Counted from the first letter of the stretch, positions 1 through 64,000 are shown. The stretch: 64,000 nucleotides of DNA from a candidate division WOR-3 bacterium (GCA_039804105.1 JBDRZU010000001.1:1280001-1344000), one strand, 5' to 3'. The notes: generated from the letters alone by a model not told the origin. Made by a program: numbers and translations.

Positions 1-2
1 CA

Positions 3-518
3 CCTGAAAAGTGGTTTTTAATATATTCCGATAATACCTATTCTAAAATAGATAAGAAAGGGTTAATAATAGATTCCAGAATCGATGCATTATATTTGAA
101 AAAGGAAGAGAAATTATTATTTTTTTCTTATCGCAATGCAATAAAAATATTTGATTTAGGAAAATATTATCGAGAAGCAACCGAAGACGAGTTAAATTTG
201 TTTACAAAAGAAGAAATTTTTATATTTAATGAAGGTTTTGATAAAAATCTATTAAGCTCAAAAATGCGAAAAAAAATTTTTATGATACAAAAAAATGAGA
301 TCTTAACAAAAATTAAAAATAATTTTAACCAAGTAGTAAATTATGCTAAAAAATTAAACGTTGATGAAATGTTTGACAAAAACAATAAAAAAATCATTTT
401 TCCAAAAGAAAAGAAAAATATAGAAAAATTATTAAATTTTTTGAATGAGGATTTATACGAATCTCCTATTAGTGGTTTAATATACGAGACAAATTCAAAA
501 AAATTGGTAACTGAATAG
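3..518 (+). CDS. KwaB/DUF4868-like (Kiwa anti-phage) protein, 5'-truncated by the window edge
   Basis: Frame is open from position 3 (PEKWFLIYSDNTYSKIDKKGLIIDSRIDALY...). C-terminus LLNFLNEDLYESPISGLIYETNSKK resembles the KwaB/DUF4868 C-terminal motif. Confidence 0.6.
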   Translation, partial: PEKWFLIYSDNTYSKIDKKGLIIDSRIDALYLKKEEKLLFFSYRNAIKIFDLGKYYREATEDELNLFTKEEIFIFNEGFDKNLLSSKMRKKIFMIQKNEILTKIKNNFNQVVNYAKKLNVDEMFDKNNKKIIFPKEKKNIEKLLNFLNEDLYESPISGLIYETNSKKLVTE

Positions 519-695
519 ATTTATTAATTGAACTTTTTTTAACTAAGAAACAACTTTTAACTTTACGATCTATACTTGATTTTATTGAAGTGATATTTTT
601 AATTAAAGTTGGCTTATGTTGTTAAAAATTGCTTTGTTGGTTTAGAAAAAAGGATAAAGTTGTTTAAAAGTATAAAGATAAAAAGTAAACTATTA

Positions 696-1595
696 TTAAT
701 TTTTAGTACTTGACAAAATATAGTAGATTGAACTTACTTGATTCACGTATGATTCATCTGGATTATATCCATAAAAAATTAATTCAATGTTGTTAAGATC
801 GATTTTTTTATATAGATCAATTAAAATTTTTAATCCTTCTTTTAAACTTTCTTCATCACTTAAAGGTTTAATCGATTTTACTTGCATAATACCAGTAGTT
901 CTTGATTTTTTGCTAAAAAAGAAAAACTTATTTTCTAAAATTCTTATAAATTTTGGCCTATTAAAATTTTCATATATCATAATTGAGAGAATAATGTTTT
1001 TTAAGTTAGGATCTTCAATTTCATTTAAAATTTTAGAAAAATTTTTCTTTAATTTTTGTGCCATTTTGATGATGTAATTTTTTTTTACGTAATCATCCCT
1101 TTGGGAAGTAGAATAATTTTTGTAATTAAAAATACTATAAATATATAAAATTATCAATAACCATAATTCATTTGAAAGTGATTTAATATCAGGAATAATT
1201 AGGTTTTTATTTTTCAGAAGTTTAAAATATGTTATTAAAGAAAATAAAATTATTAAAATGTCGTTTAGTATTTCTTTTTTCCAATTCGTTAAGTAAACTC
1301 TATCGAAAAAAAATTTATAAAAAATTCTTAATAGTATATAAAAAACAGAGACAAAATAAATGTTTTCTATTAAAAAATTAAAATTTAATACATAAAAAAA
1401 AGCAGATATTATAAACAAAAAAATTGAAGGACCTAAAATTTTATAGACAAAATTAAAAGCAGGAGAGTAAAATTGATCATTTTCAAAATTTAAAGGTTCA
1501 TAACCATAAAAAGAGGATTTTTTTCCAAAAAAATTTATAAAAAAGAACAATATAAAAGAAAAAATTAAATGAAAAACAATTTTAATAATTACCAT
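696..1595 (-). CDS. Multi-pass membrane protein with a C-terminal lysozyme/SLT-like domain
   Basis: About 5 hydrophobic helices at the N-terminus, then IMIYEN...TTGIMQV...YGYN, matching the spacing of the E / GxMQ / YN lysozyme-fold motifs. Confidence 0.45.
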   Translation of the reverse strand: MVIIKIVFHLIFSFILFFFINFFGKKSSFYGYEPLNFENDQFYSPAFNFVYKILGPSIFLFIISAFFYVLNFNFLIENIYFVSVFYILLRIFYKFFFDRVYLTNWKKEILNDILIILFSLITYFKLLKNKNLIIPDIKSLSNELWLLIILYIYSIFNYKNYSTSQRDDYVKKNYIIKMAQKLKKNFSKILNEIEDPNLKNIILSIMIYENFNRPKFIRILENKFFFFSKKSRTTGIMQVKSIKPLSDEESLKEGLKILIDLYKKIDLNNIELIFYGYNPDESYVNQVSSIYYILSSTKN

Positions 1596-1708
1596 ATTAA
1601 AAATTTTAATAGATTTTTTTTAAAGTTCAAGATACTGATTAAAAATATTATTATAAGGAAGGTTTTTGAAAAAATATGTGATATCTTTCATTTTAGTTGT
1701 TAACTTTC

Positions 1709-1738
1709 AGGGACGGTGCTTGACTTTTTGACATTTTT
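1709..1738 (+). repeat. 30-bp module-boundary repeat, copy 1 (one mismatch)
   Basis: AGGGACGGTGCTTGACTTTTTGACATTTTT. Confidence 0.95.
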
Positions 1739-1799
1739 GGGGTAATGCTGAAAAAATAATAACTTAAAGGAAATAGGAGATAACTGAAAATTATTGTTT

Positions 1800-1821
1800 T
1801 GTCAGATTAAAATATCTGACA
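1800..1821. promoter_or_regulatory. Perfect inverted repeat TGTCAGAT-N6-ATCTGACA, possible operator
   Basis: Palindrome read directly in the intergenic DNA upstream of the 1972-3806 genes; function inferred. Confidence 0.35.
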
Positions 1822-1971
1822 TGCTTTATGAAAAACTTTATCAATTATTTCAGAAACGAGAGGTATTTTTTTAGATTAATTTGTTTTGATTTATACTAAA
1901 ATAAATTTTTAAGAACAAAATTTTTTATTTTATTAATTGACAAAATAAAAATTCTAATTAAATTATCACTA

Positions 1972-2394
1972 ATGAATTTTATTAATTTAATTAAAATTCA
2001 AAAAAATAACATAGAAATCATTTTACCCCTTGTTTTTGAAAAAAATAAAATTGAATTAAAAGAGAAATTCCAATCTATCTTGGAAACAGAGAATTTTAAT
2101 GTTTTTTGGATTAAAGAAATATTTAAAAACTACAGGGAATTAAAAGTTTTTTTAGAAGAAAAAAATTACAACTTTAAAACAGAAATAAGTATAAATTTTA
2201 AGAAAACAGAGTTTAAAAATAGAACTTATTTTGTAACAATATACAGGACAAGTTTGGTAGGTTTTTCTTCTTTTAATTTTGAAGGGTTTTTGTTAAATGT
2301 TGGAGAAAATTATGATATTGTTAAATGGCTTATAAAATGTAATAAACCTTTCAAAAGAAGGAGGGAGCAAAATGGTTTTTTCCAAAAGATGTAA
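1972..2394 (+). CDS. Hypothetical protein
   Basis: 140-aa ORF preceded by TTGACA(1937)-16-TAAATT(1959); overlaps the next gene. Confidence 0.55.
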   Translation: MNFINLIKIQKNNIEIILPLVFEKNKIELKEKFQSILETENFNVFWIKEIFKNYRELKVFLEEKNYNFKTEISINFKKTEFKNRTYFVTIYRTSLVGFSSFNFEGFLLNVGENYDIVKWLIKCNKPFKRRREQNGFFQKM

Positions 2395-3229
2395 AAATTT
2401 AATTGGTTTAAGAAACCTGGAATTAGAATTTAATGAAACAATCAGGAATAGAATTTATAAGCTAATGGAAAAATTTAATTTAAGTCTAGAAAGAGTTACA
2501 GAAAGTAATTATAATTATGTAATTTATTGTTTTGATGAATTAGTTGAAAATATTAAATACACTTATGGTATTATTGAAAATAATATTGATATAAAAAATA
2601 TCATACATGATTCATCGACTTACTATCTATTTGATATAGTTGAATTATTTTATAATGTTTTAAAAGAGAAAAATGAAGAAAATAATTTTGAGAAAAGGTT
2701 TAATGAAATAATGAAAGAAGAAAAACTTCCATGGATAATGTCAGAGGGAGAAATAATTCAGATATCTTCTATATATCATCAAGAAGTAATCCTGAAACCT
2801 TTAATTTCTTTGTTAAACAAAAGTAAATTTAAAGGTGCAGAAGAGGAACTTATAGAATCATTAAAATTTTTGACAGGAGGAGAATATAAAGAAGCAATAA
2901 ACAATGCCTGGAAAGCAACAGAAAGTATTATTAAGTGTATTACAAAAACCCCAGAAGCAAAACCTGGAGAACTTATTGAAAAAATTAGTAAAATGGATTT
3001 TATTCCAATTGAGTTACAAAAATCGATAGATGACTTTATTTCTGGAGTTTCTTGTTTAAGAAGTTTTAGTGGTTCAGTTCATGGACAGGGAGAGAAAAAT
3101 ATTGATATACCTCAAAATTTTGCAGAATTAGTTATTAATGTAAACGCTACTCTAATGTTATATTTGATAAAAAGTTATAATGATAAAAAAGAAGAAAAAG
3201 AAAAAATAAAAGAAGATATTACTTTTTGA
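2372..3229 (+). CDS. AbiJ-like abortive infection protein (AbiJ-N-type N-terminus + Abi_C/HEPN C-terminus)
   Basis: N-terminal FSKR...IRNRI; C-terminal AINNAWKATESIIK and LRSFSGSVHGQG (HEPN R-x6-H); GGAGG RBS upstream. Confidence 0.7.
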   Translation: MVFSKRCKNLIGLRNLELEFNETIRNRIYKLMEKFNLSLERVTESNYNYVIYCFDELVENIKYTYGIIENNIDIKNIIHDSSTYYLFDIVELFYNVLKEKNEENNFEKRFNEIMKEEKLPWIMSEGEIIQISSIYHQEVILKPLISLLNKSKFKGAEEELIESLKFLTGGEYKEAINNAWKATESIIKCITKTPEAKPGELIEKISKMDFIPIELQKSIDDFISGVSCLRSFSGSVHGQGEKNIDIPQNFAELVINVNATLMLYLIKSYNDKKEEKEKIKEDITF

Positions 3230-3245
3230 TAAAAGGGGGGATAAG

Positions 3246-3806
3246 TTGAAGGCAAAAGTCAAAAAATTTTTCGTTTTTTTTGTTGTTTCATTTATTTTAA
3301 TTATTTTTTTTATTGTTTCTATAATTAATTTTCGTTTTTTTATTAAACATCTTCAGATTATAAAAGATTTTCTAACAGTGCTTCAACTATTAACAATAAT
3401 TATAATTTCAATTTTTTCTGCCTGGTGGACATATAAAACTTTTGGTGAAAAAGAAAGAAGAGAAGAGATAAGAAAAATCAAAAAAACAATCATGGATTCT
3501 CTTATAAGAGTAGTGAATTATATTGAAACTACTAAATTAGTCGAGAAAAAAAATAAAGATTTACCGGGCTTTCCCTTTAAATGTAGAATGGAACTAAGAA
3601 ATTTAATAGTTCCAATTTTTATTGAATTAGAGACATTGGTTTATTTTGATAAAAATAAAAAAGAAAAATTGAAAAATGAACTTTTTACAATTGCTTCTTA
3701 TGAAAATGTTAAAGATTATATAATTGATGAAAGAAAAGATGTTAAACTTGAAGAGAATAATCCCATAGTCCAAAAATTTGAAGAATGGATTAGATTAATA
3801 AATTAG
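3246..3806 (+). CDS. Hypothetical protein with two N-terminal TM helices
   Basis: TTG start after AAGGGGG RBS; two hydrophobic stretches. Confidence 0.65.
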   Translation: MKAKVKKFFVFFVVSFILIIFFIVSIINFRFFIKHLQIIKDFLTVLQLLTIIIISIFSAWWTYKTFGEKERREEIRKIKKTIMDSLIRVVNYIETTKLVEKKNKDLPGFPFKCRMELRNLIVPIFIELETLVYFDKNKKEKLKNELFTIASYENVKDYIIDERKDVKLEENNPIVQKFEEWIRLIN

Positions 3807-3832
3807 GTCTTTTTTGGAGGATTATGTCCTTC

Positions 3833-3862
3833 GGGGACGGTGCTTGACTTTTTGACATTTTT
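3833..3862 (+). repeat. 30-bp module-boundary repeat, copy 2
   Basis: GGGGACGGTGCTTGACTTTTTGACATTTTT exact. Confidence 0.97.
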
Positions 3863-3898
3863 ATAATACTATCGATAAAACAATAACTTAAAGGAGGG

Positions 3899-5122
3899 GT
3901 GATGGAGAAAAATTTTATCGTTTGTCCCAAATGTAAAACAGAGATTGATGTTAATGAAGTTTTGTATTCACAGATTGAGGAGAGTTTAAAAAAAGATTTT
4001 GAAGCAAGATTAAAAGAGAAAGAAGAAAAGTTGAAAAAAGAATTTGAAAATCTCCAGAAAGCACAAGAAGATTTTGAAAAAAAGATAAAAGAAAAGGTGG
4101 AAGAAAAATTAATTGCTGAAAAAAAGGAACTTGAAAAGAAAATAAAAAAGGACTATGAGGTTGAATATTCTTCACAGATTGAAGAGTTTAAAAAAACACT
4201 TGAAGAAAAATCAAATCAAGTAAAAGAGTTGAATAAAACGAAAGCGGAGATAGAAAGGTTAAAGAGAGAAAAAGAGGAGTTAAGAGATCAAATAATACTT
4301 GAAAAAGAAAAAGAATTGAATGAGAAATTGAGAGCAGAAAGAGAAAGAATAAGAAAAACTATTGAAGAAGATATTTATATGAAAATGAAAGAAAAAGATA
4401 AACTTATTGAGGATTTAAAAAAAGAAATAGAAAATGCAAAAAGAAAAGCGGAACAGGGCTCAGTGCAAATTCAAGGAGAGGTTCAGGAACTTGAAATAGA
4501 AAAAATTTTGAAAGAAAATTTTCCAGATGACAAAATTGAGCCAATTGAGAAAGGGAAAAGTGGAGCAGATGTGTTGCAAATAATAATTGAGAAAGGAAGG
4601 CAAATTGGAAAGATATATTATGAAAGTAAAAGAACAAAAACTTTTGGTAAAGATTGGATAAAAAAACTAAAAGAAGATAATCTTGAAAAGAAAGCAGATC
4701 TTCTTGTGTTGGTTACAGATGCATTTCCTGATGGGCATAAGAATTTCTTCAACATGGAAGGTGTCTGGGTATGTTCGCTTGAAGAGTTAAAACCGCTTGC
4801 GATGATTTTAAGGCATATGCTGGTTCAAATCAATTTACAGAAGAATATTCAAAGCAATCGAAAAGAAAAAGCAGAAATTTTGTATGATTATATAACAAGC
4901 AATGAGTTTAAAAATCAATTTGAAGCAATTGTGAACGGTTTTGTTGAACTAAAAAAAGGGTATGATGATGAAAAATTGAAAATGCAAAAAATCTGGAAAG
5001 AAAGAGAGAAACAACTTGAAATGATACTTTCAAATGCTGCTGGTTTATATGGATCTTTTAAAGGTTATCTTGGCGGTTCAATGAAAGAGATAAAGTTATT
5101 GGAAAGTGAAGAGAAAAAATAA
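3899..5122 (+). CDS. DUF2130 family coiled-coil protein with a C-terminal PD-(D/E)xK-like region
   Basis: N-terminal CPKC..EIDVNE, long coiled coil, GSVQIQGEVQELEIE, GADVLQ...IYYESKRTK..W motifs; AAGGAGG RBS. Confidence 0.85.
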   Translation: MMEKNFIVCPKCKTEIDVNEVLYSQIEESLKKDFEARLKEKEEKLKKEFENLQKAQEDFEKKIKEKVEEKLIAEKKELEKKIKKDYEVEYSSQIEEFKKTLEEKSNQVKELNKTKAEIERLKREKEELRDQIILEKEKELNEKLRAERERIRKTIEEDIYMKMKEKDKLIEDLKKEIENAKRKAEQGSVQIQGEVQELEIEKILKENFPDDKIEPIEKGKSGADVLQIIIEKGRQIGKIYYESKRTKTFGKDWIKKLKEDNLEKKADLLVLVTDAFPDGHKNFFNMEGVWVCSLEELKPLAMILRHMLVQINLQKNIQSNRKEKAEILYDYITSNEFKNQFEAIVNGFVELKKGYDDEKLKMQKIWKEREKQLEMILSNAAGLYGSFKGYLGGSMKEIKLLESEEKK

Positions 5123-5154
5123 AAAAATTATTAAATTATAGAATTTGTAAAATT

Positions 5155-5184
5155 GGGGACGGTGCTTGACTTTTTGACATTTTT
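5155..5184 (+). repeat. 30-bp module-boundary repeat, copy 3
   Basis: Exact copy. Confidence 0.97.
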
Positions 5185-5233
5185 GAAATAATAATGAAAA
5201 TTTTTAAACAAAGACAAAAAGACAAATAAAAAA

Positions 5234-6361
5234 TTATACTGCCAAACTTGAAAGGTACTCTCCTGCTGGAATAATTTTTATTCCATCTTTTTTTAATTCA
5301 TATTTTAGATTATGAACGAGTTGAATATATTCTAATTGAGGAAACAACTTTTTAAAATATAATAAATTTTTATCAGGATTATCATCTGAAAGTTTTACTT
5401 CAACCATTTGAATAATTTTGTTGTTTTCAGTTATTACAAAATCAATTTCTTTTTTTTCTTTTGTCCTTATGTAATGAAGTTGAAGATCTTTGCCTTCTGA
5501 GTCCTGTAAAAATTGGCAATGTTTCAAAAGTGAAACAGCAACAGTGTTTTCAAGTTTTAAACCATCATCTTTGTCAATAAAACCGGAGTCAAAAAAATAA
5601 ACTTTTGGTTCTTTTAAAATTGAACGAGAAATATTTTTATGAAAAGGTCTTATTAGGAAAATTATATTCAATGCTTCAAGAATAAAAATGTATTTTTTGA
5701 CTGTGTTTACAGAAATCTGTAAATCCTGAGCAAGAGATGAATAAGAAATTGGGGAACCAACTCTATCTTTGAGTAAATACAAAAGAGTTTTAATCGATCT
5801 TATTTCGAGAATTTTTGCAAAATCAAGGACATCTGTAGTTATTATATCTGAATAATATTCTTTTCTCCATCTTTGAGATTCTGTTTCTGAGTCAGAAAGA
5901 AAAGGTTCAGGAAAACCACCAAATTTGTTTAATTTTTCTACAGCATCATAAGGTTTTAAAATATGTTGAAGTTCTTTTACTGAAAATGGAAAAAGATGAT
6001 ATAAATAATATCTTCCTGCGAGTGAATCACCTGTGTGTTTAAAGATGTCAAGTTTTGCACTACCAGTTATTAAAAGTTTCTGTTTTTTTTCTTTTGTATC
6101 ATAGACACCTTTTAGATAGTTTTTCCACTTTTCAAGTTTTTGAATTTCATCTAAAACGACGAGTTGAGTATCAAGTGTCCATTCCTTGTTTAGAATAGTT
6201 CTTTTATCTTTTATATCGTCAAAATTTAAATAAATGCTCTTTTGGAAATTTTTTAAAATCTCCTTTGAAAGATAAGTTTTTCCAACTTGACGTGGTCCAG
6301 TTAAAATGACCATCTTTTTATTCAAATCTTTTAAAATAAATCGTTGCAAATACCTTTCCAT
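5234..6361 (-). CDS. AAA_14 ATPase + DUF4143 protein, copy A
   Basis: GPRQVGKT Walker A, LDEIQ Walker B, TGS..., SLAGR, KxYFFDSG, EIDF..EVK. Start set at ATG 6361 by alignment with copy B. Confidence 0.9.
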   Translation of the reverse strand: MERYLQRFILKDLNKKMVILTGPRQVGKTYLSKEILKNFQKSIYLNFDDIKDKRTILNKEWTLDTQLVVLDEIQKLEKWKNYLKGVYDTKEKKQKLLITGSAKLDIFKHTGDSLAGRYYLYHLFPFSVKELQHILKPYDAVEKLNKFGGFPEPFLSDSETESQRWRKEYYSDIITTDVLDFAKILEIRSIKTLLYLLKDRVGSPISYSSLAQDLQISVNTVKKYIFILEALNIIFLIRPFHKNISRSILKEPKVYFFDSGFIDKDDGLKLENTVAVSLLKHCQFLQDSEGKDLQLHYIRTKEKKEIDFVITENNKIIQMVEVKLSDDNPDKNLLYFKKLFPQLEYIQLVHNLKYELKKDGIKIIPAGEYLSSLAV

Positions 6362-6464
6362 ATTAACTAATATAGAATACTTTGCAAAAAAGTCAAGATT
6401 ATTTTGCAAAGAACTGCAAAAAAGTCAAGATTATAAATTGTTTATAAATAAAAAATTTTATTTC

Positions 6465-6494
6465 GGGGACGGTGCTTGACTTTTTGACATTTTT
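6465..6494 (+). repeat. 30-bp module-boundary repeat, copy 4
   Basis: Exact copy. Confidence 0.97.
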
Positions 6495-6563
6495 GGGAAT
6501 AAGCAGTTGAAAATGCTTATCAATAAAGGAGTTTGAGAGTTTTGGAAACAAGGATAAGAAACT

Positions 6564-6592
6564 AAAAAAAGGGGTAATTTTTGCCCCTTTTT
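6564..6592 (-). terminator. Intrinsic terminator downstream of the LVIVD gene
   Basis: A7-GGGGTAA-TTT-TTGCCCC-T5 hairpin with flanking A/T tracts. Confidence 0.7.
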
Positions 6593-6636
6593 ATTGTGGA
6601 TGACAAATATTTAAAAGTTTTCTAAACCTGTAGATA

Positions 6637-9066
6637 TTATTTTATCACAAAAACTTTTTTGTTTATCTTAGTATCTCCATCTTTTAGTTTAACAAAATAA
6701 ATACCTGATGGAAGTTGATCGAACTTATAATAATGTGTCCCTATTTTTTTATTTTTCTCTTTATATATTTGGTTGCCCATCAGGTCGTATATTTCGAACT
6801 CATTTTCAAAATTTGATACAGAATAGCAAATACCTTTCAAATCAATCTCTAATTTTTTTACTTTTTGATCACGATTTTTTATATCGTTTATACTCCATGT
6901 GTTTATTGTAAATGTATCAATTTGGTTTGATGTTGTAACATTATCGAAACTATCAACTGCTTCAACATACCAGAAATATATACCATCTGGTAATGGAATA
7001 GGTTCGGTATATGTAGTATCTGTCGTAGTTGCAATTAAATTATCATAAGAATATACTCGATATTCTTTAAAGTGAGCATCGGTTGATTTATGCCAGATAT
7101 ATGTTGGAGTGTTATCGGTAATTTCTCCTGATGGAGATATGAGATCAAATTTGGTTGGTGGAACAAAATCTGAACTTAATATATAAAACCCAGTAGTTCC
7201 ATTTGCAAGATAAATATAATCGTTGTTTACAAAAACTTCGTAACATTCTCCATAGGTGTTATAATAACCTACTTCTTTTGGAAAATATGGATTTGAGACA
7301 TCTATGACTCTGACTCCATAATCAAAATCAGCAACATAAGCGTAATTGCCTTCAACATAAACACTATGAGCTATTCCATCTGTATCATAATATCCAACCT
7401 CAACCGGATTTGCTGGATCCGTTACATTTATTATTCTTAAGCCACTGTAAAAATCAGCAACATAAGCATAGTTACCTGAAACATAGACACCATAAGCACC
7501 ACCTGGTGTATCATAATAACCGACTTCAACAGGGCTTGATGGATTTGATATATCTATAATTCTTAACCCATTTAAAAAACCAGCAAGATAAGCATGGTTG
7601 CCTGAAACATAAACATCGTAAGTCCACCCAGGAGGAACAATTGAACCAACCTGTGTAGGATTTGAAGGATTTGAGATATTAATTATTCTAAGTCCATAAG
7701 AACCATCAGCAAGATATAAATAATTTCCATCTACAAAAAGTTTCGAAGCATAAACAGAAGACTGGAAAGATCCGACCTCTACTGGATTAATAGGATTTGT
7801 GATATTTATTACTCTTAAACCTTTATAGTTATCAGCTACATAGGCATAATTGCTAAAAATATGTACACCTGTTGCATAACCTGGAGTATCACAGTTTCCA
7901 AGTTTTACAGGGTTTGAAGGGTTTGAGATATCAATTATCTGTAGACCATCATCACCACTTGCAATGTATGCATAATTTCCACTTATATATAAACCCTCTG
8001 CGATTCCTGTGCTAATAAAATTTGATATTTCGACAGGATTTGAAATGTTTGAAACATCAATTATTTTCAATCCAGAACTTCCATCTGCAAGGTAAACATA
8101 ATTGTTTAAAACAAAAATTCCCTGAGATTCTCCAGAAGTGTTATATGAACTTGTTAATCCTGGTGATGCGGGATTTGAAACATTGATTATTTTTAGTCCA
8201 TTTGTGTCATCTGCAAGATAGGCGTAATTACCAATAACATAGACATCCATAGCATTAAAACTGCTAAAAACACCAGATTCAACTGGTGTTGTGGGATCAA
8301 CTATATTGATTATTCTAAGACCTCCATTTTTATCTGCAATGTATGCATAATTTCCAGAGACATACACTCCATTAGCATCACCAGGTGTATTATAAGAACC
8401 GATTATATATGGGGAAATGGGGTTAGTTATATTAATAATTTTTAATCCTTCGGTTCCAGATGCAACATAAGCATAATTACCCGAAACATAAAGTGCTCTT
8501 GCAATACCAGGAATAATACATGAACCTTTTTCCTGTGGATTTGAAGGATTTGAAACATCTAATATATGTAAACCTGTTAAACTGTCAAGAATATAAGTAT
8601 AACTTGCAACAACAAAAACTGTCCGGATATCGTTTAAAGAATATGTGGTTATTAACGATGGTTTTTTTGGATCTGAAACATCAACAATTTTTAAGCCGTT
8701 TGTTCCATTTGCAACATAAGCATAATTACCTGAAACAAAAATGTCTATTGCTGATGTAGAAAAATCTATATAACCTGTCAATTCTGGATTTGCTTTGTTG
8801 GATATGTTCAATATCACAAGATTATTTCCCATACCTGCATAAGCAAAAGTATCAACAACAAAAACATCATAAGTTTCTCCAAAATATGGTATCCTTCCAA
8901 CTCCTCTGATATTCAAACTATCAGAAGCCCAAAAAGGTGAATAGTCCCATAATGTTCTTTGTTGTTTTTCTGTAGTTGTGTTGAACTCTTGAAAAGGTAT
9001 TTTAATTTTGGAAAACAGGTTCAGTCCAAGGAAAAGAATTATAACAAACAAAAAGAATCTTTTCAT
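6637..9066 (-). CDS. Secreted LVIVD-repeat (beta-propeller) protein with a T9SS-like C-terminal sorting domain
   Basis: Signal peptide; 14 repeats of about 42 aa (VYVSGNYAYVAD..GLRIINISNPSNP); C-terminal IYDLMG...LPSGIYFVK...KKVFVIK. Confidence 0.85.
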   Translation of the reverse strand: MKRFFLFVIILFLGLNLFSKIKIPFQEFNTTTEKQQRTLWDYSPFWASDSLNIRGVGRIPYFGETYDVFVVDTFAYAGMGNNLVILNISNKANPELTGYIDFSTSAIDIFVSGNYAYVANGTNGLKIVDVSDPKKPSLITTYSLNDIRTVFVVASYTYILDSLTGLHILDVSNPSNPQEKGSCIIPGIARALYVSGNYAYVASGTEGLKIINITNPISPYIIGSYNTPGDANGVYVSGNYAYIADKNGGLRIINIVDPTTPVESGVFSSFNAMDVYVIGNYAYLADDTNGLKIINVSNPASPGLTSSYNTSGESQGIFVLNNYVYLADGSSGLKIIDVSNISNPVEISNFISTGIAEGLYISGNYAYIASGDDGLQIIDISNPSNPVKLGNCDTPGYATGVHIFSNYAYVADNYKGLRVINITNPINPVEVGSFQSSVYASKLFVDGNYLYLADGSYGLRIINISNPSNPTQVGSIVPPGWTYDVYVSGNHAYLAGFLNGLRIIDISNPSSPVEVGYYDTPGGAYGVYVSGNYAYVADFYSGLRIINVTDPANPVEVGYYDTDGIAHSVYVEGNYAYVADFDYGVRVIDVSNPYFPKEVGYYNTYGECYEVFVNNDYIYLANGTTGFYILSSDFVPPTKFDLISPSGEITDNTPTYIWHKSTDAHFKEYRVYSYDNLIATTTDTTYTEPIPLPDGIYFWYVEAVDSFDNVTTSNQIDTFTINTWSINDIKNRDQKVKKLEIDLKGICYSVSNFENEFEIYDLMGNQIYKEKNKKIGTHYYKFDQLPSGIYFVKLKDGDTKINKKVFVIK

Positions 9067-9172
9067 ATTTCCTCCAGAATATGTTTCAAATTGTTTGAAA
9101 TAATTTTTTCATGATTTCTCCCTGAGTTTTATTGTAATAAAAGCAAAAAAATTTTCAATATTTTTCAATTTT

Positions 9173-9202
9173 GGGGACGGTGCTTGACTTTTTGACATTT
9201 TT
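9173..9202 (+). repeat. 30-bp module-boundary repeat, copy 5
   Basis: Exact copy. Confidence 0.97.
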
Positions 9203-9211
9203 TAAGTATAT

Positions 9212-9485
9212 CGCACCCTAAAGGGTGCGGCTACAAAAAAACAAAAAACAAAAAATTCATGGTAGCCTCAGGCTTCAGTCTGAGAGAAGAAACATAAAAC
9301 ATATAGCGCAACCTAAAGGTTGCGGCTACCATGCGAGGGATTTTGAAATGGTAGCATCAGGCTTTAGCCCGAGTGGAATTTTCGCAACCTAAAGGTTGCG
9401 GCTACCAAAAAAAATAAACAAAATAAATGTGGTAGGCGCGGGTTTCAGATTGCGGGATATCGTGCACCCTGAAGGGGGCGGCTAC
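9212..9485. repeat. Cluster of seven 23-bp GTAG-type REP-like hairpins in alternating orientation (REPIN/BIME-like)
   Basis: Units at 9212-9234(-), 9262-9284(+), 9307-9329(-), 9351-9373(+), 9383-9405(-), 9432-9454(+), 9463-9485(-); each is GTAG + 1 nt + a stem-loop, e.g. GTAGCCGCAACCTTTAGGTTGCG. Confidence 0.85.
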
Positions 9486-9502
9486 AGATAGTTTATATCT
9501 TT

Positions 9503-9521
9503 GGGGACTGTGCTTGACTTT
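9503..9521 (+). repeat. Module-boundary repeat, copy 6 (degenerate, 3'-truncated)
   Basis: GGGGACTGTGCTTGACTTT. Confidence 0.85.
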
Positions 9522-9577
9522 GTTGGATAATGAAAAATTTTCATACAAAGACAAAAAGAAGAAAAACGAAAAAATGA

Positions 9578-10705
9578 TTATACTGCCAAATTTGAAAGGT
9601 ATTCTCCTGCGGGAATAATTTTTATTCCGTCTTTTTTTAACTCATATTTTAAATTGTGAACGATTTGAATATATTCCAATTGTGGGAAAAACTTTTTAAA
9701 ATATAATAAATTTTTATCGGGATTTTCATCTGAAAGTTTTACTTCAACCATCTGAATAATTTTGTTATTTTCAGTTATAACAAAATCAATTTCTTTTTTT
9801 TCTTTTGTTCTTATGTAATGAAGTTGAACATCTTTGCCTTCTGAGTCCTGTAAAAATTGGCAATGTTTCAAAAGTGAAACAGCAACAGTGTTTTCAAGTT
9901 TTAAACCATTATCTTTGTCAATAAAACCGGAGTCAAAAAAATAAACTTTTGGTTCTTTTAAAATTGAACGAGAAATATTTTTATGAAAAGGTCTTATTAA
10001 AAAAATTATATTCAATGCTTCAAGAATAAAAATGTATTTCTTTACTGTGTTTACAGAAATCTGTAAATCCTGAGCGAGAGATGAATAAGAGATTGGGGAA
10101 CCAACTCTGTCTTTGAGTAAATATAAAAGAGTTTTAATCGATCTTATTTCGAGAATTTTTGCAAAATCAAGAACATCTATAGTTATTATATCTGAATAGT
10201 ACTCTTTTCTCCATCTTTGAGCTTCAGTTTCTGAATCAGAAAGAAATGGCTCAGGGAAACCACCGAATTTATTTAATTTTTCTACAGCATCGTAAGGTTT
10301 TAGAATATGTTGAAGTTCTTTTACTGAAAAGGGAAAAAGATGATAGTAAAAATACCTTCCAGCAAGAGAATCTCCTGTCTGTTTGAAAATATCAAGTTTT
10401 GCACTGCCTGTTATTAAAAACTTTTGATTTTTCTCTTTTGTATCATATACGCCTTTTAAAAAAGTTTTCCATTTTTTAAGTTTCTGAATTTCATCTAAAA
10501 CGATGAGTTCAGTATCAAGTGTCCATTCTTTATTTAGAATAATGTTTTTATCTTTAGTATCATCAAAATTCAAATAAATACTCTTTTGAAAGTTTTTAAA
10601 AATCTCCTTTGCAAGATAAGTTTTCCCAACCTGTCTTGGTCCAGTTAAAATAACCATCTTTTTACTTAAATCTTTTAAGATAAATTTTTGTAAATACCTT
10701 TCCAT
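9578..10705 (-). CDS. AAA_14 ATPase + DUF4143 protein, copy B
   Basis: Same motifs as copy A; about 25 substitutions in 375 aa by manual count. Confidence 0.9.
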   Translation of the reverse strand: MERYLQKFILKDLSKKMVILTGPRQVGKTYLAKEIFKNFQKSIYLNFDDTKDKNIILNKEWTLDTELIVLDEIQKLKKWKTFLKGVYDTKEKNQKFLITGSAKLDIFKQTGDSLAGRYFYYHLFPFSVKELQHILKPYDAVEKLNKFGGFPEPFLSDSETEAQRWRKEYYSDIITIDVLDFAKILEIRSIKTLLYLLKDRVGSPISYSSLAQDLQISVNTVKKYIFILEALNIIFLIRPFHKNISRSILKEPKVYFFDSGFIDKDNGLKLENTVAVSLLKHCQFLQDSEGKDVQLHYIRTKEKKEIDFVITENNKIIQMVEVKLSDENPDKNLLYFKKFFPQLEYIQIVHNLKYELKKDGIKIIPAGEYLSNLAV

Positions 10706-10785
10706 ATTGACTAATATATACTATATTGCAAAAAAGTCAAGATTTTTTTGCAAAATATTGCAAAAAAGTTAAAATCATTATATCT

Positions 10786-10815
10786 GGGGACGGTGCTTGA
10801 CTTTTTGACATTTTT
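10786..10815 (+). repeat. 30-bp module-boundary repeat, copy 7 (right edge of the island)
   Basis: Exact copy; housekeeping-type genes follow. Confidence 0.97.
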
Positions 10816-10916
10816 GAAAAATATTTAATGCAAATATATTTAAAATAAAAACTTTTGAGAATTAAAACTTTTTAAAAAAGTGTTGATTTCCATAGAAGTT
10901 TTCTTAAAATAATACA

Positions 10917-11687
10917 ATGATTTTTAATGAATATGTTGTAAAACTTCTGATAATTTTACCATCAATTTTTATCGCAGGTTTTGTTGATTCTATTGCTGGT
11001 GGTGGAGGATTAATTTCAGTTCCAGCATACCTTGCTGCTGGTATTCCTCCGCATTTTGCTCTTGGAACGAATAAGTTTTCATCAACATTTGGAACTCTTT
11101 TTGCCACTATCACATACAAAAAAAACAGAATGATTGATTTGAAAGTTGCTCTGACAGCAGGAATATTCGCACTTTTGGGTTCGTCTCTTGGAGCGAAGAC
11201 CGTTCTTTTGATTAAACCAGATTTTCTTAGATATATTCTCTTGTTTCTGATACCAGTTATAACGATTTTTGTGTTAATCAAAAAAGATTTTGGGATGGTT
11301 GATAGATCAAAAAGTATCGATGGAAGAAGAGCAATTTTTCTCTCATCTCTGGCTGGTTTAACAATCGGTTTTTATGATGGATTTTTTGGGCCGGGAACTG
11401 GAACTTTTTTGATTTTATTTTTTTCTTTACTTTTAAAATATGATTTCAGAATGAGTAATGGAAATACAAAAGTTGTAAACCTTTCTTCGAATGTTGCTGC
11501 ACTTATCACCTTTATCATAAATGGAAAAGTTCTGTTTTTAATAGGAATTCCCGCTGCTATCTGTGGTATCGCAGGAAATCTTTTGGGATCAAAGTTTGCC
11601 GTTCAAAAAGGAAACAGATTAATCAAGATATTTTTTGTTTTGGTTCTTGCAATACTTTTTGTAAAAATAGTGCTTGATACTTTTTAA
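10917..11687 (+). CDS. TSUP (TauE/SafE) family membrane transporter
   Basis: AGFVDSIAGGGGLI, GTNK, GFYDGFFGPGTG motifs. Confidence 0.9.
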   Translation: MIFNEYVVKLLIILPSIFIAGFVDSIAGGGGLISVPAYLAAGIPPHFALGTNKFSSTFGTLFATITYKKNRMIDLKVALTAGIFALLGSSLGAKTVLLIKPDFLRYILLFLIPVITIFVLIKKDFGMVDRSKSIDGRRAIFLSSLAGLTIGFYDGFFGPGTGTFLILFFSLLLKYDFRMSNGNTKVVNLSSNVAALITFIINGKVLFLIGIPAAICGIAGNLLGSKFAVQKGNRLIKIFFVLVLAILFVKIVLDTF

Positions 11688-11688
11688 T

Positions 11689-13854
11689 CTATTTCAAAAT
11701 CAAAAAACCTTCTTTTAATGTTTTATCTCCATCAACAACAAGGAAATATTTTCCAGAGTTCAAAAAGTTAAGATCAAAATCTATATGTCTTTCAACTTTG
11801 AAATTTTTGTAAAAAACTTTTCGACCAGTAATATCAAAAATGTTTATTCTCAAGTGTTTTGCAGAGTTTGATAGATTGTTTATCGTTAGAATTCTATTAG
11901 AGAAGTTTATCGATAAAGTGCCATCATCTTCTGTATCAGGTAAAGAATCTTTTATTATAGATCTTAAAGTGTAAAAGAAAAATCTGTCAGATTTTTTTGT
12001 AAATCCAACAGTGTTGTTATGTGGAGTTACTAAATAATATTTTAAAGTATCATTTGTTGAGATGAAAGTGTCTATGTTAGATGGATATAAAACGGTTCTT
12101 GTTTTTGAAGTTGTTATCGGATATATATTATCTATTTTTACTCCGTTTGTATTGATTGTTCCATCATCGTAAACAGTTTTCAACCTTATAGAAATTTCTT
12201 TATTCAAAAATTTTGATAAGGGATAAGAATATCTTCTCCATGTTGTGTTTGTGCCAGTAAAAATACCGTTTATTGTATCAAGTGGTTCATAGAAAAAACC
12301 ATCATAAGAGTACTCCAGGAATGCTTTGTCATAATTGGTTTCAAGGTCATAAGACATATAAAATGTTAAAGAGTCAGTGGTGCTTTGAACTAAAAATCTA
12401 TCAAAAAATTCAAGAGAGGATATCGTTGTATCTTTTTTCAAAGGTCTAAACGAATAAGGTGCAGAATATGGTGAAGTTTTTGAAAGTTCGATTCTGAAAG
12501 TTTTATAGTCAGAAGAAATTATTGAATCAACAGATCCATTCAAACTATCTCGATATGTATAAACTGAATCGTAAACTTCAACTTTATAATAATCTGCCTT
12601 GTTTGAATTTTTTAAACTCCATAAAATTTGATTACCAGTTGAACTGATGGATGGTTTTAATGGGACCTCTTTTGGAAGACCATAAACAGATTCACATAAA
12701 AATGCTGAATAGAGTATACCGGGAAAAACTCTTCGATGGAGTTGTGCAAGAGTAGTTGTTGGCGGTGAGAATCCGGTATCGATTTCAAAAGTGAAAGGAA
12801 GAGTTGTAAATCCTTTAACGAATTTTGTATAGCCGTATATCCATCCATCAGAATCACCAGAGGTTGGATATAAAGCGTCAGATTTTTCCGGGGTGTATGT
12901 TCCAGATGTTTGTTTGGTCATCTTTGATGCTATTTTTGTTGCAAGAGAACTCAAAAGTGTATTATCTGGTGCAGTATCTGATGTTGCACCATAAGGGTAT
13001 AAGACAAGTTCACTGTAAGAATGGAGTGAAATAGAAATGTTGAATGAAAACCTCTTGATAAGGTTCATCAACGATTGAACCTCTTTTTCAGAAGCAGAGT
13101 ATGGACCACAATAAACATCTGAAGAAGGATAGTGTGTTGTGCTTGAATTGTAGATTGCTCCCCATTCTCCCCTGATATCACCGTTGACCTGTCCGGGATA
13201 GTTTCTGTTTAGGTCAACTCCATAAACAGAATTTCTTAAAGTTCTATTTTTTCTCCAGAGTTCATTGTTCTGGTCTCTTGAATAGTAATATCCATCAGGA
13301 TTAAACATTGGAAGAACAACTATAAAAGTTGAATCTATCAACCTTTTTATAGAACTGTTTGTATTGTATGCTCTTAAAATTGAATCAACAAAAAATAAAG
13401 ATGTTGAAATCGTCTGCCATTCTCTTGCGTGATGGTTCGCAACAAGAAAGAACTGGTATCTAACAAGACATGTATCAGGATTTTTCCCGTTTATTTTCAT
13501 AATGACGATAGGTCTATTGTTATAAGTTGTTCCAATAGTTTCAACATCAACAAGTTGTGGAAAATTTGTTGCAAGTTTTGTTATCGAATCATAAACCTGT
13601 GCTGTTGTTGGATAAACATCTTTATAAAATTTTTTTTCAACTATAAAATATTTGATACCACTATTTTTCAATGTTGTTATCTGATCTTCATCCATAACGA
13701 TATCAACTGTTTGGTCGTTTGCTCTTCCTGCAACATCGATGAATTTATATATTGAGGATACTTTTTGAAAATCCTCTCTGTTGATCCTCACAATCTCCTT
13801 TGAAAATATGAATAAACTTGAAATGATGATGAGAATTGCAAAAAACTTTTTAAT
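11689..13854 (-). CDS. Secreted M14 zinc carboxypeptidase with a T9SS-like CTD (probable ATT start at 13854)
   Basis: HHAREW, NPDG, WRKNR, GVDLNRNY, SLHSY, FTFE motifs; the frame continues upstream of GTG 13791 into a signal peptide. Confidence 0.85.
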   Translation of the reverse strand: MKKFFAILIIISSLFIFSKEIVRINREDFQKVSSIYKFIDVAGRANDQTVDIVMDEDQITTLKNSGIKYFIVEKKFYKDVYPTTAQVYDSITKLATNFPQLVDVETIGTTYNNRPIVIMKINGKNPDTCLVRYQFFLVANHHAREWQTISTSLFFVDSILRAYNTNSSIKRLIDSTFIVVLPMFNPDGYYYSRDQNNELWRKNRTLRNSVYGVDLNRNYPGQVNGDIRGEWGAIYNSSTTHYPSSDVYCGPYSASEKEVQSLMNLIKRFSFNISISLHSYSELVLYPYGATSDTAPDNTLLSSLATKIASKMTKQTSGTYTPEKSDALYPTSGDSDGWIYGYTKFVKGFTTLPFTFEIDTGFSPPTTTLAQLHRRVFPGILYSAFLCESVYGLPKEVPLKPSISSTGNQILWSLKNSNKADYYKVEVYDSVYTYRDSLNGSVDSIISSDYKTFRIELSKTSPYSAPYSFRPLKKDTTISSLEFFDRFLVQSTTDSLTFYMSYDLETNYDKAFLEYSYDGFFYEPLDTINGIFTGTNTTWRRYSYPLSKFLNKEISIRLKTVYDDGTINTNGVKIDNIYPITTSKTRTVLYPSNIDTFISTNDTLKYYLVTPHNNTVGFTKKSDRFFFYTLRSIIKDSLPDTEDDGTLSINFSNRILTINNLSNSAKHLRINIFDITGRKVFYKNFKVERHIDFDLNFLNSGKYFLVVDGDKTLKEGFLILK

Positions 13855-13866
13855 TTTTTCCCCCTT

Positions 13867-14493
13867 TTAATACCTTATGAAAAATATTTTTGGATCAAAA
13901 TAGAAGTTATCTATTTCATCTTTTCTTTTTATGTTTATGGAATAAGAATTAAAAATTGAATCACCCCTGTCAAATCCTACAAATTTTGGAGGGACTTTCA
14001 ACATCTCAAAATGGAGATGGTTTAAAAATTCTCCCCATTTATCAAGGTTTTTGTAATCAATAAATGAACCTAAAACAGTTTTTTCATCAACAGTGTCGTT
14101 TATGTTCACCATAATATCTGAAATATGCAGATAAACCGAGTATACTTTTTTGTTGTTTCTTAAAGTGTGTTCAATTATAACTGTTGATGAAGGACCATTT
14201 TTTATGACCGATTTTACAACTCCAACTCCACAAGAAAATATTGGTTCCAAAGCACCTTTTTTGCTTCCAGGATTTTTGAAATCTATTCCGGTATGATAAT
14301 GTCCTTTTATTCCCTTATAGGGTTTTCTCCAGATTCCAAAATCACCTTCAGGGTTTATGTAATAATTTTTCAGAACTCTCCGGTTTTCGACATCTATTGG
14401 TAAGTAAAATATATCCGTTATCAACTCTGGAAATGTTTTAGAGAAGATAAAAAGGGAGAAAAAAATTAAAAAAAATACTTTATTTTTTTTCAT
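13867..14493 (-). CDS. M23 family metallopeptidase
   Basis: HTGID, YLH and HLHFE motifs; signal peptide. Confidence 0.8.
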   Translation of the reverse strand: MKKNKVFFLIFFSLFIFSKTFPELITDIFYLPIDVENRRVLKNYYINPEGDFGIWRKPYKGIKGHYHTGIDFKNPGSKKGALEPIFSCGVGVVKSVIKNGPSSTVIIEHTLRNNKKVYSVYLHISDIMVNINDTVDEKTVLGSFIDYKNLDKWGEFLNHLHFEMLKVPPKFVGFDRGDSIFNSYSINIKRKDEIDNFYFDPKIFFIRY

Positions 14494-14526
14494 TTTAACT
14501 TATAATCACTATTTAAGGAAAATTAT

Positions 14527-15717
14527 ATGTATAAAAAGATAGAAGTCAATAAAAGTGCAAGGAATGCGATACTTGCCGGACATCCATGGATTTTTTCAGG
14601 TAAAATTGACTCTCCTCTTCAGGATTACGAAAATGGAGATGTCGTATACATTTTCTGTGAAAAAAAATTCCTTGGAACTGGATTTGTATCACCAAAAAAT
14701 TCTATAGCGATAAGGGTTATCTCAAAGTCAAAAATTGTTGTTGATGAGGATTTTTTTGTTCAGAGGTTTATCCAACTTCAGAAGTATAAAAGAAAGATAC
14801 TTTCGTTTAACACAAACATGTATCGTCTTGTATTTTCTGAAGCAGATTTTATTCCCGGACTTATAGTTGATGTTTATAACAGAAACATCGTTATTCAAAC
14901 CAACTGTGCTGGTGTGATAAAAAGAAGAGATATGATAGTTTCCGCACTTCAAAAAGTTTTTAAGCCAGTAGCGATAATCGATCGAACAACACCGGAAACT
15001 TACAATGTTGAACATTGTGAAAAATACAGGTTGAACGAAAACCAGAAAGTTCTGTATGGAAAGGTTCAAAACAATGTTCAGATATTCAGTGAAAATGGGA
15101 TGCTTTTTTATGTTGATCTACTTTACGGACACAAAACAGGATTTTATCTTGATCAGAGAGAGAATAGAGAACTTGTTGGAAAAATATCCCTTCAAAATCA
15201 GGTGTTAAATTTATGTTCCTATTCTGGAGGTTTTACAGTGTATTCTCTTGCAAATGGAGCAACAGGAACAGTTTCTGTGGATATTTCAAAATCGGCACTT
15301 GACCTTGTTGAAAGAAATATTGAGTTAAACAAATTTTCCAAAGAAAAGAATGTTAATGTTCAAGCAGACCTTTTTGATTTTATAACAAACGAAAATCTTT
15401 CAAAATATGATGTTGTTGTAATAGATCCGCCATCTTTTGCAAAACATATAACTGAAACTGAAAAAGCACTCAAAGCGTATAAATTTTTAAACTCAACAGT
15501 GTTAAAAAAAGTTAAAAAGGAAAGTTTTGTTTTCACATCATCGTGTACATCTGTTGTTAACGAAATGATGTTTAAAGAAATTATAGAAAAGTCGATAAGG
15601 GATTCCAAAAGGGATGTTAAAATTATAAAAAGAACTTTTCTGCCAGTAGACCATTCATCTTTACTTAACTTCAAAGAAACTGAATATTTAAAATCGTTTC
15701 TGCTTTTTGTGTTATGA
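14527..15717 (+). CDS. rlmI: RlmI-like class I SAM-dependent rRNA m5C methyltransferase
   Basis: GHPWIF PUA domain, SEAD.IPGLIVD.Y, GHKTGFYLDQRENR, DPPSF. Confidence 0.85.
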   Translation: MYKKIEVNKSARNAILAGHPWIFSGKIDSPLQDYENGDVVYIFCEKKFLGTGFVSPKNSIAIRVISKSKIVVDEDFFVQRFIQLQKYKRKILSFNTNMYRLVFSEADFIPGLIVDVYNRNIVIQTNCAGVIKRRDMIVSALQKVFKPVAIIDRTTPETYNVEHCEKYRLNENQKVLYGKVQNNVQIFSENGMLFYVDLLYGHKTGFYLDQRENRELVGKISLQNQVLNLCSYSGGFTVYSLANGATGTVSVDISKSALDLVERNIELNKFSKEKNVNVQADLFDFITNENLSKYDVVVIDPPSFAKHITETEKALKAYKFLNSTVLKKVKKESFVFTSSCTSVVNEMMFKEIIEKSIRDSKRDVKIIKRTFLPVDHSSLLNFKETEYLKSFLLFVL

Positions 15718-16844
15718 AACCAAATTTGATGATACTCTCAACAAACAGATCCGATTTTTCACATTTAAAACTTATCGTTGAAAAATTGAAAAGTTCAAAA
15801 AAAATAAACACTTTTTTTGTTGCTTCAGGTTCACATTTTGATAAAGAAAAAGGATATTCTTTCGAGGAAATAAAGGATGAAGGTGTAAAGGTTGACTATA
15901 AAATCAAAACAACGATCAACTGGAGGTCAGAAGCAAAACTCTTTAATTCGCTTGTATCATTTCAGAAAAAGTTGAGAACACTTATAAAGATGACAAAAAC
16001 TGATTACATAATGGTTCTTGGAGACAGAATAGAACTCTTACCTGTTATAAACCTTTCTTTGGTAATGGAAAAAAAAATAATCCATATTTCAGGTGGTGAA
16101 GAAACAAAAGGTGCAATCGATGATAATATAAGGAAGATGCTTTCTTTAAATTCTTATATTCATTTCGTATCTGGAGAAATGTTCAAAAAAAATCTTGTAG
16201 AATTTTTGAAAACTGAAAAGAGGATTTTTAATGTTGGAGATCCGATACTTGAATATATAGATTCCATCCAAATAGAACCATTTGAAAATGTTTTAAACGA
16301 TTTAAAGTTAGATCTTGAAAAAGGGAAGTATTTACTTTTCACCTTTCATCCTGAGACAAAAAGTTCTGTTGATGTTAAAGAGCAGTTTAATGGGTTGGAA
16401 AAATTTTTACTTGAAGTTGATATACCTGTTCTATGTACTTCTCCAAATCCTGATAAAGGTGAAGAGTATATTTTAAAAAGGTTAAAACATATAATTTCTT
16501 TGAAAAAAGATATATCTTTTGTTCCACATCTGGGTTTTAGGAAGTATATCTCACTTATAAAAAATTCATTTGCAGTTATGGGAAATTCATCATCACTTCT
16601 TATTGAAACACCATATCTATGCGTGCCTTCAATACTTATAGGAAAAAGGCAGGATGGAAGACCTCTTGCTGATTCGGTTTTCAAAACTGGATATCAAGCA
16701 GAGGAAATAAAATCTGTGTATAATAAGATAAAAGAGTTAAAAGTGAACGGATATTTTGAAAAGGGAGTAAAAAACCTTTTCTATGAGAGAAAGAATACAT
16801 CAGATTTGGTATTAAAACATCTTGAGGACGAAATTGGTTTTTAA
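15714..16844 (+). CDS. neuC: UDP-N-acetylglucosamine 2-epimerase (hydrolysing, NeuC-type)
   Basis: RSD, SGSH, LGDR.E, HISGGE.T.GAIDD, TFHPET, GNSSS, IGKRQDGR motifs. Confidence 0.8.
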   Translation: MKPNLMILSTNRSDFSHLKLIVEKLKSSKKINTFFVASGSHFDKEKGYSFEEIKDEGVKVDYKIKTTINWRSEAKLFNSLVSFQKKLRTLIKMTKTDYIMVLGDRIELLPVINLSLVMEKKIIHISGGEETKGAIDDNIRKMLSLNSYIHFVSGEMFKKNLVEFLKTEKRIFNVGDPILEYIDSIQIEPFENVLNDLKLDLEKGKYLLFTFHPETKSSVDVKEQFNGLEKFLLEVDIPVLCTSPNPDKGEEYILKRLKHIISLKKDISFVPHLGFRKYISLIKNSFAVMGNSSSLLIETPYLCVPSILIGKRQDGRPLADSVFKTGYQAEEIKSVYNKIKELKVNGYFEKGVKNLFYERKNTSDLVLKHLEDEIGF

Positions 16845-16846
16845 TA

Positions 16847-16875
16847 TTGACACTTACATCACTTTTTGGTATAAG
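16847..16875 (+). promoter_or_regulatory. Sigma70-type promoter for smc-ftsY
   Basis: TTGACA-17-TATAAG with TG extension; GGAGGA RBS before TTG at 16899. Confidence 0.6.
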
Positions 16876-16898
16876 GAAATGTTAAAAATGGAGGATAA

Positions 16899-19800
16899 TT
16901 GTATTTAAGTGAGTTGAGGATCTATGGATTTAAGTCGTTTCCAGACCCTATAACGATAAGATTTGAAAGGGGAATAACTGGTTTTGTTGGTCCAAATGGT
17001 TCAGGTAAATCAAACATTGTTGATGCGATAAGATGGGTTTTAGGAGAACAGTCAGCGAAAGAGTTAAGGGCAACTTTGCATGAAGACCTTATATTTGATG
17101 GAACGAACAAAAGAGCACCATCAAACCTTGCGTCAGTTTCCGTAAGGTTTGTTAACGACGATGGTGAATTGCCTTTAAATTTTACTGAAATAGAGATAGA
17201 AAGAAAAATTTATAAATCAGGTGAATCACAATATCTTATAAACAAAGAGAGTGTAAGATTAAAAGATGTTCAGCATCTACTTGCTGAGATGGGACTTGGA
17301 ACTAAAACATATTCACTATTTAAAAAGTCATTGATAGAGGATATTGTTAACGATAGGGCGGATGCTTTAAGGAATCTATTTGAAGAGTCAGCGGGAATAA
17401 CTATATATAAAAACTCGAAAAAGGAAACTTTAAGAAAACTGATAGCAACACAGGAGAATCTAAACAGGATAAACGATCTTATAATGGAGATAGAAAAGAA
17501 TGCAAAAGAGTTGAAAAAACAGGCAGGGAGAACGAAAAAATATTTTGAGATGAAAACTCTATATCAGAATCTTTCTCAGGATTTTTACAGAAAAAAGAAT
17601 GTTAAACTTGAAGAAGAACTTTTAAAAATTGAAAAACAGATAAATGAAAAGAATGAAAGGATAGAGAACTTTCATAAAGAGATAGAAAATATAAAAAAAC
17701 AGATAGAAGAAAAAAGAAATGAAAAATATGAACTTGAAAATCAACTTGAGATAAAACTTGGAGAAAAAGAAAGTTTACAGAAAAATCTTTTTGAACTCAA
17801 AAACGGTGTTTCAATTTTGAACGAAAGAATAAAAGGTCTTGAAACTCAGATTAAAAATAAAGAAGAGTTTAAGGAAAAGATTACAGAAGAAATGCCTTTG
17901 AAAAGGGAAAGGTTAAAAAATGATTTGGAAAAGGTCGAGAATTTAAAAACAAGGATAGAAAAGATTGAAAATGATAGAAATTCTTTAGGGGAAAACGATG
18001 TTGAAACACTTTACAGAAAAAGTGAAAACGAGTTTGAGCAAATCTCATCCCAAATCAGAAAGATAGATGGAGAGATAGTTGTTTTGAATTCAAAGGTTAA
18101 CTCTTTGAAAACAAGGATTGAGTATGAGGAAAATATAATACAAGAAAAGAAAAAAGAGTTGGATGAAGAGAACAAGAAAAGTGAAACGAATTTTGTTGAA
18201 CTTGAAAAATTAAAAAAAGAGAAGGAAGAGATTTTAAACCAGATAGAAAAGATAAAAGAAGAAATAAATGGAATTGATTCAAAAAGACAGGAGTTAAGAT
18301 CAAAAGAAAAAGAACTTTATGATAAAAGGGATCTTTTAAACAAAAATATCATCGTTGAAAAAACAAAGATAGAGCAGATTGAACAGAGAATAAGAGAAAC
18401 AAAGGAAAGTTTTAAAGATGTTTTAAAAATATTACAAAAAGATGATATCGAACTGATAAGAAACCTTGTAAAACCAAAAGAAGGTTATGAGCAAGTAGTT
18501 GAAACAGCACTCTCAGTTATTTTGAATGGTATAGTGTTAAGTAAAGATGATATAGAAAAGTTGAAAGGAAAAGTGACTCCTCAGGTTCAAATAATATTGA
18601 AAGATTTAAAATATAAAAAAGATGAAAGTGAGGATGTATACCTACTTTCAAATTATATCGATGGACCAGATTTCATAAAGGATTACTTTTCAAACTTTAA
18701 AATTGTTCAAAGTGTAGATTTTGATAACCTTGAAGGTGAAAAATATCTTGTCACTAAAGATGGATTCCTTGTTACGCCTGACAAAATCTTTATAAAATCA
18801 GGTGAAATAAAAGTTTTGAATTTTGTAAATGAGATAGAGAGTTGCCATAAAAACATAAATGAATATGAAAGGGAAATCGAACAGGTTCAAAAACAAATCG
18901 ATCAGATAAAAAACGAAATAAAAGATTTGAATTTAAACTATGATAAAAAGAGGAACCTATTGAATGAATTTTCTGCAAAAGAAAAGTTTACTCTTGAAAG
19001 TATAAAGGCGTTTGAAAAAAATGTTGAAGCGAAAAAATCTTATATTTTAAAAATAGAGGAGAAAATAAAAGAAGTAAATGAGAAAAAATTGGGTTATGAG
19101 AAGGAAATGGATGATAGCAAAGAAAAGATAAAAGAACTTGAACAGGAGAAAGAGAAACTTTTAGGTGAGGTTAAAAGGGTTGAAGAAGAGTTTACAAAGA
19201 AAAGGGATGAATACATAGTTTTTAAAAACAGAAAAGATGAAATAGAAACTGTTTACAGAGAACTTCTGAAAGAAAAAGAAAATGTTGAAAGGGATATAAA
19301 AGAGATAGAAAACATTTTGGCTGGATATGAAAAAGAAGTTTCAAATTTTAACACTTTCTTTGAAGAAGCGAAATCACAGATTAAAAAGTATGAAAGTGAG
19401 ATAGATCAAAAAGAAGAGAATATTCTTAAACTTGAAAAGGATGTGGAAACAATAGACGATCAGATCAAAAATCTAAATGAAAAGATAGATGAGATAGAAA
19501 GTATTTTGAAAGAGGAAGAAGAAAAGGAAGAAGAGTTAAGAAATCTAATAGAAGAGATTACAAGAGAAAATGAAGAAAATTTACTTGCAAGAGAAAGGGT
19601 TTTAATAGAAAAGAAAAATAATGATGAAAAGATAGATTTGAATTTTGAAATAGATTACGATCTGATCTCAAAATATGTTGATACAGAAGAGGAAGAGATA
19701 AAATTTCTTGATGAAAAGATTAAAAATTTTGGTCCCGTTAACGAACTCGCTTTTCAGGAATATACTGAAACATCAGCACGTCTTGAAGAAATCTTAAAAC

Positions 19801-20357
19801 AGAAAGAGGATGTTGTTCAATCAAAAGAAAATCTTGAAAAAACGATAAAAACACTTGATGCTAAAGCAAAAATTTTATTCTCTCAATATTTTGATACGAT
19901 AAGGGTTTCTTTCAAGGAACTATTTTCAGAGATATATAAAAATGGAAAAGCCGATATAATCCTTGTTGATGAGGAAAACCCCCTTGAAAGTGATATAAAT
20001 ATTATTTTTGAACCTGGTGAGAAAAAGATAGGAAATCTTATAAAACTTTCTGAAGGTGAAAGAGGGATGATGATAGTTATACTCCTTTTTGCAATGTATA
20101 TGGTTAAACCGACACCTGTATGTATAATGGATGAGATAGATGCACCATTTGATGATGCAACAGTTGAAAGTTTCAGCAATTTGCTTAGAAAATTCAGAGA
20201 TAAAACTCAGTTTATAATAATTACACATAACAAAAGAACGATGGAATTCTGCGATTTTCTATTTGGAGTTACGATGGAAGAAAGTGGAGTCACAAATGTT
20301 TTCTCTTTGAATCTTCAGACGATATCAGAAAGGTTTTTGAAAGATGCTACTTCATAA
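16899..20357 (+). CDS. smc: Chromosome segregation protein SMC
   Basis: GFKSF, GPNGSGKSN, WVLGEQSAKELR, long coiled coils, GPVNELA, MDEIDAPFD, QFIIITHNK. Confidence 0.93.
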   Translation: MYLSELRIYGFKSFPDPITIRFERGITGFVGPNGSGKSNIVDAIRWVLGEQSAKELRATLHEDLIFDGTNKRAPSNLASVSVRFVNDDGELPLNFTEIEIERKIYKSGESQYLINKESVRLKDVQHLLAEMGLGTKTYSLFKKSLIEDIVNDRADALRNLFEESAGITIYKNSKKETLRKLIATQENLNRINDLIMEIEKNAKELKKQAGRTKKYFEMKTLYQNLSQDFYRKKNVKLEEELLKIEKQINEKNERIENFHKEIENIKKQIEEKRNEKYELENQLEIKLGEKESLQKNLFELKNGVSILNERIKGLETQIKNKEEFKEKITEEMPLKRERLKNDLEKVENLKTRIEKIENDRNSLGENDVETLYRKSENEFEQISSQIRKIDGEIVVLNSKVNSLKTRIEYEENIIQEKKKELDEENKKSETNFVELEKLKKEKEEILNQIEKIKEEINGIDSKRQELRSKEKELYDKRDLLNKNIIVEKTKIEQIEQRIRETKESFKDVLKILQKDDIELIRNLVKPKEGYEQVVETALSVILNGIVLSKDDIEKLKGKVTPQVQIILKDLKYKKDESEDVYLLSNYIDGPDFIKDYFSNFKIVQSVDFDNLEGEKYLVTKDGFLVTPDKIFIKSGEIKVLNFVNEIESCHKNINEYEREIEQVQKQIDQIKNEIKDLNLNYDKKRNLLNEFSAKEKFTLESIKAFEKNVEAKKSYILKIEEKIKEVNEKKLGYEKEMDDSKEKIKELEQEKEKLLGEVKRVEEEFTKKRDEYIVFKNRKDEIETVYRELLKEKENVERDIKEIENILAGYEKEVSNFNTFFEEAKSQIKKYESEIDQKEENILKLEKDVETIDDQIKNLNEKIDEIESILKEEEEKEEELRNLIEEITRENEENLLARERVLIEKKNNDEKIDLNFEIDYDLISKYVDTEEEEIKFLDEKIKNFGPVNELAFQEYTETSARLEEILKQKEDVVQSKENLEKTIKTLDAKAKILFSQYFDTIRVSFKELFSEIYKNGKADIILVDEENPLESDINIIFEPGEKKIGNLIKLSEGERGMMIVILLFAMYMVKPTPVCIMDEIDAPFDDATVESFSNLLRKFRDKTQFIIITHNKRTMEFCDFLFGVTMEESGVTNVFSLNLQTISERFLKDATS

Positions 20358-21231
20358 ATTAAAAAATATTTTTCAAAAAGCAAAACTCCCTTTAAAAGAT
20401 GTTGTTCAAAGTGCTGTTTTTGGTGGAAAGAGAGAGGACTATGATTTTATTGAAGAACAGTTGATCCTTTCAGATATAGGAATTGAAACAGCACAAAAAA
20501 TTATTAAAAAGTTGAAAGAACGAGTAAAAGAAGGTGTAATAATTGGAAGAGAGAATATTGTCGAAGAGTTGAAAAAGATATTAAAGGAAATACTCAAAGA
20601 TCCAGTTTATTTCAATCTTGATGAAACAAATATAATTCTTGTTTCAGGTGTTAACGGTTCTGGAAAGACAACATCTATAGGTAAACTTGCAAACTACCTT
20701 GTAAAAAATGAAAAAAAGGTTCTTCTTGGTGCATGTGATACATTCAGGGCTGCTGCGTTTGATCAGATAGAGATATGGGGTAACAGGGCAAACTCATTTG
20801 TTTATATACCTGAAAATGAGAAAGAACCGGCAGCAGCTGCGTTTGAATCGGTAAAATATGGCATTGAGAACAGGTTTGATAAAATTATAATAGATACAGC
20901 AGGAAGGATGCATACAAACAAGAATCTTATGGAAGAATTGAAAAAACTTTATAATGTATTAAAGTTAAAATTTCCACAATTACCAATTTTTTCAATACTT
21001 GTAATAGATGCAACAAATGGAAAAAACACTTTACAACAGGCAAAAAACTTTAAAGAAGCGGTCAATATTGATACGATTTTTTTGACCAAAATGGATGGAA
21101 CAGCAAAGGGTGGGTCTGTGATCACGATTGCAGATGAGCTGTGTTTGCCGATTTCATATATTGGTGTTGGGGAAGGTATAGACGATTTAGAGTTTTTTGA
21201 TAAAGATCTTTTCGTCAATTCTATTCTATAA
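20344..21231 (+). CDS. ftsY: Signal recognition particle receptor FtsY
   Basis: GVNGSGKTT, DTFRAAA, DTAGR, TKMDGTAKGG. Confidence 0.95.
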   Translation: MLLHKLKNIFQKAKLPLKDVVQSAVFGGKREDYDFIEEQLILSDIGIETAQKIIKKLKERVKEGVIIGRENIVEELKKILKEILKDPVYFNLDETNIILVSGVNGSGKTTSIGKLANYLVKNEKKVLLGACDTFRAAAFDQIEIWGNRANSFVYIPENEKEPAAAAFESVKYGIENRFDKIIIDTAGRMHTNKNLMEELKKLYNVLKLKFPQLPIFSILVIDATNGKNTLQQAKNFKEAVNIDTIFLTKMDGTAKGGSVITIADELCLPISYIGVGEGIDDLEFFDKDLFVNSIL

Positions 21232-21243
21232 TCTATAAAAATA

Positions 21244-21273
21244 AAAACTCCCTCTTTTACAAGAGGGAGTTTT
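21244..21273. terminator. Bidirectional intrinsic terminator between convergent genes
   Basis: AAAACTCCCTCTT-TTAC-AAGAGGGAGTTTT perfect hairpin. Confidence 0.85.
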
Positions 21274-21295
21274 CAGCGGGATTGGGAAACACTTT

Positions 21296-24097
21296 TTATT
21301 TTACGATATTCAATTTTAAAGATAGGTTATTGTTCTTCTCTTTTATGAAATAAACACCTGATGGTAAATCTTTAACATTTACAAAGAACTTTGAATAACC
21401 TTTTTCTATTATACCAGAAAAAATATTTTTTACAAGAGCACCTGAAGAGTTATATATACCGAGTTCAATTTTTTGCTCCTTTGGGATTGAAAGTTCCAAA
21501 ACGATGTTATCTTTGGTTAAGTTATTGTTTAATAACATGTTAAACTCTTTAACCAGTGCTTTTGGAGTTATGGATATTTTCCCGATCTCAACAACTTTAC
21601 CATTATTTGTAATCCCAATAACTCGATATTCTGTTGAAATATTTTTAATATCTTTATCTTTATAAAATCTCTGGTCAGGTTTCAATTCAGCAACAATTGT
21701 ATAAAATTTTTCATCAATTCTTTTTCTTTCGACTCTTATAAGTGTTATATCATTTATTTCTGAAAAATTCCATTTCAAAAGAATACCGTCTTTCTGTAAA
21801 ATTGCTGAAATCGATGATTCGTTGATTCCAATATTTGTTGTCATATCGAGTATTGATCTTGGATAAACTTCATAGGTTGACCAGTAAGGTTCAGAAGTAT
21901 CATACTGAGTTAAAATTCCAACTATCTGCTTTGGCCATGTTGGTTCTGGAGAATCATCTATGTCAGTATCAGAATCAACCCATACAAGAAATGTATCTAT
22001 TTGTTTTGTTCCATTTTTACTAAACACAGTATCCCTGAAAACAAGAAGTGCATTTGTTCCTGGTGTTGGCCATGTTCCACCTATTCTTGCTGCTGCGTTT
22101 ATTTTTAAAAGTAGTCCCTCATAAGTATCTCCAACAGTATCTCTTAAATGGTCAGCTGTTAAAAGTATTGTATCGATAAGGTGACCTGTACTTATCTTTG
22201 TTAATTTTGAATATGGATTTCCAATTCTTGTTTGACCATTATAAAATGTTATAGTTCCTTCAACAATAACAGAGTCAGTAGGTATAACAGTTTCAGAACC
22301 ATCATTTTTTATAGAGTCGTTTTTCCAGACAGCACCGAGGATATAATTTTGCTGTATATTTATTATATTCTGTGTTGGGGTGAATGCACCAGTTCCAACA
22401 GTTACAATTCCTGTTGTTCTTGTAAGATAACCAAGGTATTTTGGTTTTCCCACAGAATCATTTTCTTTATACCTTGGAATTGGAGTGATACCCCAGAAAA
22501 ATCTTTCGGGATTTGATTGAACAACTCTATTTAAAGAATCAACTACTTCAACATAACATTCAAATCTACATCCATCACCCCTACTACTTAAAATATATCT
22601 ATAAAGAGTATCTCCTGAAATTAAAGACATGTTATAGGTATCTATTACCGAACTGTCATAACTACTTGCAATGAGTTTAACTGATTTTAAAGGCACTTCA
22701 TGTTTTATAATAGCCCAAACAGTATCTTGTTGTGTAGATAAAGGAATAACTGGATTTCTTGTTACGCTTGAGATTACCGTGTTTGCAGCACCGATAGTAT
22801 CGTTGTAAAGTTCGATATACTCATAAAGGTAGTTTGTTGTATTATCAACAACCTCAGTAATAACCATTCCTCTACCTTTATTTATAATTGTGGATCCAAC
22901 TGAACCCGGGGTTGCATTTGTGGTAGTGAAAGTGTTGAAAGAAAAATTGTTTAGATTTGTTGAATCCCTAAAATAAATTCTGTTCGTTACCAGATTGAAG
23001 AATGTGGTGTCAACTTTGTTTCCAAGATTATCATATAAAGAGAAAGTTTCATCTCCATTTATAGTTGGCATATTGTATGTTGAGTCAATAAAAATCACAT
23101 TCGAAGGAAGTGTAATTCCATAATGTGCTTCAAAATTTGATTTTGTAGCACCTCTACAAACTATGACAAAATATCCACCAGGGACATTTATATCACCAAA
23201 AGTATAGGTATAAGATGAATTATACTGTTTTAACTGCCATCCGTTCAGATTGAAAGATTGTGTTATTTTTTGTTTTACTATAAATGTAAAAGTATCAGAA
23301 ACGGTTTCGTCTCCATAATCATCTTTTGCTTTTATAACATATCTTACAGTATCATTTGCCGAAAAATTTCCTATTTTATAAAAATAAGTTGTAAGATATA
23401 AAGAATCATGTGTTTTTTTATTCCAAGAGCCATTGTTTATGCTGTAAAAAATAGTATCAGAAACAAGCGATCCATCATCTGTTATGTTACAAGAAATTGT
23501 AACATTATCGTTTTCAAACGGTATTGCCGGAATAGTCGTGACATTGCTGATTGTTGGTTTTGTATTAACAAATCCACCTGTATCATTGTAAAGTTCAACA
23601 TATTCGTAAAGATAGTTTGCAGCATCACAAACTTCTGTAATAACAATTCCTTTTCCTTTGTTAAAAACTGTTGAACCAATTGATCCAGGTGTTGCGCTGG
23701 TTGTTGAGAATGTCAGAGAAGAAAAAGTGTTTGTGTTTGTTGAATCTCTATAATAAACCCTTCCAGTTGTTAAAGACATATAAGTTGTATCAATTTTAAC
23801 ACCTAAATTGTTATAGAGTGAAAAGGTTTCAGCACCATTTAAAACTGGAAGAGTTCCAACAGAGTCAAGGAAAATCACATTTGAAGGAAGTGTGACTCCA
23901 TAGTATGCTTCAAAATTTGCTTTTCTTGCACCTCTACACACAATCACAAAATATCCACCAGGGACATTTATGTTACCAAAAGTGTAAGTGTAAGAAGAGT
24001 TGTACTGTTTTAATTGCCATCCGTTAATATTGTAATCTGTTGAAAAAATCCAAAGAAATGCCATTAAAATCAAAATAAAAATAAATGATTTTTTCAT
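21296..24097 (-). CDS. Secreted protein with two lamin-tail-like domains, Ig-like and OB-like regions and a T9SS-like CTD
   Basis: Signal peptide; duplicated NGWQLKQYNSSYTYTFG...ATPGS...ITEV...EY.ELYND; C-terminal IYNSSG...LPSGVYF. Confidence 0.75.
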   Translation of the reverse strand: MKKSFIFILILMAFLWIFSTDYNINGWQLKQYNSSYTYTFGNINVPGGYFVIVCRGARKANFEAYYGVTLPSNVIFLDSVGTLPVLNGAETFSLYNNLGVKIDTTYMSLTTGRVYYRDSTNTNTFSSLTFSTTSATPGSIGSTVFNKGKGIVITEVCDAANYLYEYVELYNDTGGFVNTKPTISNVTTIPAIPFENDNVTISCNITDDGSLVSDTIFYSINNGSWNKKTHDSLYLTTYFYKIGNFSANDTVRYVIKAKDDYGDETVSDTFTFIVKQKITQSFNLNGWQLKQYNSSYTYTFGDINVPGGYFVIVCRGATKSNFEAHYGITLPSNVIFIDSTYNMPTINGDETFSLYDNLGNKVDTTFFNLVTNRIYFRDSTNLNNFSFNTFTTTNATPGSVGSTIINKGRGMVITEVVDNTTNYLYEYIELYNDTIGAANTVISSVTRNPVIPLSTQQDTVWAIIKHEVPLKSVKLIASSYDSSVIDTYNMSLISGDTLYRYILSSRGDGCRFECYVEVVDSLNRVVQSNPERFFWGITPIPRYKENDSVGKPKYLGYLTRTTGIVTVGTGAFTPTQNIINIQQNYILGAVWKNDSIKNDGSETVIPTDSVIVEGTITFYNGQTRIGNPYSKLTKISTGHLIDTILLTADHLRDTVGDTYEGLLLKINAAARIGGTWPTPGTNALLVFRDTVFSKNGTKQIDTFLVWVDSDTDIDDSPEPTWPKQIVGILTQYDTSEPYWSTYEVYPRSILDMTTNIGINESSISAILQKDGILLKWNFSEINDITLIRVERKRIDEKFYTIVAELKPDQRFYKDKDIKNISTEYRVIGITNNGKVVEIGKISITPKALVKEFNMLLNNNLTKDNIVLELSIPKEQKIELGIYNSSGALVKNIFSGIIEKGYSKFFVNVKDLPSGVYFIKEKNNNLSLKLNIVK

Positions 24098-24119
24098 AAG
24101 AAACTCCCCTTAAAAATTT

Positions 24120-24476
24120 TTATTTTTCTTGAAATGTTCTTCCCACCTCTAAAGAAATTGAAAAATTATCTTTTTTATAAGTTAATCCAATGTTTGAAAG
24201 TATAAGATTTTCTTTTAAATTATAATTTAGATACCCAAAACCATAATTAATGATAATATTGTCATTAAGTTTTGAGAAATAGTTAGCATTTAATAACGAA
24301 TATGATATTTTATAATTGTTATTGAATAAAAATCCGGTTGAAAAAGAGTATGATTGGGAATCAGGTTTTAAAAATGATGAAATAGTTTTAAAGTTTTTGT
24401 AATCACTAAAATTTTGTGGAAAAACAGAAGAAAACAAAACGAAAATAATAAACGATATAAAAAATATCTTTTTCAT
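24120..24476 (-). CDS. Hypothetical secreted protein
   Basis: Signal peptide; beta-strand-like pattern. Confidence 0.6.
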   Translation of the reverse strand: MKKIFFISFIIFVLFSSVFPQNFSDYKNFKTISSFLKPDSQSYSFSTGFLFNNNYKISYSLLNANYFSKLNDNIIINYGFGYLNYNLKENLILSNIGLTYKKDNFSISLEVGRTFQEK

Positions 24477-24615
24477 ACAACTAAATTTTAAACATCAAAA
24501 ATATTAAAGTCAAGGGTAACCAAATTTTTTAACAGAAAATTAACATTTTGTGAAGAATTTGACAAAAAATTGATTTTTGACAAAAAAATGTTATAATCTA
24601 AAAAAAGGAGAAGAG

Positions 24616-25833
24616 ATGCTCATTGATGAACTCAACAAAAGTATGGTTGACTCATTTTTAGAAAAGTTTAAAAGGTTAAATCAAGAGGAACCTGATAAAA
24701 GAATAGTGGAAGGATTTTTGAAAGTTTATAGACATTATTTTGTCCCCTATGTATATGAAGAAAAGGATGGGATTTTTGTGAAGCAGGATTTGAATTATAC
24801 ATTTTTAAAAGATGAACTTTTGAAAAAAATTTATGTAGATACACCACTTGTTGTTCTTGTAGAAAATAACAAAGTTATTTCAACATCTTCTCAACCATTT
24901 GTTATGGCGATCATGGCAAGAGATGCAAACATCAGAGAAGGTGGAAAAATCCTTGAAATAGGAACTGGTTCAGGATACAACGCTGCGATACTCGCTTATA
25001 TATCAGGAAAAGAGGAAAATGTTGTTACAATCGAGATAGACAAAAAAGTAACAGAGTTTGCTTTAGAAAATTTGAAAAGGGCAGGATTTTCAAAGATAAA
25101 GGTTATAAACATAGATGGGGGACTTGGATATTCTCAGTTAGCCCCTTATGATTCAATAATAGCAACATGTGGTTGCCCTGAAATCCCTTTCTTTGAACAG
25201 TTGAAGGATGGAGGGTATCTTTCCATACCACTTGTAACAAGAGGGATTGAAACTCTTGTCTCCTTTAGAAAAGAGAATAACAAACTTGTTGGAAAACCAA
25301 CACTTTTTGTGAAATTCCTTCATTTTGAAGGTGTGTTTTCAGATAAAAGACAATTTGCAAAAAATATTCAATCATTACAAAGAATTGTTGAAACTTATGG
25401 TAAAAAAAGGGATGATTTAAAGCAAGAACTCTCAGATATTATTGAAAATGAAAACGATGAGGAAAATTTAAAACTCGAAAAAAGAAAAAGAAGAGCAAAT
25501 TTTAACTTTTTCCTTGCGATTTCAAATGATGATGCCATCATGTATGAGTCAGATATAAAAGGAAGGGAAAGTGGTTATGGTTTATGGCACTCAGTTTTAA
25601 AAACATCGGACAATGGACTTGTGATACTTTTTTCGAACGAGATAATAAGTTGGGGAAGCGAGAGTGTTGTTGAGAAATATGTTTCTTTCTATAAAAAATG
25701 GAAAGAATTGAATTGCCCATCTCTTGAAAATTATTCTATAGAATTTTTTCCTGAAAATGTTGCTTTTTCATCCGAAGAAGATGACTATACTGTTAACAGA
25801 AAATATGGAAGAACTGTTTTCAGATTAACTTAA
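24616..25833 (+). CDS. Protein-L-isoaspartate O-methyltransferase family protein with a long C-terminal extension
   Basis: STSSQP..MA.M, ILEIGTGSGYNAA, GLGY...APYD.II.T; ATG 24616 follows AAGGAG. Confidence 0.8.
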   Translation: MLIDELNKSMVDSFLEKFKRLNQEEPDKRIVEGFLKVYRHYFVPYVYEEKDGIFVKQDLNYTFLKDELLKKIYVDTPLVVLVENNKVISTSSQPFVMAIMARDANIREGGKILEIGTGSGYNAAILAYISGKEENVVTIEIDKKVTEFALENLKRAGFSKIKVINIDGGLGYSQLAPYDSIIATCGCPEIPFFEQLKDGGYLSIPLVTRGIETLVSFRKENNKLVGKPTLFVKFLHFEGVFSDKRQFAKNIQSLQRIVETYGKKRDDLKQELSDIIENENDEENLKLEKRKRRANFNFFLAISNDDAIMYESDIKGRESGYGLWHSVLKTSDNGLVILFSNEIISWGSESVVEKYVSFYKKWKELNCPSLENYSIEFFPENVAFSSEEDDYTVNRKYGRTVFRLT

Positions 25834-26639
25834 TTTTTAAGAAGCAAAATACGGACTGCAACAATAAATAGGGCAACCGAAAGAAAATATAAAAGAAATT
25901 CATCTTTGACTTTTTTTGAAAGTTTTGCTCCAATCTGAGCCCCTGGGATTATTCCGAGAATAAGAAAAAAAGAGTTCAAAAGAATAAATTTATCGATACC
26001 GGATAGTATATGGGTTAAAACGCTAACAAAACTCATCACCATCAGAACAAAATGTGATGTTGCGGTCGCTATATGAGGTGGGAAGCATAAAAGTTTTATC
26101 ATAAATGGAACATGTAATACTCCACCACCGATTCCAAAAATTGGTGAAAGAAAACCGACAATAAAACTTAAAATTAAACCTGTTAAAAGATTATATGAAA
26201 ATTTAAACTCATTATCAAATCCATCTTTGATATAACAAGTTTTTAAAAAATTAGAAAAATTTTTCTCATTCTGTTCAATTCTTTTAAAGAAGAGTAGAAA
26301 TAAAGTTATAAATATCAGAAAAATTCCAAATATGAGATTATATCTTTCTCTGTTTATATGGTTTGTTATAATTGTTCCAGCTATAGAACCTGGTATGATT
26401 ATCAAAGAAAAAAGGAAAGCAGTTTGAAGTTCAACCCTTTTCATTTTTAAATATGCGTATGTTCCTGAAAGTGAATTGAAAAATATTGAAATCATCGATA
26501 TAGATGTTAACTCTTTTGGTGTTTTGTTTGAAAAGTATACCATCATAAAAGGCATCAATAAAAATCCACCACCAGCTCCCATAAGAGTTCCTATGATTCC
26601 CACTAAAAATCCAACAGGTATCAAAATTAATATTTTCAT
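25830..26639 (-). CDS. TSUP (TauE/SafE) family transporter
   Basis: GTLMGAGGGF, GIGGG..HVP, ATATSHF, GAQIGA. Confidence 0.85.
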   Translation of the reverse strand: MKILILIPVGFLVGIIGTLMGAGGGFLLMPFMMVYFSNKTPKELTSISMISIFFNSLSGTYAYLKMKRVELQTAFLFSLIIIPGSIAGTIITNHINRERYNLIFGIFLIFITLFLLFFKRIEQNEKNFSNFLKTCYIKDGFDNEFKFSYNLLTGLILSFIVGFLSPIFGIGGGVLHVPFMIKLLCFPPHIATATSHFVLMVMSFVSVLTHILSGIDKFILLNSFFLILGIIPGAQIGAKLSKKVKDEFLLYFLSVALFIVAVRILLLKN

Positions 26640-26718
26640 AAACAAGATTATAACAGACCTTTTGAAAATTTAAAAGAAAATTTACATAATTGACTAATGT
26701 AAAATATAAAATATACTT

Positions 26719-28162
26719 TATGATTAGTATGGATAATTTAAAAAAATTTTTTGTTATCTTTTCACTTATTATTATTTTTATAAACATTTTATTTTCAAGT
26801 GAAATCACAATTTCAGATTATTATTACAAAACAATAGAAGCGGGCGAAAGATTATACATAAATGGGCTATATGGAGTAGAGAGTTATTCAATAGATTTTA
26901 ACAGAAAACTTTTTTCAGATGGTGGAGTTTTAAAATTTGAAGGTGATAGATTACTTGTTGGAAGTTTGAGACAGGATCTTATTCCTGGAACCGTTGATAC
27001 TATAATATTTTCAACAAAAGAAGGAATGGAATATCTTGAACTAAAGATCTCCCCTTCAGATTTTGACCTAAGAATTGATAGTGTTAGAAGTTCTGTTAAA
27101 GGAAGAGTTTTGTTTTTTTATAACAACAATTTCATAAAAAATGGAATAGATTCCTTGTTCTTATTGTATGAATCAAACGAGAATTTTGTTTCCCAAAAGA
27201 TCTTTTCAATTCTTGAAGATAGCTCTAACGATAATAACTCTTTTCCTTTTGAAATAAAAAAACCTGTTGATGAAAAAGATTATTCAATTTCTTTGGTTAA
27301 ATTTACAGGGTCACTCTCTGATACTTTTTACTACCTTGAAGGTTTTACAACAAAAGCAAAAATTGAGAATTTCGTTTATCCCTTTCTAATGGATTCGAGA
27401 AGTAAAATGGTAACAGATAACATCACAGGACTTTATTCAGATTTCAATTTTGATTTTATAAGTACATTTTATAATTATGAAATTCCATCAGAATCGATTA
27501 TTCAATATGATTCAAAATATTTTGTTTATTTGAATGTTGATGGTGGGAAACTTTTAAAAGAAACAAAATTTCTATCAGAACTAAAAGAGATATCAAAAAA
27601 GGTTCCAACTTTTATATTTACAAGAAACATAATACAATTTTTAAATCTACCTGAAAACAGGAGTTCAAAGGATTTTTTAGAGTTGATGTTTGGTATAGAG
27701 TTTAGAGAATATGATGAAATAGAGCAAAAAGAATTTTTACTCGATCCACTTGATAATGAAGATGTAGAATTTTTCTGGGACAAAAGTGTTAATGATTACA
27801 GTGCATATTATCTATCCGATACAATATCTTTTTTTATGTATCTTCCAAAAAATTTGAACATTGATATTCTTGATCAGATTTTAAGAAATGCAAAAAACAT
27901 CAAAAAACAAGAAATCTTTGGAAAACTCTCTTCAATTATAGAATTTGAAAATCCTGATAAAAACGAAATAAAAATTTCCTATTATGATAATAGAGGAAAT
28001 TTTATTGGAGAAGTATTTCAAGATATAAATTATTTAAACATAGTTCTTCTTGATATCTCAAAAACCTTTAAGCAGAATTTTGTTAGTGGTGATGGATTTT
28101 ATATTTATAAGGTCTATTCAGGTGGGGAAGAAAAAAGAAAGGGTATATTTTTAGTATTTTGA
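26719..28162 (+). CDS. Hypothetical secreted protein, possible FlgD/CTD-like C-terminus
   Basis: Signal peptide; C-terminal YYDNRG...GFYIYKV...KGIFLVF. Start codon uncertain (26719 or 26728). Confidence 0.6.
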
Positions 28163-28209
28163 TTCTTTTATATCCTTGACAATCTTTCTTTCGAACTTAA
28201 ATTGAAATA

Positions 28210-29436
28210 ATGGAAAACATTATAAAACTTGTTATTTCTTTACCAGGATTATCAATTTTTTATTCAATGTCAGAATATCTTTTGATTGGTTTTTTAGCAG
28301 CAGGTATTGCAAAATTTTTTGTTTCTGAAGATCAAATATATAAAAATTTATCTGGCAAAAGATTTTCAGATATTTTTAAAGCAGCAGTTCTTGGAGTTCC
28401 AATTCCAGTTTGTTCATGTGGAGTTATACCTCTTGTTGAACATTTAAAAAGAAGTGGTGCTTCAAAAAAATCAATAGTTTCTTTTTTAATCTCAACACCA
28501 ACAACAGGTTTTGATTCTATTCTTGCAACATATTCTCTTTTGGGGCCAATTTTTGCTGTTTTTAGACCAATAAGTTCTTTTTGGGGTGGACTGCTTGGGG
28601 GAACACTTGTCAAATTTTTTGTTAAAGAAGAAGATGTTGTAATTGAAAAAGAAGTAAAAGTATGTGAATATTTAGATGGAAAAAATAGAAATTTAAAAGA
28701 AAAATTTTTACAATCCTTAAAATATTCATTTTTTGAATTGGTTGAATCAACTGGGAAATGGATAATTTTGGGAATAGTTTTAGGAACATTGATCTCCTTT
28801 CTTATACCCGATACTGTTTTTAAAAACTATTTTTCAAATAGATTTCTTTCATATCTTTTTATGATGTTTGTTGGAATTCCTTTGTATGTTTGTGCAACAG
28901 GTTCGATTCCAATCGCTCTTTCTCTTATCTTAAAAGGTATTTCTCCTGGTGCTGCTCTTGTTTTTTTGATTACAGGACCTGCGACCAATAGTGCAACGAT
29001 ACTTTTTGTTTTAAAAAGATTGGGGAAAAAAACACTTCTGGTATACTTGATTTCTGTTGTAATAATATCAATTGTTTCTGGTTTTATTCTTGATCTTATT
29101 TTTAATAATTTTGATTTTACAATACAAAAGAACATGCATAGCCATACACAAGAGATAAATTATTTGAAATTACTTTCTTCTTTAATTTTGATCGTATTAA
29201 TTTTAAGACCATATTTTATAAGAATCTGGAGGAAAAAGATGGAAGGTAGAAAATTTTATGTTCCGGATATATCGTGTTCTCATTGTGCTAAAACCATAGA
29301 GAATAGTGTTATAAAAGTAAAGGGAGTAAAAAAGGTATTTGTTGATATTAAAAGGAAAGAAGTTTATGTGCAAGGAGAGTTCGACAACTTAGAAGTTGAA
29401 CAGGCGATCAGGGATGCAGGATATACTCCACAATAA
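28210..29436 (+). CDS. Permease (DUF318/ArsP, SO_0444-like metal efflux) with a C-terminal HMA domain
   Basis: GVPIPVCSCGVIP, FLISTP.TG.DSI, PLYVCATGSIP, GPATN; C-terminal DISCSHC...AGY. Confidence 0.85.
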   Translation: MENIIKLVISLPGLSIFYSMSEYLLIGFLAAGIAKFFVSEDQIYKNLSGKRFSDIFKAAVLGVPIPVCSCGVIPLVEHLKRSGASKKSIVSFLISTPTTGFDSILATYSLLGPIFAVFRPISSFWGGLLGGTLVKFFVKEEDVVIEKEVKVCEYLDGKNRNLKEKFLQSLKYSFFELVESTGKWIILGIVLGTLISFLIPDTVFKNYFSNRFLSYLFMMFVGIPLYVCATGSIPIALSLILKGISPGAALVFLITGPATNSATILFVLKRLGKKTLLVYLISVVIISIVSGFILDLIFNNFDFTIQKNMHSHTQEINYLKLLSSLILIVLILRPYFIRIWRKKMEGRKFYVPDISCSHCAKTIENSVIKVKGVKKVFVDIKRKEVYVQGEFDNLEVEQAIRDAGYTPQ

Positions 29437-29492
29437 ACTTTTAAAGTTGATATTTTTTTACAATAATTTATAATTTTTAGTAAGAGGTTTTT

Positions 29493-32400
29493 ATGAATAA
29501 AAAAATTCTTTTTATTTTTTTATTGTTTTTATATATCTTAATCTATTCAGAAAAATTGGAAATAAACTTTCAAAAGGAAAATGATCTTAGAGAGATCAGT
29601 ATTTTAAAAGTAATGGAAAACAAATTTAATGTTAACCTTCCATCTTATATTATATTTTTTAAAGATAAGTCAATCAAACTTCAAAATGTTGAATTTGAAA
29701 ATTTGTCTGAGATAAAAGATTATAAGTTAGTAAATTTTTTCCAACAACCGTTATCTATAAGAAAAGTTGAACATGAAAAGTTATTCAAAGGAGAATTGAA
29801 AGAATATTTTCAGTATTCTCCTTCTAATAATTCTATAAAAATATTTCCATATTTTATAAAAGATGGAAAAATATTTTCATATGAGAAAGCGATTATTTCC
29901 TATTCAAAAGGTTTCCCCTTCAAAGAAAAAGAAAATTCTTTGTATGATTATCTTATAATAACTTCAATAAAATATGATACTGTTTTTTCACGCCTTAAAG
30001 AATGGAAAATAAAAAAAGGATATAAAACAAAATTAAGTTTCATAGAATCGATACTCCCACACTATTCGGGAGTTGATAGTGCTGAAAAGATAAGGAATTA
30101 CATAATAGATGAATATAACTCAAACAGGTTCAAATACCTTTTGCTTGGTGGTGATAGAGCGATTATACCTGTAAGACGGCTTTATGCTATGAACTGCAAT
30201 GCTGATTATTATCCAGATGAGGATTCAATACCTTCAGATTTATACTATTCAAATCTTGATGGAAACTTTAATTTTGATGGAGATAATATTTGGGGAGAGA
30301 TTGAGGATTCTTCTGATCTTATTCCTGAGGTTATAGTTGGAAGAATACTTTTTGACACGATTTATTATGGTCCATCTCCAATAATATCAAGAATAATAGA
30401 TTATGATCGTGTAAAAAATATTGAGCATCTTTCAAGAGGTGTTTTTCTTGGAATGGTTCTTTGGGATGATCCGATGACTTCTGGTGGAGTTGCAAAAGAT
30501 ATGATAGATAATGATATAATTCCTCAAGATTTTCATCTTTTAAAATTTTATGAAGATTTGGGACATACTGGAAAGGCGGATATTCTTGATTCTCTTGATA
30601 TGGGTTACAACATAGTTAACCACAATGGACACGGTTCTTTTAAAGGGGTATGGGTTGATTATAAAACTGCTATCACAAGAGGAGATGCAACAACTTTGAC
30701 TAACGGAAGTAAAACTGGACTTTTTTATTCAATAGGATGTTGGGTGGGGGCTTTTGATCGAGAGGATACTACCTATATTCTACATTCGATAACAGAAAAT
30801 TTTCAGGATTCTCCAACAGGTGGGTTTATCTCTCTCATAACAAATTCAAGATATGGTTGGGGTGCTCCAGGTTATCCAGGGTATGGTGTTTCTGAGGTGC
30901 TTGATTACAGGTTTTTCCAAATTCTTTTTCAAGAAAGTGAATACAAAAGACCAGCAGAAATTTTAAACCAGGTGAAAAGTGAAATCGAACCTTTTTCGTA
31001 TGATGAGAATCTCTATAGATGGCATATTTATCAGTTGAACTACTTTGGTGATCCAGAACTTCCAATATTTACACAAAATCCTAACAATTTGAATGTATTT
31101 TTCAAAAAGAACACAGATTTTATCGAAATATTTATTAGAGACCAAAACGATTATCCAGTAAACAATGTTTTGGTATGTTTTTCAAAAGATACTATTTTAA
31201 GAAGAGGTATTACTGATGGTAATGGATATATAAGTTTTTTAACAAATGGAATAAATGATAGTGATTACATATACTTTGTTGCGAGCAAGGTGAATTATAA
31301 AACCGTCTATGATTCATTGGTTTTGAAAAATGTTGGAACCAAATATGTCTCAATCTTTTCAGATAGTTTTTATGCTGGTGCAAACAACTATTTGAAGATA
31401 AAAAATTTTGATCTAACTCCACACAATATTAAACTGGTTTCAAAATTCTTGAACGATGAACTTATTTTGCAGGGTAGTTCAACAGATTCTATAATTTATG
31501 TTCCGCTGTCTTCAGGTGAAATTATAGATACTCTTTATCTTTATATTGATAATGTTCTTGAAGACACACTTTTTTTAAAAATTTATAAATTGAAATTTTC
31601 CGTTGAAAACCTTTACTTTTCAAATTCAAACTTTAATTTAAAAATTAAAAAAGAAAAAAGTCCTGTAGTTGAAAATGCAAAATTCCGTGTTGTTCTTCAA
31701 GGTTCTTACAATCTTCTTGATACTATATTTTTTGAGAATATGGACAGTATTATTCAGAAAACATTTTTCTGTGGTGTTCCAACTGGAGAAAATTATTTAA
31801 AATTTTCTTTTTACATCTATAAAAACGATACACTCCTTGCTCAGAAAACTGATTATCTGAACAATGGAGAATATTCTTTTTATGATGATTTTATCGGAGA
31901 TCTGTCAAAATGGGAGCAGTATACTTCAAATTGGATCATAACAAAAAATCAAAATCTTCATCCGGGAAACGAAACTGGTTATTTCAACAACATGTCTGAT
32001 ACGATAACATCCAAGGAGTTTTATATATATCCTCAAACATCGTGTTCTATTTATATATATGCCAAACTTCCTGTTCTTGAATTTTACAACTCTCAGCCGA
32101 TTTTTGATGTTGATGGTATTTTTATAAACCTTCTGAAAAATGATACAATAAAAATACTTGATTTTATATCCTCAGGAGGTGCATTGACAAAGGATTCATC
32201 TCTTGTTGTAAAGGGATGGAAAGTTTATAATATGAAAGTTGATTCTGTTGAAAAAGCAAAACTGCAATTTGTTTTCAGAAGTGATTCTGTTATCATAGAT
32301 AGTGGAGTTTTTATAAGTTATGTTAAGGTAAAACCAAAATTCTTCTATTCTGAAACAACAGGTATAATAAGAACAGATACAAATGTTATACATAAAGATA

Positions 32401-32603
32401 AATTAACATACTATTTTAAAGGACTAAAAGGTGTATGGAAAGTTAAAGTTTTCTCGATCGATGGAAGAATTATTAAAAATTTCACATTCGAAAACAAAAA
32501 CAGTTTCACTTTTGATTTGAAAAATTTTTCAAATGGTGTATATTTTGTGGTGTTTGAAAACGAAAAAATCTTTTTTAAAGATAAGATATTAATCTTAAAA
32601 TGA
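29493..32603 (+). CDS. Peptidase C25 (gingipain family) with a T9SS-like CTD
   Basis: YLIIT, WKIKKG, YLLLGGD, PSDLYY..LDG, VGRI, NHNGHG, SIGCW, YFGDP; C-terminal VFSIDGR...GVYF. Confidence 0.88.
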   Translation: MNKKILFIFLLFLYILIYSEKLEINFQKENDLREISILKVMENKFNVNLPSYIIFFKDKSIKLQNVEFENLSEIKDYKLVNFFQQPLSIRKVEHEKLFKGELKEYFQYSPSNNSIKIFPYFIKDGKIFSYEKAIISYSKGFPFKEKENSLYDYLIITSIKYDTVFSRLKEWKIKKGYKTKLSFIESILPHYSGVDSAEKIRNYIIDEYNSNRFKYLLLGGDRAIIPVRRLYAMNCNADYYPDEDSIPSDLYYSNLDGNFNFDGDNIWGEIEDSSDLIPEVIVGRILFDTIYYGPSPIISRIIDYDRVKNIEHLSRGVFLGMVLWDDPMTSGGVAKDMIDNDIIPQDFHLLKFYEDLGHTGKADILDSLDMGYNIVNHNGHGSFKGVWVDYKTAITRGDATTLTNGSKTGLFYSIGCWVGAFDREDTTYILHSITENFQDSPTGGFISLITNSRYGWGAPGYPGYGVSEVLDYRFFQILFQESEYKRPAEILNQVKSEIEPFSYDENLYRWHIYQLNYFGDPELPIFTQNPNNLNVFFKKNTDFIEIFIRDQNDYPVNNVLVCFSKDTILRRGITDGNGYISFLTNGINDSDYIYFVASKVNYKTVYDSLVLKNVGTKYVSIFSDSFYAGANNYLKIKNFDLTPHNIKLVSKFLNDELILQGSSTDSIIYVPLSSGEIIDTLYLYIDNVLEDTLFLKIYKLKFSVENLYFSNSNFNLKIKKEKSPVVENAKFRVVLQGSYNLLDTIFFENMDSIIQKTFFCGVPTGENYLKFSFYIYKNDTLLAQKTDYLNNGEYSFYDDFIGDLSKWEQYTSNWIITKNQNLHPGNETGYFNNMSDTITSKEFYIYPQTSCSIYIYAKLPVLEFYNSQPIFDVDGIFINLLKNDTIKILDFISSGGALTKDSSLVVKGWKVYNMKVDSVEKAKLQFVFRSDSVIIDSGVFISYVKVKPKFFYSETTGIIRTDTNVIHKDKLTYYFKGLKGVWKVKVFSIDGRIIKNFTFENKNSFTFDLKNFSNGVYFVVFENEKIFFKDKILILK

Positions 32604-32607
32604 TGGT

Positions 32608-33243
32608 ATGAAACAAAGAATAAAACAACTTTTCATCTCAGGAATTTTAGTAATAGTTCCACTTTTTGTAACTGTATTGTTTATTACTTTTATAATTTCA
32701 AAGTTGGGAGGGTTCTGGGGATTTATTTTTAAAAGTATTCCCTATGTTAGAAATCTCCCTATTTTTGTGATAAATTTTATTGGATTTATTCTTTCAATGA
32801 TTTTAATAATAATTCTTGGTTATATTGGAGAAATGTATATTGGTAAATATCTTATATCTTTCTTTGAAAATGTTCTCCTTTCAACACCATTTGTAAAAAA
32901 TATATATATGCCAACAAAAGAGATAGTCAATCAACTTTTCCAACAAAGAAAAAAATCATTTAAAAGGGTTGTTTTTATAAACTATTTTAACAGGGATATG
33001 TATACCATAGGGTTTGTAACGAATGATGAAAAATGGTTTATCGATGGAGAGGAAGCATTATCAATTTTTATTCCAACATCTCCGAACCCAACTTCTGGTT
33101 TTTTTGCTGTTATAAAGAAAAAAGATGTTATTGAAACTGATTTCACTCTTGAAGAAGCGTTCAATATAATAGTAACAAGTGGTTTGTTTATGAATAAGAA
33201 TGGAGAGATAACAGATGGAAGGAAAGTTAAAAGAGATTCTTAA
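32608..33243 (+). CDS. DUF502 family membrane protein
   Basis: FISGILVIVPLFVT, P.VKNIY, FIPTSPNPTSGF. Confidence 0.88.
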   Translation: MKQRIKQLFISGILVIVPLFVTVLFITFIISKLGGFWGFIFKSIPYVRNLPIFVINFIGFILSMILIIILGYIGEMYIGKYLISFFENVLLSTPFVKNIYMPTKEIVNQLFQQRKKSFKRVVFINYFNRDMYTIGFVTNDEKWFIDGEEALSIFIPTSPNPTSGFFAVIKKKDVIETDFTLEEAFNIIVTSGLFMNKNGEITDGRKVKRDS

Positions 33244-34036
33244 AATACTTTTTGGTAAGAATCCAAATACAAGGGAACAGTTTATAAAAGAGATGATAGA
33301 GGAATCTGAAGAGAAAAAAATAATCTCTGATGATGAAAAGGATTTGGTAGAAGGTATATTTGAACTTGAAGAAACTTTGATCGGTGAAATAATGGTTCCA
33401 AGAGTTGATGTAAAAGCGGTTCCTTTTGATGAGAGTTTAAATGATGTAGTTGAACTCATAAATAGAACTGGAAAATCAAGAATAGTTGTCTATCAGGGTA
33501 ATATTGATAACATTGTTGGAATAATTTACTCAAAAGATATTTTAAGATTTTTTAAAAGCCAAAAAGAACTTTATGCTGTTGAAATAGTTAGACCTCCATA
33601 TTTTGTTCCCGAAACAAAATCTGCCCTTTCAGCTTTAAGAGAGTTTCAAAAAAACCATATTTCGATTGCAGTTGTTATTGATGAATATGGTGGTGTTGCA
33701 GGTATAGTTACGATGGAGGATATCATCGAAGAGATCGTAGGAGAGATTCAAGATGAACTTGAAAAAGAGGACATAGATTATAAAAAAATTGATGAGAATA
33801 CCTTTCTTGTATCGGGAATGATGAACCTCGATGATTTCAACGAAATTATCGGTTCAAACTTTGTTTCTGAAGATGTTAATTCAATAGGTGGTTTTGTTGT
33901 TTCAAAACTTGAACATCTACCAAGAAAGGGAGAGGTAATTACGATTGATAACTATGAGATAAAAATTCTTGAAACTCATAAGCACAGGATAAACAGATTA
34001 CTTGTAAAGGACATAGGAAAGGCAAAAGAAAAATGA
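33215..34036 (+). CDS. CorC/HlyC family CBS-domain protein
   Basis: EIMVPRVD, SRI.VY...DNIVGI, VIDEYGGVAGIVTMEDIIEEIVGEI. Confidence 0.9.
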   Translation: MEGKLKEILKILFGKNPNTREQFIKEMIEESEEKKIISDDEKDLVEGIFELEETLIGEIMVPRVDVKAVPFDESLNDVVELINRTGKSRIVVYQGNIDNIVGIIYSKDILRFFKSQKELYAVEIVRPPYFVPETKSALSALREFQKNHISIAVVIDEYGGVAGIVTMEDIIEEIVGEIQDELEKEDIDYKKIDENTFLVSGMMNLDDFNEIIGSNFVSEDVNSIGGFVVSKLEHLPRKGEVITIDNYEIKILETHKHRINRLLVKDIGKAKEK

Positions 34037-37000
34037 AAGATTTTGTTCATCTACATCTTCACACCGAATACTCTTTACTCGATGGAGCAATAAACCTTGA
34101 TAAACTTATAAAAAGGGCTCTTGAACTCGATTATTCTTCACTTGCGATAACCGATCATGGGAACCTTTTTGGGATAATCGAGTTTTACGATAAATGTGTA
34201 AAAAATGGTATCAAACCGATTATAGGTCAGGAATTTTACATTGTAAAAGATCTTGAAAAGGATAAAAGTGAAAATATTAAGGATGATGATAAAAATTTTC
34301 ATCTTTTAATTCTTGCTGAAAATGATGCTGGTTATAAAAATCTTATAAAACTTTCTTCTGAGGCATATATAAAAGGTTTCAGATATAAACCAAGGATAGA
34401 TTACAACCTTCTCAAAAAACATTCAAAAGGACTGATTGGACTTTCAGCATGTCGAAAAGGAGAAGTACAACATTATATTCTTGAAAACAGATTTGAAGAT
34501 GCTTTAGATGCAGCAAAAAGATATATTGATTTTTTTGGAAAAGATAATTTCTTCCTTGAACTTATGAGAGTTGGTATGGTTGATGATCAACTCATAATTG
34601 AAAAACAGTTAGAGATTTCTGAAAAACTTGGAATCGGTTATGTTGCAACAAATGATGTTCATTATCTTAACGAAGAGGATTATGAGATACATGATGTTCT
34701 TTTGTGTCTTCAGACGGGAACAGTGTTGAGTGATGAAAGAAGATTGAAATTTTCTTCGAAAGAATTTTATCTAAAATCGAAAGAACAGATGAACACCCTG
34801 TTTAAAGATCTACCTCGTGCACTTGAAAATAGTGTAAAAATAGCTGAAAGATGTAATGTTTCAATAGATACTACCGGTAAGAACTTCAAAATGCCAAAAA
34901 TTTCAATTCCCGATGAGTTCGAAAATGAAAAAAATTATCTAGAATTTCTTGTAAATCAGGGACTTGAAAAAAAATTTAAAGGAAATCCACCAAAAGAGGT
35001 TCTTGATCGAGTAAAGTTTGAAATGGATGTTATAGAGAGAATGAATTATTCAGGATATTTTATAATAATCTACAACCTGGTTAAAAAGGCAAGAGAAAAC
35101 AATATTCCAGTTGGACCCGGTAGAGGTTCTGCAGCAGGTTCACTTGTTTTATATCTTCTTGATGTAACTAAGGTGAATCCGCTCGATTATGGTTTGTATT
35201 TTGAAAGATTTTTAAATCCTGATAGAGTTTCCATGCCTGATGTTGATATAGATATTTCAGATAAAGATAGAGACAAACTTATAAACCTTTTGATAGAAGA
35301 ATATGGGAATGAAAATGTTGCACAGATCGCTGCATTCAACAACCTTAAATCAAGACAAGTGTTTACAGATGTTGCGAGAGTTTTTGGACTTCCACCGTCA
35401 GAGGTGAAAAATATTACTAAAAAATTACCTCCAGACATTTCACTTGAGGAAGGAAAAAATGAGATAACAAACTGGAAGGAGTTAACAGGTGGAAAAGAAG
35501 AGTATGAAAAAGTATTAAACTTGGCAATTGGACTTGAGAAGAATAAGAGACATGTATCAAAACATGCTGCAGGAATAGTTATAACTCCTGGACCAGTAAC
35601 AGATTTTGTTCCAGTATGGAAACAATCATCTGATGATAATGGTATAGTAACCCAGTTCGAAAAAAATTGTATAGAAAAAATTGGGCTTGTGAAAATAGAT
35701 GTTTTAGGTCTGACAACACTTTCAGTGATCGAATTCACACTTGATCTTTTGAAAGAAAAGAATATTAGTATTGATCTTTACTCTTTACCTCTTGATGATA
35801 AAAAAACATATGAACTTTTACAGAGCGGAAAGACGATAGGAGTGTTCCAACTTGAAAGTGCAGGGATGAGGGATCTTTTGAAAAGATACAAACCGACAGA
35901 GTTTAACGATATAATCAACATCATAGCATTCTATAGACCTGGACCTCTCGGACCAGAACAGAAAGAAAGTATCATAAAAAGAAAGAATAAAAAAGAGGAA
36001 ATAACCTATAAACATCCAAAACTTGAACCGATACTCAAAGAAACTTTTGGTCATCCACTATTCCAGGAACAGGTTATGCAAATGGCTAACATGCTTGGTG
36101 GGTTCACTTTTGCTGAAGCGGATACTCTGAGAAAAGCGATGGGTAAAAAAGATCCTACAATAATGGATAGGTACACAAAAAGATTTGTTGATGGTGCAGT
36201 AAAACAGGGGATTCCTGAGGAACTCGCTTATGAAATCTTTGAAATAATGGCTAAATTTGCAGGATATGGATTCAACAAATCACATGCAACAGTTTATGGT
36301 CTACTATCATATTTTACAGCTTATTTAAAGGCACATTATCCTGTTGAATATATGTGCTCTGTTATAAATTCATATATATCGAATATCAAAGATATTGTTT
36401 TTTACATCTCTGAAGTTAAAGATATGGGAATTCCGATACTCCCTCCAGATATAAACAGTTCAGATTTTTATGTGAAAGTTGAAAACGATTCTTTAAGGTT
36501 GGGAATGGGTGTGATAAAAAATGTTGGAGAGAATGCAGTTAGAGAGATAGTAAACTCAAGAAACGAAGGAAAATTTAAAGATTTTATGGATTTTCTTTTA
36601 AGAGTTAACACAACAACTGTAAACCAGAAGGCGATAGAATCGTTGATAAAAGCAGGTGTTTTTGATTCTTTGAAGATAAGTAGAGATACACTTTTTGAAA
36701 ATCTTTCACATCTTTTGAATTTAGCACAGAGTAAGAAAAAAGAGGAAGATAGTGGAATGATGAGTCTGTTTGCTTCTGCTGTTGATCCATCTTTTGATAA
36801 TGACTGGAAAAAGAAACTTGTGAATCAAAAAAAGTGGGATAAAGAAACAACCCTGATGTTTGAAAGAGAGGTTCTTGGTTTTTATCTTTCAGGACATCCG
36901 ATAGAAAAAGAAAGAGAAATATATAGATCCATCGTTTCCGCTTCGAACGAAGATGTAAAAGATATGCAGAATGATACTTTTGTTACATTGATGGGTATAG

Positions 37001-37479
37001 TTACAGATTTCTCAAAGAAAAAGGCAAAATCTGGTGTTTACTATGCGAATTTTAAAATTTTTACACTTGAAGGATATCTTGACTGTATGATTTTTTCAAA
37101 CAAACTTGAAGAATACTCAAAAATTCTTTTTGATGATCAACAGGTTATAATTGAAGGTAGAGTTTCTAAAAGTGATAAGGATATTGAGGTTAAAATTGTT
37201 GTTGAAAAAGTTTATACTCTAAACCAGATAAAAGAAATGATCGATGGAATCGAGATAAGTTTACCATCAGATTCTTACAAGAACGGAGAATTTGATGAAC
37301 TTGAAAATGTTTTGAAAAATTTTAAAGGAGAGAAAAATTTGTATTTTAAAGTTTATGATTCTGAACAGAGTTTGATGATAAGATCTAAAAAATATAAAAT
37401 AAATCCAACAACACAACTGTTTTTGAAGATTCAAGATATTTTTGATGTTGATAGCGTTAAATATAGATTTAGGAGGTAA
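34033..37479 (+). CDS. dnaE: DNA polymerase III alpha subunit
   Basis: FVHLHLHTEYSLLDG, GPGRGSAAGS, FERFLNPDRVSMPDVDID, YGFNKSHA; no intein-sized insert. Confidence 0.97.
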   Translation: MKDFVHLHLHTEYSLLDGAINLDKLIKRALELDYSSLAITDHGNLFGIIEFYDKCVKNGIKPIIGQEFYIVKDLEKDKSENIKDDDKNFHLLILAENDAGYKNLIKLSSEAYIKGFRYKPRIDYNLLKKHSKGLIGLSACRKGEVQHYILENRFEDALDAAKRYIDFFGKDNFFLELMRVGMVDDQLIIEKQLEISEKLGIGYVATNDVHYLNEEDYEIHDVLLCLQTGTVLSDERRLKFSSKEFYLKSKEQMNTLFKDLPRALENSVKIAERCNVSIDTTGKNFKMPKISIPDEFENEKNYLEFLVNQGLEKKFKGNPPKEVLDRVKFEMDVIERMNYSGYFIIIYNLVKKARENNIPVGPGRGSAAGSLVLYLLDVTKVNPLDYGLYFERFLNPDRVSMPDVDIDISDKDRDKLINLLIEEYGNENVAQIAAFNNLKSRQVFTDVARVFGLPPSEVKNITKKLPPDISLEEGKNEITNWKELTGGKEEYEKVLNLAIGLEKNKRHVSKHAAGIVITPGPVTDFVPVWKQSSDDNGIVTQFEKNCIEKIGLVKIDVLGLTTLSVIEFTLDLLKEKNISIDLYSLPLDDKKTYELLQSGKTIGVFQLESAGMRDLLKRYKPTEFNDIINIIAFYRPGPLGPEQKESIIKRKNKKEEITYKHPKLEPILKETFGHPLFQEQVMQMANMLGGFTFAEADTLRKAMGKKDPTIMDRYTKRFVDGAVKQGIPEELAYEIFEIMAKFAGYGFNKSHATVYGLLSYFTAYLKAHYPVEYMCSVINSYISNIKDIVFYISEVKDMGIPILPPDINSSDFYVKVENDSLRLGMGVIKNVGENAVREIVNSRNEGKFKDFMDFLLRVNTTTVNQKAIESLIKAGVFDSLKISRDTLFENLSHLLNLAQSKKKEEDSGMMSLFASAVDPSFDNDWKKKLVNQKKWDKETTLMFEREVLGFYLSGHPIEKEREIYRSIVSASNEDVKDMQNDTFVTLMGIVTDFSKKKAKSGVYYANFKIFTLEGYLDCMIFSNKLEEYSKILFDDQQVIIEGRVSKSDKDIEVKIVVEKVYTLNQIKEMIDGIEISLPSDSYKNGEFDELENVLKNFKGEKNLYFKVYDSEQSLMIRSKKYKINPTTQLFLKIQDIFDVDSVKYRFRR

Positions 37480-37480
37480 A

Positions 37481-40912
<3,432 letters not shown>

Positions 40913-40916
<4 letters not shown>

Positions 40917-42217
40917 AATCTATACTCGTTGGTTCAGGAAGAGTTCTATATTCAATAGTAATTTTCCTATTAACTGTTGTATGTTCGAGATTATTCTCTG
41001 TTGATTTTTATGTGAATTTCAGAGAATTTATCCTTTATTTTTTAATAGGTATCAACTTAGCGGGAATACCTGCAACAAACACACTCTACTATTTTAGAGA
41101 AAGACACAATAAGAACATTTTTCAGATTTATATGATATCTTTCTTTTTCCTTTTGATTTTTTTCTTCATACTATTTTTAATTTCAAAATCGTTTTTGATC
41201 CCTTTATCTTTCATTGTTTCATTTTCTTCTATGTTTTTTCTTGTGTGTGAAGCGACATCACTTTCTTTGAGAACCCCTTTAATTTCAGTTTTTTTAAATA
41301 TTTTTGAATCTTTATCATTTTTTATTCCCATTTTTATAGTTTTTCTTTTCAAGGTTAATGAGTTTATGTTTTTTATTTATCTTTTGTTTCTTGGTTTTAT
41401 AAAAATTGTTTTCTATCTGTTATTAACATTGCTTATGAACAAAAAGAGCAAAGAATATGATAAAAATGAAATAATAAAATTTTCCTTACCATTATATTTT
41501 AATGGGATTCTGGGAAGTATATCAAAACAGATAGATAAATTCATCGTTTCGCTATTTTATTATGGTAAAAGTTTTGCTGACTATTCAACAGGTAGTTTTG
41601 AGATACCCCTTGTCGCAAGATTTTTTTCTGGTGTATTTCATGAAAGAGCGGACTATATAAAAGAAAAGATCGAAGAAAATAAAAATGGGGATTTAAAAAG
41701 AGATTTTGAAAAAATTTTAATGTATTCAGTTACCATTTTAGGGGTATTAACCTTATTTTTCTTTATAAATTCTAAAATAATAATCAGAATTTTCTTTTCG
41801 GAAAAATATGTTGAGTCCTATAAATTTTTTATGGTCTATCTCACGGTTTTACCTTTAAGGAATATTCCATTTGGTTTTTTACTTTCACTTAAAGGTAAAA
41901 ATTTTTTACTCTTTTTAATCTCACTCCTCGATTCTTTTTTGACAGTATTGTTTTCTCTGGTATTTGCAAAATTTTTCAACATATTTTTCGTTTCTTTCTC
42001 TTTTGTTATAGCAACTTTTGTTTCAGTCTTTTTGACGATTTTTTTCATCAGAGATATCTTTCCTTCAAAAGTTTTTGTTAAAAGATATTTTTTGATAATC
42101 TTTTTGCTCTTGGTTTTGATACCACTATTAAATCAATTTAATAACATTCTTTTAACCTGTATCTTTATTTTGATCTACATGATTTTAGATATTTTGTTGT
42201 TCTGGAGAAAAAGATGA
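40913..42217 (+). CDS. Polysaccharide flippase (Wzx-like)
   Basis: About 12 TM helices; FSLPL, QIDKFIVS, YSTGSFEIP. Confidence 0.7.
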
Positions 42218-42975
42218 AAATCAAAATCCTTGGTTCAGGAACATCAACGGGGGTTCCAATAATAGGTTGCTCCTGTCATGTTTGTTTGTCAGAAGATATA
42301 AGGGATAAGAGAACAAGACCAGGACTGCTAATTGTTAAGGATGATTTCAATCTTCTTATAGATGCATCGCAGGATCTCAGAGAACAGTTGCTGAAAAATA
42401 GAATCGATCGAATTGATGGTATTATCATCACACATGCACATGCTGATCATATATTTGGTCTTGATGATACAAGGATGATATCAAAAAAGTATAAGAAAAG
42501 TATGGAAATCTTTTGTACAAAAAAAGTCGAAAGAGAAATCAGAAGAGTATACGCTTATGTTTTCAACGGTTCACAGGAAGGTGGGGGAAAACCAAAATTT
42601 TCTTTTTACAATGTTGAAAATCTGAAAAATATTGGTCCATTTTCACTGAGAACTTTTGATTATTTCCATGGAAATATAAAGATGAAAGGTTTTATTCTGG
42701 ATCAACTTGTTATACTTATGGATGGTTCCTATATAGATATGAAAAATTATAGGTTAATAAAAAAATATGGTAAACATATCATAATCAATGGATTAAGAAC
42801 TCGGCCCCATCCAACACACTTTTCAATCTCCGAAGCAATTTTTTTTGTAAAATCTCTTGGGTTTGAAAGTGGATTTTTAGTCCACATATCTGATTCTCTA
42901 AAACACAAGGATATGTTAAAGATCGTTCCAGAAAATATTTTTCCAACCTATGATTGTATGGAAATCGAAATATGA
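42214..42975 (+). CDS. MBL-fold metallo-hydrolase (PhnP-like)
   Basis: LGSGTSTGVP.IGC.C.VC.S, THAHADHIFGLDD, HPTH. Confidence 0.88.
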   Translation: MKIKILGSGTSTGVPIIGCSCHVCLSEDIRDKRTRPGLLIVKDDFNLLIDASQDLREQLLKNRIDRIDGIIITHAHADHIFGLDDTRMISKKYKKSMEIFCTKKVEREIRRVYAYVFNGSQEGGGKPKFSFYNVENLKNIGPFSLRTFDYFHGNIKMKGFILDQLVILMDGSYIDMKNYRLIKKYGKHIIINGLRTRPHPTHFSISEAIFFVKSLGFESGFLVHISDSLKHKDMLKIVPENIFPTYDCMEIEI

Positions 42976-44957
42976 AAAAGTTTAAAATAGTTTCCAAATT
43001 TTCACCTTCAGATGAGCAAAAAAAAGCGATAGACAAACTTGTTGAAGGTGTTTTGAATGGTAAAAAATATCAGGTTTTACTTGGAATAACAGGTTCTGGA
43101 AAGACATTCACAATAGCAAATGTTATTGAGAGGTTAAACAAACCAACTTTGATAATCTCACACAACAAAACACTTGCAGCACAACTTTATGGTGAATTGA
43201 AAACTCTCTTTCCTGAAAACAGTGTTGAATATTTTATCTCTTATTATGATTATTATCAACCCGAAGCATATCTTCCCGATAGAGATATTTATATAGAAAA
43301 AGAGGTTGATATTAATGAGTACATTGATAAATTAAGATTAAGAGCAACTGTTTCTTTATATGAAAGACGTGATGTAATAATTGTTGCATCTGTATCCTCC
43401 ATATACACCCTTGGATCACCTTCAGATTACTATGATCAAATTTTTTCTATAAGAAGAGGTGATTTTTATGATCTTGATAGATTGATAGATAAACTCATAA
43501 CGATGCAATACCAGAGAAACGATATAGATTTTTCAAGAGGTAGATTCAGAGTGCTTGGAAACACGGTTGATATTTTTCCATCACATCTTGATATTCCAGT
43601 AAAGATAATTTTTGATGATCAAAAAATAGATGAAATATACACATTCGATAGTTTAAACAATTCAAAGATTGAAGAACTTGAGATTTTTTCTTTCTTTCCT
43701 GCAAAACATTTTGTGACATCAGATGAAAGGATAAAAAGGGCAGTTGTTTCGATAAGAAAAGAATTGAAAGAAAGAGAAAAGGAATTGAAAGAAGCGGGTA
43801 AAATACTTGAAGCAACAAGGTTAGTGTCAAGAACAAACTATGATCTTGAACTTTTGAAAGAGGTTGGCTATTGTCCAGGTATTGAAAATTACTCAAGACA
43901 TATCGATGGAAGAAAAGAAGGAGAAAGGCCTTATACTCTTATAGATTATTTCGGAGAAGATTTTTTGACTGTTATCGATGAATCACATGTGACGATTCCG
44001 CAGATAAGGGGGATGTATAATGGAGATAGAGCAAGAAAAATCAACCTTATAGAATACGGTTTCAGATTGAAATCCGCGCTCGATAACAGACCTCTAAAAC
44101 TTGAAGAATTTGAAAGAATAACCGGATCTATAATCTGTATGTCAGCAACACCCGATGAGTATGAGATAAACAAATCGAATGGGGTTGTTGAACTTGTTAT
44201 AAGACCAACAGGGCTTGTTGATCCTGAAGTTATAATTAAAAGTTCAAAAAACCAGGTAGAGGATCTTATAGATAATATAAAAGAGGTTGTTGAAAGAAAT
44301 GAGAGAGTTCTGGTAACAACATTGACAAAAAAGATGGCTGAATCACTTGCAAAATATCTTGAAGAGAAAGGTATAAGGGTAAAATATATGCATTCTGAGA
44401 TAGATTCGATTGAAAGAGTTAGTATAATAAGAGGTTTAAGGTTGAAAGATTTCGATGTACTTGTAGGAATAAATCTTTTAAGAGAGGGCCTCGATTTACC
44501 AGAGGTCTCACTTGTAGCAATACTTGATGCTGATAAAGAGGGTTTTTTAAGATCTGAAACTTCCTTGATACAAACGATAGGAAGAGCATCAAGAAATGTT
44601 AACGGTAAAGTTATACTTTATGCTGATAGATTAACAGAAAGTATGAAAAAGGCGGTTGAGATAACTAATAGGAGAAGAGAAAAGCAGATACTTTACAACA
44701 AAGAACACAATATAACTCCAAAAACGATATCAAAAGAGGTAGAGGATATACTTGTTATCACAGATATAGCGTCATCTTTTACAAAAGAAATTGAAAATCA
44801 GATTGATGAGGATTATAAACAATTATCAACTGTGGAGAAGATAGATCTTATTGAAAAACTGACTCAAAGGATGCACAAATTCGCTGCTGAACTTGAATTT
44901 GAAAAAGCAGCAAAATTAAGGGATAAAATAAAAGAGATAAAAAAAAGTATCGATTAA
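42972..44957 (+). CDS. uvrB: Excinuclease ABC subunit B
   Basis: LGITGSGKT, HNKTLAAQL, YYDYYQPEAY, DESH, GINLLREGLD, C-terminal UVR motif. Confidence 0.97.
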   Translation: MKKFKIVSKFSPSDEQKKAIDKLVEGVLNGKKYQVLLGITGSGKTFTIANVIERLNKPTLIISHNKTLAAQLYGELKTLFPENSVEYFISYYDYYQPEAYLPDRDIYIEKEVDINEYIDKLRLRATVSLYERRDVIIVASVSSIYTLGSPSDYYDQIFSIRRGDFYDLDRLIDKLITMQYQRNDIDFSRGRFRVLGNTVDIFPSHLDIPVKIIFDDQKIDEIYTFDSLNNSKIEELEIFSFFPAKHFVTSDERIKRAVVSIRKELKEREKELKEAGKILEATRLVSRTNYDLELLKEVGYCPGIENYSRHIDGRKEGERPYTLIDYFGEDFLTVIDESHVTIPQIRGMYNGDRARKINLIEYGFRLKSALDNRPLKLEEFERITGSIICMSATPDEYEINKSNGVVELVIRPTGLVDPEVIIKSSKNQVEDLIDNIKEVVERNERVLVTTLTKKMAESLAKYLEEKGIRVKYMHSEIDSIERVSIIRGLRLKDFDVLVGINLLREGLDLPEVSLVAILDADKEGFLRSETSLIQTIGRASRNVNGKVILYADRLTESMKKAVEITNRRREKQILYNKEHNITPKTISKEVEDILVITDIASSFTKEIENQIDEDYKQLSTVEKIDLIEKLTQRMHKFAAELEFEKAAKLRDKIKEIKKSID

Positions 44958-45964
44958 CGATCTTTGTTTGTTATAAAATTCAGAAATCTAATAACTCCAC
45001 TTACGAGAATATTGTCAACACTTTCTCCGACACAAGGGAAAAAGCACCTATCACATTTTGAAAGTTTTTTTATATTGTATTCGTAAATGTTTTTATCTTT
45101 CAATTCTGTAAATCCATCAGAAAAAATATTTCCGTAACTTTTCATATCTTCAATAAAGCGAGGTTCACAGGGGTTTATCGTTCCATCGTTTTCTATCTGA
45201 ATTGAAATTTTTGCTTTATTACAGATATAAGGTGAATTATCTCTCATGATTTTCAATGCTTTTATAGAATTGTTAACAGGATAACCTGTTTTCTTATAGA
45301 ATATTATTCTATTAAAAACCTCATACCTTTCTTTTTTATCAAGTATTATATTTTCGTTGTAATCCGAAAATATATTTGAGGGAAAAAATTCTACAACTAT
45401 TCCATACTTTTTTGCAAACCGTAACACATCTAAAGTATCATCCTTATTGATTCTGTTAATATGTGACCAGATTTTTAATCTTACATTTTTTTGATTTTTG
45501 AAAAGTTCAATTCCTTCGACAATTTTTTCAAAAAGTTTTGGAGTTCTTCTTGTTTTGTTATGTTTTTCTCCAGTTGATTCTAAAGAAATTATTATTATAT
45601 CAATGTTGTCTTTAATATCATCATATCTTTCTTTTAAAAGATATCCTGAGGTGCACATGCTTGTTTTGTATCCAATATTTTTTGCGGTTTTGAGAAAATA
45701 ACCGAGGTCTTTTACAAGTAAAGGTTCTCCACCCCATAAAACATAGGTTGAAAATCCCATTTCCCAACCATTTTTCAAAATCTCACTTATTTTTTCTTTA
45801 GAAATAATAATTTCTTTCGGATCAGAATTTTTCCAGAAATCACAGAATTCGCATCTGCAATTGCAGGATAATGTTGGTTTATGATAAAGAATAAAAGGTC
45901 TTTTCTTTATGATAGAACTTATCGTTTTTATATAATATTTTATTCCTATATTTTGATCAAACAT
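44954..45964 (-). CDS. Radical SAM protein with a SPASM/twitch-like C-terminus
   Basis: CNCRCEFC, GGEPLL, C..A......DG.I.PC, C.RC..PC. Confidence 0.85.
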   Translation of the reverse strand: MFDQNIGIKYYIKTISSIIKKRPFILYHKPTLSCNCRCEFCDFWKNSDPKEIIISKEKISEILKNGWEMGFSTYVLWGGEPLLVKDLGYFLKTAKNIGYKTSMCTSGYLLKERYDDIKDNIDIIIISLESTGEKHNKTRRTPKLFEKIVEGIELFKNQKNVRLKIWSHINRINKDDTLDVLRFAKKYGIVVEFFPSNIFSDYNENIILDKKERYEVFNRIIFYKKTGYPVNNSIKALKIMRDNSPYICNKAKISIQIENDGTINPCEPRFIEDMKSYGNIFSDGFTELKDKNIYEYNIKKLSKCDRCFFPCVGESVDNILVSGVIRFLNFITNKDR

Positions 45965-46044
45965 ATATTGATTATATTTGTTTGAAGAAAGTTTATCAAT
46001 AGTTGAACACTTGATTTTTGTTAAGGCAGGTTTATTATAAAATT

Positions 46045-48210
46045 ATGAAAACAAAAATTTTATTTTTTATTATTCTTGTTATCTTTATAAAGTCTTTTGC
46101 GGAAATAAGGATTCTTGTTGATAAGAACGATTTTGATCTTCTGAAAAAAGATTTGAAATCTATCGATATAATAGGATTTGAAAAGGATAAAAATTATCTT
46201 CTTAATCTTACAGATGAAGATTTAAAAATAGTTAACAGTTTGAATTTAAAGTATAAAATCTATGAACCTAAAAGTTACAAAATCGATTATAAAAGTTTAG
46301 CAGGATATTTTTCCTATATAGATTCTTTAGTTTTAAAATTCCAAAACATAGTAAAACTTGAAACTCTTGGTTTCACTTTCAACAACAATCCTCTTGTGAT
46401 CTTAAAAATCAATGGAATAGATGCTTCCAACTACTCAGGACAGAACACTTTTCTGTTGATGGCTTTACATCATGCAAGAGAATGGCAAACAACAGTTACA
46501 GCAATATTTTTTGCAGAATCTTTACTTGCTTCTTATGGAAAGGATAGTTTGATAACGGAACTTATAGATAAAAATTTTATAATAATATTTCCTATAGTTA
46601 ACCCCGATGGATACTATTATTCACACGATGATCCTTCAGGTGATAATTACTGGAGAAAGAACAGAACATATAGAAATGGTTATTATGGAGTTGATCTGAA
46701 TAGAAACTATGGGGGAGCATGTAATCGAATAATTCAGAGTGATTGGGGTTATCCATCAGGTATAACACATAACCCTTCTGATCTTTATACATACTGTGGA
46801 CCCTATCCATCGAGTGAAATTGAGGTCAGATGTGTTGAGGATATTGTAAAAAACTATAATGTGAAAATTTCTTTGTCACTTCACTCCTATGGAGAAGATA
46901 TTCTTTATCCATGGACTTCCGTTTACAACTTTACTCTCGATGAACATATAATAACAGATTTTGCTTACAGGATAGCATCCAGAATGAAAAAAAATAGTGG
47001 AGAACCTTATGATACTTTAAGGTCTGCTGCTTTATATGCAACAACAGGTGATACTGATGATTGGATCTATGGGTTTTCAAAATTTGTTAAAGGTAAAACA
47101 ACGATTCCTTTTACTGTTGAAATGGATAACACTTTTCAGCCACCCGCATCAACCCTTGATATTTTATGCAGAAATGTTTTCCCTGGTTTTTTGGAAGGAT
47201 TAATTTTAACTGACAGTGTTGAGGAAAAAACCGAAGAGATACCTTTAAAACCTAAAGTCGAAATCGTTTCGGATTCCCTTTTTTGGACACTTCAAAATGG
47301 TGAATTTTCAGATTTTTATAGAGTAAAAATATATTCAGGAATGGAAAAATTAATTGATAGTTTAAACGATCCTGATCTTTATAACTTGATAAACATAAAT
47401 ATCGATTCGTCAGTATACTATTCTCCAAAATACTCTTTCCATCCAAAAAATCTTAACAGCTCGTTTTCGATAATAGAGGGCAAATATAAAAAACAATATT
47501 TCACAAACGATACATTTTATATGATGTTAAGATATGACCTTGAAAAGGATTATGATGTGCTGCTTGTAGAATATTCAACAGATGGGTTCGAGTATCACCC
47601 GATAGATACAAATTTTTACAAGTTTACTGGAACGAATCTGAACTGGAACCTTTTGAAAATTCCTTTTAAAGGGGATACAAACTATATATTTTTAAGAATC
47701 AGAACACTCTTTGATCCATTCACTTTAAACAGTGGTGTCTGGATTGACAATATTGGTTATCTGACCTCATTTAAAAGTGATTCGATATTTAAAGATTCTA
47801 TTGTTGACACAACGATGTTGATTGAGATCCCAACAGTTGTTCAGACGCATAAGAATTTTTTTGAAGTTATTCCCCATAAAAATAATTTCGGTTTTACAGT
47901 TTCTTCAGATTATATAGAATATTATTTTCCTCTATCTTTACCACCGATTTTTCTTGATAGTTTAAAAGTTGAGGATTACAGTATCGAATTTGATTTTAAA
48001 GAAAAACAACTAATTTTAAAATCTCTGCTTACAAAGAGAAAAGATCTATTGTTGAAAATATACGATCTGAGTGGAAAAAGGATTTACTTTGAAAAATTTT
48101 CTTTTGAAAAAGAAAAGAAGATCGATTTAAAATTTTTGAAGAGTGGAAGATATTTCTTGCTTTTTGAAGGCAAAGACAGAAAAAAATATTCGGTTTTGAT
48201 TTTAAAATGA
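46045..48210 (+). CDS. Secreted M14 zinc carboxypeptidase with a T9SS-like CTD (paralog of 11689-13854)
   Basis: HHAREWQT, NPDGYYYS, WRKNRT, GVDLNRNY, SLHSY; CTD IYDLSGK...LKSGRYF. Confidence 0.87.
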   Translation: MKTKILFFIILVIFIKSFAEIRILVDKNDFDLLKKDLKSIDIIGFEKDKNYLLNLTDEDLKIVNSLNLKYKIYEPKSYKIDYKSLAGYFSYIDSLVLKFQNIVKLETLGFTFNNNPLVILKINGIDASNYSGQNTFLLMALHHAREWQTTVTAIFFAESLLASYGKDSLITELIDKNFIIIFPIVNPDGYYYSHDDPSGDNYWRKNRTYRNGYYGVDLNRNYGGACNRIIQSDWGYPSGITHNPSDLYTYCGPYPSSEIEVRCVEDIVKNYNVKISLSLHSYGEDILYPWTSVYNFTLDEHIITDFAYRIASRMKKNSGEPYDTLRSAALYATTGDTDDWIYGFSKFVKGKTTIPFTVEMDNTFQPPASTLDILCRNVFPGFLEGLILTDSVEEKTEEIPLKPKVEIVSDSLFWTLQNGEFSDFYRVKIYSGMEKLIDSLNDPDLYNLININIDSSVYYSPKYSFHPKNLNSSFSIIEGKYKKQYFTNDTFYMMLRYDLEKDYDVLLVEYSTDGFEYHPIDTNFYKFTGTNLNWNLLKIPFKGDTNYIFLRIRTLFDPFTLNSGVWIDNIGYLTSFKSDSIFKDSIVDTTMLIEIPTVVQTHKNFFEVIPHKNNFGFTVSSDYIEYYFPLSLPPIFLDSLKVEDYSIEFDFKEKQLILKSLLTKRKDLLLKIYDLSGKRIYFEKFSFEKEKKIDLKFLKSGRYFLLFEGKDRKKYSVLILK

Positions 48211-49097
48211 AAGAGGAAGTTCTTGAATTTCTTGAATATCTGAAAAGCAATAAAGGATATTCTGAAAATACCATAAAGTCTTATGAAGATGATCTTGATC
48301 AATTCATTTATTTTCTAAAGGAAAATCAAATAAACGATTTTAAATCGGTAAAAAGGAACGATATAAGAAGTTTCATAACTTTTCTTATCGAATCAAAACT
48401 TTCAAAACGGTCCATCACAAGAAAAATATCGACACTAAAAACATTTTTCAAATTTTTGAAACATAAAGAGATAATAGAAAATGATCCAATGGCTTTCTAT
48501 AAAGGGCTAAAGTCTGAAAAAAAATTGCCGCAGACACTTTCTGTTGCTATTGTTTCAAAATTTCTGGATTCATTTAAAGATGATGATTTTCTGGAGTTAA
48601 GGGATCACCTTATTTTTGAAATCCTTTACGGCTGTGGCACAAGATCGAATGAACTTATAAACATTGAAGATAAAGATATTGACCTTGAAAATAGGATAAT
48701 AAGAATAGAGAAGGGGAAAGGGGATAAAGAAAGAATAGTTCCGTTTAACAATAAAATAAAAGAGTTGATCATAAAATATATACCTTTAAGGGATAAAATC
48801 AGAAGACAAGAGTGTAAAACACTTTTGATTTCAAGAAATGGGAAAAAACTTGATAATAGTATAATCAGGAAAATTGTAAAAAAAAGAATCAAAAATTTTG
48901 CTGAAATATCGAACATTTCTCCACACACTTTAAGACATTCTTTTGCCACACATCTTTTAAATGGTGGAGCTGATATCAGGTTTGTTCAGGAACTTCTTGG
49001 GCATTCTTCGATAGGAACTACACAAATATATACGCATACATCAGTTGAAAGATTGATAGATGTTTACAACGATTGTTTTAAAAGAAATGATCAATAA
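48207..49097 (+). CDS. xerC: Tyrosine recombinase XerC/XerD
   Basis: SENTIKSY, GTRSNEL, GKGDKERIVP, SPHTLRHSFATHLL.GGADIR.VQELLGH.S..TTQIYTH. Confidence 0.85.
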   Translation: MKEEVLEFLEYLKSNKGYSENTIKSYEDDLDQFIYFLKENQINDFKSVKRNDIRSFITFLIESKLSKRSITRKISTLKTFFKFLKHKEIIENDPMAFYKGLKSEKKLPQTLSVAIVSKFLDSFKDDDFLELRDHLIFEILYGCGTRSNELINIEDKDIDLENRIIRIEKGKGDKERIVPFNNKIKELIIKYIPLRDKIRRQECKTLLISRNGKKLDNSIIRKIVKKRIKNFAEISNISPHTLRHSFATHLLNGGADIRFVQELLGHSSIGTTQIYTHTSVERLIDVYNDCFKRNDQ

Positions 49098-49987
49098 CTT
49101 TTTCCGTTATCGATAAGATTTTTGGATATACCAATTTTTAGATTTTTCAAAGAATTTTTGTTGTAAAAAAATTGAACAGAATCAGTTTTCGAGAAACCTA
49201 TCTCTTCAGGTTTTTCCCCATTATATAATCTTATAGCAAGGTTTCCACAGAGGTATCCGTGATATGACGGGTCTGGTGAGATCGCAAAGGTTGCTCCGTT
49301 TTTTACAAAGGTTGAATATGGAGCGATTATTGGGATATTTTCGCTTTTTGAAATTTTTAGAAGATTTTCAAATCCTTCCTTAGAGGTTATAAGTTTGTCT
49401 TTACCAAGCCATAATGCCTTTATCCCCACAGTTTTTAAAAGTTTGAAAGTTAAAGGAAGATCATCTAAACTTGAAATATTACCAAGTTCAACAAATAACC
49501 CTTCCTCTTCTGCGATGGTTTTAAACTTTTTTGCATATTCTAAAGAATTATCAACTGAAAAAATTAAACCCAAAGAATCATAGAGAGGCATATTATTTTT
49601 CATCCAGGAAAAAATAGTTTTTTCATTAAGATCAAAGATAACACCACACACATTTTTTTTATTTTTAATGTTATTTGGAACACTTGTAACCATAGACACT
49701 ATAAGAGGAATTGAATCTATCTTTTCTGCGATCTCTTTTACTGCAAAATAACCAACAAGAAGGGCAGTTGATGGTTTCTCATTTTTTATCTTTTCCACAA
49801 TAAAATCAACATTTTTTTGCTCGTTGTTCAAGTTGAAATACACAAGATCATATTCGGCTCTTTCTTTAAAAGAATAAAGCATTGGAGAATATATTTCGTT
49901 ATCCTCAGATTGGATTATATATATATTAAATGAGAAGATTTTTAGGAATAAAAATATTAGAAACAAAAATACACTAATTTTTTTCAT
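49091..49987 (-). CDS. ABC transporter substrate-binding-like protein
   Basis: Signal peptide; IPIIA.....VKNGA.FA, G...G.LA..L..G..P, YN......L.I pattern. Confidence 0.65.
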   Translation of the reverse strand: MKKISVFLFLIFLFLKIFSFNIYIIQSEDNEIYSPMLYSFKERAEYDLVYFNLNNEQKNVDFIVEKIKNEKPSTALLVGYFAVKEIAEKIDSIPLIVSMVTSVPNNIKNKKNVCGVIFDLNEKTIFSWMKNNMPLYDSLGLIFSVDNSLEYAKKFKTIAEEEGLFVELGNISSLDDLPLTFKLLKTVGIKALWLGKDKLITSKEGFENLLKISKSENIPIIAPYSTFVKNGATFAISPDPSYHGYLCGNLAIRLYNGEKPEEIGFSKTDSVQFFYNKNSLKNLKIGISKNLIDNGKSY

Positions 49988-51260
49988 AAATGATGCCTTT
50001 TTTACCAATATCTGTCCTATAAAAAGTGTTATCGATATTTATTTTTTTAATATTAGTGTAAACTCTTTCAATCGATTTTTCAAGGGTGGTGTCAAACGAA
50101 GTTATATTTAAAATTCTTCCTCCCGTATTTTCATAAATATTGTTTTCAATCTCCTTTGATGAAGCATGGAAAAGTATTGTTTTATTATCAAAAATTTTTT
50201 CATCGATTGAAAATTTGATTCCCTTTTTGTAGTCGTCAGGGTAACCTTTTGCTGCTATTACAACAGTTGTAGCATAAAAATTGTTTAATTTGATATCTTT
50301 TGTTTTCAATTCACCTGATGCTATTTCAAGCATTATATCGTAAAGGGAAGAGTCCAATAAAGGAATTATCGATTGTGTTTCTGGATCACCGAATCTTGCA
50401 TTGAATTCAACAACAAATATGTCACTACCGCTCACCATAAGGCCAGCATACAATAGTCCCTTGAATGGCTTTCCTTCTTTTCTTAGTGCATAAAGAATAG
50501 GATCAACAATTTTTTCAACACTTTTATCAACGAGTTTTTGATTAAGAAGTTTGCATGGAGCATAGGAACCCATACCTCCGGTGTTTGGTCCACTATCGTT
50601 ATCAAAAGCTTTTTTATGATCCTGGGCAGGGGGAAGAAGTAAAAATTTTTCCCCATCTGTTAAAATAAAAAGTGAACATTCATCACCTGATAAGAACTCT
50701 TCAAAAACCAATCTTTTGGCAGCTTCTTTAAAAATGTTTCTATGATAAATATCTTCCAGAGCTTTATTGAAATCATCATCATTTTTAATTATCAAAGCAC
50801 CTTTTCCTCCTGCAAGTCCTGAAACCTTGATAACGAATGGAAATGAAAATTTTCTTTTAAAATCTTTTGTTTCTTCAAGAGAGTTTGAAATCTCATACCT
50901 TGCTGTTGGAACATTGTATTTCTTCATCAGATTTTTAGCAAACGACTTATCGGTTTCAATCTTTGCGCTCTCCTTTGATGGTCCAAAAACTTTTATTCCT
51001 TTTGATTCTAAAATGTCTACCGCCCCTTCATCCAAAAATTTTTCTGGTCCTATAACAACCATCTGTATATCTTTTTCTTTAACAAATTCTGCAAGATCTT
51101 CGTAAAAATTTGATTTTGAAAATTCGGGAGATTTCAAAGAATAACTTGCTATTGTTGGGTTTGGATCGTATGAGTAAACGAGTGCTTTATCTCTGTTCAA
51201 CTTATAACAAAGAGCTGATTCCCTTCCACCATTTCCAAGTAAAAAGAGATTTCTTTTCAT
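49974..51260 (-). CDS. purD: Phosphoribosylamine-glycine ligase
   Basis: GNGGRE, GPE, GLAGGKG, QDHK...D.D.GPNTGGMG, EFNARFGDPE. Confidence 0.95.
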   Translation of the reverse strand: MKRNLFLLGNGGRESALCYKLNRDKALVYSYDPNPTIASYSLKSPEFSKSNFYEDLAEFVKEKDIQMVVIGPEKFLDEGAVDILESKGIKVFGPSKESAKIETDKSFAKNLMKKYNVPTARYEISNSLEETKDFKRKFSFPFVIKVSGLAGGKGALIIKNDDDFNKALEDIYHRNIFKEAAKRLVFEEFLSGDECSLFILTDGEKFLLLPPAQDHKKAFDNDSGPNTGGMGSYAPCKLLNQKLVDKSVEKIVDPILYALRKEGKPFKGLLYAGLMVSGSDIFVVEFNARFGDPETQSIIPLLDSSLYDIMLEIASGELKTKDIKLNNFYATTVVIAAKGYPDDYKKGIKFSIDEKIFDNKTILFHASSKEIENNIYENTGGRILNITSFDTTLEKSIERVYTNIKKINIDNTFYRTDIGKKGIIYEKN

Positions 51261-51808
51261 AGATTAAAGTCCTCTTCAGAGAATATTTCGGCTTGAAACT
51301 TATAAATCTGTGTATCTTTTTCTTTATAGCAATCAGGATAAAGCCCTGCCTTTAAACAGGTTTGTTTCAAAAATTGTTCTCTATCATAGCCCCATTCGGT
51401 TGCAACCTGGGGAAGCAATAAACCACTTCGAAAACCTTTTTTAACAAGTAGCCCATCTTTTCCCACAGTTATATCTTTTAGATCTTGAACTTTTTGAAGT
51501 GGAGTTAAAACAGAAATTTCGATCTTTACTCTTTCAAATTCCTCAAGAGTCAAAGGATAAAATCTCGGATCGTTAAATGCTGCTTCTATAGCCATCTGTG
51601 AAACTGCTTTATAAAGTTCCATAACAGGTTGAATATAACCTATACATCCTCTCAAATCGCCATCGATTTTCAATGTTACAAAACATCCAGATTTCTTTTT
51701 CAATTCCTCGCTTTCCGGTTCAGTTAAAATTAAACTTTCACCATTCAATTCTTTAAGGATCGTTTGCCTTGCGAGTTTTAAAAGATAAATTTTATCTTTG
51801 TTATCCAT
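51257..51808 (-). CDS. amrA: AmmeMemoRadiSam system protein A (AMMECR1 family)
   Basis: GCFVTL, LRGCIG, AAFNDPRF, EISVL, GLLLPQVA, C.KAG. Confidence 0.9.
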   Translation of the reverse strand: MDNKDKIYLLKLARQTILKELNGESLILTEPESEELKKKSGCFVTLKIDGDLRGCIGYIQPVMELYKAVSQMAIEAAFNDPRFYPLTLEEFERVKIEISVLTPLQKVQDLKDITVGKDGLLVKKGFRSGLLLPQVATEWGYDREQFLKQTCLKAGLYPDCYKEKDTQIYKFQAEIFSEEDFNL

Positions 51809-52631
51809 TTTTTACTCCAACAAAAGAAGTGTATCCAACAGTATAACCCGAGTAATCGTTTGTGACATCAGCGCTTGTTATATGGTGAAGTTGTACAAAG
51901 TTTTTTATATTGTACTTTTTATTTAAAAGCAAAATCAAAGTGATCGGCCCAAAGCCACACGCAGGAGAATTTCCAGAAATTTCCTCTTCAACTATATAAT
52001 CGTAGAAAAGTTTATAGTCATTTGAAGAAATTTTTAAAATAGTTTTTTTATCTGTTTCGATTGCTTCATCATAATCGTTTCCATGATAGAGATCTGAAGA
52101 TGCAATGAAACATGTCTTTGACAGGTTGAATTCTGAAATCTTTTCAACAAAATCGAGAGCATTTTCAACTGTCTGTTTGGCCATTATCAATGGAACAAAA
52201 AGAAAATCTTTTGAAAAGATGTATCTTAAAAAGATCGATTGGACTTCAACCGAGTGTTCATCGTTATGAATGTTTTCATTGAATACAAAATTTTTTGATT
52301 TTAACCTGTTTAAAAAATCTCTATCGATTGTTATGTCTCCAAAAGGTGTTTCCCAGATCTCTGATTCAGGCATAACAAATCCATCAAAAAGATGGTGATG
52401 GGATGGGCCAATGACAACTATTCTTTCTATATCTTTATCCTTTAACAGTTTGTAAAAGTGGTATGCTGTGAATCCTGAATAGATGATACCTGCGTGAGGA
52501 ACTATTCCTGTGAAAATTTCACCTTTGATTTTTTGATCTATGTTCTCATCGAATTTTTTAAAAAGTTTTTCTATTTGATTCGCAGAAGAAGGGTAAAAAT
52601 AACCAGCAAATTTCGATTGTCTTTTTTTCAA
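51801..52631 (-). CDS. amrB: AmmeMemoRadiSam system protein B (MEMO1 family)
   Basis: AGYFYP, PHAG..YSG, GPSH, EHSVEVQ, ASSDL.H, ACG. Confidence 0.9.
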   Translation of the reverse strand: MKKRQSKFAGYFYPSSANQIEKLFKKFDENIDQKIKGEIFTGIVPHAGIIYSGFTAYHFYKLLKDKDIERIVVIGPSHHHLFDGFVMPESEIWETPFGDITIDRDFLNRLKSKNFVFNENIHNDEHSVEVQSIFLRYIFSKDFLFVPLIMAKQTVENALDFVEKISEFNLSKTCFIASSDLYHGNDYDEAIETDKKTILKISSNDYKLFYDYIVEEEISGNSPACGFGPITLILLLNKKYNIKNFVQLHHITSADVTNDYSGYTVGYTSFVGVKNG

Positions 52632-53515
52632 ATTTTCTCCTTTTTCAAGCCCATATCAATCACTGTTTTTTCAACGAGTTTTTTGTTATTTTCCGATAAA
52701 GGAGCGAGAGGTAATCTTAACTCTCCGGAATCGAGATTTAAAAATTTCATGCAATATTTTACAGGAACCGGATTTGTTTCAACGAATAAAACTTTTGAAA
52801 GCGGATATAGAAATTCATGAAGTTTCCTGCACTCCTCTAAATCGTTTGCATAGAAGAGTTCGAATAATGATTGCATATAATCTGGAACAACATTTGATAT
52901 GGTTGAAATTATACCAACACCTCCAACTGAAAGTAAGGGTAAAAACAAAGAGTCCTCACCAGACATAACAGAAAATCCCTTTTTAGCTTTCAAAAGTATT
53001 TCCGTTGTCTGGTTTATATTCCCACTCGCTTCTTTTATACCAACTATATTTTTTATCTCTGAAAGATAAGCAACAGTCTCAGGTAAAATATTTACACCTG
53101 TTCTTGATGGAACATTGTATATGACTATTTCAAGTTTTGTTGATTTTGCTACCTTTTTAAAATGTTCAACGAGTCCCTGCTGGTTTGGTTTGTTGTAATA
53201 TGGTGTTATAACAAGAGCATAATCGACTCCGATACTTTCAGCTATTTTTGTTTTTTCAATAGTTTTTTCCGTGTTGTTTGTGCCTGTTCCAGCAATAAGA
53301 TAAGCATTTTTCTTATTCGAATTTGCAACTCTTACAACTTTTTCCCATTCATCATCGGATAAAGCGGGTGATTCTCCAGTTGTGCCACATGCAAGAATTC
53401 CCGAAACATTTTTATCGAGTTGTCTTTTGATCTGTTTTTTAAACAGTTCAAAATCAATATTTTTGTCCTTTTTGAAAGGAGTTATCAAAGCAGTGCAACA
53501 ACCTTTTAATCCCAT
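52628..53515 (-). CDS. dapA: 4-hydroxy-tetrahydrodipicolinate synthase
   Basis: ALITPF, GTTGES, PYYNKP, YNVPSRTG, GIKEASG, ETNPVPVK. Confidence 0.95.
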   Translation of the reverse strand: MGLKGCCTALITPFKKDKNIDFELFKKQIKRQLDKNVSGILACGTTGESPALSDDEWEKVVRVANSNKKNAYLIAGTGTNNTEKTIEKTKIAESIGVDYALVITPYYNKPNQQGLVEHFKKVAKSTKLEIVIYNVPSRTGVNILPETVAYLSEIKNIVGIKEASGNINQTTEILLKAKKGFSVMSGEDSLFLPLLSVGGVGIISTISNVVPDYMQSLFELFYANDLEECRKLHEFLYPLSKVLFVETNPVPVKYCMKFLNLDSGELRLPLAPLSENNKKLVEKTVIDMGLKKEKI

Positions 53516-53523
53516 ATTACCTC

Positions 53524-54186
53524 CTATTTTACATACATACTATCCATTGTAAGTGGTGGATTTATTTTTATATTCTGATAATGGATATCTTCAACAACAT
53601 CCCCCTTTTCAAAATTGTAGAAACCTATCAAAAGATTGTTTTCATCGAAAAACATTTTTGTTTCATCAAATCTGTATTTTTCAAGGTTTATGTTTTTTAT
53701 ATGTATAAAATTTGTTTTAACCCCTTTGAATTTTGCTTCACCTGTAAAAATTTCAACACCATTATCATCTAATATATCTAAAGTTCTGTTCAAAACATAA
53801 GGCCAGTCGGATTCTGCTATAGTGATACCTCTTATATTTTTTACTAATGAATTCGATAGATCTAAAGTCAATTTTATTTTTGAAAGTATGCCACCCTGTC
53901 TTCCGGTTACCTTTTGAGTTTTACAGTCAAAAAATGCTTTGCTGCCAATTCGATCACCTTTTATTGACTCCATTCTTATATACTTTGGCTTTAAAAATTT
54001 ATAATCCCAGTAATTATCCGTCGATTTGTTGTTTGATTTCACATATTCATGAAGTATACATGTGTATGTTGTGGTTGTATCAAGAATGGATTTAAAAGAG
54101 TTTAGAATTTTTAGAGATTCCTCCTTTTGGTCAGAAAAAAGTGTCAGGGAAACAAACAAAAAAACAATAACAAAAAATTTTTTCAT
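53524..54186 (-). CDS. Secreted LolA-like/DUF1571-like protein
   Basis: Signal peptide; KP..IRM, Y.NIKINP.L C-terminus. Confidence 0.5.
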   Translation of the reverse strand: MKKFFVIVFLFVSLTLFSDQKEESLKILNSFKSILDTTTTYTCILHEYVKSNNKSTDNYWDYKFLKPKYIRMESIKGDRIGSKAFFDCKTQKVTGRQGGILSKIKLTLDLSNSLVKNIRGITIAESDWPYVLNRTLDILDDNGVEIFTGEAKFKGVKTNFIHIKNINLEKYRFDETKMFFDENNLLIGFYNFEKGDVVEDIHYQNIKINPPLTMDSMYVK

Positions 54187-56573
54187 TTTTTCCTCTTTTT
54201 TGTATTCTTATCGAGTGCTAAATCTATAACCTGATCAAAATTTTTTACAAAATAAAATTTTAAACCTTTCAATGTGTCCTTTGAGATTTCATCAAGATCC
54301 CTTTTGTTGAATTCAGGTAATATTATGTTTTTGATTCCAGCAAGTTTTGCACCGATGATCTTTTCTTTTACTCCCCCAATTGGTAGAACCTTTCCTCTCA
54401 GAGTTATCTCTCCAGTCATTGCTATATCACTCCTTACAGGAATTTCTGACAAGATGGATACAATTGATGTTGCGAGAGTAATCCCTGCAGATGGTCCATC
54501 CTTTGGAATAGCACCTTCGGGAAGATGAATGTGAAGATCATACTTTTCAAAATCCTCTGGTTTTATTTTAAATTTCTTGTAGTTAGCTTTTATGTATGAT
54601 AAAGCAGCCCGTGCACTCTCTTTCATCACATCACCGAGTTGTCCTGTTAATATGAGGTTACCTTTTCCAATCATCTTTATCGCTTCAACAAAAAGTATCT
54701 CTCCACCATTTGGAGTCCATGCCATTCCGGTTGTTATACCTATTTCAGATTTCTTTTCTGCTTTATCTGACAAAAATTTTCTTTTACCTAAATAATCCTT
54801 TACATTGTTCTGATCAATACGGAATTTTTTGTTTTTATTTTCAGCGATCTTTTTTGCAACTTTTCTGCATATACTTCCTATAGTTCTTTCAAGGTTTCTC
54901 ACACCTGCTTCTCTTGTGTAACCATCGATTATCTCTTTCAATCCTTCATCTGTTACAGTCAGGTTATCTTTAGTTAAACCATTTTCTTCTATCTGTCGTG
55001 GTAAAAGGTATCTTTTAGCGATAAAAATTTTATCGTTTATTGTATAACCCGGGAGTTCAATAACCTCCATTCTATCCAAAAGTGCAGGTGGAATCGTATA
55101 AAGAACATTTGCTGTTGTTATGAACATCACCTGTGAGAGATCATAAGCAAGATCAAGATAATGATCCTGAAAAGTATCGTTCTGCATTGGATCAAGAACT
55201 TCAAGTAATGCACTTGATGGATCACCCCTAAAATCTGAACCGATTTTGTCGATCTCATCGAGCATAAAAACGGGATTTGAAGTTTTTGCTTTTTTAATTT
55301 CCTGTATTATCCTTCCAGGTAATGCTCCAACATAGGTCCTTCTATGACCTCTTATCTCTGCTTCGTCATGTATTCCACCGAGAGAAATCCTTACAAAACT
55401 CCTTCCGAGTGCTCTTGCAATAGATTTCCCCAGAGAAGTTTTTCCAACACCTGGAGGTCCAACAAAACAGAGTATTGGTCCTTTCGAATCATTTTTCAAT
55501 TTTCTTACAGCAAGGTATTCGAGTATCCTTTCTTTAACTTTTTCGAGATCATAATGATCTTCATTTAAAATTTTTTCAGCTCTTTTTATATCAAGATTAT
55601 CTTTAGAATATTCGTTCCATGGCAGTTCAAGTATCCAATCGATATATGTTCTTGAAACATTATAATCAGGCATCATAGGGTTCATCATCTCAAGCTTTTC
55701 AATTTCCTTTTCTACGGTTTCGATGACATTCTGTGGCATCCTCTTTTTCTTTAACTTTTCTCTCAACTCGTTTATCTCTTTATCTTTGGGATCATCTTCT
55801 CCAAGTTCCTCTTTTATCGCCTTCAACTGTTCCCTCAGGAAAAATTTTTTCTGGTCCTCATTGATTTCACTTGTAACTTTTGATTTGATCTTTTGACCGA
55901 GTTCGATTATCGATGTCTCTTTTGCAAGTATTTCGCTGATCCTCTCCATCCTTTTGGTTGAATTTTTTATCGTAAGGATTTCATATCTTGTATTCACATC
56001 GATGGGAAGATTTGAAGCGATAAAATCTGCAAGTTTCCATCCTTCCTGAATGCTATCAAGTATTTGAAAAATTTCTTCGGGAAACTGTTGTGATAGTTTT
56101 ATGTAATTTTTGAACTGCTCTTTTAAGTTTCTTATGAGTGCCTGATAAGTTATCGTTGTACTTTCAACTTCCTCAATCTGTTTATATTTTACCAGGAAGT
56201 ATGGTTTATCGTTTGTTAATATTTCTTCTATTTTTGCTCTTTTCATTCCCTGTAAAAGTATTCTAACAGAACCATCGGGAAATCTGAGCATCTTCATTAT
56301 ATTCGCTATAACACCGAACTCTTCAATCTCTTTTGTTGTAAGATTTGAAAGATTTTCTTTTCTTGTGTATCCTAAAAATATGAGTTTGTTGTGTGATAGC
56401 GCATCATCTATAAGTTTTATCTGATTTGGTTCATTTACAGCAACAGGTAGAATTAAAAGCGGATAGATTATAACATCGTTTCTAACAAGTAACGGTAAAA
56501 TTTCAGGAAGTTCTTTATTCTCCTCATTAACCTCTTGTTCATTGTTTTCAACATTTTTTAGATTTTCATCCAT
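54183..56573 (-). CDS. lon: ATP-dependent protease La
   Basis: GPPGVGKTS, DEAEIRGHRRTY, DEIDK, PKDGPSAG. Start at ATG 56573 or TTG 56579. Confidence 0.97.
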   Translation of the reverse strand: MDENLKNVENNEQEVNEENKELPEILPLLVRNDVIIYPLLILPVAVNEPNQIKLIDDALSHNKLIFLGYTRKENLSNLTTKEIEEFGVIANIMKMLRFPDGSVRILLQGMKRAKIEEILTNDKPYFLVKYKQIEEVESTTITYQALIRNLKEQFKNYIKLSQQFPEEIFQILDSIQEGWKLADFIASNLPIDVNTRYEILTIKNSTKRMERISEILAKETSIIELGQKIKSKVTSEINEDQKKFFLREQLKAIKEELGEDDPKDKEINELREKLKKKRMPQNVIETVEKEIEKLEMMNPMMPDYNVSRTYIDWILELPWNEYSKDNLDIKRAEKILNEDHYDLEKVKERILEYLAVRKLKNDSKGPILCFVGPPGVGKTSLGKSIARALGRSFVRISLGGIHDEAEIRGHRRTYVGALPGRIIQEIKKAKTSNPVFMLDEIDKIGSDFRGDPSSALLEVLDPMQNDTFQDHYLDLAYDLSQVMFITTANVLYTIPPALLDRMEVIELPGYTINDKIFIAKRYLLPRQIEENGLTKDNLTVTDEGLKEIIDGYTREAGVRNLERTIGSICRKVAKKIAENKNKKFRIDQNNVKDYLGKRKFLSDKAEKKSEIGITTGMAWTPNGGEILFVEAIKMIGKGNLILTGQLGDVMKESARAALSYIKANYKKFKIKPEDFEKYDLHIHLPEGAIPKDGPSAGITLATSIVSILSEIPVRSDIAMTGEITLRGKVLPIGGVKEKIIGAKLAGIKNIILPEFNKRDLDEISKDTLKGLKFYFVKNFDQVIDLALDKNTKKRKK

Positions 56574-56585
56574 AGCCAATCCTTT

Positions 56586-56996
56586 CTATTCTATATTTAT
56601 CTTTTTAATCTTTTTGTAAACGAGGGGAATCTCAATTCTTAAAAATCCGTTGTTGTATTCTACTTCCATGTTATCGATGTCACTGTTTGAGGGAATTTTA
56701 AACCTTCTCTCAAATGGCCCATACTCTATTTCCATGTGGTAATAACAGATGTCATTTTCTATAAAAGATTTTCTTTTCTTCTCACCTTTTAAAATTAAAA
56801 TATCGTCACTTACCGTAAGAGAAATATCTTTCTTTTCTACACCTGGTATTTCGACAACTATTATAAATCTGTCTTTCACCTCATATATGTCCGCTGGTGG
56901 TATAAGATGAGTCCTTCTGTAAGAAACAACCCTTGAAAATCCAAAAAAATCGTCTATTAAACTATCCAATTTTTCATTGAAAGGATCATCCTTCAT
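56586..56996 (-). CDS. Hsp20/alpha-crystallin small heat-shock protein
   Basis: P.DIYE, EIPGV, E..YGPFER, YNNGFL.I. Confidence 0.9.
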   Translation of the reverse strand: MKDDPFNEKLDSLIDDFFGFSRVVSYRRTHLIPPADIYEVKDRFIIVVEIPGVEKKDISLTVSDDILILKGEKKRKSFIENDICYYHMEIEYGPFERRFKIPSNSDIDNMEVEYNNGFLRIEIPLVYKKIKKINIE

Positions 56997-57005
56997 CTAA
57001 CCTCC

Positions 57006-58031
57006 TTATTTTCTTATAAGAGAAACATTTCCTCTGCCTGATACTATATTTCCAATCTTTCTATATTCTATTTTAATTTTTTTGAAGAAATTTTCAACAT
57101 CCAAAACGTCTTTTTTGTCAACTATCAAAACGATCCCGATACCCATATTGAAAACTCTGTATGCTTCTTCAAATTCTACATTTCCAAGTTCACAAAAATT
57201 TTTAAATAGGTCTGGAACTTCCCATGAAGAGGTATCTATAAGAGCATCAACTTTATCGGGAAGAATCCTTTTAATGTTATCCTTAAAACCACCGCCTGTA
57301 ATGTGGGCTATTCCTTTTACTTTCTTATGCTCAATTAAAGGATAAACTTCTTTGAAGTACGATCTATGTGGTTTTAAGAGTTCTCTGTATAAAGGTTCTT
57401 TTGAGTTATTAAGAGATTTTTTTAAATCTAAATTTTTTTCCTTTATTATTCTTCTTATCAACGAGTAACCATTGGTATGAAACCCGTTTGAAAAAAGTCC
57501 AAAAATCTGATCACCGGTTTTTATCTTTTTTCCTGTTATGAGTTTATCTTTTTCACATATTCCAACTATGAATCCAACGATATCATAATGTGTGAAATTG
57601 TAAACATCTGACATCTCTGCTAATTCCCCTCCAACAAGAGAAAGAGAATTTTTTTTGCAGGCATTGACCATTGAAGTAATTATCCTGTTTACAATTTTTC
57701 TATCGAGTTTTCCCATTCCAATGTAATCAAGAAAATACAAAGGTTTTGCTCCAACAGCGAGGATATCATTTACAGAGTGGTTGACTATATCCTCTCCAAG
57801 GTTATCAAAAAAGTTTACCTGTTCTGCTATTAGAACTTTTGTTCCAACACCGTCACATGATGATATTAAAACCGGGTTTTTGTAACCTAAAAATTTCCCA
57901 GAGTACATACTTCCAAAAGTTCCAATATCTGAAAGAACATTTTTGGAGTAGGTTGATTTTACAAGGTCTTTTATATCCTTTACAGTTTCGTTTGCCTGAT
58001 TGATGTTAACACCAGAATCTTTATACTTCAT
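57006..58031 (-). CDS. purM: Phosphoribosylformylglycinamidine cyclo-ligase
   Basis: YKDSGVNI, DGVGTK, GGELAEM, SNGFHTNGYSL, HITGGG, VFNMGIG. Confidence 0.95.
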   Translation of the reverse strand: MKYKDSGVNINQANETVKDIKDLVKSTYSKNVLSDIGTFGSMYSGKFLGYKNPVLISSCDGVGTKVLIAEQVNFFDNLGEDIVNHSVNDILAVGAKPLYFLDYIGMGKLDRKIVNRIITSMVNACKKNSLSLVGGELAEMSDVYNFTHYDIVGFIVGICEKDKLITGKKIKTGDQIFGLFSNGFHTNGYSLIRRIIKEKNLDLKKSLNNSKEPLYRELLKPHRSYFKEVYPLIEHKKVKGIAHITGGGFKDNIKRILPDKVDALIDTSSWEVPDLFKNFCELGNVEFEEAYRVFNMGIGIVLIVDKKDVLDVENFFKKIKIEYRKIGNIVSGRGNVSLIRK

Positions 58032-59646
58032 CTTTATACATCCTTTCTTTGATTGTTATTCCCATAAGGGATAAACCTATTTTTATTATTTCTCTTGCTG
58101 CATATAGTACTGATATTTTTTTTAACATTTCTTTTTTATCGTTAATATCGATGATCCTGTAGTCATGATAAAACTGGTGAACCAGAGAAGAAAGTTCTAT
58201 AAGATAATTTGGAATTTTTTGCAACTCATAAGAAAAAGCGGTATTGTAAACAACGAAAGGAAACTCTAAAAGTTTTTTTGCAATATCTCTTAAATTTTTA
58301 TTCTCAAAATTTTCAAAATTGAAAACTATTTCATTTTCATTTAAATTTGCCTTATCAAAAAGGGATGATAACCTTGCATAACAGTATTGAACATAATATA
58401 CAGGATTGTCCATACTTTTTTCTTTTGCCTTTTCTATATCAAAGTTGAAGGGCTGGGATAGTTTTCTTGAAAGGATCATAAATTTTAAAACATCGGTATC
58501 TATTTCTTCTGACAGTTCATCTAATGTTATAAATTCACCTGTTCTTTTTGACATCTCATACTTTTTTCCATCTTTGAATATAGTAACGAGTTGTGCTATT
58601 ATAACATCAAATTCAACTCTTCGGTCTGAAACCATGTTGATTGCTGATTTCAATCTTGGAACATATCCATGATGATCGGGTCCAAGTATATCTATGATTT
58701 TATAAAAACCCCTTTCAATTTTATAAAAATGGTAAGCAATATCTGGTAGGAAATAAGTGAACTCTCCATCAGATTTTACGATCACTCTATCCTTATCATC
58801 TCCAAAAATTGTTGTTTTTAGGTATAGCGCTTTATCTTTAGTGTATGTATAACCTTTTTCTGATAATCTTTCTAAAACTTTTTCTAAATATCTTTTTCTA
58901 ATATCCGACTCATACACCCAATTATCAAATTCTATGGAATACTTTTCAAGAGAATCTTTTTGCCAGTTCAATATGAACTCTTTTCCAAAATCTGAAGCGA
59001 TTTTTATATTTTCATCGTTGAAATCAAGTTCACCAATCTTTTGCTTGAGTTTTTCTGATATATCCCTTATGTAGTTTCCTCTGTATCCATTTTCAGGAAA
59101 GATTTCAGGTTTATTTTTAGAAATATGATAAAGTATCGAAGCACCCAGATTGTATATCTGGTTACCGGCGTCGTTTATATAATTTTCCTTTTCAACATCG
59201 TACCCGGTGTATTTTAGCACATTCGAAAGCATGTTGCCAGCAACCCCAGCTCTTAGATTTACAAGAACAAGTGGACCTGTGGGATTTGCACTTATAAATT
59301 CTATGTTGACCTTTTTGTTATTCTGTTCTTTTTTACCATAGAATTTCTCGGTTACAATTGTTTTACATTCCTGGAAAATTTCTTTGTCATTGAAAAATAT
59401 ATTTATAAAACCTGGAGAAACTATTTCAGTTTTATAGTTGTGTTCTTTTTCAAGTTTTTCTGAAATAATTTTAGATATTTCCAAAGGATTTTTTTTGACC
59501 TTTTTTGATAGTTGAAAAGAAATATTTGTTGAAACATCACCAAAATCTGTAAAGGATACCAACTCATAATCTTTAAAAGAAAATTCTACGGAAAATTCAT
59601 TCTCAACTATTTTTTTTAGATTATCAAGAAAAGTTTTAACCAGCAT
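58021..59646 (-). CDS. argS: Arginine--tRNA ligase
   Basis: FGD.STN, PGFIN, EFISANPTGPL, YINDAG.Q, GDDKDRV, GPDHHGY, MSKRTG, NPVYYVQY. Confidence 0.93.
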   Translation of the reverse strand: MLVKTFLDNLKKIVENEFSVEFSFKDYELVSFTDFGDVSTNISFQLSKKVKKNPLEISKIISEKLEKEHNYKTEIVSPGFINIFFNDKEIFQECKTIVTEKFYGKKEQNNKKVNIEFISANPTGPLVLVNLRAGVAGNMLSNVLKYTGYDVEKENYINDAGNQIYNLGASILYHISKNKPEIFPENGYRGNYIRDISEKLKQKIGELDFNDENIKIASDFGKEFILNWQKDSLEKYSIEFDNWVYESDIRKRYLEKVLERLSEKGYTYTKDKALYLKTTIFGDDKDRVIVKSDGEFTYFLPDIAYHFYKIERGFYKIIDILGPDHHGYVPRLKSAINMVSDRRVEFDVIIAQLVTIFKDGKKYEMSKRTGEFITLDELSEEIDTDVLKFMILSRKLSQPFNFDIEKAKEKSMDNPVYYVQYCYARLSSLFDKANLNENEIVFNFENFENKNLRDIAKKLLEFPFVVYNTAFSYELQKIPNYLIELSSLVHQFYHDYRIIDINDKKEMLKKISVLYAAREIIKIGLSLMGITIKERMYKDEV

Positions 59647-59983
59647 TATCTTCACCTATATGTGTAATTTTTCCATCAGCCCATAGGGATTCAAGAGAGT
59701 ATCTATCTCTTTCTTCCTGTTGAAAAATATGAACAACAACATCTCCATAATCCATAAGTATCCACACACCTGCACTCTCACCTTCAATGTTTACATTTTT
59801 ATAAAGTTTTTTTAGTTTTCGATAAATGTTATCTTTGATAGCGTTTGTTTGAACTGAAGAGATACCGGTTGTTATTATGAAATAATCTGTAAAAGTTGAG
59901 ATCTCTGACAAATCGATTACAACAGTGTTTAATCCCTTTTTCTCAAGTATAGCATCAACGATCATTTTTACCTTTTTTTCCAA
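59636..59983 (-). CDS. rsfS: Ribosome silencing factor
   Basis: KKG, DYFII.TG, EG....WILMDYGDVVVHIF, RYSLESLW. Confidence 0.93.
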   Translation of the reverse strand: MEKKVKMIVDAILEKKGLNTVVIDLSEISTFTDYFIITTGISSVQTNAIKDNIYRKLKKLYKNVNIEGESAGVWILMDYGDVVVHIFQQEERDRYSLESLWADGKITHIGEDNAG

Positions 59984-60365
59984 AAAAACTCCTTTTTAAT
60001 ATGTTTTCATAATCTTTTCCAATTATTATTGTAACATCTATATTGAATGTTGAATCAACAAAAGAAAAAATATTTTTACATTTGAAGAGCTGAGCAATAT
60101 TTTTTGCATATTTCATATTTTTATTTTTTCTATCAACTATACATGTATTATCTAAATCTTCATTTTCTATCATTTCAATAGAAAAAACCTCGTAATTTTT
60201 TTTCTTTAAAATTTCTGCAAATTTATAACCAATATCTTTTTTGTCCGTGGTATTTAAAATCTCAACTTTAATTATATAGTTTTCTTTTTCAAATATCAAA
60301 AAATAAATTGAACATACTAACACAACAATGAGAGCAAAGACAGCAAATAGAAAAAATTTTTTCAT
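59955..60365 (-). CDS. LytR C-terminal domain protein
   Basis: TM anchor; VEILN.T....G, DVTIIIGKDY. Confidence 0.75.
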   Translation of the reverse strand: MKKFFLFAVFALIVVLVCSIYFLIFEKENYIIKVEILNTTDKKDIGYKFAEILKKKNYEVFSIEMIENEDLDNTCIVDRKNKNMKYAKNIAQLFKCKNIFSFVDSTFNIDVTIIIGKDYENILKRSFFGKKGKNDR

Positions 60366-61321
60366 CCTTTTAAATTTGAAAATGGCGGAACGAATTGATC
60401 TTCTTTTGTTTCGTAGTTTTCAAGTACTGAAAAGGATGAAATTCTTGTTCCTTTTCTTATTATGGATTTCCCCTTAATCACAACGTATGGTTCTATTGTC
60501 ACATCGTTTTCAAGAACAACATCATATTCGATGTAACATGTTTGTGGAGATTTTATCGTTACTCCATTTTTTAATACAGAAAAAACTTTTTTGTTTAAAA
60601 GAATGGTTTCAATATGTGATAACTGTTCCCTATCATTTATTCCGGATACCTCTAAAATGTTTTCCAATTTTATAGTTTCTATTTTTGATCTTTCTTTTGA
60701 ACCGATCTTTATAAGATCGGTTAAATAGTACTCCTTTTGACTATTATCATTGGAAAGTTTTTTTAGATAATTTTTTAGAAATTTGTATCTAAAAACATAT
60801 ACTCCAGAATTAACTTCTTTTATCTTTTTCTGTCTTTGATTGCAGTCCTTATCTTCAACGATCATACTGATTTTTCGATTTTTTTCTCTTACAACTCTTC
60901 CATAACCTGTAGGATCTTCAAGTTCCATCGTTAGTAAAGTTATATCGTTTTTATCCTTAATATGTTTATCAATCATTCTGGATAAGGTTTCAGAGGTTAT
61001 AAGGGGAACATCCCCAGCAAGAACAACGATGTTAGAATTTTCGTCAAATTTTTCAAAAGCACACATAACAGCATGTCCGGTTCCGAGTTGTTCTTTCTGA
61101 TATGCTATTTCAACATTTTTGTCTTTTAAAAATTCAGTAACAAGTTCTGATCTGTTTCCAACAAGAACAATAACTTTATCATTTTTTATCTTTTCAACAG
61201 TTTCAAGAATATAACCTAAAATTGGTTTGCCAAGTAGATCAAAAAGAACTTTTGGCTTATCAGATTTCATTCTTTTTCCGAGTCCTGCTGCGAGTATCAG
61301 TATGTTGATTTTTTCATTCAT
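60362..61321 (-). CDS. glmU: GlmU-like N-acetylglucosamine-1-phosphate uridyltransferase, C-terminally shortened
   Basis: LAAGLGKRMKS..PKVL, QLGTGHAV, GDVPL, GYGR, EVNSG, EYYLTD; only a few hexapeptide repeats; 319 aa. Confidence 0.8.
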   Translation of the reverse strand: MNEKINILILAAGLGKRMKSDKPKVLFDLLGKPILGYILETVEKIKNDKVIVLVGNRSELVTEFLKDKNVEIAYQKEQLGTGHAVMCAFEKFDENSNIVVLAGDVPLITSETLSRMIDKHIKDKNDITLLTMELEDPTGYGRVVREKNRKISMIVEDKDCNQRQKKIKEVNSGVYVFRYKFLKNYLKKLSNDNSQKEYYLTDLIKIGSKERSKIETIKLENILEVSGINDREQLSHIETILLNKKVFSVLKNGVTIKSPQTCYIEYDVVLENDVTIEPYVVIKGKSIIRKGTRISSFSVLENYETKEDQFVPPFSNLKG

Positions 61322-62160
61322 TTCAGTTTAACCCTTATGTTATCTATAAGTCGTGTTTTTCCAAAAAAAACTGCAAGAAATATTCTGCAAAATTTTGTAT
61401 TCTCTGTTACATCTTTCAAACCATCCTCATCGTATATTTCGATATAATCTATCCTGTCTGGTTTTTCATTTTCAATAAGTTTTTTAATTCGTTCTTTTGC
61501 TTTTTTAATATCTCTTTCTTTTTCTAAAATTTCTTTTCCTGCTATTAAGGATTTAAAAAGAATCGTAGCTTTTTTTCTCTCATCTTCTGAAAGATAGGAG
61601 TTTCTTGAACTCATTGCAAGACCATCTTTTTCTCTTACTATCGGGCAAGGAATAACTTTTAAATTAAAGTTTAGATCTTCTACCATCTTTTTTATTATGA
61701 GATACTGCTGGAAATCTTTCTCTCCAAAATATGCTTTGTCAGGACAAACTATGTTGAAAAGTTTTGCCACAACGGTTAAAACTCCTTCAAAATGTGTTGG
61801 TCTTGATATACCACACAATTTTTCTGAAAGTTCTTTTATTTTAACTGAAACGAGTTGATTATGATACATTTCATGATCCGATGGAAAAAATAGTATATCG
61901 CAACCATTCATCTTCAAGATTTTTTTATCCCTTTCGATATCTCTTGGATACCTACCATAATCTTCATTAACTCCAAACTGGAGGGGGTTTACATATATTG
62001 AGACGACAACGATGTCATTTTCCTTTTTTGCTTTTTTTACAAGTGAAATGTGTCCATCATGGAGATAACCCATAGTTGGAACAAAACCTATAGATTTCTG
62101 TTGTTCTCTAAAGTTTTTTAACTCTTTTTTTAATTGTGATATTTTAGAAAACACCTTCAT
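61318..62160 (-). CDS. panC: Pantoate--beta-alanine ligase
   Basis: FVPTMGYLHDGH, RPTHF.GV, FGEKDFQQ, GLAMSSRN, RLIDN. Confidence 0.96.
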   Translation of the reverse strand: MKVFSKISQLKKELKNFREQQKSIGFVPTMGYLHDGHISLVKKAKKENDIVVVSIYVNPLQFGVNEDYGRYPRDIERDKKILKMNGCDILFFPSDHEMYHNQLVSVKIKELSEKLCGISRPTHFEGVLTVVAKLFNIVCPDKAYFGEKDFQQYLIIKKMVEDLNFNLKVIPCPIVREKDGLAMSSRNSYLSEDERKKATILFKSLIAGKEILEKERDIKKAKERIKKLIENEKPDRIDYIEIYDEDGLKDVTENTKFCRIFLAVFFGKTRLIDNIRVKLK

Positions 62161-62798
62161 ACTGATATCGGCTTTAAAAATTTCAAACCTTTGAACGGTT
62201 TTTCGATTTCCTGAATGATTTGAGCGATAGATGCTTGATCTTTTGAGAGATCAACATCATCAACATTGACCATGAGCACCGGTGCATCCTTATACATCAT
62301 AAAGAAGTTAGAGTAATTTTTCGAGAGTTGATTTATGTAATCATAACTTATATCCTGTTCGAATGTTCTGTTTCTCTTCTTTATCCTTTCCATTATTGTT
62401 TCACATGATGCTTGAAGAAATATCACCAGGTCTGGTTTTGGAATTTCAGGTTCGATGAATTTTATTATGTGTTCATAAAGAATAAGTTCATTATCGTCAA
62501 GGTTTAAATTTGCGAAAATCCTGTCCTTTTCAAAGATATAATCACTTATCACCATATCGTAAAACATCCTTGTCTGTTTTAACTTTTGGAGTTGTTTGTA
62601 TCTTGCAAAAAGGAAATAGATCTGTGTCTGGAATGCATAATGTTTGACATTTTTATAAAAGTTTTCAAGAAACGGATTTTCTTCAACAGGTTCAAGTATT
62701 ATCTCAGCATTGTAATGCTTTGCCAACCTTGTTGCAAGAGTTGTTTTACCAACCCCTATTACACCCTCAACACTGATAAACTTGTAAGGGTTTGTCAA
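62157..62798 (-). CDS. Deoxynucleoside kinase
   Basis: EGVIGVGKTT, NPFLENFY, Q.YFL..R, D.IFA, RI.KR.R.FE. Confidence 0.9.
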   Translation of the reverse strand: MTNPYKFISVEGVIGVGKTTLATRLAKHYNAEIILEPVEENPFLENFYKNVKHYAFQTQIYFLFARYKQLQKLKQTRMFYDMVISDYIFEKDRIFANLNLDDNELILYEHIIKFIEPEIPKPDLVIFLQASCETIMERIKKRNRTFEQDISYDYINQLSKNYSNFFMMYKDAPVLMVNVDDVDLSKDQASIAQIIQEIEKPFKGLKFLKPISV

Positions 62799-63313
62799 AA
62801 TAAAACTCCTTTTAAACTTTTCATTTTATACTCTTCAACTCTCTTACTTTTATTAATCTTTTGAAAAACATCCTTCACTTTTAGATTAAACTTTGGCATC
62901 AAAAAATCAGGATCAATGTCCATCAAAAGTTTTATTATAAAATATCTATCCAAAATACTTTTGTGAGGTATTGTTAACTCCTCACTATCAATTATTATAT
63001 CATTATAGAACAATATATCAATATCAATTATTCTCGGTCCCTTTTTTATTTTTGAATCTCTTCTTCCTATAAGGTATTCTATCCTTTTTACAACCCTTAA
63101 CAGTTCTTCTGGTGAAAAATCGGTTGAAATTTTTAGTATTATGTTTAAAAAATCTTCCTGGTTTTCATAATCAACGGCTTCAGTGTTATATAATTTGGAA
63201 AAACCTGTTATTGTTATGTTGTTAAGTTTAATAAGTTTTATAGCATCTCTGATATTTTTTTCTCTATCACCTATATTTGACCCAAGACATAGAAAAATCA
63301 TATCTTTTTGCAT
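62795..63313 (-). CDS. folK: 2-amino-4-hydroxy-6-hydroxymethyldihydropteridine diphosphokinase
   Basis: LGSNIGDR, Q.DFLN, IE...GR, GPRIIDIDIL, LTIPH. Confidence 0.93.
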   Translation of the reverse strand: MQKDMIFLCLGSNIGDREKNIRDAIKLIKLNNITITGFSKLYNTEAVDYENQEDFLNIILKISTDFSPEELLRVVKRIEYLIGRRDSKIKKGPRIIDIDILFYNDIIIDSEELTIPHKSILDRYFIIKLLMDIDPDFLMPKFNLKVKDVFQKINKSKRVEEYKMKSLKGVLF

Positions 63314-63624
63314 TTTTCCATCTCCACATAAGAACAGTATTTCATTCTATAAGGTTTGTTTTTTTTAACGATCAACCTGAAAGAACTTTTATCTTTGAAA
63401 AATTTTTTCAACTCTTTCTCAAGAAATTCGAGCATTTCTTCAATAAGTGAAAATTTTTTATTTTTTAACAGGGTTTCAACAGTACTGTAAACTTCAAAAT
63501 AATCTATGAATTCTTTCTCTTCATATTCTAACAGAATATCGACAAGATTTTTTTTCTTTTTCTCAACTTCATAAACCCCAAGAAAAACGGGGAAATTTTT
63601 AATATAAAGTTTAACCTTATACAT
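63298..63624 (-). CDS. folB: Dihydroneopterin aldolase (divergent)
   Basis: GVYEVEK, IDY, LIEE, V.K pattern; adjacent to folK. Confidence 0.7.
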   Translation of the reverse strand: MYKVKLYIKNFPVFLGVYEVEKKKKNLVDILLEYEEKEFIDYFEVYSTVETLLKNKKFSLIEEMLEFLEKELKKFFKDKSSFRLIVKKNKPYRMKYCSYVEMEKCKKI

Positions 63625-64000
63625 ATTTACCTTCTATGATACCTATTGGAAGAATCATCTCTTCCATTGATATACCGCCGTGTTGAAAGGTATTGTAATA
63701 TTCTTTTTTGTATTGGTTTAATTTTGTTGAATAAACAAAGTATCCGTTTCCAAAAGTGATATACCATTTATCGTTTGGTTTCTGAACAGGTAATCCGAAT
63801 TCATCGGGTTTATCGATCACAAGCAGATCTTTGCTTTGAGGGGAGATCGATGAACCAAATTTATATTTTAAATTGATTGAAACATCTTTGCCGGTATTTA
63901 AAACGATAGGATCCTTTGCAACTATTGAACCATGATCTGAAGTGATGAAAATTGTGAATCCGTTGTCAACGCTTTTTTCTAAGAGTTCAAGGATTCCAGA
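63617..64000 (-). CDS. PorX-like response regulator / PglZ-domain protein, C-terminal part (truncated by the window edge)
   Basis: Frame open from 64000: ...FTIFITSDHG...YYNTFQHGGISMEEMILP, typical of the PglZ alkaline-phosphatase-like C-terminus of PorX. Confidence 0.75.
   Translation of the reverse strand, partial: SGILELLEKSVDNGFTIFITSDHGSIVAKDPIVLNTGKDVSINLKYKFGSSISPQSKDLLVIDKPDEFGLPVQKPNDKWYITFGNGYFVYSTKLNQYKKEYYNTFQHGGISMEEMILPIGIIEGKYV

Follow-up and report, generated by a model that had tools for sequence, protein, structure and literature searches.

Direct repeats bounding defence and surface modules in a candidate division WOR-3 genome match the terminal repeat family of a TIRtron-like element

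The stretch analysed here (the window, 64,000 nucleotides from the 1.81-Mb genome of a candidate division WOR-3 bacterium, G000) opens with the right edge of an island centre (3..1595), which comprises a KwaB-like ORF (3-515, + strand) and an unannotated ORF of 298 aa (696-1592, - strand). Next to it begins a + oriented array of a 30-mer, GGGGACGGTGCTTGACTTTTTGACATTTTT, treated below as a terminal inverted repeat (TIR). The left end of the array is a + strand copy with one mismatch, an A as first base (1709..1738), and together with an opposed copy at G000:C1:1272173(-) it bounds the island centre. Exact + strand copies follow at 3833..3862, at 5155..5184 on the 3' side of a first ATPase gene, at 6465..6494, 55 nt past the start of that gene, and at 9173..9202. 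A decayed + strand copy carrying G7T and an internal deletion (9503..9532, repeat family D6) lies within a duplicated ATPase module, and a last exact one (10786..10815, +) forms the border to a backbone conserved in four congeners.

The intervals hold complete gene units, assigned by Pfam. In module 1 (1972..3806, +), made up of three ORFs, an unknown ORF stands on either side of the gene for AbiJ (2372-3226, +), which has AbiJ_NTD4, DUF7014 and Abi_C domains. Module 2 is a DUF2130 protein (3899..5122, +; 3899-5119 in the Pfam listing), module 3 an AAA_14 plus DUF4143 ATPase, ATPase 1 (5234..6409, -), and module 4 an LVIVD-repeat surface protein with a type IX secretion tail, Por_Secre_tail (6637..9066, -), accompanied by a terminator-like hairpin at about 6560-6595. 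Nine nucleotides after the copy at 9173 begins a cluster of four CGCACCCTAAAGGGTGCGGCTAC-like GTAG-REP units with inverted partners between them (9212..9487, +; repeat family D10), and module 6 is a second AAA_14 plus DUF4143 protein, ATPase 2 (9578..10705, -). The Pfam listing gives 5234-6406 for ATPase 1, 6637-9063 for the LVIVD protein and 9578-10702 for ATPase 2. By strand, the array ORFs divide into four (+) and three (-). Homology to four congeners begins at 10777-10905, and the first gene of the conserved backbone is TauE/SafE (10917..11687, +). A first-pass annotation of the window had named the same interval contents and had read the last copy as the switch to housekeeping genes; the contents hold, and the last copy does mark the switch to the conserved backbone.

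Searching the window at up to three mismatches yields six matches to GGGGACGGTGCTTGACTTTTTGACATTTTT, all on the + strand, and none in the other 53 kb; each of 100 shuffles of the 64 kb gives 0 matches, and the chance expectation is 0. The array had been described as seven + strand copies, and we recover them as six with at most one mismatch plus the decayed copy at 9503, with the reported start-to-start spacings of 2124, 1322, 1310, 2708, 330 and 1283 bp. The sharp left edge at GGGG had been overdrawn: by eye, a T and then C/T usually stand ahead of GGGG, BLAST pairs between copies run 15-45 nt upstream of the 30-mer, and a weak pattern downstream of it is common to about half of the copies. 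The 30-mer is not palindromic and by itself is predicted to stay unfolded (DNA MFE 0 for either strand), and the 45 nt after it contain no consistent hairpin (mean z -0.68, with 6 of 38 below -1.5).

Intervals of 330-2708 bp that hold whole genes, with no regular spacers of 25-50 bp, exclude a CRISPR array, as had been argued before. Integrons combine an IntI integrase, an attI site, attC sites that fold as single strands and mostly promoterless cassettes in one orientation. The array is similar in that direct repeats of one site part small gene units beside a conserved backbone, that defence genes form part of the cargo and that unit order varies among relatives. It differs in that its cargo faces either way and brings promoters and terminators along, and in that the site recurs throughout the genome beside housekeeping genes. 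The only two tyrosine recombinases (Phage_integrase) of G000 are Xer-like, one at C1:656101 and the other in the window at 48207-49094, 37 kb from the array; the latter scores 308/298 bits for XerC/XerD and 151 bits for the integron integrase (cut-off 265). With no IntI adjoining the array, no attC-type hairpin (MFE 0) and cargo in both orientations, a classical integron is rejected, in line with the first-pass annotation. Its wider proposal of an integron-like platform for defence and surface genes stands insofar as the site bounds accessory modules that are re-ordered at it, but the site is not specific to this locus and no integron feature is present.

The sole Y1/HUH transposase (Y1_Tnp) gene of G000 lies outside the window, some 209 kb upstream (G000:C1:1070311-1071222), and exact inverted 30-mers flank it at 1070314(+) and 1071271(-). 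From this placement we identify the 30-mer as the TIR of the Y1 gene, in a TIRtron/TIRYT layout. An enzyme had been postulated outside the window or acting in trans; the likely one is encoded by this gene between inverted sites, lies outside the window and could act in trans. Three congeners share the synteny of this single-copy gene. Its product matches Pfam Y1_Tnp (E 3.5e-12) and reaches 59.7 bits with the NCBIfam REP-associated tyrosine transposase model, below the cut-off of 80, versus 23.1 bits with that of IS200. H58 and H60 (HUH) as well as Y117 are invariant in 9/9 aligned sequences.

In an AlphaFold model (pLDDT 85), residues 1-179 superpose on 4er8_A, TnpA-REP (Z 16.7, rmsd 2.4, 154 aligned), and Foldseek comparison with IS608/ISDra2 TnpA gives E 3.5e-6 to 1e-5. 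Residues 219-300 resemble DnaA domain IV (8btg_A, 1l8q_A, 3pvp_A, 1j1v_A; 75-80 aligned) with Z 7.9-8.4, a Z of about 8 being in the middling range by the comparison tool's own scale and the sole basis for a DnaA-like tail. Generic HTH proteins reach Z of at most 6.2 against the tail, and in 9/9 members it has no Pfam match to an HTH domain at E up to 1. The model predicts a RAYT-type nuclease fold joined to a DnaA-domain-IV-like tail.

Gene and repeat also go together in relatives. The homologous gene lies between exact inverted copies of a 14-30-nt word in 11/11 loci (G000 plus ten loci from nine relatives), and the left TIR stands 45-100 nt ahead of the TIRYT start codon in all of them. The word holds GGGGACGG, GGGACGG or GGACGG in ten loci and ATGCCCGGAGC in the eleventh. 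Its inner part varies by genome and mostly consists of two tandem boxes of 8-9 bp (for example TTGAC..TGACA, TTGGA..TTGGA or TTGTAAA twice); it changes together with the gene. At up to three mismatches the 30-mer occurs in 8/39 relatives, 8/8 of which possess a homologue of the gene, and in 0/11 relatives that have no homologue, counts that overstate the support because kin are not independent. Named MAGs in which the 16-mer core recurs several times bear the labels candidate division TA06, Aminicenantes and Stahlbacteria.

Such a layout has precedent. Di Nocera, De Gregorio and Rocco (2013, PMC3733652) describe TIRYT genes flanked by TIRs, some of which share GGGGWSAS, and moderately abundant TIR families found as singles, dimers and groups, most of them unrelated to REPs. 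Quentin et al. (2018, PMC6006769) list a TnpA-Y1 subclass 2.1 with C-terminal HTH tails of the DnaA_C, HTH_23 or HTH_28 type. The present case shares with these the RAYT-like Y1/HUH gene framed by long inverted repeats that are not palindromic and begin with GGGG, the overlap of the 3' repeat with the gene end, the predicted DnaA_C-like C-terminal domain, here by fold alone, and a TIR with dispersed relatives in moderate number, as singles and in groups. The site is the TIR family of an element of the known TIRtron/TIRYT kind, and the earlier claim of a new kind of system gives way to a layout already on record (PMC3733652). Some traits set it apart: GTAG-REP hairpins occur here only beside TIRs, where the 2013 paper has most TIRs unrelated to REPs, and direct arrays bounding defence and surface modules that are shuffled between species are not described in the consulted passages of either paper. 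The TIR starts with GGGGACGG, which agrees with GGGGWSAS at 7/8 positions (G for A at position 7), and the host is an uncultured low-GC lineage.

Two better-known kinds of element are less similar. As in REP/REPIN-RAYT systems, a single-copy, vertically kept Y1 gene with the same predicted nuclease fold lies between inverted copies of a dispersed, long-conserved intergenic repeat. REP/REPIN repeats are short GTAG-tagged palindromes that number more than 100 and are arranged as inverted doublets, and such systems have reportedly been treated by Nunvar in 2010, Bertels and Rainey in 2011 and Ton-Hoang in 2012. The 30-mer differs in lacking a hairpin, a GTAG tag and inverted doublets in G000, and in numbering 38 copies and not hundreds, and the TIRYT has an extra, predicted DNA-binding tail. 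A repeat that is non-palindromic, present in 38 copies and devoid of close inverted doublets in G000 is ruled out as a REP/REPIN. IS200/IS605 elements (TnpA Y1; IS608, ISDra2), whose HUH/Tyr nuclease fold is likewise predicted here, have subterminal hairpins, a left end unlike the right one and no inverted repeats; they are multi-copy, and ends and gene move together. Here, in contrast, the gene is single-copy, in synteny and between inverted repeats. The nearest (+,-) pair of 30-mers in G000 is the TIRtron itself, at 957 bp, which also excludes gene-less MITEs with two inverted TIRs 70-300 bp apart from this genome. Pairs of TIRs 57-115 bp apart do occur, by position alone, in other named MAGs (loci L074, L078, L090, L110 and L149).

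Across G000 the TIR is found 38 times at up to three mismatches (25 exact, 19 per strand, 32 outside the array), and the reversed 30-mer, used as a control, 0 times. The neighbours include an rRNA operon, a tRNA, rsmG, oxaloacetate decarboxylase beta, CstA and rubrerythrin. The site is not confined to one locus, and many of its copies lie beside housekeeping genes, the very finding that the first-pass annotation had named as refuting its proposal. Nineteen TIR sites hold the same place in G000 and in its relative G001, and at 12/19 one G001 contig spans the TIR with the two flanks in collinear order around it. TIR identity over the 19 sites is 563/570, against 869/1204 and 913/1175 (72-78%) for the 60-nt flanks. 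From species to species, TIR copies are preserved almost unchanged at matching intergenic sites, and most copies, to judge by the 12 collinear single-TIR sites and the 19 paired ones, give no sign of activity.

Strong conservation would suit a protein-binding site, and one might read the 30-mer as a promoter with two TTGAC -35-like hexamers plus an upstream factor site that defines a regulon, recombination being incidental. It does contain TTGACT and TTGACA, the rRNA promoters of the host resemble the canonical TTGACA-17-TATAAT, a T/A-rich TTAAA stands 13-18 nt past the repeat in about half of the copies, and the TIRYT gene is always preceded by its left TIR. However, the downstream ORF is co-oriented in only 18/37 cases in G000, several copies, in the window those at 5155, 6465 and 9173, face convergent genes from their 3' side, the TIRYT gene has one copy behind it as the inverted partner, and Rfam gives no match, all of which makes this reading highly improbable. 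Copies lie in every gene context, as would be expected of selfish or neutral repeats that merely survive in permissive, fast-changing intergenic DNA while unrelated processes create the module differences. That, too, seems quite unlikely in view of the contrast between undecayed TIRs and diverged flanks, and of the rearrangements considered next.

In the orthologous array of G001 the modules of G000 recur in a different order, the breakpoints falling at the TIR, a comparison that bears out what the first-pass annotation had expected of relatives. Two G001 modules are truncated precisely where the GGGG of the following TIR begins, and homology between shuffled modules stops at or inside the TIR. 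Outside the array, a TIR, a 2.4-kb LVIVD module and a second TIR in G000 correspond to one TIR in G001, one clean site-module-site difference. Among 17 other differences of at least 500 bp between the two genomes, a TIR lies at the boundary in 4, with about 0.14 expected by our own arithmetic; it is absent from the remaining 13/17, and the AbiJ gene was lost internally in G001 with no TIR at the ends of the loss. These last two observations favour the view of repeats as bystanders, against which stand the enrichment at boundaries and the homology that ends at the TIR; the 13 TIR-free differences also weigh against the explanation favoured below. There are thus module differences between species that end at TIRs, and TIRs may have a causal role in the rearrangements.

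Defence loci of the restriction-modification, CRISPR-Cas, DarTG and Kiwa kinds lie between TIR pairs in four species. They include type I R-M and a PLD-helicase/methylase/Kiwa locus in G000, a restriction enzyme with DarT/Macro and methylase in G001, and CRISPR-Cas as well as an AbiJ/methylase/helicase locus in G002. The scattered copies sit where blocks of defence and surface genes differ between related species. In the congener G004, which has neither gene nor repeat, the backbone flanks lie 69 bp apart at the island site, an empty site. These cases, together with whole gene units between direct TIRs, the re-ordering at TIRs, the clean gain or loss of one module with one TIR and the exact cuts at GGGG, could be taken for a dedicated cassette system in which the TIRYT excises and inserts units of TIR plus cargo at TIRs, integron-like, and so stockpiles defence and surface genes. 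We regard this as unlikely, though less so than the two preceding readings. At least 12 TIRs are stable singletons by housekeeping genes, and conserved housekeeping DNA lies between some paired TIRs: hydrogenase/CstA, the rRNA operon and a polysaccharide cluster that is collinear in G001. Consecutive TIR pairs less than 25 kb apart in G000 follow no rule of orientation, with 5 (-,+) versus 3 (+,-). ATPase modules 3 and 6 are not recent copies because they are only 88.7% alike in DNA, and identical, recently moved module copies are absent within G000. Finally, identical direct repeats of 30 bp permit deletion and duplication without any enzyme.

We consider it probable that the repeats of the window are the TIR family of the TIRtron and that their cassette look arose from gain and loss of blocks at TIR copies. 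Under this explanation the DnaA-domain-IV-like C-terminal domain would bind the inner half of the TIR at its two tandem boxes (CTTGACTTT / TTGACATTT), and the HUH/Tyr nuclease domain would nick and rejoin at the conserved outer end, between T-Y and GGGGACGG; the TIRYT would have dispersed the family in trans. Accessory blocks would then be gained, lost, duplicated and re-ordered at TIR copies, with either the transposase or ordinary recombination between identical repeats of 30-60 bp as the possible agent, and the look of the window need not involve a dedicated integron-like platform. Y1 enzymes act on hairpins in single strands, and this preference counts against such a role of the TIR because the 30-mer has no hairpin. 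PMC3733652 and PMC6006769 report no activity of any TIRYT, we found the term in no other paper, and no binding or cleavage assay came up in the literature.

Hairpins do occur nearby. Only 7 GTAG REPs are present in G000, all adjoining a TIR, and REP clusters lie 10-67 nt from a same-strand TIR in 3/3 cases in G000 and 5/5 in G001. The REP hairpins beside TIRs may be further substrates of the TIRYT.

The 30-nt site matches GGGGACGGTGCTTGACTTTTTGACATTTTT at window positions 1709 (where its first base is A), 3833, 5155, 6465, 9173 and 10786, and a decayed copy at 9503 was recovered by a repeat finder (family D6). All seven copies lie on the + strand, with start-to-start spacings of 2124, 1322, 1310, 2708, 330 and 1283 nt from the repeat finder. 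Each of 100 shuffles of the window yielded 0 matches to GGGGACGGTGCTTGACTTTTTGACATTTTT, and the rest of the 64 kb holds no further match to the 30-mer at up to three mismatches. Between the copies, Pfam identifies AbiJ (2372-3226) in a three-ORF block, a DUF2130 protein (3899-5119), two AAA_14+DUF4143 ATPases (5234-6406 and 9578-10702, both − strand) and an LVIVD-repeat protein with a type IX secretion (T9SS) tail (6637-9063, − strand); a cluster of GTAG-type REP hairpins occupies 9212-9487. The two ATPase modules share 88.7% DNA identity, and the LVIVD gene contains nine repeats of 126 nt (42 aa) at 61-81% identity between 7187 and 8751. The 30-mer has a minimum free energy of 0 on either strand and so no secondary structure, the sequence following it shows no consistent hairpin of the IS200-like subterminal kind, and Rfam returned no match within window positions 1-12000 at E ≤1. 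Pattern search, repeat finder, Pfam and folding thus bear out the copies, spacings, interval contents and absence of a hairpin described in the first-pass annotation.

That annotation named a genome-wide scatter beside housekeeping genes as evidence against its proposal of an integron-like cassette platform. Such a scatter is what a scan of the whole assembly revealed (1.81 Mb in 2 contigs, 30% GC, 85% complete): allowing up to three mismatches, there are 38 copies, 19 per strand (25 are exact, and 10, 2 and 1 carry one, two and three mismatches, respectively); the reversed control pattern has no match. Beside the copies lie, among others, an rRNA operon, a tRNA, rsmG, rubrerythrin, a sugar transferase, the oxaloacetate decarboxylase beta subunit, CstA, an Fe-hydrogenase, the Mnh antiporter, several T9SS surface proteins and defence genes. 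Judged with a crude longest-ORF caller, 28 copies lie wholly between ORFs and 10 touch one; the latter mostly reflect over-long start calls or short ORFs, and the one true overlap is with the end of a transposase gene. A regulon in which the 30-mer serves as promoter or operator is very improbable, as just 18 of 37 copies have a downstream ORF in their own orientation (one copy sits at a contig end), which amounts to no promoter-like rule. A sigma-54 promoter (GG-N10-GC) was rejected by eye, the −12 GC reading TTGA. A mini-ORF on the reverse strand, starting from an ATG within the repeat, runs for just 10-24 codons before a stop in the window copies and was deemed incidental. A metagenome scan for the exact 30-mer gave just 4 loci. 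Part of the stretch occurs in 9 of 13 public sequencing runs listed, with a best share of 0.38, and no RNA run is listed as containing it.

The identity of the 30-mer emerges from a gene about 209 kb before the window. The assembly encodes a single Y1_Tnp (IS200-like) transposase, at C1:1070311-1071222, though with 85% completeness a second may exist. The gene is flanked by exact copies of the 30-mer in inverted orientation (1070314, +; 1071271, −), of which the left lies 48 nt ahead of the start codon and the right, at the 3' end, encodes the last residues of the protein. We compared 11 homologous loci, comprising the gene's own and the best loci of nine relatives, two of them with little upstream sequence (contig start or masked bases). 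In all 11 the gene stands between inverted copies of an exact word of 14-30 nt. Its outer end is conserved, reading GGGGACGG, GGGACGG or GGACGG in 10 loci and ATGCCCGGAGC in one. The inner part varies by genome and mostly consists of two tandem boxes: CTTGACTTT/TTGACATTT in the present genome, TTGACAGTG/TGACATTT in two congeners, and TTGGATTTT twice, TTGTAAA twice or TTGACGATA/TGACA in others. Repeat and gene also co-vary. The 30-mer (up to three mismatches) occurs in 8 of 39 relatives, all 8 of which carry a homologue of the gene, and in 0 of 11 relatives that lack one; these counts are descriptive only, as the relatives are not independent. The clearest contrast is a 99% complete congener, G004, which has neither gene nor 30-mer. 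The 30-mer is therefore very probably the terminal inverted repeat (TIR) of the Y1 gene.

Several smaller features accompany the repeats. At C1:1070314-1070343 (2314-2343 of extracted locus L046), the reverse complement provides the only genuine start among the reverse-strand ATGs, where an ATG with a ribosome site begins a glycosyltransferase (MSKSQAPSP...); the same TIR also codes for the transposase's last residues. Just outside full copies in several genomes, the outer TIR end and a few flanking bases are duplicated in tandem, for example TTAAAATCGGGGACGGTGCTTG twice (C1:1067649-1067716 and the 1267563 region; loci L057, L058, L061 and L063), which could represent slippage or footprints of repeated cutting and joining. 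Two congeners keep an exact 30-mer beside an LVIVD paralogue (G002 C25:53363 and G003 C14:81636); their own transposases are flanked by an AGTG variant, and the flanks of the kept 30-mer are only ~70% identical to those in the present genome.

The protein itself belongs to a recognisable class. Pfam assigns Y1_Tnp (E 3.5e-12), and NCBIfam ranks the REP-associated tyrosine transposase first (59.7 bits against a cut-off of 80), ahead of IS200 (23.1 bits). The HUH histidines H58 and H60, Y117 and a WSS motif are invariant in an alignment of nine homologues. An AlphaFold model built from this alignment (mean pLDDT 85) has its best Foldseek match in 4er8_A (E 1.8e-7), a structure of the REP-associated transposase of E. 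coli in complex with a REP hairpin; IS608 and ISDra2 TnpA come next. An independent structure search aligned residues 1-179 with 4er8_A (Z 16.7, rmsd 2.4 over 154 residues) and residues 219-300 with DnaA domain IV (8btg_A, 1l8q_A, 3pvp_A, 1j1v_A; Z 7.9-8.4 over 75-80 residues), generic HTH domains scoring at most Z 6.2. Pfam detected no HTH in this tail at E ≤1, so its assignment as DnaA-domain-IV-like is by fold alone. At the sequence level, phmmer found 0 matches among PDB sequences, and a nine-sequence profile matched ISDra2 TnpA and 4er8 only weakly (E 0.016-0.022).

This combination is known. Di Nocera and colleagues describe the TIRtron, a RAYT-like gene, TIRYT, bounded on both sides by long inverted repeats that have no relation to REPs; GGGGWSAS is common to some of the TIRs, some overlap the 3' end of the gene, and they form "moderately abundant families of TIRs" present as singles, dimers or groups (PMC3733652). 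According to Quentin and colleagues, most TIRYTs fall into subclass 2.1 and carry C-terminal extensions resembling Bac_DnaA_C, HTH_23 or HTH_28, and whether this domain reads the TIR is left undecided there (PMC6006769). The present element agrees in having a Y1 gene flanked by inverted TIRs, a 3' TIR inside the gene end and a dispersed TIR family. GGGGACGG of the window's 30-mer fits GGGGWSAS at 7 of 8 positions. The 30-mer belongs to an already described but little-studied element family: our literature search found the term TIRYT only in these two papers, no experiment on a TIRYT, and no occurrence of the 16-mer TIR core as a word. We consider fairly probable the reading as a whole, in which the window's site is the TIR of the Y1 gene, its copies form a dispersed family, and they act as recombination points. 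The DnaA-IV-like tail would read the two tandem boxes, the HUH/Tyr domain would nick and rejoin DNA at the conserved GGGGACGG end, and copies would be dispersed in trans. Recombination at them might then be driven by the enzyme or by homologous recombination between repeats of 30-60 bp.

Conservation of the copies was assessed against congener G001 (~89% DNA identity over 78% of C1 and 99.6% of C2), whose assembly is fragmented around many TIRs. At 12 sites both flanks are collinear with a TIR between them, and further sites fall on small contigs. Over 19 alignable orthologous pairs the TIRs agree at 563 of 570 positions, and the 60-nt flanks at 869 of 1204 (72%) before and 913 of 1175 (78%) after the repeat. 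This difference renders it improbable that TIRs have passively accumulated in permissive DNA. The copies appear conserved rather than decaying, which fits a bound site or concerted evolution of the kind described for REPIN-RAYT systems. Twelve of the small G001 contigs (C4-C20; loci L031-L042), of 540-1010 bp, each hold one TIR near the middle and match TIR sites in a 250-kb region otherwise missing from that assembly, apparently a consequence of how the repeat behaves in assembly or binning.

Seen from the chromosome, the array is the right arm of a 25-kb island. The left arm carries − strand TIRs at C1:1266566, 1267563, 1271975 and 1272173 together with an AbiEii-like nucleotidyltransferase and another LVIVD gene; the centre holds a PLD-SNF2 helicase, an Eco57I-type methylase, a KwaB-like ORF and an unannotated ORF; the right arm comprises the seven + copies of the window. 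At the corresponding backbone site in G004, 69 bp separate the left flank from TauE. Unrelated DNA fills the same gap in congeners G002 (10.8 kb) and G003 (6.5 kb) and contains one (−) and one (+) TIR, spaced by 10.5 kb in the former and 4.9 kb in the latter; this DNA is a CRISPR-Cas operon (Cas6, TM1802, Cas7, Cas5, Cas3, Cas4, Cas1) in G002, and an ankyrin protein with unknowns in G003. Other (−,+) pairs surround type I restriction-modification genes (HsdR, HsdM) in the present genome, a restriction helicase-endonuclease, DarT, a Macro protein and a methylase in G001, and AbiJ, a methylase and a PLD-helicase in G002. By distances taken by hand, a type I methylase, two Eco57I-type methylases and both Cas1 genes of the present genome lie within 5 kb of a TIR; among the defence genes searched, one N6_Mtase match on contig C2 lies farther from any. 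By our count of neighbouring TIRs no more than 25 kb apart, five pairs are (−,+) and three are (+,−), and some pairs surround conserved housekeeping DNA (hydrogenase/CstA, the rRNA operon and a polysaccharide cluster collinear in G001). A polarity rule, with GGGG ends toward the island, is true of the defence islands seen and was rejected on this genome-wide count of 5 to 3 and the housekeeping brackets. A recurrent pair beside TIRs, a PLD-SNF2 helicase (1050-1120 aa) and an Eco57I-type methylase with TaqI_C (1070-1220 aa), resembles a restriction or defence system of two genes. Two instances lie in G002 (L261, L266), and the present genome has at least one, probably two (C1:1272246-1279173 and C1:475-481 kb).

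Do the units between TIRs vary? In G001 the orthologous array (C3:268000-284000) comprises nine TIRs, all oriented alike. Along it follow a DUF2130 module that breaks off after its first 324 nt, at the next TIR; an unrelated 1-kb unit; the ATPase module, 91% identical, with homology stopping at the TIR's last base (window 6494); the AbiJ block without the AbiJ gene; a REP unit; an LVIVD module likewise broken off at the next TIR, after its first 270 nt; another unrelated unit; and a REP unit before the backbone. Elsewhere, a 2.4-kb LVIVD gene between two TIRs corresponds to a single TIR in G001, where the first 30 nt downstream resemble one copy of the present genome and later bases the other. 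Counting differences of at least 500 bp between collinear blocks, leaving out the main island and the 250-kb stretch absent from G001, we found a TIR at or just inside a boundary in 4 of 17. By our arithmetic ~0.14 would be expected by chance (TIR windows cover ~0.4% of the genome), so TIRs are strongly enriched at structural differences. Most structural differences nonetheless lack a TIR (13 of 17), and most TIRs are stable. The proposal of site-bounded modules varying among relatives is supported in part, by units re-ordered, truncated or lost at TIRs in G001. One difference with no TIR at its ends is a 5.5-kb insertion relative to G001 (C1:191311-196767) containing a resolvase-like match with an in-frame TAG.

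The platform interpretation as a whole is likewise partly supported: module differences do end at TIRs, but 38 copies genome-wide and a known TIRtron layout speak against it, and a dedicated HUH-driven cassette system seems unlikely. It is likewise doubtful that TIRYT and its TIRs provide an HUH-nuclease route for capturing and shuffling gene cassettes that builds defence islands. Under such a route, two TIRs with facing GGGG ends, the geometry of an excised element's abutted ends, would form a landing pad; foreign or excised DNA would be joined between them, each event leaving another TIR, and the outcome would be the arrangement observed around the array, with four (−) copies, a restriction/Kiwa centre and seven (+) copies with one module each. 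The (−,+) pairs around type I R-M, CRISPR-Cas, DarTG and restriction loci in three congeners share this geometry. The link between the TIR family and defence-island structure is suggestive but unproven, and none of the papers listed by our literature search on RAYTs and defence islands links both topics.

TIRs also neighbour REP hairpins. The seven GTAG-type REP units of the present genome form 3 clusters, each 10-42 nt from a TIR, and the 11 units of G001 form 5 clusters, 16-67 nt from a TIR core on the same strand; 0.75% of the G001 genome lies within 150 nt of a TIR. As the only Y1 enzyme of the present genome has the fold of a GTAG-REP-cutting enzyme, the TIR may act as a docking site from which the nuclease reaches the adjacent hairpin.

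The genome offers a compact case, with one intact TIRYT gene and 38 nearly invariant TIRs, and in four related species the corresponding sites are either empty or occupied by one repeat or by different defence systems. Should the transposase cause these changes, defence islands in uncultured lineages would be assembled in a way distinct from integrons, phage satellites and integrase-borne islands, and the 30-mer would be a handle for discovering further defence genes. Otherwise, the case would still be an example of a dispersed, conserved repeat mimicking a cassette platform, and one whole-genome search for the site suffices to expose such mimicry.

Some further elements of the array deserve mention. 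About 100 nt are conserved between the TIR and the LVIVD/T9SS stop codon (window 6495-6636; C1:472722-472986 and 1271889-1272004), with a small hairpin showing compensatory changes (AAGCA..TGCTT vs GAACA..TGTTC), then ATCAATAAAGGAG and a bidirectional terminator; this stretch is a candidate 3' UTR element or small RNA and has no match in Rfam. The DUF4143 ATPases in the window are the only two in the genome, too few to test a link with the repeat. Upstream of each (window 6383-6434 and 10727-10778) stand two direct copies of TGCAAAAAAGTCAAGATTAT, 32 nt apart, which read AATCTTGACTTTTTTGCA on the gene's strand, resemble the inner TIR boxes CTTGACTTTTTGACA and may be an operator for the ATPase's own HTH or for the TIRYT tail. 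Finally, a KwaB-like ORF cut by the window start and a divergent, AT-rich ORF of 298 aa without family match occupy window positions 3-1595, and the latter may be the KwaA partner in a Kiwa system.
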